Virus record (IMG/VR): IMGVR_UViG_3300047669_001906
Location: 1 to 25,938 of that record
Length of the DNA: 25,938 nt
Origin: a virus
Taxonomy: Duplodnaviria > Caudoviricetes
Direction: 5' to 3' (one strand)
Shown here: positions 1-25,938 of the stretch, piece after piece
How the letters are laid out: every line of letters starts with the position of its first letter
Position numbering within the stretch: position 1 is the first letter of the stretch
Position numbers and translations under genes: made by a program
The notes under the pieces: model-generated
What the model saw: the letters and a program-made list of their open reading frames with translations, nothing else
Database searches by the model: none
Told to the model about the DNA's origin: nothing

Positions 1-395
1 AACGTCCACCCGCGCTGTGAGCAATAGGTTTTCGCCGCGTCCCACTTTGCGTGATTGATTGCGACCACACTGGCTTCACGTAGAAATTTTCGTGTTCGTC
101 GTTTGATAACACGGATCTCCGTTTGTGATTTGGGTTTGATCTCAATCAAGAATGTTCGTCGCCCTGTTGGTGTGTGCGCTTCCAACCATACGTCAGGAAA
201 GTACCGATGCACATTATCGTCTAAAGGGTGGCGATAGGGAACGATAACTTCTTCGGACACCCACCGAAGGATGCCCGGTGTCCTGTCGCAGTAATCGAAG
301 AACCGTCGTTCCCAACTGGAGCGATAGATAATATTGCTTACATTACCGGCATATTTCTCTGGTGCCCTCGGTAAGAACTTCCCTTGATATGGCAT
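1..395 (-). CDS. gp4: Head completion protein / nuclease, T4 gp4-like (TnsA-like fold); 3' end runs off the window
   Basis: Not in the ORF track. Manual translation from ATG at 395 gives MPYQGKFLPRAPEKYAGNVSNIIYRSSWERRFFDYCD...WVSEEVIVPYRHPLDDNVHRYFPD...LIEIKPKSQT...AINHAKWDAAKTYCSQRGW, open to the window edge. The YRSxWE, W.SEE..IPY, HRYFPD, EIKP and N.AKW.AA motifs are typical of gp4. It is divergent from the baseplate genes, as in T4-like phages. Confidence 0.93.
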   Translation of the reverse strand, partial: MPYQGKFLPRAPEKYAGNVSNIIYRSSWERRFFDYCDRTPGILRWVSEEVIVPYRHPLDDNVHRYFPDVWLEAHTPTGRRTFLIEIKPKSQTEIRVIKRRTRKFLREASVVAINHAKWDAAKTYCSQRGWT

Positions 396-419
396 AGTTT
401 ATAACGTGCGAGTCGTGTG

Positions 420-426
420 CTAAATA
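420..426 (+). promoter_or_regulatory. Putative T4-like late promoter (CTAAATA) for the baseplate operon
   Basis: Variant of the gp55-dependent TATAAATA box, in an intergenic gap. The same heptamer recurs upstream of several structural genes. Confidence 0.65.
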
Positions 427-457
427 GTAATAGACTTTCGCCCAATGCTTCAAGAGA

Positions 458-464
458 TATTTAG
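458..464 (-). promoter_or_regulatory. Putative late promoter (CTAAATA on minus strand) for gp4
   Basis: TATTTAG on the + strand, about 60 nt upstream of the gp4 ATG on the minus strand. Confidence 0.6.
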
Positions 465-511
465 ACAGCAGACCTTTATGGATAACCACAACATCTTTGC
501 GCTGGCCAATA

Positions 512-1822
512 ATGAGTAGCGGAGCTAGCGATCTTGCCGCGGCCGCGGCGGCCTGGACGAAGCCTGTCTACGCCACGACTCTTTCCGGCGGCCCCCCCCG
601 CTATCCACTTGAGTTGGGCGTTCCGGGTCCCTTTGCGAAATGGGTAAAGTTCTCAGCAATGAGTGGACGGCACATCGGCCGGGTTGGGTTTCAGAATATG
701 GTTGAATGGGGGGCGCCGGACAAGCCTGAGATGACAGTGGCGTTGTATGTACCAGAGACAGCACTGCGTACCGATATCAGTGCCGCGTACGATACGACTG
801 ACATTGGTGCATTTGTGGGCGCGGTGTCTGAGTTTACTGCCCAGACGAATGCCGATTTTATGGGTGGTATAGCGAGGGGCATCAGCAGGATGGGTGCGGC
901 AACGCAGGACATGGCGAACTCGGCGAACACCACGACCATTGTGGAGACGCTCAAGACAGTGGGTAGTGTCGCCGGCTCCGCCATAGACGGCCTTTGGACG
1001 GCAGGCGGTGAACTCTATGAGAGTGTGAAGAGGGATAGCGGAAACCTACTGAGTCAGGCTGCATTCGCGGGAATTCTTAACGCGGCGTCGAATCGTTTCC
1101 CAGGCGCGACTGGGCAAGTCACTGGCTTAAGGGTCAATCAGCGTACTGATGTGTTGTTTAATCATATGGAATATCGAACACACGATTTTGATTACCTATT
1201 GATTCCACGATCAGAAAAAGAAGCCGAATCGATTGACCTAATTATTCATATGTTTCAGTTTTATATGTTACCAAGTTATAGTCCCGATATCAATGGCAAT
1301 GTTGCGGGAACGATGATCGGGTTCCCATACGAATTTGACATTTCTTTTTGGACTGAAGACCAACCGACCGACCATCACATCAATAAAATTGGACGCTCTG
1401 TACTAACATCCGTTGGAATTGATCATGCGGCGGCTGGTACCGTTGCGTTCTATAAAGGGGCCTCGGGTGTTTATCCTGCGGCGACAAAGTTGTCACTGAA
1501 GTTCATGGAAGTTAAGCTGCTGGCGCGGGACTCAGTCGAAATCAATCGAGGGCCGAAGAATCCGTCCAACACGTACGATCCAATCGGGCGGCCGCTCAAT
1601 CAAGCCATCGAGGAGGCCACCGCCACGGTCGATGGGCATCCGGGGATTGACACGTCGCCGGACAGTCCGGGTTGGCTCGACCCCGACGCCCCGCTGCCCC
1701 CTGACATGCTTCTAAGGGATGCTATTCCGAATAGTACTATATGGAGCGAGCATCCCAACAATAGACTTAATCCGGTGACAGAAACCCACCTTGAGGGCGG
1801 CGAGTGGTGGGTGGGAATGTAA
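512..1822 (+). CDS. gp48: Baseplate tail-tube cap protein, T4 gp48-like
   Basis: The motif F...YRTHDFDYLLIPRSEKEAESIDLIIHMFQFYMLP...FPYEFDISF...SVLTSVGIDH...TKLSLKFMEVKLLAR matches the gp48/tube-fold family. It lies directly before gp53. ATG at 512 is preferred over the track's TTG at 497. Confidence 0.8.
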   Translation: MSSGASDLAAAAAAWTKPVYATTLSGGPPRYPLELGVPGPFAKWVKFSAMSGRHIGRVGFQNMVEWGAPDKPEMTVALYVPETALRTDISAAYDTTDIGAFVGAVSEFTAQTNADFMGGIARGISRMGAATQDMANSANTTTIVETLKTVGSVAGSAIDGLWTAGGELYESVKRDSGNLLSQAAFAGILNAASNRFPGATGQVTGLRVNQRTDVLFNHMEYRTHDFDYLLIPRSEKEAESIDLIIHMFQFYMLPSYSPDINGNVAGTMIGFPYEFDISFWTEDQPTDHHINKIGRSVLTSVGIDHAAAGTVAFYKGASGVYPAATKLSLKFMEVKLLARDSVEINRGPKNPSNTYDPIGRPLNQAIEEATATVDGHPGIDTSPDSPGWLDPDAPLPPDMLLRDAIPNSTIWSEHPNNRLNPVTETHLEGGEWWVGM

Positions 1823-1825
1823 GTA

Positions 1826-2365
1826 ATGGAATACTTTAAGTTTCTTCCACGTACGACGCATACCTTCCCGGGCAATGCCGGTGCGTCATATGATGTTCTT
1901 CTTAGCAACATCACTTCACGCGCTGTGATCGCCGAGCGATTGAAGCAAACTCAAGTGTCGTTACAGGACTACATCATTCGGGATGAACAACGCCCGGACA
2001 CCGTGTCGCAGATTTTATACAACACGCCCAATTACACATGGGTGATTCTGATGGTCAACAACATCTTTACGCTCTATGATTGGCCGTTGACCAACGAGGA
2101 GTTTGACGCATACATCATCAGTAAATACGGAAGTACCAGTGCCGCCACATCTGATACAAATGTCTATTGGATGACGAACGGCGCGCGCCTTTCGACGCGG
2201 GTCGACGCGACGACATATAATGGGTTGGCGGCAGATAGGAAAGGCGATATCATCAATTCCTATGATCAAGAGATTATCAACAACGATGCGAAGCGACGAA
2301 TCAAAGTTGTTCCAGCAGCGAGTATTCCTCTGATTATTAGCGCATTCCGCACGTTGTTTGTATAA
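1826..2365 (+). CDS. gp53: Baseplate wedge subunit, T4 gp53-like (LysM-like)
   Basis: MEYFKFLP...YIIRDEQRPDTVSQILY....YTWVILMVNNI...YDWPL....F..YI..KYGS...SYDQEIINNDAKRRIKVV is the gp53 signature. Confidence 0.92.
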   Translation: MEYFKFLPRTTHTFPGNAGASYDVLLSNITSRAVIAERLKQTQVSLQDYIIRDEQRPDTVSQILYNTPNYTWVILMVNNIFTLYDWPLTNEEFDAYIISKYGSTSAATSDTNVYWMTNGARLSTRVDATTYNGLAADRKGDIINSYDQEIINNDAKRRIKVVPAASIPLIISAFRTLFV

Positions 2366-2374
2366 AGGATAGTT

Positions 2375-3802
2375 ATGTCTGATGTTGTCATGCGGCAGCG
2401 CCAAGTTCAAGTTACGGCGTGTCATATCCTCACACCAAATATACCATCAAGCCCCCAAAATCCGCATGGGACTGTGGATGTGTTGAGTGTGGTTCAGCGG
2501 ATCGATCTGTACGAGAGCGTTTTCCAAAATACTATTTCGGGAAACGTTGTGCTAACCGAGGATGTTGGCTGGATTGAATATTTACCGATGGTGGGTATTG
2601 AGCATCTTTATTTACAGTTTATTGTTACGGGCGCTGATGGCGAGGATCAAACATACTCTCGAATGTTTCGCATCACAAAAGTTCACGACCAAACATTTAT
2701 ACGACACCAAAACCGAACATATGTCATTGAGTTTGCCACACCCGAATTTGTAGGAAGCGTAGCAAACCGAATCTCCCGGCGGTTCAAAAACATGACGTGT
2801 GCTGACGCGGTGCGGGATATCGTGGAGAAGGATCTGGGTGTGTCACCGCATATGCGGGCACGATTTGTTTCACCCTCGCCGGTTCCAACATGGGGCAAGA
2901 TCGATGTTACGATTGCCAACTACACGCCTCTGCGTGCTATCAATTACTTTGCGATGCTCTCTTTAGAAGATGAGAATCAATATTCGGGAGGATATTTATT
3001 CTTTGAGACATTGAAGGGGTTGTATTTTACAAGTATCGCTGGTATGTATAGAGATGCCAAGCGCCTTGATGATATTGGTCACCGACAGGGAAAGGAAACA
3101 ATACCTACTATCCGAGTCAACCCGGCCGCGCAGGGCCCGTCAAATGATGATCGAGACGCCATCTTCCGCATTCATCAGGAGCAGACGTTTGATCTCCTTG
3201 CGGGAATTGCGTCTGGCTTCTATGCTGCTCGGGTGTTCCATTTTGATTTACTAGCGCAGAAATTTCGCTGCCGTGGTGTTCCTGTTAGTCTGGCCGGCCA
3301 AGTGGACCAAACAGATTCTCTGTACACTGACACTTTCGAAAAAACAAAACAATTGCATTCGACTCGATATCCACTGACTCCCAAATATTTCGAGAGAGAG
3401 TTCAGCCCAAATGTTCGCCAGTTTATGGTCCCCACGAATAGTTGGTCGACGGCAAATACTGAGACAGCCGCGGGTAAAACTGCACTCGAAAATGAACAGT
3501 TGATGCATAAGTCTATTGCTATTCGGAATCGTCAGTTGCGTGAAATTCGACAGATCGAAACTCTTGTTGAACTGCCCGGGCAGCCAGGCGTCCACGCGGG
3601 AAGTCTGGTCGATCTTCGTTATCCGATGTCAGAACCACTAGAAAGGTTCCACCCAACACTTACTCCACATAGCGGAATTCATTTGGTCACATCCGTCCAT
3701 CACACATTGGTAATTAAAGACGCCGCGGATTTTGATTACCGTATGAGCTTGCGTGTGGCAAAAAGTTCACTTAATAGGCCATTCAACGTTGCGGGTACGT
3801 GA
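2375..3802 (+). CDS. Probable baseplate hub protein (gp27-like / late control D fold)
   Basis: It sits between gp53 and gp5. Motifs IDLYESVFQNTISG, YLFFETLKG.YF.SI and LPG.PG..AG..V.L...SG.HLVTSVHH are typical of hub proteins in environmental T4-like phages. Confidence 0.75.
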   Translation: MSDVVMRQRQVQVTACHILTPNIPSSPQNPHGTVDVLSVVQRIDLYESVFQNTISGNVVLTEDVGWIEYLPMVGIEHLYLQFIVTGADGEDQTYSRMFRITKVHDQTFIRHQNRTYVIEFATPEFVGSVANRISRRFKNMTCADAVRDIVEKDLGVSPHMRARFVSPSPVPTWGKIDVTIANYTPLRAINYFAMLSLEDENQYSGGYLFFETLKGLYFTSIAGMYRDAKRLDDIGHRQGKETIPTIRVNPAAQGPSNDDRDAIFRIHQEQTFDLLAGIASGFYAARVFHFDLLAQKFRCRGVPVSLAGQVDQTDSLYTDTFEKTKQLHSTRYPLTPKYFEREFSPNVRQFMVPTNSWSTANTETAAGKTALENEQLMHKSIAIRNRQLREIRQIETLVELPGQPGVHAGSLVDLRYPMSEPLERFHPTLTPHSGIHLVTSVHHTLVIKDAADFDYRMSLRVAKSSLNRPFNVAGT

Positions 3803-3823
3803 AATTGACTTCATCGAAAGTGT

Positions 3824-3830
3824 GTAAATA
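3824..3830 (+). promoter_or_regulatory. Putative late promoter (GTAAATA)
   Basis: Intergenic TAAATA core immediately upstream of the gp5 N-terminal ORF. Confidence 0.5.
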
Positions 3831-3835
3831 GAGGT

Positions 3836-4174
3836 ATGGATAGTACAACAGCAATGTCATATCACACTGGACTAGATGGGTTCATCTGGTTTATTGGTGT
3901 CGTTGAATCTAGAGCAACCGATCCTCTCCATGTTAACCGATGTAAAGTACGTGCGCTTGGGTTTCATGAATTGGATACACGAATTCTTCCTACGGCCGAT
4001 CTTCCGTGGGCGCTTCCATTGTTGCCCTTAACAGCGAGCCGTGACACGATAGATATTCTCGAAGGAGATTGGGTGATTGGATTTTTTCTCGACGCTCAAC
4101 TCGCACAACAGCCTATCATCTTTGGAAAACTTCCTGCGTACCCGTCTGATGGGGATGTGGGTTCACAACCATGA
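3836..4174 (+). CDS. gp5: Baseplate central spike gp5, N-terminal OB-fold domain as a separate ORF
   Basis: FIWFIGVVE...DPL...RCKVRALGFH....LPTADLPWA...EGDWVIGFFLD....QQPIIFG.LP is the Gp5_OB signature. The start could also be the ATG at 3854. Confidence 0.88.
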   Translation: MDSTTAMSYHTGLDGFIWFIGVVESRATDPLHVNRCKVRALGFHELDTRILPTADLPWALPLLPLTASRDTIDILEGDWVIGFFLDAQLAQQPIIFGKLPAYPSDGDVGSQP

Positions 4175-6198
4175 GCGGTCCTAACATATACGACGGCGGC
4201 ACTGACCAGCGTAATACAGGCGAACTGGCGCTCGCGCCCGCAGAACCGGAGGGGCGCAGCCTCCCTGCGGTGGGGAAACTTAAGTTCGGTGGTCTATTGG
4301 GTGCCGTATCAAAAGCCAAATCACTAGCTAGTTCAACATTTTCGTCGATGAAATCTGCATTGGATGCCAAAAAGAAATTGACTGCGTTGTCTACGTCTTT
4401 GGCAGACACTGTGAAGGGGTTCGACGCGGCGGGTACTGCGCTATTGATTGGGAAAACTTTTTTGAAAGGTGCGAAAACTGCCTGGGGAAGTGTGAAGTCT
4501 GCCTTGGAAAATGTGAAAACCTTGTCCGTGCAAGGTGCAAAAACTGCCTTGGGTTTCCCTCCCGCATCTGACCTTGTTCAAATTTCAGATATGAACGCAG
4601 GCACGCCTATTGCGGGTACTGCGGCCGCAGCGGACGTGACAAAGCAGCTTGAACAACGGAAGGAGCAGGTCACTGGTATTGCAACCAACTATGCGAAGAG
4701 GGCGAACCTTTTCTCCATCGATGGACCAGGCCTCACAGAGAATATCGAGAATCGAACGACATATCCGTTACCGAGTCAGATTGGTCTTCCTTCGGTGCCT
4801 CCTCTCGCACAGGGCGGCAAGGTGGCGGCAAGCTCGTCTATTATGCAAGACAAGCTGAAGTTTACCCGGACCGGAATTGGAGGGGCGACTATACCAACTA
4901 CGTGGGCGCGACTGGTGACGAGTCGAACTGATCTATTAAAGGGCTTTACGGCCCAGCCAGGTTTCCTCCGTTCCCCACTCAACATGGTATTCATGGGCGC
5001 GGCCGCGAAGGGATCATCGATGTTGAGCGAACCCGCCAGCCCGGCAGCGGCGCAGCCGCCCTATAATAAAGCCCGTCAAACCGAATCCGGCCATGCCGTT
5101 GAGTTCGATGATACACCGGGCGCAGAGCGCATACACGTTTTTCATCGTTCTGGTTCGTGCGTGGAAATGCATCCCGATGGTAAAGTCGTTTGTAAGCTAC
5201 TGGGCGGTGGCTATATTGTGGCCGAGGCCGATCTGCAAGTGAGTGTCAGGGGTGTATGTCATATTAGTGTGGACGGGAATGCGAACATTTACGCGAAGGG
5301 TTTGCTGAACTTGCAGGCCGATGAAGGTGTTAACGTTCACACGAAGAAAGACTTCAATGTCTTCGCGAAGAATATCAACCTACGGGCGAAGGCAAAGTCC
5401 ACTCTTGACGGAACCATAATTGATTTGCGCTACGTAACCTTGCCCGGGATCCCGGTAGTGACAACGTCCGGTATTGCGCCGACGTTGAATATGGCCGCGA
5501 TGAAAAATGACTTCCCCGAGATTCATGGACAGGTTTGTAAGGCAGTACTTGAACATAAGGTGGAGATGGCTAGATTGGAGGCGAAAGTCATCGAGCAAAC
5601 CGCTACGGCTGTAACAGAGAGTGCGTTGAAGGGCCCGGCGATTGCCGGCGCGACGCCGATCTACAGCGCGGCCGCGCTTGCGGAGACGGCTGCGGTGGTT
5701 CTACAAGCCACAACTGCTCTGGCTATGATCCGGAAACTTCAGAGGGGCATCTTTCCGACAGGCACCGCGCCGAAGTTTGAGTTCCCCGCGTTGACGGCGG
5801 AGCAAGAACCCGTAGAGAACCCACTCGGCAATCCTCTGGCGTATATTGCGACAACGTCGGCTGCGGCGAACTATCGTACACTCTTCTTTGACACACCTCA
5901 AGAGATGGGTGACGTGGAATTGTATCAGGCGCATCAGCAAACGCGATTGCTACTCGGTGATATCGAGAGCATTGAACCGAAGATCGGTGGAGCAAAGACG
6001 ACACCGGCAACAGGTATAGTCGCACCGGCGTCCTTGCCTATCGTGAACTATCTGGACCGCGATACGTATCGTGGTAACTTCAACAGCGACCCCGGACAAA
6101 CACTTGGTGGTACGTCGTTTACGTACGGGGAACTAGTGGATTCATTGTCGCGGGCCGATGTGGCCAATCCACACATTACTGAACCGGTCACCATCTAA
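4171..6198 (+). CDS. gp5: Baseplate central spike gp5, C-terminal beta-helix part with long N- and C-terminal additions; no lysozyme domain recognised
   Basis: EP.SP..AQPPYNKARQTESGHAVEFDDTPGAERIHVFHRSGSCVEMHPDG followed by V.G repeats is the gp5 C-terminal signature. ATGA overlap with the upstream OB-fold ORF. Confidence 0.85.
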   Translation: MSGPNIYDGGTDQRNTGELALAPAEPEGRSLPAVGKLKFGGLLGAVSKAKSLASSTFSSMKSALDAKKKLTALSTSLADTVKGFDAAGTALLIGKTFLKGAKTAWGSVKSALENVKTLSVQGAKTALGFPPASDLVQISDMNAGTPIAGTAAAADVTKQLEQRKEQVTGIATNYAKRANLFSIDGPGLTENIENRTTYPLPSQIGLPSVPPLAQGGKVAASSSIMQDKLKFTRTGIGGATIPTTWARLVTSRTDLLKGFTAQPGFLRSPLNMVFMGAAAKGSSMLSEPASPAAAQPPYNKARQTESGHAVEFDDTPGAERIHVFHRSGSCVEMHPDGKVVCKLLGGGYIVAEADLQVSVRGVCHISVDGNANIYAKGLLNLQADEGVNVHTKKDFNVFAKNINLRAKAKSTLDGTIIDLRYVTLPGIPVVTTSGIAPTLNMAAMKNDFPEIHGQVCKAVLEHKVEMARLEAKVIEQTATAVTESALKGPAIAGATPIYSAAALAETAAVVLQATTALAMIRKLQRGIFPTGTAPKFEFPALTAEQEPVENPLGNPLAYIATTSAAANYRTLFFDTPQEMGDVELYQAHQQTRLLLGDIESIEPKIGGAKTTPATGIVAPASLPIVNYLDRDTYRGNFNSDPGQTLGGTSFTYGELVDSLSRADVANPHITEPVTI

Positions 6199-6208
6199 GT
6201 AAATCAAT

Positions 6209-7363
6209 ATGGCAGCATCAGTATCCCCGTCATCGTCACAGTCGAACAGCCCGTCGAGTTCTGCATCGCCGTCAGTCAGCCCGACGGCATCACTGAGCCC
6301 GTCGAGTTCGTTCAGCCCGTCGGCGTCAGTGTCGCCGTCATATGAACAAAATCCGTTTGACGCTGACTATGTCAAGGCGTCGGTGTTAGCAGCGTATCAG
6401 AAGCGGGCAAACTATCGCGAACAAGCGAATGCCGCAGGGTGGCTTGATCAACAGACAGGTGGAGACGGACCGGGTGGGGAAATTTACGCCACCACACCGC
6501 GTGTAGACATTCTTGATTTTTATATGGTCAAGATTATCGGACGCAACGAGGGATGGGGCAGTCTCAATCCGAAACTCACAATTGTCGGTTCGGAGTATGG
6601 TTGGTCCGAAGAAGATGACTTCTATTGGGAACGCCGAATTCTATTCCCGTGGTTGTTCGTCGCCGTGCCAACACCAGGCGCGCCGCGTTCGGCAGAAGAA
6701 ATACTCGCTGCTAAAACTACGGCTGCGGTTGTTGCGGCTGCCGCTGCTGCGGCTGAACCACCGGCGCTGTCCCTGTCTCAAGAGGCCGCACAAGGAATTG
6801 TCAATCAAGGTGGGTTGCTGCAAGATGATCTGATGTATAACTTGTCCTTGCTATGTGCAAACGTACTGGCGCCATTCAAGGAGAAGTATCCGAATATGGT
6901 GGTGGTGAGTGGATTGCGGCAACTCAATACGGGTATGAGCCAGCATGAAACGGGTGAAGCCGCAGACATTCAAATCAACGGGCAAACAGATGCGATGTTG
7001 TATGAAGCGGCAGACTATATTGCGAAGAGTCTCCAGTTCGACCAGTTGGTGCTAAACTATAATGTGATGCCAACCTTGTCATGGATTCATGTTTCATTTA
7101 ATGCTCAGGGACTCCGTAGGCTGGTGCTGACACGCGACCATGACGATACCTACCATGAGGGGTTGTATCTCATCGAGCCGTTGACTGGTGAAGCGCGTGC
7201 GACGGCTGAGCGACAACTGGAGACAGACATCGCAGCCGTGGATGCGGAACTGAGTATTCTGAGTAAGCGTGATGCGCTTCTTACACCCAAGGTGAGATAT
7301 GCAGAACTGCCGGTAGATGAGGATGATACCGGACTTAATGATACTGAACCGCCGCCACCTTAG
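6209..7363 (+). CDS. Peptidase M15 (Zn D-Ala-D-Ala / L-Ala-D-Glu type) domain protein with an N-terminal Ser/Pro repeat; probable virion-associated lysin
   Basis: NL..LC.NVL.P.....P...V.SGLR......SQHETGEAADI...FDQLVL...WIHVSF carries the M15 SxHxxGxAxD...H zinc motif. It lies between gp5 and gp25. Confidence 0.85.
   Translation: MAASVSPSSSQSNSPSSSASPSVSPTASLSPSSSFSPSASVSPSYEQNPFDADYVKASVLAAYQKRANYREQANAAGWLDQQTGGDGPGGEIYATTPRVDILDFYMVKIIGRNEGWGSLNPKLTIVGSEYGWSEEDDFYWERRILFPWLFVAVPTPGAPRSAEEILAAKTTAAVVAAAAAAAEPPALSLSQEAAQGIVNQGGLLQDDLMYNLSLLCANVLAPFKEKYPNMVVVSGLRQLNTGMSQHETGEAADIQINGQTDAMLYEAADYIAKSLQFDQLVLNYNVMPTLSWIHVSFNAQGLRRLVLTRDHDDTYHEGLYLIEPLTGEARATAERQLETDIAAVDAELSILSKRDALLTPKVRYAELPVDEDDTGLNDTEPPPP
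6215..6340 (+). repeat. Short array of 18-nt / SPSSSx hexapeptide repeats
   Basis: About 7 imperfect units of the same repeat as 12127-14163. Confidence 0.9.
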
Positions 7364-7392
7364 TAGTCTCAATAACCATACCGGAGTCCGCA

Positions 7393-7399
7393 CTAAATA
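7393..7399 (+). promoter_or_regulatory. Putative late promoter (CTAAATA)
   Basis: Intergenic, 5 nt before the gp25 ATG. Confidence 0.65.
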
Positions 7400-7404
7400 G
7401 TCGT

Positions 7405-7815
7405 ATGCCAGAACTTTCCACAACATTCACCACTAGACGGGCATACAAAGATGTGTCGCTGACGTTCGCAAAGAACCCGATCACAAATGATGTCGTGGCG
7501 GTAACTGGTGCGGCTGCCGTCAAGCGGTCATTACGTCTTCTGCTGTCATTGGATACTGGAGAGACGCCGTTCTTACCTGAGTTCGGCACACGGCTGCGCC
7601 AATTGTTGTTTGAACCCATCGACCCGATCACGACCGTAATGCTCCGTGAAGAAATTGAAACGACGATTGTGGCGTTTGAACCGCGTGTCGCCATTCGGCA
7701 ATTGACGGTAACTCCGAGTGCCGACGAATTTACCTATGAAATTAACTTGTTGTTTACTCTCATCAATCAGACTCAACCACTTACGTTGACTCTATATCTT
7801 TCACGGTTGCGATAA
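7405..7815 (+). CDS. gp25: Baseplate wedge subunit / sheath initiator gp25
   Basis: YKDVSLTF.KNPITNDV......AVKRS...L....GETPF.PEFG..L..LLFEP.D......I...I..FEPRV is the GPW/gp25 signature. Confidence 0.95.
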   Translation: MPELSTTFTTRRAYKDVSLTFAKNPITNDVVAVTGAAAVKRSLRLLLSLDTGETPFLPEFGTRLRQLLFEPIDPITTVMLREEIETTIVAFEPRVAIRQLTVTPSADEFTYEINLLFTLINQTQPLTLTLYLSRLR

Positions 7816-7818
7816 CAT

Positions 7819-9720
7819 ATGGCGACATTACCTTCACAAATTCAGATTTCGGAACTTGACTATGATCAGATTGTTGCGAATCTGATCACATTCATGAAAG
7901 CGGACCCAACCTTTTCCGACTACGACTTCTCGGGTAGTGGGTTACGGTTGCTAACCCGCGTGCTTGCTTATGTCACGTTCTATAACAGCTACTACTTGTC
8001 CGCGGCGGTGAACGAGTCATTTCTCGATACCGCACAGTTGCGGTCGTCCGTAGTCTCACACGCGAAGATGCTGGGCTATAACTCCCACGGTGTGCGGAGT
8101 GCCAGCTACGACGCGAATGTAACCGTGACGGTGGCCAACACCGAGCCGGCCACAATCACGCTGCCGAAGAATACGCAGTTCGTATTACAGTCGAATACTA
8201 GCATAACCTTTTACAACGTGGCGGACAGTGAGCTTACACAAAATACTTCCGACAGTACTTACCAAGGAACGGACATCACGCTCGTTGAAGGGATTGCGGC
8301 GCAGTATCGATTCACGGTTGATCTGAATAATACGACGCAACGGTTTATCATTCCAAACGCCAATGCAGACTTCAGTCGTGTTAGTGTGACTGTGCAGACG
8401 AGTGCGACAGTCAACACGACAACGACATTCACGGAAGCCACGAACCTGTTGTTAGCCAACAGCACTTCAAACATTTTCCTTGTCTCGGAAGCGTATGGTG
8501 GCTTTGCTGAATTGAAATTTGGTAACGATGTTATTGGTGCCTCGCTGGAGAATAGTAATATCGTCATTGCGGATTACTATATCAGTAACGGTGCCGCGGG
8601 GAACAACATTCGTGGTCCGTTCAGTATCAATGACACCTCCATCGCCGGGTTGGTGACTGGTGTCACCGCGGCCATCGATACGAACACGGTACCCAGCACT
8701 GGCGGCGATGATCAGGAAACCATTGAGGACGTGCGATATCTAGCACCGCTTACCTACGCAACACAGAACCGTACGGTGACGGCGGATGATTACAAGACAC
8801 TCATTCTTCAGAACTACTCCGCCTCCATTGCCGCCATCACGGTGTTTGGTGGAGAAGAAGGTGACCCAACCGATCCCGCCGAACGTCCGGTCTACGGCCG
8901 TGTGTATATTACGATCAAGCCAACCTACGGGCTTCGGTTGACGGAAACGCTGAAGAGTACCATTGTTGAAACGCTCGTTAAGCCACACAGCATTGTTGGT
9001 GTCATTCCCGAGATCATCGATCCTGACTATGTGTATCTCATCGTCACGGCGCAAGTCCAATACGATCCTAAAACGACAACGCGCACGAAGCAGCAGTTGG
9101 CTACCGTCGTGGCCGCAGCTATTGATACCTACGCGAATGAGAACATTGAAAAGTTTGACACGTCGTTCCGGTTCTCGCGGCTCACACGGGCCATTGATGA
9201 TGCGGATCCCACCATTTCAAGTTCGTTGACACAAATCGAATTACAGAAGCGTGTCTTTCCGAATCTTGGGGCGAGTAACACATTGGTGGTTAAGTTTGGC
9301 GGCGCGCTCTATAAGTCGGGGACCGTCTCTGCGATTCTTGAAGCAACGTCGCATCGGTTTAGTTATCTCGATAGCGCCGGCACGTCATATGAGAACTGCT
9401 TCGTTCGCGAGAGTGCTGGTGCGCTTGATGTAGTGACGTATGTAACGCAAAGTGGCGTACGAACACTCACGGTGATCGATACGGCGGTTGGTACACTCGA
9501 TGTGGCGACGGGTGTGATGCGGTTAGCCAATTTCGCGCCACAAACCATCGAGGGTGGAGCGGTGGACATCTGGTTTACCGCGTTGCCCGCCGCAGGTGAT
9601 ATGACTCCAAAACTCAACCGTATGTATACCGTAGAGACCGATACGATCACTGTCGAGGTGATAGACAGTACGACCGTCTCGCCGGATGTAGGGTTCCATC
9701 AGGGTGGCAGACTTCGATAA
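7819..9720 (+). CDS. gp6: Baseplate wedge subunit gp6
   Basis: ELDYDQI..NL..F......FSDYDFSGSGL..L...LAY.T.YN......AVNESFLDTAQLRSSVVSHAKMLGY, FGNDVIG and GG.D.E.IE..R..AP..YATQNRTVTADDY are gp6 motifs. Confidence 0.96.
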   Translation: MATLPSQIQISELDYDQIVANLITFMKADPTFSDYDFSGSGLRLLTRVLAYVTFYNSYYLSAAVNESFLDTAQLRSSVVSHAKMLGYNSHGVRSASYDANVTVTVANTEPATITLPKNTQFVLQSNTSITFYNVADSELTQNTSDSTYQGTDITLVEGIAAQYRFTVDLNNTTQRFIIPNANADFSRVSVTVQTSATVNTTTTFTEATNLLLANSTSNIFLVSEAYGGFAELKFGNDVIGASLENSNIVIADYYISNGAAGNNIRGPFSINDTSIAGLVTGVTAAIDTNTVPSTGGDDQETIEDVRYLAPLTYATQNRTVTADDYKTLILQNYSASIAAITVFGGEEGDPTDPAERPVYGRVYITIKPTYGLRLTETLKSTIVETLVKPHSIVGVIPEIIDPDYVYLIVTAQVQYDPKTTTRTKQQLATVVAAAIDTYANENIEKFDTSFRFSRLTRAIDDADPTISSSLTQIELQKRVFPNLGASNTLVVKFGGALYKSGTVSAILEATSHRFSYLDSAGTSYENCFVRESAGALDVVTYVTQSGVRTLTVIDTAVGTLDVATGVMRLANFAPQTIEGGAVDIWFTALPAAGDMTPKLNRMYTVETDTITVEVIDSTTVSPDVGFHQGGRLR

Positions 9721-9723
9721 TAT

Positions 9724-12700
9724 ATGCGACCATATCAACCCGGCCAAGAGTTTTACAATCTCATCAAGACCGCAATACCTGACTTTGTAGAGTCAGAGTA
9801 TCCGGTCTTTGTTGAGTTTGTGATGGCGTTCGTACACTTCTTAGAACAAGAACGTACGACAACGACCGCAACGATAACGCCAGAGTTTGGTCCGTCCACC
9901 AGTAATACCACCACGACCACCACGGTTGGTGGTCCGCTTTATGAAGCCCGCAAGCTCTCGGACTATCGAGATACCGCAACGACATTGGACGAGTTTCGTC
10001 CGCGATTCTTTGCGATGTTCGCCAACGAATTTCCACAACACAGTCATATCAGCGCCGATTGGTTTGTGCGGAGCTTGCGGCAGTTCTATCAGAACAAAGG
10101 CACGACCGAGAGCATTCGTTGGTTCTTCCGCGCATTCTTCAACGAAGAGGCGGAAGTCTATTTTCCGCGTGATGATATCTTCACGGCGTCCGAGGGAACG
10201 TGGGATGCGCCCCGGACGCTGAAGGTATCCAATCCACTCGCGGAGTATACGAACACCGGCACCATCATATATTACTCGGCGAACACGGATGTCAATACGT
10301 ATTATACTGGGCAGCGTATTATCACCGGTACCGGCCAAGCAATTGTCGAACGAGTGGTTAGCTATATTGTCGGCGGCACCGCCAACCAGCGCCACGAAAT
10401 TCATGAACTGACACTTCAGCACGGCAGTGTGGGTGGAACGTTTAGTGAGGATCAATTACTCTACAACATCGATACTCCAAACAAGAGGGTCATCACCCGC
10501 ATTCTACCTGTCATCACCGAGATCACGGTGGATATTGGCGGCACCAACTATGCACCGGATGATCTGGTGCTGGTGTCCGAGGGCCCTGCCGGTGGTGGTG
10601 GATTCGGTGCCTACGGTGTTGTAAGCAAAACGTCTAATGGCGCTATCGGTGGTATTACTATCGATGCTGGTGGATCCGGCTTCAGTGTTGGTGAGCCAGT
10701 CCTGTTCTATAGTGCATCGGGAAGTGGTGCCGGAGCGAATGTCGCGACACTTGCGAACACACAAACAGCACTCTACCTTGACGTAATTCTGGATCCGTTT
10801 ACGAACGCAACAGCAACCGTCACGATGGGTGGTGCTGAAGGAACGCCTGCTAATACGTATTCCGCAGCTAGCCAGAACACATGGACTATAGATACGACGG
10901 CCGCCACAGTGTTCGCCGCGGCAGATACGAAACCGTACTATACACCGTGGGTCTGGACAAACTCAGGAAACACGACGGCGACATTGGCGAACGTGTCCAT
11001 CCTCACAGATGACATTTCTACCGCACCGTTCTTTAGTGAGAATGTGGCGACTGCTGCGGGATACACGGGGCAGGTGTACACACTCAGTTCGGCGACGGAC
11101 ACCACATCGAACACATCGACCGCCACGGTTAATGCGACTCCCGTAGGATACTTCACTGGGGATCTCGCGGGGAACGTTAGTCACACGGTTGGCGCCACGA
11201 AGCTCTACTTCGACAATGTGGGGAACCTCAGTGGGTTGACAACGGGGTTGTATGTCAAACAGGATTATGCAAACCTACAAGTTGGCACAGTCACCACGAA
11301 TGGAACGAACACCGTCATCGGTGTGGCCACCCTCTTTTCACAGACGCTCTCTGTTAATTCACACGTCCGTATTGGAAACGTGTCGAGTGGTTATGATGTC
11401 GTGGTTAAGACGATTAACAGTAACACCTCCTTTACTGCGTACACCACTTCGAATACTGTCACGGCGAACACCTATGGTACCTATGCGATAGGGTATGTGC
11501 GTACGCTCTACCCACGGGCGCAGACATCCTATGGTGCCGTGAACACTGTTGCGCTGTCTTCTATTGGTAGCGGATACGCCGTCTCGCCATTGGTGCTTGT
11601 GGATAGTGTCGATGCGCGAGCGCAGGAGTTGTTCTACTACGACACCGATGCGGGCGCTGTGACAAGTACTGTCGGCCGCGTCTTCGGCGTGTATGCAGAC
11701 GCCATCTTGACGGTAGTGGAAGGTGCCGGACAGATCACCCGTGTGAAAATGCAGAATACGGGCGTGCTGTATACTGATGCGAATACTGTCAGCATTAGCG
11801 TCACACGGGCGGCCGCGGAAATAGGTGATCCTGATCAGGTGCAGGTTAGTGCCACGTTGACACCTGTCATCGGCGCAGAGTCGCAATACGAAGGGCAGTT
11901 CACTACGACAAAGAGCTTCCCGTCCGAGAACAAATATCTTCAGGACGGTGAGTACTACAACAACTACACCTACGTCATTCGTGCCGCGCAGTCGTTTAAT
12001 CGCTATAGCGATGTGCTGAAGAAGATCTTGCACCCGGCCGGGTTCCGTGCCTACGGCAAGTTTGTGGTCACCTCAGAAGTGCCTGTGACTGTTACGGGAA
12101 TGACGGAAACCGCTCTTGTGGATCTCAGTTCATTGTCGCAGTCGCCATCGGCGTCTCTGTCACCATCAGCATCAGTGAGCCCGTCAGCGTCGGTGAGCCC
12201 GTCGAGTTCGTTTAGCCCGTCAACGTCGGTGAGTCCGTCGAGTTCGTTGAGCCCATCGAGTTCGTTGAGCCCATCGAGTTCCATATCACCGTCTCTGTCA
12301 CCATCAACATCAGTGAGTCCGTCAACTTCGACCAGTCCGTCAAGCTCCGCGTCTGGGTCAGTGAGCCCGTCAACGTCGGTGAGCCCGTCGAGTTCTGCAT
12401 CGCCGTCAATCAGCCCGTCGAGTTCGGCGTCGAGTTCATTGAGCCCGTCGGGTTCATTCAGCCCGTCAACCTCCACATCGCCGTCGGCGTCACAGTCGAA
12501 CAGTCCGTCGAGTTCTGGCAGTCCGTCGAGTTCGTACAGTCCGTCGCCATCTTCGTCACTGTCTGCGAGCCCGTCAAGCTCAGTGAGCCCGTCGAGTTCG
12601 CAGAGTCCGTCAAGCTCTTCGTCACTGTCTGCGAGCCCGTCAAGCTCAGTGAGCCCGTCGAGTTCATTCAGTCCATCGAGTTCGGTGAGCCCGTCAAGCT

Positions 12701-14166
12701 CCGCGTCGGCCTCCGTGAGCCCGTCAAGCTCCACGTCGGCATCGGTGAGCCCGTCAACGTCAGTGAGCCCGTCAAGTTCATTCAGCCCGTCGAGTTCGTT
12801 CAGCCCGTCGAGTTCGTTCAGCCCGTCGAGTTCTACCTCGGCGTCCGTGAGCCCGTCGAGTTCAGCGTCGCCGTCGGTGAGCCCGTCAAGTTCCCGTTCG
12901 GCATCTCAGTCAATGAGCCCGTCGAGTTCAGTGTCGCCGTCTAGTTCGGTGAGCCCGTCGAGTTCTGGCAGTCCGTCGAGTTCTGGCAGTCCGTCGAGTT
13001 CGTTCAGCCCGTCTAGTTCCGTGTCCGCGTCACTGAGCCCGTCAAGTTCATTCAGTCCGTCAAGCTCATTCAGCCCGTCGAGTTCCACATCGGCGTCCGT
13101 GAGCCCGTCGAGTTCGTTCAGCCCGTCAAGTTCGGTGTCTGCGTCACTGAGCCCGTCGACCTCCGTGTCGCCGTCTAGTTCAGTGAGCCCGTCGAGTTCG
13201 TTCAGTCCGTCAAGTTCCACGTCACTGTCTACGAGCCCGTCAAGTTCATTCAGCCCGTCGAGTTCATTCAGCCCGTCAAGCTCGGTGAGCCCGTCAAGCT
13301 CTGCGTCACGGTCTACGAGCCCGTCAAGTTCTCGTTCAATGAGCCCGTCAAGTTCGGTGAGCCCGTCAAGTTCGGCGTCTGTGACTGATAGTCCGTCTGC
13401 ATCAGTTAGCCCGTCCGCATCGAAGAGTCCGTCTGCGTCACCGTCAGTGTCGTTCAGCCCGTCGAGTTCATTCAGCCCGTCAAGTTCTGGCAGCCCATCG
13501 AGTTCCGTGAGCCCGTCGAGTTCTGCATCAGTGTCGGTGAGCCCGTCGAGTTCGTTCAGTCCGTCGAGTTCGTTCAGTCCGTCGAGTTCATTCAGTCCGT
13601 CGAGTTCAACATCAGCGTCCGTGAGCCCGTCAAGTTCCGTCAGTCCGTCAAGTTCCGTCAGTCCGTCAAGCTCCGCGTCGGTCTCCGTGAGTCCGTCCGC
13701 GTCAGTGAGCCCGTCAAGTTCGGTGAGTCCGTCAAGCTCCGTCAGCCCGTCAAGCTCCACGTCGGCATCGGTGTCCCCGTCAGCGTCAGTCAGCCCGTCA
13801 AGTTCGGTGAGCCCGTCCAGTTCATTCAGCCCGTCGAGTTCGGTGTCTGTGTCAGTGAGCCCGTCGAGTTCGCAGAGTCCGTCATCGTCACAGTCGAACA
13901 GCCCGTCGAGTTCGTTCAGTCCGTCAAGCTCCGCGTCGGTCTCCGTGAGTCCGTCCGCGTCAGTGAGCCCGTCAAGTTCGGTGTCGGCATCGGTGAGCCC
14001 GTCAAGTTCAGTGAGCCCGTCAAGTTCGCAGAGTCCGTCGAGTTCGTTCAGCCCGTCAAGCTCTACGTCACCAACGGTGAGTCCGTCAAGTTCGCACAGC
14101 CCATCATCGTCGTTTAGTCCGTCTAGTTCGTTTAGCCCGTCGGCATCGGTGTCCCCGTCAGCGTAA
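9724..14166 (+). CDS. gp7: Baseplate wedge initiator, gp7-like, with a ~680-aa C-terminal Ser/Pro repeat
   Basis: N-terminal IPDFV.SEYP.FVEF and FYQNKGT.ES..WFFR.FFNEE.EVYFP; C-terminal LQDGEYYNNYTYVI......Y...LKKILHPAGF..YG. It sits between gp6 and gp8. Confidence 0.8.
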   Translation: MRPYQPGQEFYNLIKTAIPDFVESEYPVFVEFVMAFVHFLEQERTTTTATITPEFGPSTSNTTTTTTVGGPLYEARKLSDYRDTATTLDEFRPRFFAMFANEFPQHSHISADWFVRSLRQFYQNKGTTESIRWFFRAFFNEEAEVYFPRDDIFTASEGTWDAPRTLKVSNPLAEYTNTGTIIYYSANTDVNTYYTGQRIITGTGQAIVERVVSYIVGGTANQRHEIHELTLQHGSVGGTFSEDQLLYNIDTPNKRVITRILPVITEITVDIGGTNYAPDDLVLVSEGPAGGGGFGAYGVVSKTSNGAIGGITIDAGGSGFSVGEPVLFYSASGSGAGANVATLANTQTALYLDVILDPFTNATATVTMGGAEGTPANTYSAASQNTWTIDTTAATVFAAADTKPYYTPWVWTNSGNTTATLANVSILTDDISTAPFFSENVATAAGYTGQVYTLSSATDTTSNTSTATVNATPVGYFTGDLAGNVSHTVGATKLYFDNVGNLSGLTTGLYVKQDYANLQVGTVTTNGTNTVIGVATLFSQTLSVNSHVRIGNVSSGYDVVVKTINSNTSFTAYTTSNTVTANTYGTYAIGYVRTLYPRAQTSYGAVNTVALSSIGSGYAVSPLVLVDSVDARAQELFYYDTDAGAVTSTVGRVFGVYADAILTVVEGAGQITRVKMQNTGVLYTDANTVSISVTRAAAEIGDPDQVQVSATLTPVIGAESQYEGQFTTTKSFPSENKYLQDGEYYNNYTYVIRAAQSFNRYSDVLKKILHPAGFRAYGKFVVTSEVPVTVTGMTETALVDLSSLSQSPSASLSPSASVSPSASVSPSSSFSPSTSVSPSSSLSPSSSLSPSSSISPSLSPSTSVSPSTSTSPSSSASGSVSPSTSVSPSSSASPSISPSSSASSSLSPSGSFSPSTSTSPSASQSNSPSSSGSPSSSYSPSPSSSLSASPSSSVSPSSSQSPSSSSSLSASPSSSVSPSSSFSPSSSVSPSSSASASVSPSSSTSASVSPSTSVSPSSSFSPSSSFSPSSSFSPSSSTSASVSPSSSASPSVSPSSSRSASQSMSPSSSVSPSSSVSPSSSGSPSSSGSPSSSFSPSSSVSASLSPSSSFSPSSSFSPSSSTSASVSPSSSFSPSSSVSASLSPSTSVSPSSSVSPSSSFSPSSSTSLSTSPSSSFSPSSSFSPSSSVSPSSSASRSTSPSSSRSMSPSSSVSPSSSASVTDSPSASVSPSASKSPSASPSVSFSPSSSFSPSSSGSPSSSVSPSSSASVSVSPSSSFSPSSSFSPSSSFSPSSSTSASVSPSSSVSPSSSVSPSSSASVSVSPSASVSPSSSVSPSSSVSPSSSTSASVSPSASVSPSSSVSPSSSFSPSSSVSVSVSPSSSQSPSSSQSNSPSSSFSPSSSASVSVSPSASVSPSSSVSASVSPSSSVSPSSSQSPSSSFSPSSSTSPTVSPSSSHSPSSSFSPSSSFSPSASVSPSA
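12127..14163 (+). repeat. Long imperfect tandem repeat, unit ~18 nt (AGCCCGTCRAGTTCN-TTC/GTG), encoding SPSSS[F/V/G/Q] interspersed with SAS[V/L] spacers
   Basis: Directly visible. About 2 kb, in frame throughout, ending at the stop codon of the gp7-like gene. Confidence 0.98.
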
Positions 14167-14177
14167 ATGGATCACCG

Positions 14178-14184
14178 CTAAATA
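14178..14184 (+). promoter_or_regulatory. Putative late promoter (CTAAATA)
   Basis: Intergenic, upstream of gp8. Confidence 0.65.
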
Positions 14185-14216
14185 CATTATGAGTTTCCGT
14201 ACAGGTCACATCTATT

Positions 14217-15680
14217 ATGCCCACTAACGATACACGTAAATATCTGACATTTTTGTCGAAGCGTTTGAATGAAACGCTGGTGACGAACGAGAAATACGAG
14301 AGTCTCGTTACGACATTTCAGAGTTATCTAGCCGATACCTCGACGGCGGCCGAGGTGAATACGCTGATCGACGATCTTGGCGATATTAGTTCGCGACTCT
14401 ATTTGGGCATTGGACGCCCGGTTGCGTGGGATAACGATAACGCTCCACCGACGCCGGAGACAACGACACAAGCTGTGGACTACATATGCTGGCGTGACTT
14501 GATGGCGATGAAGCGTATTGAAAGTGCGAATACCGCATATGTCATTTCGCGTGTAAACTGGGAAACCAATACCATCTATACACAGTACGACGATACCGTC
14601 GAAAATATTGCGAACACGAACGTGTATGCGCTCGACACCAATGAACTTCCATACAAAGTCTACAAGTGCCTGTGGAACAATAATGACGGCCGCAGTACGA
14701 CCGCTCCGAGTACGACAGGGAATACCGTCAGCCCTGTGGCTACCGCTGACGGATATGTCTGGCAGTACCTCTATAGTATTACAACGGATGATTATCAGTT
14801 TCTCACGACATCGTGGATGCCTGTGCGTACGGATAGTTTAGTCCGCACCTATGCGACCGACAATCCCGGTAAGTTGTCAACCGTCGTGCCCTGTATTATG
14901 ACTGCCAATGGCACGAACTACGATCCAGCGGGTACGTTGACGGTGACTGTCACGGGCGACGGAAACGGCGCGATCATCGCTGCGAATACTTTGAGTTTGA
15001 CATTCACGTCAAACACGACTACGAATATCACACCGTCGAACGGTGGTATTGGGTATACGACAGTAGATACGATTATCGTGGAACAGTCCGGCCGCGCAGT
15101 CGGTTCAACGAATGCGACGGCGCGTATGATTATTCCTGTGTATCCTAATCACGGATATGACCCGCAACGCGAGTTGGGTGCTTCGGCCATTATGTTGAAC
15201 ACCACGTTGCAAGATGACGAAACCGATCAACTATCAACGGTGAACGACTATCGACGGATTATGTTGATTGACAATCCACTCTTGGCGAATGGCGCAAGTG
15301 CCAATGGATCGTTTTACCGACAGACGTTCGACATTACTCTCTCTGCCAATACGGGTGTCTTTGCGCCGGACGATGGAATCAAGGTAACAAACAACACCGC
15401 GTATGCCGTCACTGCTACGGTGGTAGATACGGTTCTTGTATCCAGCGTGCCCGTGGTGCGTGTGACGGATATCAACGACAAGGGCCGTGATGTGGCATTT
15501 CAAATTGGCGACGAAGTCACAGATACGACAACCGAGGGTGTCATTGGTGTAGTCTCAGCGATATCTGCGCCTCAACTGAAACCTTTCTCCGGTGATGTGT
15601 TGTATGTCGATCAACGGGCGCCCGTCACACGGGACCCCAATCAAGCGGAAGATATCAAATTAATCTTTCGATTTAATTAA
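14217..15680 (+). CDS. gp8: Baseplate wedge subunit gp8
   Basis: LYLGIGRPVAW....PP.P, W.D.MAMKRI......VI.R.NW...T.Y..YDD, YKVYKCL.N, DGYVWQYLYSI...F.T..WMPV, HG.DP..ELG, NDYRRI.LI.NP, and the terminal SGDVLYVDQR.PVTR...Q.EDIKLIF.F. Confidence 0.93.
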   Translation: MPTNDTRKYLTFLSKRLNETLVTNEKYESLVTTFQSYLADTSTAAEVNTLIDDLGDISSRLYLGIGRPVAWDNDNAPPTPETTTQAVDYICWRDLMAMKRIESANTAYVISRVNWETNTIYTQYDDTVENIANTNVYALDTNELPYKVYKCLWNNNDGRSTTAPSTTGNTVSPVATADGYVWQYLYSITTDDYQFLTTSWMPVRTDSLVRTYATDNPGKLSTVVPCIMTANGTNYDPAGTLTVTVTGDGNGAIIAANTLSLTFTSNTTTNITPSNGGIGYTTVDTIIVEQSGRAVGSTNATARMIIPVYPNHGYDPQRELGASAIMLNTTLQDDETDQLSTVNDYRRIMLIDNPLLANGASANGSFYRQTFDITLSANTGVFAPDDGIKVTNNTAYAVTATVVDTVLVSSVPVVRVTDINDKGRDVAFQIGDEVTDTTTEGVIGVVSAISAPQLKPFSGDVLYVDQRAPVTRDPNQAEDIKLIFRFN

Positions 15681-15687
15681 CTAAATA
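15681..15687 (+). promoter_or_regulatory. Putative late promoter (CTAAATA)
   Basis: Intergenic, immediately after the gp8 stop. It is the last such intergenic motif seen before the window end. Confidence 0.65.
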
Positions 15688-15720
15688 TGATAGAATACTT
15701 CTTCATAAACGAGATACTGA

Positions 15721-18700
15721 ATGGCACTTAGCAACACCACAGAAAATACGCTGCGAACGACACCGTATTACGATGACTATTACGAAGTCGCCAACACGAC
15801 CACTGGGCTGTTGCGTGGTGATGACTTCGACTTTCATCGAATCATGTTTCGTCCACGCTACGGTGTTCAGGCGCGTGAACTAACGCAGATACAAACACTT
15901 TTACAGTCGCAGTTGGAGCATCTCGGCACGACGCAGTTCCGTGATGGGGATCGCGTCCTCGGCGCGTCGTTGACGATTGATACATCCGCTAATAGTGGAC
16001 AGGTACTTGCGACCACGAATCTGGCGAGCTTCTTCAATCGCACCACGAATGACGGCAAGTATGTTTATGCCAAAGTGGCAGGAGTAACGGATCTCACGAC
16101 CACGGGGCGCATCACACAGTTTGTCTCGATTGATGACGCCGAAACCACGAACAACTATCTCGTCTTCAAATACACCAGCACCAACACCTTTGGCGCGGAA
16201 GGCGTTATTCAGGATCGCGATGACGCGACGGTAACGGCGACGTTCGCAGCGGGAGCGAATTCGTCTGTCTTTCATAGTGCATCCACGATTAGTGTGGATG
16301 AAGGGGTGATGTTTGTCTCCGGCTTCTTCGTACGCGTCAAGCCGCAGACTATCGTGCTTGATGCGCTAACGAACACTCCCTCCTACCGGGTCGGTATGGA
16401 AGTCGTGGAAGAGTTCCTCGATGAACTGGATGATGTCGTCGGTGCGTCACTCCTTGATGAAGCGAATCGTAGCGCCGTTGGCGCACATCGGTTCCGTGTT
16501 CGTCTGACCCTGTCGAAGCGAGCTATTACGGACACTGCGGATGCTGGATTCATTGAGATCGCTCGCGTCGTTGACGGGCAGATTCTCTACACGCAATCTA
16601 ATGCAAAATATGTCACGGCCGCTGAACTGAAGCTCACGCTCGCACGGCGTACCTACGACGAGTCCGGCGACTATATGATTCGCCCGTTCTTGCCCGTAGT
16701 GGAAGCTGCGAGCTTGGCCAATTCTACGAACTCTGCGGATATCACAACTCTCCAGTTATCGCTCTCGTCAGGAAAGGCGTATGTGCGTGGGTTTGAAATG
16801 GAAACCACCGCGCCGGTGCGGCTGAGTATTGACAAGGGACGAACGACGGAATCGGCGACCAATCGAACACTACCCGCGACCGTAGGAAGTTACCTGCTAG
16901 TCAACCGTGTCTCTGGTACAACGGCGCCGAACAACTATTTTGTTGGCACCACGACAGTAGACGTACACTCTGTTGCGCCGACGAGTATTGATACGGCAAG
17001 TGCGACGACGTACGCGTACTCGAAGATTGGTACCGCGAAGGTTCGAATGCTGGAAAGCTATAGTGTTCCACTCGCGGCCGCCATTTCGGAACTTGCGAAC
17101 AGTAGCGTCTACAAACTCTTTACATACGATTGGAATTTTACAAGTCTCACAGGAAATCTAGCGAGTACAGCCACGATTGTTGATGGAGCAATCCAGTTAC
17201 CGGTTGCGGTAGGAGATGGGTTCCCGGCTGTCAACACAGCAATTACGGGGGCAACCGTCGTTCTTAGTGGTGCGGCTTCTCCGGTAACGGGCACGTTCAC
17301 CGCTAATAGCTACCACTTTCTCGGTTCGGACGCGTATATCACGCTGAAAGAATATCTTGCTGTACTGCCAAATGCGAATACCACCTATCGTTTGTTATTC
17401 CAGCCAAGAGACGCGGATGCGTTTACGTTGTATGATGCTACAAAAGCTTACGACAATGCGATATATGCGGACAATCTCTCTTTCCAAGCGAACGTAGCGC
17501 CTGCTGGAAAGATTAACGGCACACCCAACGGCTATTCACTGATTAGTTCCACGGGCACCAACAAACTGATTTACCAGCTTCCCGAAAAGTTTATCGAGTC
17601 GGGAAGTATTGACACAAGCACCGCAACGTTCTCTACGTGGCATGCGTCGGCTTCAAATACTCGGACCTTCAGTAGCGCCACTAGCGGCGCGCTGTCACTT
17701 TCGTTCGCAGGAAATACCTTTAGCATTCCCGCAGGAACCTATACGGCAGAAGAAGCTCGAAAGTATTTCACGATCTTTGATATCACCGCTGATGCAAATG
17801 GATATGGTCAAGTTGTCCAGTTTACCGATTCCACGCCGGCCGGGAGCGAGCGAGCGATTAACGGCGTGAGTATCTCTTCTGCTGGTTCGCCAACAGGAAG
17901 TGAGTATCACCTATCATTCACGTACTACCACGGCGCGTCAACGAGTGATACGCGCACCTTCATCGCGACTGGTAAAGCTCTCGTCACTGGTTCGTCCGCA
18001 CGAACGAAAAACTATTATGTTGGTAATACTACGAGCTACCATGCGTCTGCAACGACCGCGTTGGTTAATGGACAGGTGGAATATCATACGCTGAACACGG
18101 CGCCGAGCTTTGCGTATTCGCTTCGCACACATGATGTGACGAATCTGCGGAAGGTACTGTATAAGAGCAGCAACACGGTCTTCTCTACTGGAGATATGTC
18201 TACCGCCACGGATGTTACGTCGCACTTCAGACTGGATACGGGGCAACGCGACAACCATTACAACTACGGCCGCGCCATTGTCGGGACGGGCGCAAGTGCT
18301 GTGATCGTCACGACTGGGCGTCTGCTGTTTATCTTTGACCACTTCATGCACTCGGGTATTGGATACGCGACGGTGGATAGTTATCTCTCGACGAACAATG
18401 TCGATAAGGGCATGACGTACGATACTATTCCCACGTATGTCTCTCCGAAATATGGGCGAGGGACGAACTTACGTGCCTGTCTGGACTTCCGTGTCGCGCA
18501 AGGCCATTATGGGGCGGCGACCGGAAATGTTGCGTTGGTGTTTGCGTCAACAAATACGAGTGCCAACAGCACATATGCGGCCAGCGATGGTACGCCCTAT
18601 CTTATTCCCGTGTCCGACGATATCTGGAATGGTGATTACGATTACTATCTGGCGCGGAAGGATGCTGTATCGATTACCGCCAACGGAGCGTTCCATGTCA

Positions 18701-19569
18701 CGAAAGGACAGGCTGCGGTATTCCCAGAGGCGCCGCATATCGAAGCAACAGACTTGTTGCTCTATCGATTGACTATTCCTGCATATACGCTCGTTGATGG
18801 GGCGGGCATTCCTACTAATGTCACCGTGAAGTCGTACGACTACAAGCGATACACAATGCGGGACATCGCAAAGGTGGACGACCGTGTAAAGCGGGTAGAG
18901 TACTATACGGCACTGTCGCAACTGGAACGCCTCACGCTTGACACGACGGAACTAGATGCCGACGACAACGAGCGGTTCAAGAACGGGATTGTGGTGGATA
19001 ATTTTACAAGCACCGGAACCGCGCATGTGTCCCATATAGACTTCGCCGCGTCCATTGACACACGCAAGCACGTACTACACTCCGCGTTCAGATCGTTCTC
19101 GACGCAGTTCAGCACGGACTATGCGAACACCACCACGGCTGGTATTACCGTTGTTGGTGATATCGCCATTCCGGCCTATACGACGGAGGAGTTCATTTCA
19201 CAGCCGTTAGCAACCAAATCGGTTTCGGTAAACCCATTTGATATCGGTTCCTTCTACGGGAAGATTCAATTGTCACCAGCGGTGGATACGTGGAAGTCTA
19301 CCACGACACTTCCGGCACAGGTAATAGACGGGGGTGGTCCGACGCAAGCGTGGATCAATGCAAACCTGCCTGCGTACACGGTGTGGGGTGAATGGAATAC
19401 GACATGGACCGCAACAGCACCCGAAGAAGAAGAAGAAGAAGAGAATGGCACAGAATGGCGTGTCAACGAGGGGAGTGAGAGCGCAAAGGCAGGCGAGTAT
19501 AATTGGCGAAGTTGGGAAGCCTGGGACGCCGCCGGTAATCCACCACTCGTAAGACGGACCGACGTTTGA
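15721..19569 (+). CDS. Large virion structural protein, VrlC/DUF4815-like, N-terminal part
   Basis: PYYDDY...FHRIMFRP...VQARELTQIQ..LQ.Q, A.GAHR, LARRTYDESGDY, GKAYVRGFE, LDTGQRDN.Y, KRYTMRDI.....R...VEYYT.LS.LE, RFKNG..VDNF, QPLAT..V.VNPF and L.P..DTW are hallmarks of this family in environmental T4-like phages. Confidence 0.85.
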   Translation: MALSNTTENTLRTTPYYDDYYEVANTTTGLLRGDDFDFHRIMFRPRYGVQARELTQIQTLLQSQLEHLGTTQFRDGDRVLGASLTIDTSANSGQVLATTNLASFFNRTTNDGKYVYAKVAGVTDLTTTGRITQFVSIDDAETTNNYLVFKYTSTNTFGAEGVIQDRDDATVTATFAAGANSSVFHSASTISVDEGVMFVSGFFVRVKPQTIVLDALTNTPSYRVGMEVVEEFLDELDDVVGASLLDEANRSAVGAHRFRVRLTLSKRAITDTADAGFIEIARVVDGQILYTQSNAKYVTAAELKLTLARRTYDESGDYMIRPFLPVVEAASLANSTNSADITTLQLSLSSGKAYVRGFEMETTAPVRLSIDKGRTTESATNRTLPATVGSYLLVNRVSGTTAPNNYFVGTTTVDVHSVAPTSIDTASATTYAYSKIGTAKVRMLESYSVPLAAAISELANSSVYKLFTYDWNFTSLTGNLASTATIVDGAIQLPVAVGDGFPAVNTAITGATVVLSGAASPVTGTFTANSYHFLGSDAYITLKEYLAVLPNANTTYRLLFQPRDADAFTLYDATKAYDNAIYADNLSFQANVAPAGKINGTPNGYSLISSTGTNKLIYQLPEKFIESGSIDTSTATFSTWHASASNTRTFSSATSGALSLSFAGNTFSIPAGTYTAEEARKYFTIFDITADANGYGQVVQFTDSTPAGSERAINGVSISSAGSPTGSEYHLSFTYYHGASTSDTRTFIATGKALVTGSSARTKNYYVGNTTSYHASATTALVNGQVEYHTLNTAPSFAYSLRTHDVTNLRKVLYKSSNTVFSTGDMSTATDVTSHFRLDTGQRDNHYNYGRAIVGTGASAVIVTTGRLLFIFDHFMHSGIGYATVDSYLSTNNVDKGMTYDTIPTYVSPKYGRGTNLRACLDFRVAQGHYGAATGNVALVFASTNTSANSTYAASDGTPYLIPVSDDIWNGDYDYYLARKDAVSITANGAFHVTKGQAAVFPEAPHIEATDLLLYRLTIPAYTLVDGAGIPTNVTVKSYDYKRYTMRDIAKVDDRVKRVEYYTALSQLERLTLDTTELDADDNERFKNGIVVDNFTSTGTAHVSHIDFAASIDTRKHVLHSAFRSFSTQFSTDYANTTTAGITVVGDIAIPAYTTEEFISQPLATKSVSVNPFDIGSFYGKIQLSPAVDTWKSTTTLPAQVIDGGGPTQAWINANLPAYTVWGEWNTTWTATAPEEEEEEENGTEWRVNEGSESAKAGEYNWRSWEAWDAAGNPPLVRRTDV
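19423..19443 (+). repeat. (GAA)6GAG microsatellite encoding poly-Glu
   Basis: Directly visible near the 3' end of the first VrlC-like ORF. Confidence 0.9.
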
Positions 19570-19602
19570 GCGACGGCTAACACATAACTTTCGAAGGACA
19601 CT

Positions 19603-22600
19603 ATGTCAGAAACAGTAACCGCATCTGTGTCGGAACGCACAGGCACCGAATTTTCATACACCTCGCAAACGAATACACAGTCACTTGGCAACGTGATTTT
19701 GGACACCTCTGTTGTTCATAGTATCCGAGCCCGAGACGTTGTGTTCGCCGCCAATGGGTTGCGTCCGAATGCCACGCTGTATCCGTTTTTTGATAGTGTG
19801 TCGGTGCAAAAATATGTGCAGCAAGCAAATGTGCTTGAACTGAACCCCGTCGCTGCGAGTGACATTCCCTCGGGCACCTTCTTCATTGGACAGACGCTCT
19901 ATGTGAAAAAAGCCTTGACGGGGACCGTAAGCACTATCACCAATTCAACGGCAGTCACCGGAACCAGTACTGAGTTTGACTTCGAATTGTTGTCGAATCA
20001 GTTGGTGCGTGTCAAGTCTGGTGTGGATGTGTTTGATCGATACATCGCCAGTGTTTCGTCAAACACCGCCGCGACCTTCGATAGCAATGCTGCCCTCAGG
20101 TTGAATGGTGCAACCCTTTACACATTGACCCGTGTCGTGGTCGCAGATGTCACCCCGCGTTTGTCGAACTCGGGCGCTACGATCACATACACACTCAAGT
20201 GCACTCGGGCGCAGCAGGATGTGGACGCTGATGCCATTCTTGGGCCCGGGCTGAACTACGGCAGTGCGACGGGTACATTTACGGATCGTGGATCGCGCCT
20301 CATTCTACCGGAAGATAATGGCGCGTATGCTCGGAAGTTTAGCTACGCCGCCGGGAGTTTGCGCCCCGAGAAAATGGCGAAAGATTCTGGTGTTGGCACG
20401 GTCGGTGCCGAGGTTATTTTGCCGATGTCCTCCCGTACGTCCAGTGTTCTCAGCGCGGCCAGTGTTGCGGTAGAAACAAAGACACTCACGGTTAACACGG
20501 CGGTGATTACCTCGGGCGTCGTGCGGGCGTATGATTCAAACAACCTTCGGTTGGACGTGGACATCACGGATACCAAAATCGCCAACACCACGGTGATCTA
20601 TTTTGTCGGTGGGCCTGGCGCGGGACAGAGTGCGAGTGTCACCAACTATCACTCAGCGAACCAGACGGCGGTTATTGATACAAGCGCACTCACAGATATC
20701 ACAGCGGGACAGACGATCTATAGCGTCGGGTCGTTGTCATCTGATGGGTTCCTTGCGAACAGTACGGTGACTGCGGGTGGTGCGGGTACCGTATCGGGGG
20801 TGCTTCATCTTCAGGAAGGGCAGTTCGCGACTGGTCAACGACTCTTCCGTTTGACGGATAGCAGTACAAACGATCTCTCAAGCGCCACGACCACCGCAGA
20901 AACCAACTATGTGGCCTCCGGTTTGTCGGTGTCGCAGCAACCCACTAGTATCGTATCTCGTACCACCAATGTCACGCGACGTGGTGTCCACGACTCTCGT
21001 TATTGGGAGAACGACACCTACACGTCATGCCCAGAAGGATGGGCAGATCCACTAGCGGAAACGTTCCTTGTGGATGCGACACGCTTTCCACAGGGTATCA
21101 TGCTAGCCTCGGTGGACTTGGTGTTCTCAGCAAAACCTACCGATGACATTCCAGTCACGGTTGAACTTCGACCAGTTATCAATGGATATCCTTCGTCATA
21201 TCAGGTAGTGCCGTGTGCGTCACCAGAAGGACAAGCGTCTACCACACTGCGGTACGACGCCGTGAATGTTGTCACAACGGATTTGTCTACCGCGTTCAGC
21301 AACACATCCGCGTACACGCGATTCACGATGCCCTCACTGGTTCACCTGTTGCCTGGTATTGAGTACGCCCTTGTGGTTCGCTCCGACTCTTCGGAATATA
21401 AAGTCTACACCGCCGAACTCGGCGCGCAGGTGCTTGGCACCGATAAGAAGGTTGCGAAGCAGCCCTATGCGGGCAGCTTCTTCAAGTCACAGAACGGATC
21501 GACGTGGACCGAAACACCATTTGAAGATATGATGTTCCGCTTGAACAAAGCAAAGTGGACATTGTCGAGTGGTGCGAACACTGGCATCCTTGTCGCCCGT
21601 GGCGTGCAACCGGCGACAACCAAGACATTTGATTCGATGACGTTCTATCCGTATGAAGTTACCTTCCCGTTGGTGACATCGACGAGCTATTCGTTGAGCG
21701 TCAAGCCAGAAGGTTCGGGCACCGCAGTTGCGTATAGCGTTCAACCGAACAAACTGGTAGCGTTGTCCTCACGGTCGTTCTTAACCGGGAGCTACGACGC
21801 GAACGCTGCGCCACAGTTCTACCCTGCTTTTGCGAATAGTGCGCCAGCGGGTCAGACAGTCAGCGGGGTGTCAGCGAATACCATCGATACCATCGCCACG
21901 CTCACAACGCGAAGCACTGATGTCGCACCGTATGTCGATCTAAAAAAGATGACTGTCCTTGGTATACAGAATCGCATCAATGAGATGGAACTGTATGCGA
22001 CACAGTTTGTCATTCTCGATCCCGGTAGTGGCTATGCGAATGCGGCCGCAGCCACAGGCACCGTCACGACGGTCGCATCGTCTAACGTTGTGACAGGGAC
22101 GGGCAGTGCGTTCCTCACCTCAGTTATTGTGGGACGAGATGTGGTGATCGGGGCCAACTTGGCGGTGACCGTTGCGTCCATCGAAAGCGACTCTCAGTTT
22201 ACTGCGACAACGACCGCCGGTGAAGCCCGCGTCGCGAATGCGTTCTCGACCTTTGCGAACCTGACGATGACAATAAGCGCCAGTAATGTCGGTGCGAATG
22301 CAGTAGGATACGCAGTTGTATCCACCGTCAATAGTTCCATCGTCACGGGCACTGTTACTAGTCTTGTGTTAACGACTGACGGAAGTGGCTACCTCACTAC
22401 GCCGACTGTTACGGTATCTGGCAATGCGGCGCTGACGTATCGTGGCGAGGACTCCGCACAGCATGGTAATGCGCTGACACGATACTTCACACGGGAGGTG
22501 TCGTTAGCGGAAGGGTTCGACGCTCGCGACATCAAGATGTACTTTGATGGATATCGCCCCGAGGGTACTAACTTCTATGCCTATTACAAGGTGCTATCGG

Positions 22601-22857
22601 GCACGTTGGATAGCGAGAGGTTTGCGGATCAGCCATGGCGATTGATGACACAAATCACGCCGGATGGAGTGATCAGCACACGTGCCACACAGTATCGGGA
22701 GTTTGAGTTCCGCACGCCGCAAAGTCAAGCGTTGACATCATCTACGGATACCACGGATCGGTTCAAAGTGTTCTCCATTAAAATAGTGATGTCTACCAAC
22801 GATACGACCGTCGTGCCGAAGATTCGCAACTTCCGCGCTATTGCCTTGGATGAGTAA
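19603..22857 (+). CDS. Large virion structural protein, VrlC/DUF4815-like, C-terminal part
   Basis: It has an AAGGA RBS and motifs IRAR.V.F...GLRPN...YPFFD, F.TG.R.FRLTDS, DPLAETF.V......G..L.SVDL.FS.KP, T.F.....V.L....EYA.V, QPY.GSFFKSQNGSTWT....ED.MF.L.KA, and the terminal F..FSIKIVM......VP.I.N.RAIAL. Confidence 0.85.
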   Translation: MSETVTASVSERTGTEFSYTSQTNTQSLGNVILDTSVVHSIRARDVVFAANGLRPNATLYPFFDSVSVQKYVQQANVLELNPVAASDIPSGTFFIGQTLYVKKALTGTVSTITNSTAVTGTSTEFDFELLSNQLVRVKSGVDVFDRYIASVSSNTAATFDSNAALRLNGATLYTLTRVVVADVTPRLSNSGATITYTLKCTRAQQDVDADAILGPGLNYGSATGTFTDRGSRLILPEDNGAYARKFSYAAGSLRPEKMAKDSGVGTVGAEVILPMSSRTSSVLSAASVAVETKTLTVNTAVITSGVVRAYDSNNLRLDVDITDTKIANTTVIYFVGGPGAGQSASVTNYHSANQTAVIDTSALTDITAGQTIYSVGSLSSDGFLANSTVTAGGAGTVSGVLHLQEGQFATGQRLFRLTDSSTNDLSSATTTAETNYVASGLSVSQQPTSIVSRTTNVTRRGVHDSRYWENDTYTSCPEGWADPLAETFLVDATRFPQGIMLASVDLVFSAKPTDDIPVTVELRPVINGYPSSYQVVPCASPEGQASTTLRYDAVNVVTTDLSTAFSNTSAYTRFTMPSLVHLLPGIEYALVVRSDSSEYKVYTAELGAQVLGTDKKVAKQPYAGSFFKSQNGSTWTETPFEDMMFRLNKAKWTLSSGANTGILVARGVQPATTKTFDSMTFYPYEVTFPLVTSTSYSLSVKPEGSGTAVAYSVQPNKLVALSSRSFLTGSYDANAAPQFYPAFANSAPAGQTVSGVSANTIDTIATLTTRSTDVAPYVDLKKMTVLGIQNRINEMELYATQFVILDPGSGYANAAAATGTVTTVASSNVVTGTGSAFLTSVIVGRDVVIGANLAVTVASIESDSQFTATTTAGEARVANAFSTFANLTMTISASNVGANAVGYAVVSTVNSSIVTGTVTSLVLTTDGSGYLTTPTVTVSGNAALTYRGEDSAQHGNALTRYFTREVSLAEGFDARDIKMYFDGYRPEGTNFYAYYKVLSGTLDSERFADQPWRLMTQITPDGVISTRATQYREFEFRTPQSQALTSSTDTTDRFKVFSIKIVMSTNDTTVVPKIRNFRAIALDE

Positions 22858-23063
22858 TGCTGATACAGACCGATGACCGCAAGCATGTACGGGACACCTA
22901 TAACAACGCGTTACTATTAACCGACAAAAAGGCTCTCACGCGGTCGCGGGCCCGACGCGAATCCGCGAAGGGCGTATTGTCCCTTAGATCTGAGATTGAC
23001 GAATTGCAAGCACATGTGTTACAATTGACTTTACATGTCACACAACTTCTTAAGGCAAGATAA
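22857..23063 (+). CDS. Small coiled-coil protein of the type usually following VrlC-like genes in T4-like phages
   Basis: TAATG coupling at both ends; RD..N.A...TD motif plus a C-terminal heptad (LRSEIDELQAHVLQL). Confidence 0.7.
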   Translation: MLIQTDDRKHVRDTYNNALLLTDKKALTRSRARRESAKGVLSLRSEIDELQAHVLQLTLHVTQLLKAR

Positions 23064-23749
23064 TGGCTAAGGTTGCTGGTAGTATTTGGGTCGAAGGAAC
23101 CGCGCTTCATTATGTGGATAGCGCGGCTGTAGAATATTATATTATCGGCACCAACAAGGGGTCGGCCGGCGCCGGTATAAATGGCTCAATTTGGATGGAG
23201 TCTGATCGTTTACGGTATGTAGATACCTCTGGAAACATACGCGAATGTTCTACTATAGACACCTATGGTACACATACGGGCGCGGTTGCCGGATCACTGT
23301 GGATAGAAAATACTGCGGCTGGGAATCAGCAGTTACGGTATATTGCCAGCGGAACTGGTGAGAACTCCCCGCATGATGATGTGGCATTTGGGGACGTATC
23401 ACATTCGGACGTGGCGCATACCGATACGACTACACACAACGATATACATACCGATAACCATAGCGACTCTGGCGGGCCCGGCCACACGGATTCGGCCGAA
23501 GGTAGTGGCCATGCTGATCATAACGATGATCATGGTGACCACGATGATGATAGCGATCACACTGATAACGACGGGCAGCCGCACGGAGATCACAGCGACG
23601 GCGCGGGGCACGGCGATCATAACGATGATCATGGTGACGAAACTACCGAGTCGCACACCGATAGTTCTAGCCATTCGGACGTAGCACACACAGATGTTCC
23701 ACACGCAGATGCCACACATGCTGATCAGCCCATTTACGTGGGTGCGTAA
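23063..23749 (+). CDS. His-x-Asp repeat protein: three N-terminal GS(I/L)W.E...L.Y repeats plus 22 HxD motifs; candidate radical-SAM substrate and candidate virion fibre/decoration
   Basis: The ORF is coupled to the structural operon and its motifs are directly visible. Function is inferred from the adjacent rSAM/SPASM gene. Confidence 0.8.
   Translation: MAKVAGSIWVEGTALHYVDSAAVEYYIIGTNKGSAGAGINGSIWMESDRLRYVDTSGNIRECSTIDTYGTHTGAVAGSLWIENTAAGNQQLRYIASGTGENSPHDDVAFGDVSHSDVAHTDTTTHNDIHTDNHSDSGGPGHTDSAEGSGHADHNDDHGDHDDDSDHTDNDGQPHGDHSDGAGHGDHNDDHGDETTESHTDSSSHSDVAHTDVPHADATHADQPIYVGA
23372..23725 (+). repeat. HxD tripeptide array with internal duplications (exact 24-nt repeat at 23516-23539 and 23615-23638; HSDVAHTD twice)
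   Basis: Counted by hand from the translation and the nucleotide sequence. Confidence 0.92.
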
Positions 23750-23769
23750 AGTTTTACGGCAAAAATATT

Positions 23770-25029
23770 ATGAGTATTGAGATTCGACCTGTTGGCGTCA
23801 GTTGTCAGTTGCAATGCACCTATTGTTATGAAGAGGGAATGCGAGAAGAGCAGCGATCACATCGATATGATCGTGATGCGGTATTAGCCTCCATCAAAAA
23901 ACTTGGTCCCAAGGACCATTTCTCTTTATTTGGTGGGGAGTGTTTGTTATTGCCACTCCATCATCTTGAGGAACTCCTGTCAATTTCCCATGCCCGATCA
24001 GGTCGTTCATCGGTGCAGACTAATGGCGCATTGATTACCGACAAACATATTGAACTGTTCATTAAGTACAACACACATGTGGGTATTTCATTAGATGGCC
24101 CAGATGAATTAAATGACAGTCGGTGGGCAGGTACATTAGAGGCGACACGCAAGCAGACAGCACGAACGCTTCATGCGATTGATACGTTGCTTTCGTTATC
24201 GGTACAACATCCGCGTCTTCGGCCCAGTCTTATTGTCACTATGCACGCCGGGAATTCTAGTGCAGAACGATTTCCTCGGTTTGTGTCATGGCTTCATGAG
24301 TTAGATGATCGGGGGCTTAAACAGATAAATCTTCATACAATGGAGATGGATCACAAAGCAGATACATTATACCTGCCACAAGAAGAATTGTCGGATCGGT
24401 TATTGGACATTTGGCGAATCCATGTTCCAACATTTAAGCAACTACGCATGTCTAAATTTGAGGAGATTTTGAAACTCCTCAGGGGTGCTGATGATGTCGT
24501 GTGTCATTGGAAACCGTGCGACCCGTGGAATACAAGTGCCGTCAACGGTATTGAGAACGACGGTTCTGTCTCTCACTGCTCGCGAACAAACAAAGACGGG
24601 TTCAACTGGATGCCAGCAGAGGGGTCGGGCGACCCAAATGGTAGTTTCATAGGGCACCCAGGCGCTCGCCACTATGAACGACAGATGGCGCTCTACCAAG
24701 CACCACAAGAATTTGGTGGATGCAAAGATTGTGAATATTGGTTGATGTGCTACGGTCAATGCCCAGGCGAAGGGCAGTCCAATGATTGGCGAATGCGTTC
24801 TACATATTGTTCAACATACAAGAAGTTATTTGCAGAAGGCGCACGAAGACTTCGTGAGGCGGGGACGATTCCGCTGTGTGACTGGACGAATAGAAAAGAA
24901 CTTGAGCAGGCAGCGTTTTCGAAATGGCAGAATCAATCATCGTCACACTTATCAACATTAACCGGGCAGCCCAACGGCGGTAGGCAATCTCACGGCGATC
25001 ACACGGATCACAATGATAATACATTATGA
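23770..25029 (+). CDS. Radical SAM / SPASM-domain enzyme (anSME / peptide-maturase class)
   Basis: CQLQCTYC (CxxxCxxC), FGGE, QTNG and GISLDGP..LND.R in the core. The C-terminal Cys cluster (C.WKPC...DG.V..C...CKDC...MC.G.CP...YC) is consistent with SPASM auxiliary clusters. Confidence 0.93.
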   Translation: MSIEIRPVGVSCQLQCTYCYEEGMREEQRSHRYDRDAVLASIKKLGPKDHFSLFGGECLLLPLHHLEELLSISHARSGRSSVQTNGALITDKHIELFIKYNTHVGISLDGPDELNDSRWAGTLEATRKQTARTLHAIDTLLSLSVQHPRLRPSLIVTMHAGNSSAERFPRFVSWLHELDDRGLKQINLHTMEMDHKADTLYLPQEELSDRLLDIWRIHVPTFKQLRMSKFEEILKLLRGADDVVCHWKPCDPWNTSAVNGIENDGSVSHCSRTNKDGFNWMPAEGSGDPNGSFIGHPGARHYERQMALYQAPQEFGGCKDCEYWLMCYGQCPGEGQSNDWRMRSTYCSTYKKLFAEGARRLREAGTIPLCDWTNRKELEQAAFSKWQNQSSSHLSTLTGQPNGGRQSHGDHTDHNDNTL

Positions 25030-25938
25030 ATGATAAACAGAATGTTCTAGCAAGTGACACCCCCACACTTCCCGATTGGACACGATGGTCGTGGCGAAGT
25101 CCAGTTGAACGTGAGTGGTGGAATCCGTTGTTCAAAGCAGCGGCGAATGCCTATGAAAGTGTTGAACGGTTGTCGGTTGTTGATGGCGTTCGCTCGGCGG
25201 CATCGCAGATAATAGCACCCGAAGAATTAGTAGGGCTCACAGAGTGGGCGCGCAATCATAATATTCTTTGCATACCAATAGATAGAATTAGTTATTCCAA
25301 TTCATACTCATCGGTAGAAACGAAACTAAAAAATGGTGAACGATTTAAGTATCGGGTGTTGTTTGTTCGTCCAGAACAATACGCAGATACCGTCGATTTA
25401 TCAAATATCTCCTCGCGTTCCGACCGTCGATCCGCGACGGCGCCGTCATATGTCGACCGATTCGGGAAACTATTAGGCTTTCCCGAATGTTGCCGAAAAG
25501 CGTTTCTGGAAACGTGGGGTCGCGGGCAAGTCGATAGTACATGGGAGCAACATTGTTCGCCCATGTTACCCATGACCAGTACACTGTTGCGGTGGATGGG
25601 TCTTCGCCTCGTCTCTCACATGCCATGTCATTATAGGTGTGAAGCATCACAAAAGATTGCGGAGCAAATGTTTCAGGTGGGCGCGCGGCATGGATATCTG
25701 GAAGAGATGCGATTGATTAAGGAAGTCCTCGCGTGGCCAGTAAAATGGTCTCGGCTGTTCGGGATTGCGGAGATTGTAACTCCTGCGGTCAAAATTTCCA
25801 CACGCACCGATTGGACACCTCGTAAAGATGAGTTCAGTACGACGGGTCCGTATCGACAACCGAAGAAAACGTGGTGGATAAACAACGGATTCGATAATGC
25901 TCGGGACCTGGGCCGAGCGCACGGGGACATGGTTAACG
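25026..25938 (+). CDS. Cys-motif protein (GKLLGFPECC...HMPCHYRC; resembles DUF483-like proteins), truncated by the window end
   Basis: Not in the ORF track because there is no stop in the window. ATGA overlap with the rSAM stop. Manual translation MNDKQNVLASDTPTLPDWTRWSW...FGKLLGFPECCRKAF...LLRWMGLRLVSHMPCHYRCEAS...WPVKWSRLFGIAEI.TP...WWINNGF is open for over 300 codons. Confidence 0.8.
   Translation, partial: MNDKQNVLASDTPTLPDWTRWSWRSPVEREWWNPLFKAAANAYESVERLSVVDGVRSAASQIIAPEELVGLTEWARNHNILCIPIDRISYSNSYSSVETKLKNGERFKYRVLFVRPEQYADTVDLSNISSRSDRRSATAPSYVDRFGKLLGFPECCRKAFLETWGRGQVDSTWEQHCSPMLPMTSTLLRWMGLRLVSHMPCHYRCEASQKIAEQMFQVGARHGYLEEMRLIKEVLAWPVKWSRLFGIAEIVTPAVKISTRTDWTPRKDEFSTTGPYRQPKKTWWINNGFDNARDLGRAHGDMVN

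Follow-up and report, generated by a model that had tools for sequence, protein, structure and literature searches.

Gene organisation of the locus

The window analysed here, a stretch of 25,938 nt, ends in a cassette of three genes, which lie on the + strand, as do all other window features given below. They encode a repeat protein (nt 23063–23749, 228 aa), a radical SAM/SPASM enzyme (nt 23770–25029, 419 aa) and a DUF483-like partner (nt 25026–25938), the last being cut by the end of the window. A longer contig, L004, which is 99.99% identical to the window across 7,917 nt, supplies the full third gene (458 aa, comprising the DUF483-like part and a C-terminal class I methyltransferase domain), and has a fibre-like gene after it. 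In L004 coordinates the third gene occupies nt 7005–8381 and the fibre-like gene nt 8395–9744. The first-pass annotation placed the cassette after the baseplate genes. It does lie among tail genes, but is directly preceded by a 1084-aa phrog_358 protein (nt 19603–22857), the second part of a DUF4815-type protein, and by a 68-aa ORF (nt 22857–23063), which has no family match and shares TAATG overlaps with both of its neighbours. A similar-looking family of small ORFs is present in 7 related T4-like loci. The junctions around the three genes (TAATG, TAATG, 20 nt, ATGA) are as first described.

The last TAAATA upstream of the unit ending with the cassette, which we take to be a putative T4-type late promoter box, is at nt 15682–15687. 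It is the final + strand copy in the window, in agreement with the earlier statement that no new late box occurs before the cassette, and the next is found just after the third gene, ahead of the fibre gene (position 8379 of L004). The full TATAAATA is absent from the window, and scans of sigma-70 promoters and terminators gave results near chance level (14 vs 9.1 and 8 vs 6.9, respectively). Contigs from four RNA runs match parts of the region, a patchy form of coverage that can neither show transcription nor rank the genes. No protease or transporter, i.e. genes for leader removal and export, was found in the window, as already noted, or in L004, and no HExxH gene lies within L004.

The repeat protein

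The C-terminal half of the repeat protein is an array of 22 His-x-Asp triplets (nt 23372–23725), predicted to be disordered when unmodified. The original count of 22 motifs was exact: every His between residues 104 and 221 (22/22) is part of an H-x-D, and the remaining two His of the protein are in the N-terminal domain, outside the array. Chance can be ruled out as the origin of the motif, as 20,000 shuffles of residues 104–221 gave a mean of 5.6 (SD 1.9) and a maximum of 13. Slippage at the DNA level is likewise ruled out by the 17 distinct 9-mers among the 22 motifs, the use of both His and both Asp codons, and the result of TRF, which returned one 34-bp row only for the gene; the array is not a DNA tandem repeat. 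The middle of the array (nt 23443–23657) is replaced in a second allele, so that co-existing alleles are unlike one another in this part. A rough dN/dS, calculated from the single pair L004 and L123, was 0.2 in the enzyme and 1.2 in the N-terminal domain of the repeat protein (8 synonymous, 31 non-synonymous differences), the counts being too small to be proof of selection.

The N-terminal domain (nt 23063–23371) is all-beta (AF2 pLDDT about 90), carries three repeats of G-S-x-W, a motif that is invariant in this domain, and is predicted to dock on a fibre. The fibre-like protein, whose gene immediately follows the cassette, terminates in the motif R-L-V-[LI]-P-V-G-x-x-x-[WY]-A-T. A stand-alone N-terminal domain was accompanied by another ORF with the PVG motif at its end in 24 of 31 loci, compared with 4 of 111, and in many homologues the fibre C-terminal motif and the N-terminal domain are fused in a single chain. 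The repeat protein is therefore likely to cap a fibre. At 15 of the 26 viral loci, PHROG assigned a neighbour to the tail, connector or virion classes, in a scan that covered 124 of the 248 neighbours. The suggestion that the protein is encoded where tail fibres usually are is supported by co-occurrence and fusion with fibre genes, from which a location on the virion is predicted. Relatives of the domain without arrays bear LamG, PA14 or PKD domains. Foldseek gave no match for the repeat protein in the PDB at E 0.001, and the domain had no match among known virion structures; VIA-align produced weak rows only (best a LlpA beta-prism, Z 4.1) and an Atlas search a best score of 0.88, both of which serve as leads only.

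The radical SAM/SPASM enzyme and its partner

The second gene encodes a complete radical SAM/SPASM protein, as first annotated, with C12, C16 and C19 and eight SPASM cysteines (245, 250, 270, 318, 321, 327, 331, 347). The former are conserved in 144/144 and the latter in at least 143/144 aligned homologues, and the cysteines also align with those of anSME. The enzyme belongs to an unnamed family and is below every cut-off among the best 25 of 48 NCBIfam matches. None of the named synthase families XyeB, GrrM/OscB, FxsB, YhhB and AmcB was matched above cut-off (32–75 bits against 310–450), the scores being 75/425 for AmcB, 61/445 for YhhB, 49/310 for GrrM/OscB and 32/450 for XyeB. Positions corresponding to the catalytic-site profile of DarE, XncB and SjiB, placed by analogy, are Y20, F54, Q83, S107, S271 (G in 100/144) and R272. 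The enzyme's own C-terminal tail (residues 408–416, nt 24991–25017) has three H-x-D triplets, and two or more are present in the tail of 98 of 120 homologues among the matches listed. No single active-site residue cleanly tracks the type of motif; H159 is altered in both F-x-N loci, and also in the H-x-D loci L018 and L021.

The partner has a conserved set of residues (C155–C156, H198, C201, C205). Its match to PF04467 is just under the cut-off (E 2.9e-5, 24.5 bits against 25), and an Atlas search gave DUF483 clusters at 0.94. By VIA-align its fold resembles only that of 2guk, itself uncharacterised (Z 7.6, rmsd 3.6, 111 aligned), with a weaker resemblance to the methyltransferase 4r29 (Z 4.9); both again are leads only. 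Neither Foldseek against the PDB at E 0.001 nor a profile-based sequence search of the PDB gave a match for the partner.

Distribution of the gene set

Neighbourhood counts were seeded from the enzyme because the repeat protein gave no usable conserved stretch. The 88 loci are radical SAM clusters at 90% identity with at least 3 kb of flank; they are not phylogenetically independent, and the size of the family is a lower bound. Substrates of such enzymes are normally encoded next to them, and this expectation of the first-pass annotation is supported, at most loci, for the array proteins as putative substrates. The DUF483-like partner is beside the enzyme at 88/88 loci, with the methyltransferase domain attached in 41/88, and an aromatic-x-Asp/Asn array is beside it at 71/88 (viral 24/26, GTDB 33/47, metagenome 14/15), while, as controls, the opposite strand gave 2/84 and the 4–8 kb interval 1/59. 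Seventeen loci had no array by this criterion, of which one has an array on the opposite strand, three have short tails of 3–4 motifs and the rest show no clear substrate. At G048, the enzyme and partner adjoin dpdK/dpdD, without an H-x-D array. The gene set is not restricted to phages, and recurs in many phages and bacteria, 66 loci being from GTDB genomes. The array of many phages forms the C-terminal end of a 700–1470-aa protein beside tape-measure genes, or else follows the fibre motif within one fused chain, and in six bacterial loci (L080, L082, L084, L090, L091, L107) there are free H-x-D peptides of 60–80 aa.

Across these systems, arrays have 9–93 motifs on a domain-bearing protein. 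In the array proteins of the 71 loci, 2526 of 3151 His are in H-x-D, as against 674 D-x-H, 205 HD and 142 H-x-x-D. A His-x-X repeat protein beside radical SAM genes also characterises the His-Xaa-Ser system (HxsA/B/C/D), which the cassette resembles in this respect. Assignment to that system was rejected, as H-x-S occurs only 28 times and no Hxs model is among the best 25 of 48 NCBIfam matches. Variant arrays of F-x-N (L034, L039), Y-x-D (L109) and H-x-N (L112, L129) keep the i/i+2 rule. Six loci with two radical SAM paralogues have 5–11 F-x-N per array and ten single-enzyme sister loci have 0–1, an association that represents one evolutionary event. A gene for an HExxH peptide hydroxylase lies within 6 kb at 26/88 loci, and is fused to the radical SAM gene in 2. 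Neighbouring triplets often stand as little as 3 residues from each other (248 spacings), and full stapling may therefore be sterically limited.

The corresponding module of Thermus phages

The first-pass annotation knew of no described equivalent, a statement that was incorrect: the trio has been published, under the name 'rSAM module', from the Thermus phages Cumys and phiMa (PMC11437467), with DNA modification suggested as its function and the third gene called unknown. The main text of that report makes no mention of H-x-D repeats; its supplement or Fig. 3B may show them. All three genes are homologous (Cumys_13/12/11). The radical SAM enzyme of the window shares 40.2% identity with Cumys_12 over 99% of its length (tblastn, E 9e-84) and falls in the same tree, and the partner shares 29% with Cumys_11 over 94%. 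Inspection of the translation of Cumys_13 showed three G-S-x-W repeats, an array in which 54/54 His are in H-x-D, and a D-Q-P C-terminal end, all shared with the repeat protein of the window. Cumys_14 ends in the fibre motif and lies directly before Cumys_13, after a tail collar fibre gene, and the module closes the baseplate/tail block. The locus described here differs in belonging to a T4-like marine phage, in the methyltransferase fused to the partner, and in having the fibre gene downstream. A third Thermus phage, phiLo, has the enzyme and partner without an adjacent array protein. A direct test is possible, since all three phages are in culture and have the enzyme pair, and the array of Cumys counts 54 triplets.

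A proposed cross-linking system

While the gene content, the motif and the conservation of the trio are matters of observation, their interpretation is graded. It is quite likely that the array is the substrate of the radical SAM enzyme. Given this, the chemistry is, by analogy, fairly probably of the triceptide type; the exchange of His-x-Asp for Phe-x-Asn, Tyr-x-Asp or His-x-Asn, together with the HExxH neighbours, fits cross-linking of this kind. It is likely that the N-terminal domain attaches to the terminus of the fibre-like protein and remains with the particle. Taken as a whole, the reading that the enzyme and partner cross-link His-x-Asp, and that the repeat protein docks on the fibre tip as a stiffened host-contact element, is just on the probable side. 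The His-to-Asp cross-link put forward in the first-pass annotation has thus gained comparative support from the arrays, the variation of the motif and the hydroxylase genes, but the claim made there about precedent was wrong.

According to this proposal, the enzyme, likely aided by the partner, would link every His with the Asp at position i+2, by hydrogen abstraction at the Asp C-beta and attack on the imidazole, with a change of -2 Da per triplet. The bond would involve His C2 if the enzyme acts in the manner of HaaB, YhhB and HtkB (PMC11002830; PMC11499958), and Asp or Asn as acceptor has precedents in Tyr-Asp C-beta (YxdB) and Trp-Asp/Asn (OscB) links (same sources). The three-repeat domain would then dock on the R-L-V-[LI]-P-V-G end of the downstream fibre-like protein and, unlike in RiPP systems, no leader would be removed and nothing exported. 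More speculatively, the partner may bind a metal via its Cys/His set and present the substrate or act as a second enzyme, the methyltransferase domain may tailor the product, and the H-x-D tail of the enzyme may be self-modified or autoinhibitory.

The best-surviving alternative, though an unlikely one, is that the enzyme and partner modify the array in some other way (N-linked cross-link, C-alpha epimerisation, or oxidation or decarboxylation of Asp), with methylation by the fused methyltransferase. Consistent with this, the enzyme is in no characterised family, the obligate partner is not part of the triceptide systems in the publications compared and resembles only 2guk and, weakly, 4r29, and a methyltransferase domain is often attached. 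However, an aromatic residue at i with Asp or Asn at i+2, where His, Phe and Tyr are interchangeable, is what an aromatic-to-C-beta ring predicts, and Phe has no ring nitrogen. In addition, the HExxH hydroxylases are known to need a cyclophane, ChlH hydroxylating His and Asp of a pre-made one (PMC12636437).

Less likely still, the array may be modified in a protein that is no lasting part of the virion. Such a protein could be a chaperone for the assembly of fibres, or a precursor from which host proteases remove the array. The free bacterial peptides and the lack of a match between the N-terminal domain and known virion structures would suit such a role, but the placement of the array on large proteins by tape-measure genes or behind the fibre motif in many phages, and the absence of a protease or transporter from the window and L004, speak against it.

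It is also improbable, slightly more so, that the array is an unmodified metal-binding tail while the enzyme pair acts elsewhere, for example in DNA modification as proposed for the Thermus phages. Chains rich in His and Asp can bind metals. Iron bound at H-x-H sites has been reported for fibres (PMC11705849), 17/88 loci have no array, and dpdK and dpdD adjoin one of the two matches among 401 genomes of the phylum of L068, where an H-x-D array is missing. Against this, F-x-N arrays keep the cassette without a His ligand, the order H-x-D exceeds D-x-H 3.7-fold, peptide hydroxylases accompany the cassette, and the enzyme's own tail bears the motif. The dpd-adjacent locus, too, has a neighbour with seven H-D-Q heptads. 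No DpdD or DpdK homologue was detected in the ORFs of 198 other loci (positive control, 213 matches), and a helicase with a secondary methyltransferase match was the one case of a DNA-modification label among the 124 viral neighbours scanned.

A role as an anaerobic sulfatase maturase, with a sulfatase of the host or the phage as target, is very improbable for the enzyme and was rejected. Its best full-length NCBIfam match and best PDB sequence match are to anSME, a type of result that the first-pass annotation had named as counting against its own reading, but it reaches 86 bits against a cut-off of 349 for TIGR03942, and the sulfatase motif was found in 0/141 loci. In anSME, the Gln before GGE and the Asp after the SPASM Cys have catalytic roles; its F-Q-G-G-E and C-D-F align here with F-G-G-E and C-S-R, where F54 and S271 take the positions of the Gln and the Asp. 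A full-length comparison likewise puts the cyclophane synthase DarE nearest to anSME (PMC10288494).

Relation to known systems

The cross-linking proposal places the cassette near the triceptide systems (HaaB, YhhB, HtkB, YxdB, OscB, ChlB/ChlH), with which it shares a radical SAM/SPASM gene beside repeated aromatic-x-X3 motifs, His, Tyr and Phe as aromatics, Asp or Asn as acceptor and, in part, HExxH or 2OG-Fe(II) hydroxylases nearby. A His-to-Asp pairing does not occur among the published examples compared. The cassette also differs in its many motifs on a domain-bearing protein, rather than a few on a leader-core peptide, in its obligate partner, and in an enzyme below every model cut-off. 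Characterised triceptides are proteolytically matured (PMC12912966), whereas the locus lacks protease and exporter.

A broader version, that unrelated phage lineages staple dozens of His-x-Asp or Phe-x-Asn into cyclophane chains on a fibre-tip protein, that bacterial surface-type proteins and short peptides are treated likewise, and that DUF483 is the required helper, is tentative and falls a little short of probable. If true, peptide-antibiotic chemistry would give the virion a host-contact structure that is both rigid and variable, a radical SAM cross-linking of a virus structural protein for which no counterpart was found in the literature searched. A His-Asp ring would be added to the triceptide set, and an enzyme able to introduce tens of rings into a fusion with a folded domain, with no leader cleaved off, could be useful for protein stapling. 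DUF483 would be assigned a role, and the published DNA-modification proposal for the module would be replaced. The system would also bear on host recognition by phages, as the middle of the array differs between co-existing alleles.

In T-even phages, monomeric adhesins of the gp38 type sit on the tip of the trimeric fibre. By analogy, the repeat protein resembles these in having a small Trp-containing N-terminal domain, predicted to dock, and a low-complexity, variable C-terminal part, beside a fibre gene, but no sequence or fold match was found, and it is His-Asp rather than glycine-rich and has dedicated enzymes. The iron-binding H-x-H sites of the T4 gp37 tip (PMC11705849) share with the array the occurrence of His triplets in a tail-fibre context in a marine phage; the array, however, is H-x-D, dense and predicted to be disordered, can give way to F-x-N, and comes with a radical SAM enzyme.

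Genomic context of the cassette

The window corresponds to the baseplate gene block of a T4-like myovirus, with gp53, gp5, gp25, gp6 and gp8-type genes and a DUF4815/phrog_358 protein. The latter is split into two ORFs (nt 15721–19569 and 19603–22857), as it also is in the related locus L001. The gp5-like hub is likewise carried by two ORFs (nt 3836–4174 and 4171–6198, joined via an ATGA overlap), one an isolated OB domain of 112 aa and the other a 675-aa part with no match to a lysozyme Pfam family. Downstream lies the cassette, comprising a repeat protein (nt 23063–23749), a radical SAM/SPASM enzyme (nt 23770–25029) and a DUF483-like partner (third gene, from nt 25026), with gene junctions exactly as described in the first-pass annotation. 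The last TAAATA on the 5' side of the cassette is at nt 15682, and the next is directly 3' of the third gene.

A longer contig, L004, is 99.99% identical to the window across 7,917 nt and extends further. Its repeat protein, radical SAM enzyme and third gene (458 aa) are followed by a 449-aa fibre-like ORF without a family match, a neck-type ORF (the L001 counterpart of which matches a head-tail adaptor family), the T4 neck protein, gp15 and the small terminase. This gene order places the cassette between the baseplate and neck genes, which is where the short fibre and fibritin genes of T4 are found. Half or more of the words sampled from nt 22800–25938 were present in 18 of the 24 runs listed (one possibly the source sample), each of these 18 being a seawater or marine metagenome.

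The C-terminal part of the large baseplate wedge protein (ORF nt 9724–14166) is made up of tandem repeats rich in Ser, Pro and Val that span about 670 residues (nt 12166–14141; 409 Ser, 99 Pro), and S-P-S-S-S repeats occur on two further structural ORFs (nt 6209–6340 of the window, and the C-terminus of gp15 in L004). Beyond its small terminase, L004 carries a second radical SAM gene (nt 13076–14170) next to a family-2 glycosyltransferase (nt 14167–14904), which raises the possibility of virion glycosylation.

The repeat protein

All 22 histidines within residues 104–221 of the repeat protein lie in His-x-Asp (H-x-D) triplets, compared to a mean of 5.6 and a maximum of 13 in 20,000 shuffles of the repeat region. 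Since the 22 triplets are encoded by 17 different 9-mers, the motif is kept at the protein level. AlphaFold2 predicts a confident all-beta domain for residues 1–103 (the N-domain), while most of the array is of low confidence. The middle of the array (nt 23443–23657) is replaced in the related locus L123, and contigs skipping it occur in two of four seawater runs examined, variability that would be expected of a host-contact part.

The enzyme and its partner

Of 144 aligned homologues, at least 143 retain both the SAM-cluster cysteine triad of the enzyme and its eight SPASM cysteines. Among the matches listed it falls below every NCBIfam cut-off, the best being the anaerobic sulfatase maturase (anSME, 86 bits; cut-off 349), AmcB (75) and YhhB (61). 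The anSME match is not decisive, because the nearest full-length match of DarE is likewise anSME (PMC10288494), and a sulfatase motif was absent from all 141 loci searched. The C-terminal tail of the enzyme (nt 24991–25017) carries three more H-x-D triplets. At least two are present in 98 of 120 homologues among the matches listed, with counts of up to 32 (P0077, P0097 and P0112 were noted), and in the Thermus phage phiLo H-x-D occurs in the enzyme tail only (nine). Self-modification or a fused substrate is possible.

The third gene has conserved residues C155, C156, H198, C201 and C205 and, past the window end in L004, a class I methyltransferase domain. Across 88 well-flanked loci (defined below), 11 encode enzyme and partner as a single fused protein, and in 41 a methyltransferase is attached to the partner. 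A second allele of the partner gene, in which 174 nt are swapped for 150 others (nt 25289–25464, a low-confidence loop of the predicted structure), was seen in three of four DNA runs examined.

Co-occurrence of enzyme and array

Searches seeded with the enzyme yielded 198 loci, of which 55 are viral, 66 come from GTDB and 77 from metagenomes (the last from the best 80 of 382 in the metagenome scan). A scorable enzyme was present in 193 of the 198, forming 141 clusters at 90% identity, 88 of them with at least 3 kb on both sides. An array was scored where at least 5 H-x-D or at least 8 aromatic-x-D/N triplets per 60 residues occurred on the same strand within 4 kb. The partner is present in 88/88 and an array in 71/88 (viral 24/26, GTDB 33/47, metagenome 14/15), counts that are not phylogenetically independent. 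The same criterion scored 2/84 for the opposite strand and 1/59 for a distance of 4–8 kb. The gene system noticed in the first-pass annotation is real and conserved. The carriers are diverse (stand-alone proteins like that of the window, tail proteins of 700–1470 aa, bacterial LamG- or PKD-domain proteins, and peptides of 60–80 aa), and what they share is the motif, an indication that the motif is the substrate. Seventeen loci fall short of the array criterion, 14 being GTDB loci. In L060 an array lies on the opposite strand, and tails of 3–4 motifs occur in L057, L074 and L092, but for most of the 17 there is no clear substrate. The enzyme pair of phiLo has no array gene alongside.

Probable chemistry of the array

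The defining feature of triceptides is a bond between the aromatic residue and a C-beta within aromatic-X2-X3 motifs (PMC11499958); known His C2 donors include the substrates of HaaB, YhhB and HtkB, and Asp C-beta acceptors those of YxdB and OscB (PMC11002830). The arrays vary along this same rule, with F-x-N dominant in L034 and L039, Y-x-D in L109 and H-x-N in L112 and L129, which counts for cross-linking. A plain metal sponge is disfavoured, as the Phe of F-x-N arrays is unable to bind metal. Six loci with duplicated enzymes have 5–11 F-x-N per array versus 0–1 in ten single-enzyme sister loci, a link that is only suggestive because it reflects one evolutionary event. No enzyme residue tracked motif type cleanly.

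The second commonest neighbour family is an alpha-ketoglutarate HExxH peptide hydroxylase, which a profile detected no more than 6 kb away in 26/88 loci (3/26 of the viral ones), with two cases of fusion to the enzyme; six of eight matching members pass the TIGR04267 cut-off, the two phage members falling below it. ChlH, of this family, hydroxylates His and Asp only once the cyclophane has been made (PMC12636437).

That the enzyme modifies the array in some way is probable, and the cassette most likely works like a triceptide system. It is not classed as one, because the enzyme is below the family cut-offs, the window and L004 encode neither a protease nor an exporter, and the His-Asp bond is putative. 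The best explanation overall, which we consider slightly more probable than not, is that the enzyme would cross-link the His-x-Asp triplets and the repeat protein would dock on the fibre tip. Several observations count against it: the loci without an array, phiLo among them; the dpd-adjacent locus described below; a partner that has no counterpart in the triceptide literature examined; and the lack of a clean match between any enzyme residue and motif type.

Association with fibre genes

A stand-alone N-domain is accompanied by a distinct ORF with R-L-V-[LI]-P-V-G-x-x-x-[WY]-A-T at its C-terminus in 24 of 31 loci, versus 4 of 111 loci without a stand-alone N-domain, and three of those four contain a fused form of the domain. 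In many homologues motif and N-domain form a single chain. The fibre-motif ORF frequently lies immediately upstream, both it and the repeat protein are present twice in L003 and L012, and the 449-aa ORF of L004 ends in the same motif. Among 52 longer N-domain relatives, 34 have at least five H-x-D, and several others carry LamG, PA14 or PKD domains. When the first 330 residues of 124 of the 248 neighbours were scanned, 15 of the 26 viral loci had a neighbour with a PHROG tail, connector or virion assignment. By analogy with gp38-type adhesins, the three G-S-x-W repeats of the N-domain might cap a trimeric fibre, an arrangement that no fold match supports.

Published relatives

The enzyme and partner match the Thermus phages Cumys, phiMa and phiLo, the only three matches among 50,697 phage records. 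Every His of Cumys_13 (54/54) belongs to an H-x-D triplet, and Cumys_14, which is preceded by a tail collar fibre gene, carries the fibre motif at its end. With enzyme, partner, H-x-D protein and fibre-motif gene all matching, the locus is a member of the Cumys/phiMa rSAM module. The first-pass annotation knew of no described equivalent, but the gene trio (Cumys_13/12/11) has been published with a different suggestion, DNA modification (PMC11437467); the terms HxD, histidine, RiPP and post-translational do not occur in the main text of that paper. No paper on this H-x-D motif or on radical-SAM cross-linking of virion proteins was found in searches of the open-access literature. The gene module was known, though without a function; what is added is likely triceptide-type chemistry on a structural protein. 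The earlier proposal, that a radical SAM enzyme modifies a virion protein with His-x-Asp repeats, is the best-supported reading on the comparative evidence.

Bacterial and archaeal loci

Six GTDB loci (L057, L068, L074, L088, L092, L111) have short H-x-D tails on proteins of 865–2260 aa. Several of these proteins also contain LamG, crystallin or PKD domains, which suggests modified cell surface proteins. Acidobacterial loci L080, L082, L084, L090, L091 and L107 encode free H-x-D peptides of 63–77 aa with an rSAM-DUF483 fusion and, in most, an HExxH gene; these compact, RiPP-like loci are the easiest test case for the chemistry. A divergent enzyme branch (L115–L119) comes from halophile genomes, including haloarchaeal plasmid records, and some of these loci share the N-domain repeat protein and fibre motif.

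The partner occurs in 2 of 401 genomes of the phylum of L068, in one of which (G048, locus L203) it adjoins dpdK and dpdD. This locus has no H-x-D array, and no DpdD or DpdK homologues were found in the other 198 loci. Two related coiled-coil ORFs (nt 10223–11038 and 7323–7916) lie on either side of its enzyme pair, the upstream gene with seven H-D-Q heptads and the other with a weak lectin-like bacteriocin match.

Follow-up and report, generated by a model that had tools for sequence, protein, structure and literature searches.

A 25,938-nt stretch of DNA from a large phage (positions 1 to 25,938 of IMGVR_UViG_3300047669_001906, Caudoviricetes; hereafter the window) ends in three genes. The first encodes a protein with a tail of aromatic-x-Asp triplets, the second a radical SAM/SPASM enzyme and the third a DUF483-like partner. 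The question raised by this locus is whether the array of triplets is a substrate of the adjoining enzyme and, if so, what the product would be. The original prediction favoured an enzymatic aromatic-x-Asp crosslinking motif over a His/Asp-rich metal sponge.

The triplet array and its neighbours

As shown in Table 1, the three genes follow a T4-like baseplate module. Locus L004, which is identical to the window across the enzyme, contains the complete partner (458 amino acid residues, with a methyltransferase-like C-terminal part) and, downstream of it, a fibre-like gene and then neck genes. After the neck genes L004 carries a second, distinct radical SAM gene and a glycosyltransferase-like gene (13076-14904). 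Long Ser/Pro-rich repeats (S-P-S-A-S-x) were seen in structural-region proteins of L016 (2-1129), L087 (9530-10665), L091 (10074-11144) and L004 (11652-12590), three of them joined to H-x-D arrays; these repeats are possible glycosylation stalks.

Table 1. Positions of the features of the window that are discussed in the text.
Feature	Coordinates	Strand	Remarks
T4-like baseplate module: gp53, gp5, gp25, gp6, gp7, gp8-like, DUF4815	497..23063	+	
Small virion structural gene	22857-23063	+	
Triplet-array protein, 228 aa	23063..23749	+	Predicted fibre-tip cap and putative substrate
N-terminal domain, three G-S-x-W repeats	23063..23371	+	W9, W44, W80 invariant
Array, 23 aromatic-x-Asp triplets (22 His, 1 Phe)	23372..23725	+	His104 begins at 23372, Asp221 finishes at 23725
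F-G-D unit, in register	23387..23395	+	Retained by near relatives
His177 codon	23591..23593	+	Tyr in L071 and in contigs from three seawater RNA runs
Radical SAM/SPASM enzyme, 419 aa	23770..25029	+	CxxxCxxC at 12/16/19, no N-terminal extension
Three C-terminal H-x-D triplets of the enzyme itself	24991..25017	+	
DUF483-like partner	25026..25938	+	Incomplete at window end

From residue 104 onwards all 22 His have Asp at +2, as originally predicted. The middle residue is one of the six foreseen (T6, S4, G4, N3, A3 and D2), and the run HDDVA-FGDVS-HSDVA-HTD is present with its F-G-D unit. Phe109 of this unit is the sole non-His aromatic residue ahead of the last triplet in the array tail, and its codon, TTT, is two changes away from a His codon. 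A second F-G-D is present in L006, L007 and L070. Together the 23 triplets make up 58% of the tail, and some adjoin without a spacer. Their starts are irregularly spaced (3-9 residues), with a period of 5 only at both ends of the array, which makes the triplet, rather than any repeat of fixed period, the unit of the array. The same irregular spacing speaks against a regular solenoid ladder.

When residues 105-223 were shuffled 200,000 times, the number of H-x-D had a mode of 5 and a maximum of 14, against 21 observed. A chance or off-frame repeat origin was ruled out by this test, by the varied codons and by the conserved homologues. The 228-residue protein gave no match in Pfam, PHROG or NCBIfam, and 22 homologues of it were found. 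Up to 23 sites in one chain had been thought exceptionally dense; for the family this number turned out to be modest, with 90 H-x-D in L030 and 101 in a protein of phage phiLo. The array is a real, non-random feature and part of a widespread viral module.

Positions 1 and 3 of the triplet across homologous tails

A set of 108 proteins with the N-terminal domain was reduced to 62 at <80% identity and, after omission of P0013, which has no triplets, to 61 tails. The residue at His+2 in these tails was Asp in 1647, Asn in 161 and Glu in 5 of 1849 cases. For the other aromatic residues, 59 His-type tails were used with the His triplets held fixed, the two Phe-type proteins being excluded. Free Asp/Asn was found at +2 of 135/209 Phe (14.9 expected, ~9x chance), 128/240 Tyr (17.8 expected, ~7x chance) and 17/44 Trp (5.2 expected, ~3x chance), and these counts were equalled in 0 of 400 shuffles. 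No other residue type, metal ligands included, was significantly enriched at position 1 of the 59 tails: C/M/E/Q preceded Asp/Asn 16 times with 18.8 expected, and the one-step His-codon neighbours Q/R/N/D/L/P did so 53 times with 74.9 expected. The aromatic excess was seen in 47 of the 54 testable proteins (Trp by itself in 7 of 28). At the control offsets +1 and +3 the top enrichments were 2.2 and 2.6, with aromatics at 0.25-1.8. Mutational decay of His codons was rejected as the source of these aromatics, since it may yield some Tyr, not Phe, and the other one-step neighbours are unenriched.

Two tails are nearly all Phe. That of L046 has Asn/Asp at +2 of 39 of its 42 Phe, and that of L052 has Asn, Ser, Gln or Asp at +2 of 99 of 103 Phe, with just 2 His and 8 Asp along its 487 residues. 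At Phe+2, Asn is commoner than Ser or Asp, and Gln occurs in L052. The cap, enzyme and partner of both loci are the same as in His-type loci, and the L046 enzyme groups with His-type enzymes in the tree. Besides the His177-to-Tyr allele (Table 1), three further tail substitutions were seen in the population of the window phage itself, all at position 2 or in spacers; the seawater RNA contigs cover 16-25 of 30 bins per run and are silent on transcription, strand and level. The Phe/Tyr/Trp enrichment, the Phe-type tails and the His177-to-Tyr allele indicate that position 1 is aromatic. Judged from these tails, position 3 takes Asp, Asn, Ser or Gln, without Asp being fixed. The expectation that H, F, Y and W would vary at position 1 while Asp stays fixed therefore holds for the aromatic residue and fails for Asp. 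The preference for a putative crosslinking motif over a metal sponge is partly supported by the aromatic grammar and the adjoining radical SAM enzyme, while a fixed Asp and an unusual density drop out as grounds for it.

The array might instead stay unmodified and bind metal at the fibre tip through its His and Asp, with the enzyme serving elsewhere. HxH motifs at the T4 fibre tip bind iron (PMC11705849), and the tips are alike in being His-rich, although the window motif is not HxH. The dominance of His-x-Asp (1647/1849), the presence of the phage in seawater RNA runs and the triplets of L183, which have no enzyme nearby, would all suit such an element. However, the replacements found are Phe/Tyr/Trp and Asn/Ser/Gln, not Cys, Met or Glu, the L052 tail is almost devoid of His and Asp, and the tight linkage to the enzyme described below is left unexplained. 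We consider an unmodified metal-binding element unlikely. Metal binding by the finished protein is a different matter: His dominates position 1, which crosslinking alone does not explain, and by analogy with the iron-binding HxH motifs the modified tail may still bind metal.

Enzyme, partner and distribution of the module

Clustering at 90% identity grouped the 147 enzyme loci into 92 clusters; the partner occurs in 85 of them and a triplet or cap protein in 74. In the 42 clusters with at least 4.5 kb on either side, the partner is present in 42/42 and a triplet or cap protein in 40/42, or 41/42 when counting L122, whose triplet protein was merged into a longer frame by the ORF caller. L142 carries both enzyme and partner, and no triplet protein was seen around them. 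Among 1047 ORFs lying >6 kb from the enzyme, two were triplet-rich, both in module-bearing phages. In the reverse test, a DNA pattern scan gave at least 125 loci, with flanks for 79. Twenty were retained because their longest frame contains a varied array with strict His triplets; the 59 dropped were simple, short or off-frame repeats, plus L191, where the match was the enzyme's own tail. Among the matches listed, the enzyme is present in 19/20 loci and 15/16 contigs; 5 of the 16 contigs had previously been found via the enzyme. In L183 (9815-10912), all 14 His of the array are in H-x-D at the end of the protein, together with a short collagen-like stretch, and no enzyme was found within its 78-kb contig, which is 41% complete. 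The L183 array gene adjoins glycosyltransferase-like genes. A scan of genome contigs gave no locus.

The window enzyme has eight SPASM-type Cys (245, 250, 270, 318, 321, 327, 331 and 347). Its nearest profile models are anSME, AmcB, YhhB, DynA and DarW; among solved structures, anSME and ChlB come nearest in sequence. An anaerobic sulfatase maturase, with the array incidental, would explain why anSME tops both the NCBIfam and the PDB matches, and in one cellular-type locus (L120) a sulfatase gene does lie ~3 kb upstream. However, the score against the anSME model TIGR03942, the top match, is 86 bits with a cut-off of 349, no sulfatase was found in the 16 window proteins scanned, and the enzyme is linked to triplet proteins, not sulfatases. 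This identity appears extremely improbable. The enzyme also scores far below the cut-offs of the cyclophane-synthase models AmcB (75/425 bits), YhhB (61/445), GrrM/OscB (49/310), FxsB (35/370) and XyeB (32/450).

At least two H-x-D are present in the enzyme's own tail in 97 of 120 homologues (P0023-P0142), mostly as H-G-D and up to 32 in P0119; such a tail may be modified by the enzyme itself, act as a decoy or serve in recognition. It is missing in many enzymes of the cellular-type clade. In a post hoc comparison, which is taken as supporting evidence only because it uses the best columns of ~400, is uncorrected for kinship and includes several non-TN enzymes that are simply divergent, single enzymes with T273-N274 accompany Asn-rich substrates in 0/44 cases and those without it in 10/26. 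The seven two-enzyme clusters all have one T-N copy and one other, with an Asn share of 0.10-0.60. The window enzyme is of the T-N type, and the putative substrate in the window has Asp at position 3 throughout.

Five residues of the partner are invariant (C155, C156, H198, C201 and C205). A fold search with the partner gave no Foldseek match and a best Z of 7.3 to 2GUK (rmsd 3.8, 111 aligned), a result that tested only residues 56-137 well and does not mean a new fold. The ESM Atlas clusters returned were all unnamed or DUF483.

Cultured carriers of the module are the Thermus phages Cumys, phiMa and phiLo. In phiLo (L147, 17807-23663), three adjacent proteins have 72, 101 and 55 H-x-D, with no cap and on the strand opposite the enzyme. 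A plasmid of the cultured archaeon Halomicrococcus gelatinilyticus (L273, 2659-7498) carries, behind a baseplate J gene, the complete set of fibre tag, cap with 16 triplets, enzyme and partner-like gene. In the Halorussus plasmid locus L272 the enzyme is accompanied by a partner-like gene, and no triplet protein was seen in the vicinity. A separate enzyme clade of 27 entries (support 95 in a quick tree) goes with short or Tat-leader triplet peptides. None of its members comes from the viral collection, and in 16 of its loci 26 of 43 neighbour proteins match Pfam, none of them phage structural. Short or Tat-leader H-x-D peptides were seen in the cellular-type loci L109, L134, L144, L112, L115, L122, L127 and L140; these loci resemble RiPP clusters of the conventional kind. 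In L110, L134, L140 and L144 the enzyme is fused to the partner. As the tree is a quick version with 90 of the 92 clusters, no donor or direction of transfer is claimed.

In a 2024 paper the gene trio of Cumys and phiMa was named an 'rSAM module' and tentatively assigned to DNA modification (PMC11437467). By sequence comparison the window system is a member of this module. The same three genes are present (Cumys_13/12/11), the enzymes share 39-40% identity with that of the window, and the cap domain, triplet array and upstream fibre tag are common to both. The window differs in belonging to a T4-like phage and in having a partner with an added methyltransferase-like part. A module modifying phage DNA was proposed since cyanobacterial homologues lie near deazapurine genes (PMC11437467). 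However, the module is placed among tail genes, its third gene encodes the triplet protein (54/54 His in triplets in Cumys_13), and the enzyme is peptide-maturase-like with triplets on its own tail. The paper leaves the third gene unexplained, the passages found in it do not take up the His-rich protein, its main text has 'histidine' and 'RiPP' 0 times, and a search of one supplementary file gave no matches (PMC11437467). Modification of DNA by this module is very unlikely in our judgement.

The predicted fibre-tip cap and the candidate crosslink

The N-terminal domain of the triplet protein comprises 103 residues and is folded (model pLDDT 93). Fibre-like proteins that are otherwise unrelated carry a C-terminal tag with the consensus R-L-V-L-P-V-G-x-N-K-W. 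The tagged fibre gene is mostly directly upstream of the cap gene and in some cases fused to it, and the tag is present in 34/39 clusters with a cap and 0/53 without. Two fibre-plus-cap pairs per enzyme set were observed in L002 (6604-7984), L021 and L025. For a model of the complex, the C-terminal 45 residues of the L004 fibre were folded as three chains together with a single cap, which gave an ipSAE of 0.93, against 0.02 for the best of 3 controls, with at least 98% contact agreement between runs and a partner pLDDT of at least 94. The 0.93 mark was reached by 116/157 solved complexes and 2/215 mismatched pairs, counts that apply only roughly here because the trimer and the author-made alignments differ from the calibration jobs. 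In the model W9, W44 and W80 each meet the tag proline of a separate chain. The N-terminal domain is predicted to cap the P-V-G tag of the fibre trimer.

The T-even adhesin gp38 is a monomer that caps the gp37 fibre trimer via Trp contacts and displays a low-complexity distal part. The window cap resembles it as a predicted monomer on a trimeric fibre with Trp contacts and a low-complexity distal part. Unlike gp38, it is an all-beta three-repeat domain, and its distal aromatic-x-Asx array is linked to a maturase. The cap gave no Foldseek match at E 0.001 (one 342-aa viral model came up), its best Z to the beta-prism lectin-like fold (LlpA, GNA type) was 4.5 (rmsd 3.3, 82 aligned), and a sequence search of solved structures gave no match; such weak matches do not show a new fold. 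P0013 joins the cap to a Cys-rich tail, which suggests that the cap may bear other cargo. Elsewhere arrays are fused to large tail-region proteins, one of which is a homologue of the central tail fibre J; most of the others gave no PHROG match.

YxdB is a triceptide synthase acting on a His motif. Other triceptide synthases act on His motifs as well (HaaB on HAA, YhhB on HNR and HtkB on HTK), and further ones are MicB (YSK/HAS/FTK) and ChlB (YDR) (PMC11499958, PMC12912966). They join His C2 to C-beta, HtkB also accepts Phe and Trp, and in HtkB and HaaB position 3 is under active-site control (PMC11499958). The window system shares with them the aromatic-X2-X3 motifs with exchangeable aromatics, an adjoining radical SAM enzyme with SPASM architecture and cysteines, and enzyme residues that track X3. 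In contrast to their short leader-core peptides, the window has a 228-residue protein with a folded structural domain. A conventional leader, a protease and a short cleaved precursor are absent, the N-terminus being the folded 103-residue domain. It is further set apart by its tens of sites, by the viral tail setting and by the DUF483-like partner, and here the crosslink is one that we infer. As the enzyme fails the family cut-offs and a short cleaved precursor is lacking, the system is not filed as a triceptide system.

The same triplets could be modified by the enzyme and partner through another chemistry: an HXS-like reaction, an N-to-C link, or a partner-dependent rearrangement or methylation at Asp/Asn. 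The closest protein-scale precedent is HxsA of the anti-phage system HxsABCD, a whole His-x-X-repeat protein matured by radical SAM enzymes with a partner subunit, in which the change on His-x-Ser is +8 Da rather than -2 Da (PMC13128918). A His-x-X repeat beside a radical SAM enzyme therefore need not give a simple cyclophane. The partner is near-obligate (85/92 clusters) with invariant Cys/His, a methyltransferase-like motif occurs in 58 of the 85 partner clusters, and the enzyme stands outside every named triceptide family, all of which would fit another chemistry. However, 27 of the 85 clusters are without the motif and the Cumys partner is without the domain, and the interchange of His, Phe, Tyr and Trp suits attack on a ring carbon, as Phe has no heteroatom. 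The HXS system is bacterial, with His-x-Ser and basic repeats and a periplasmic defence role (PMC13128918); the window array belongs to a phage, is acidic and is predicted to lie on the virion. All 23 window triplets end in Asp, not Ser, and no HxsB or HxsC model is among the best 25 of 48 NCBIfam matches of the enzyme. Another chemistry on the same triplets is conceivable but rather doubtful. A literature search, with most subscription journals outside its coverage, returned no paper on a virion protein modified by a radical SAM enzyme or on such an array; published triceptide sequence networks lay outside the search and might include the window enzyme family.

It is very probable that the adjoining enzyme modifies the triplets in some way, and the modified product is probably a cyclophane. 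Triceptide-like aromatic-to-Cβ crosslinking of a virion fibre-tip protein is the best reading, with a probability of roughly 0.6. In this proposal the triplet array would be the substrate of the radical SAM/SPASM enzyme, which would act during infection, probably aided by the DUF483-like partner. Hydrogen would be taken from the Asp C-beta, and the position-1 aromatic ring would be bonded to the position-3 Asp C-beta, giving a three-residue cyclophane with -2 Da each, up to 23 in the chain. One copy of the three-repeat cap is predicted to dock on the fibre trimer, with its invariant Trp packed on the invariant tag Pro, and the flexible acidic tail would be converted into a rigid extension of the fibre tip that resists proteases. 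This extension may in the end serve receptor contact, shielding or metal binding, which is the least certain step.

The chances are about even for the broader proposal that tailed viruses of bacteria and archaea use their own RiPP-type maturase and partner to make a poly-cyclophane polymer of 10 to ~100 stapled triplets, attached to fibre tips by the portable tag-and-cap or fused to tail proteins. Since the triplet protein is predicted to cap the tail-fibre tip, the crosslink chemistry would be carried by the virus particle, which would then bear crosslinks so far described for small bacterial peptides, at tens of rings per chain. If this is true, the enzyme would be leader-free, staple tens of sites per chain and might serve as a tool for stapling peptides at many sites, and tag and cap together would be a portable means of cargo display on fibre trimers. 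It would also give a role to DUF483 and a function to the gene trio of at least 92 enzyme clusters, including those of cultured Thermus phages and of a baseplate-gene locus on a haloarchaeal plasmid, and the triplet proteins would be virion structural proteins of a new, covalently stapled class.
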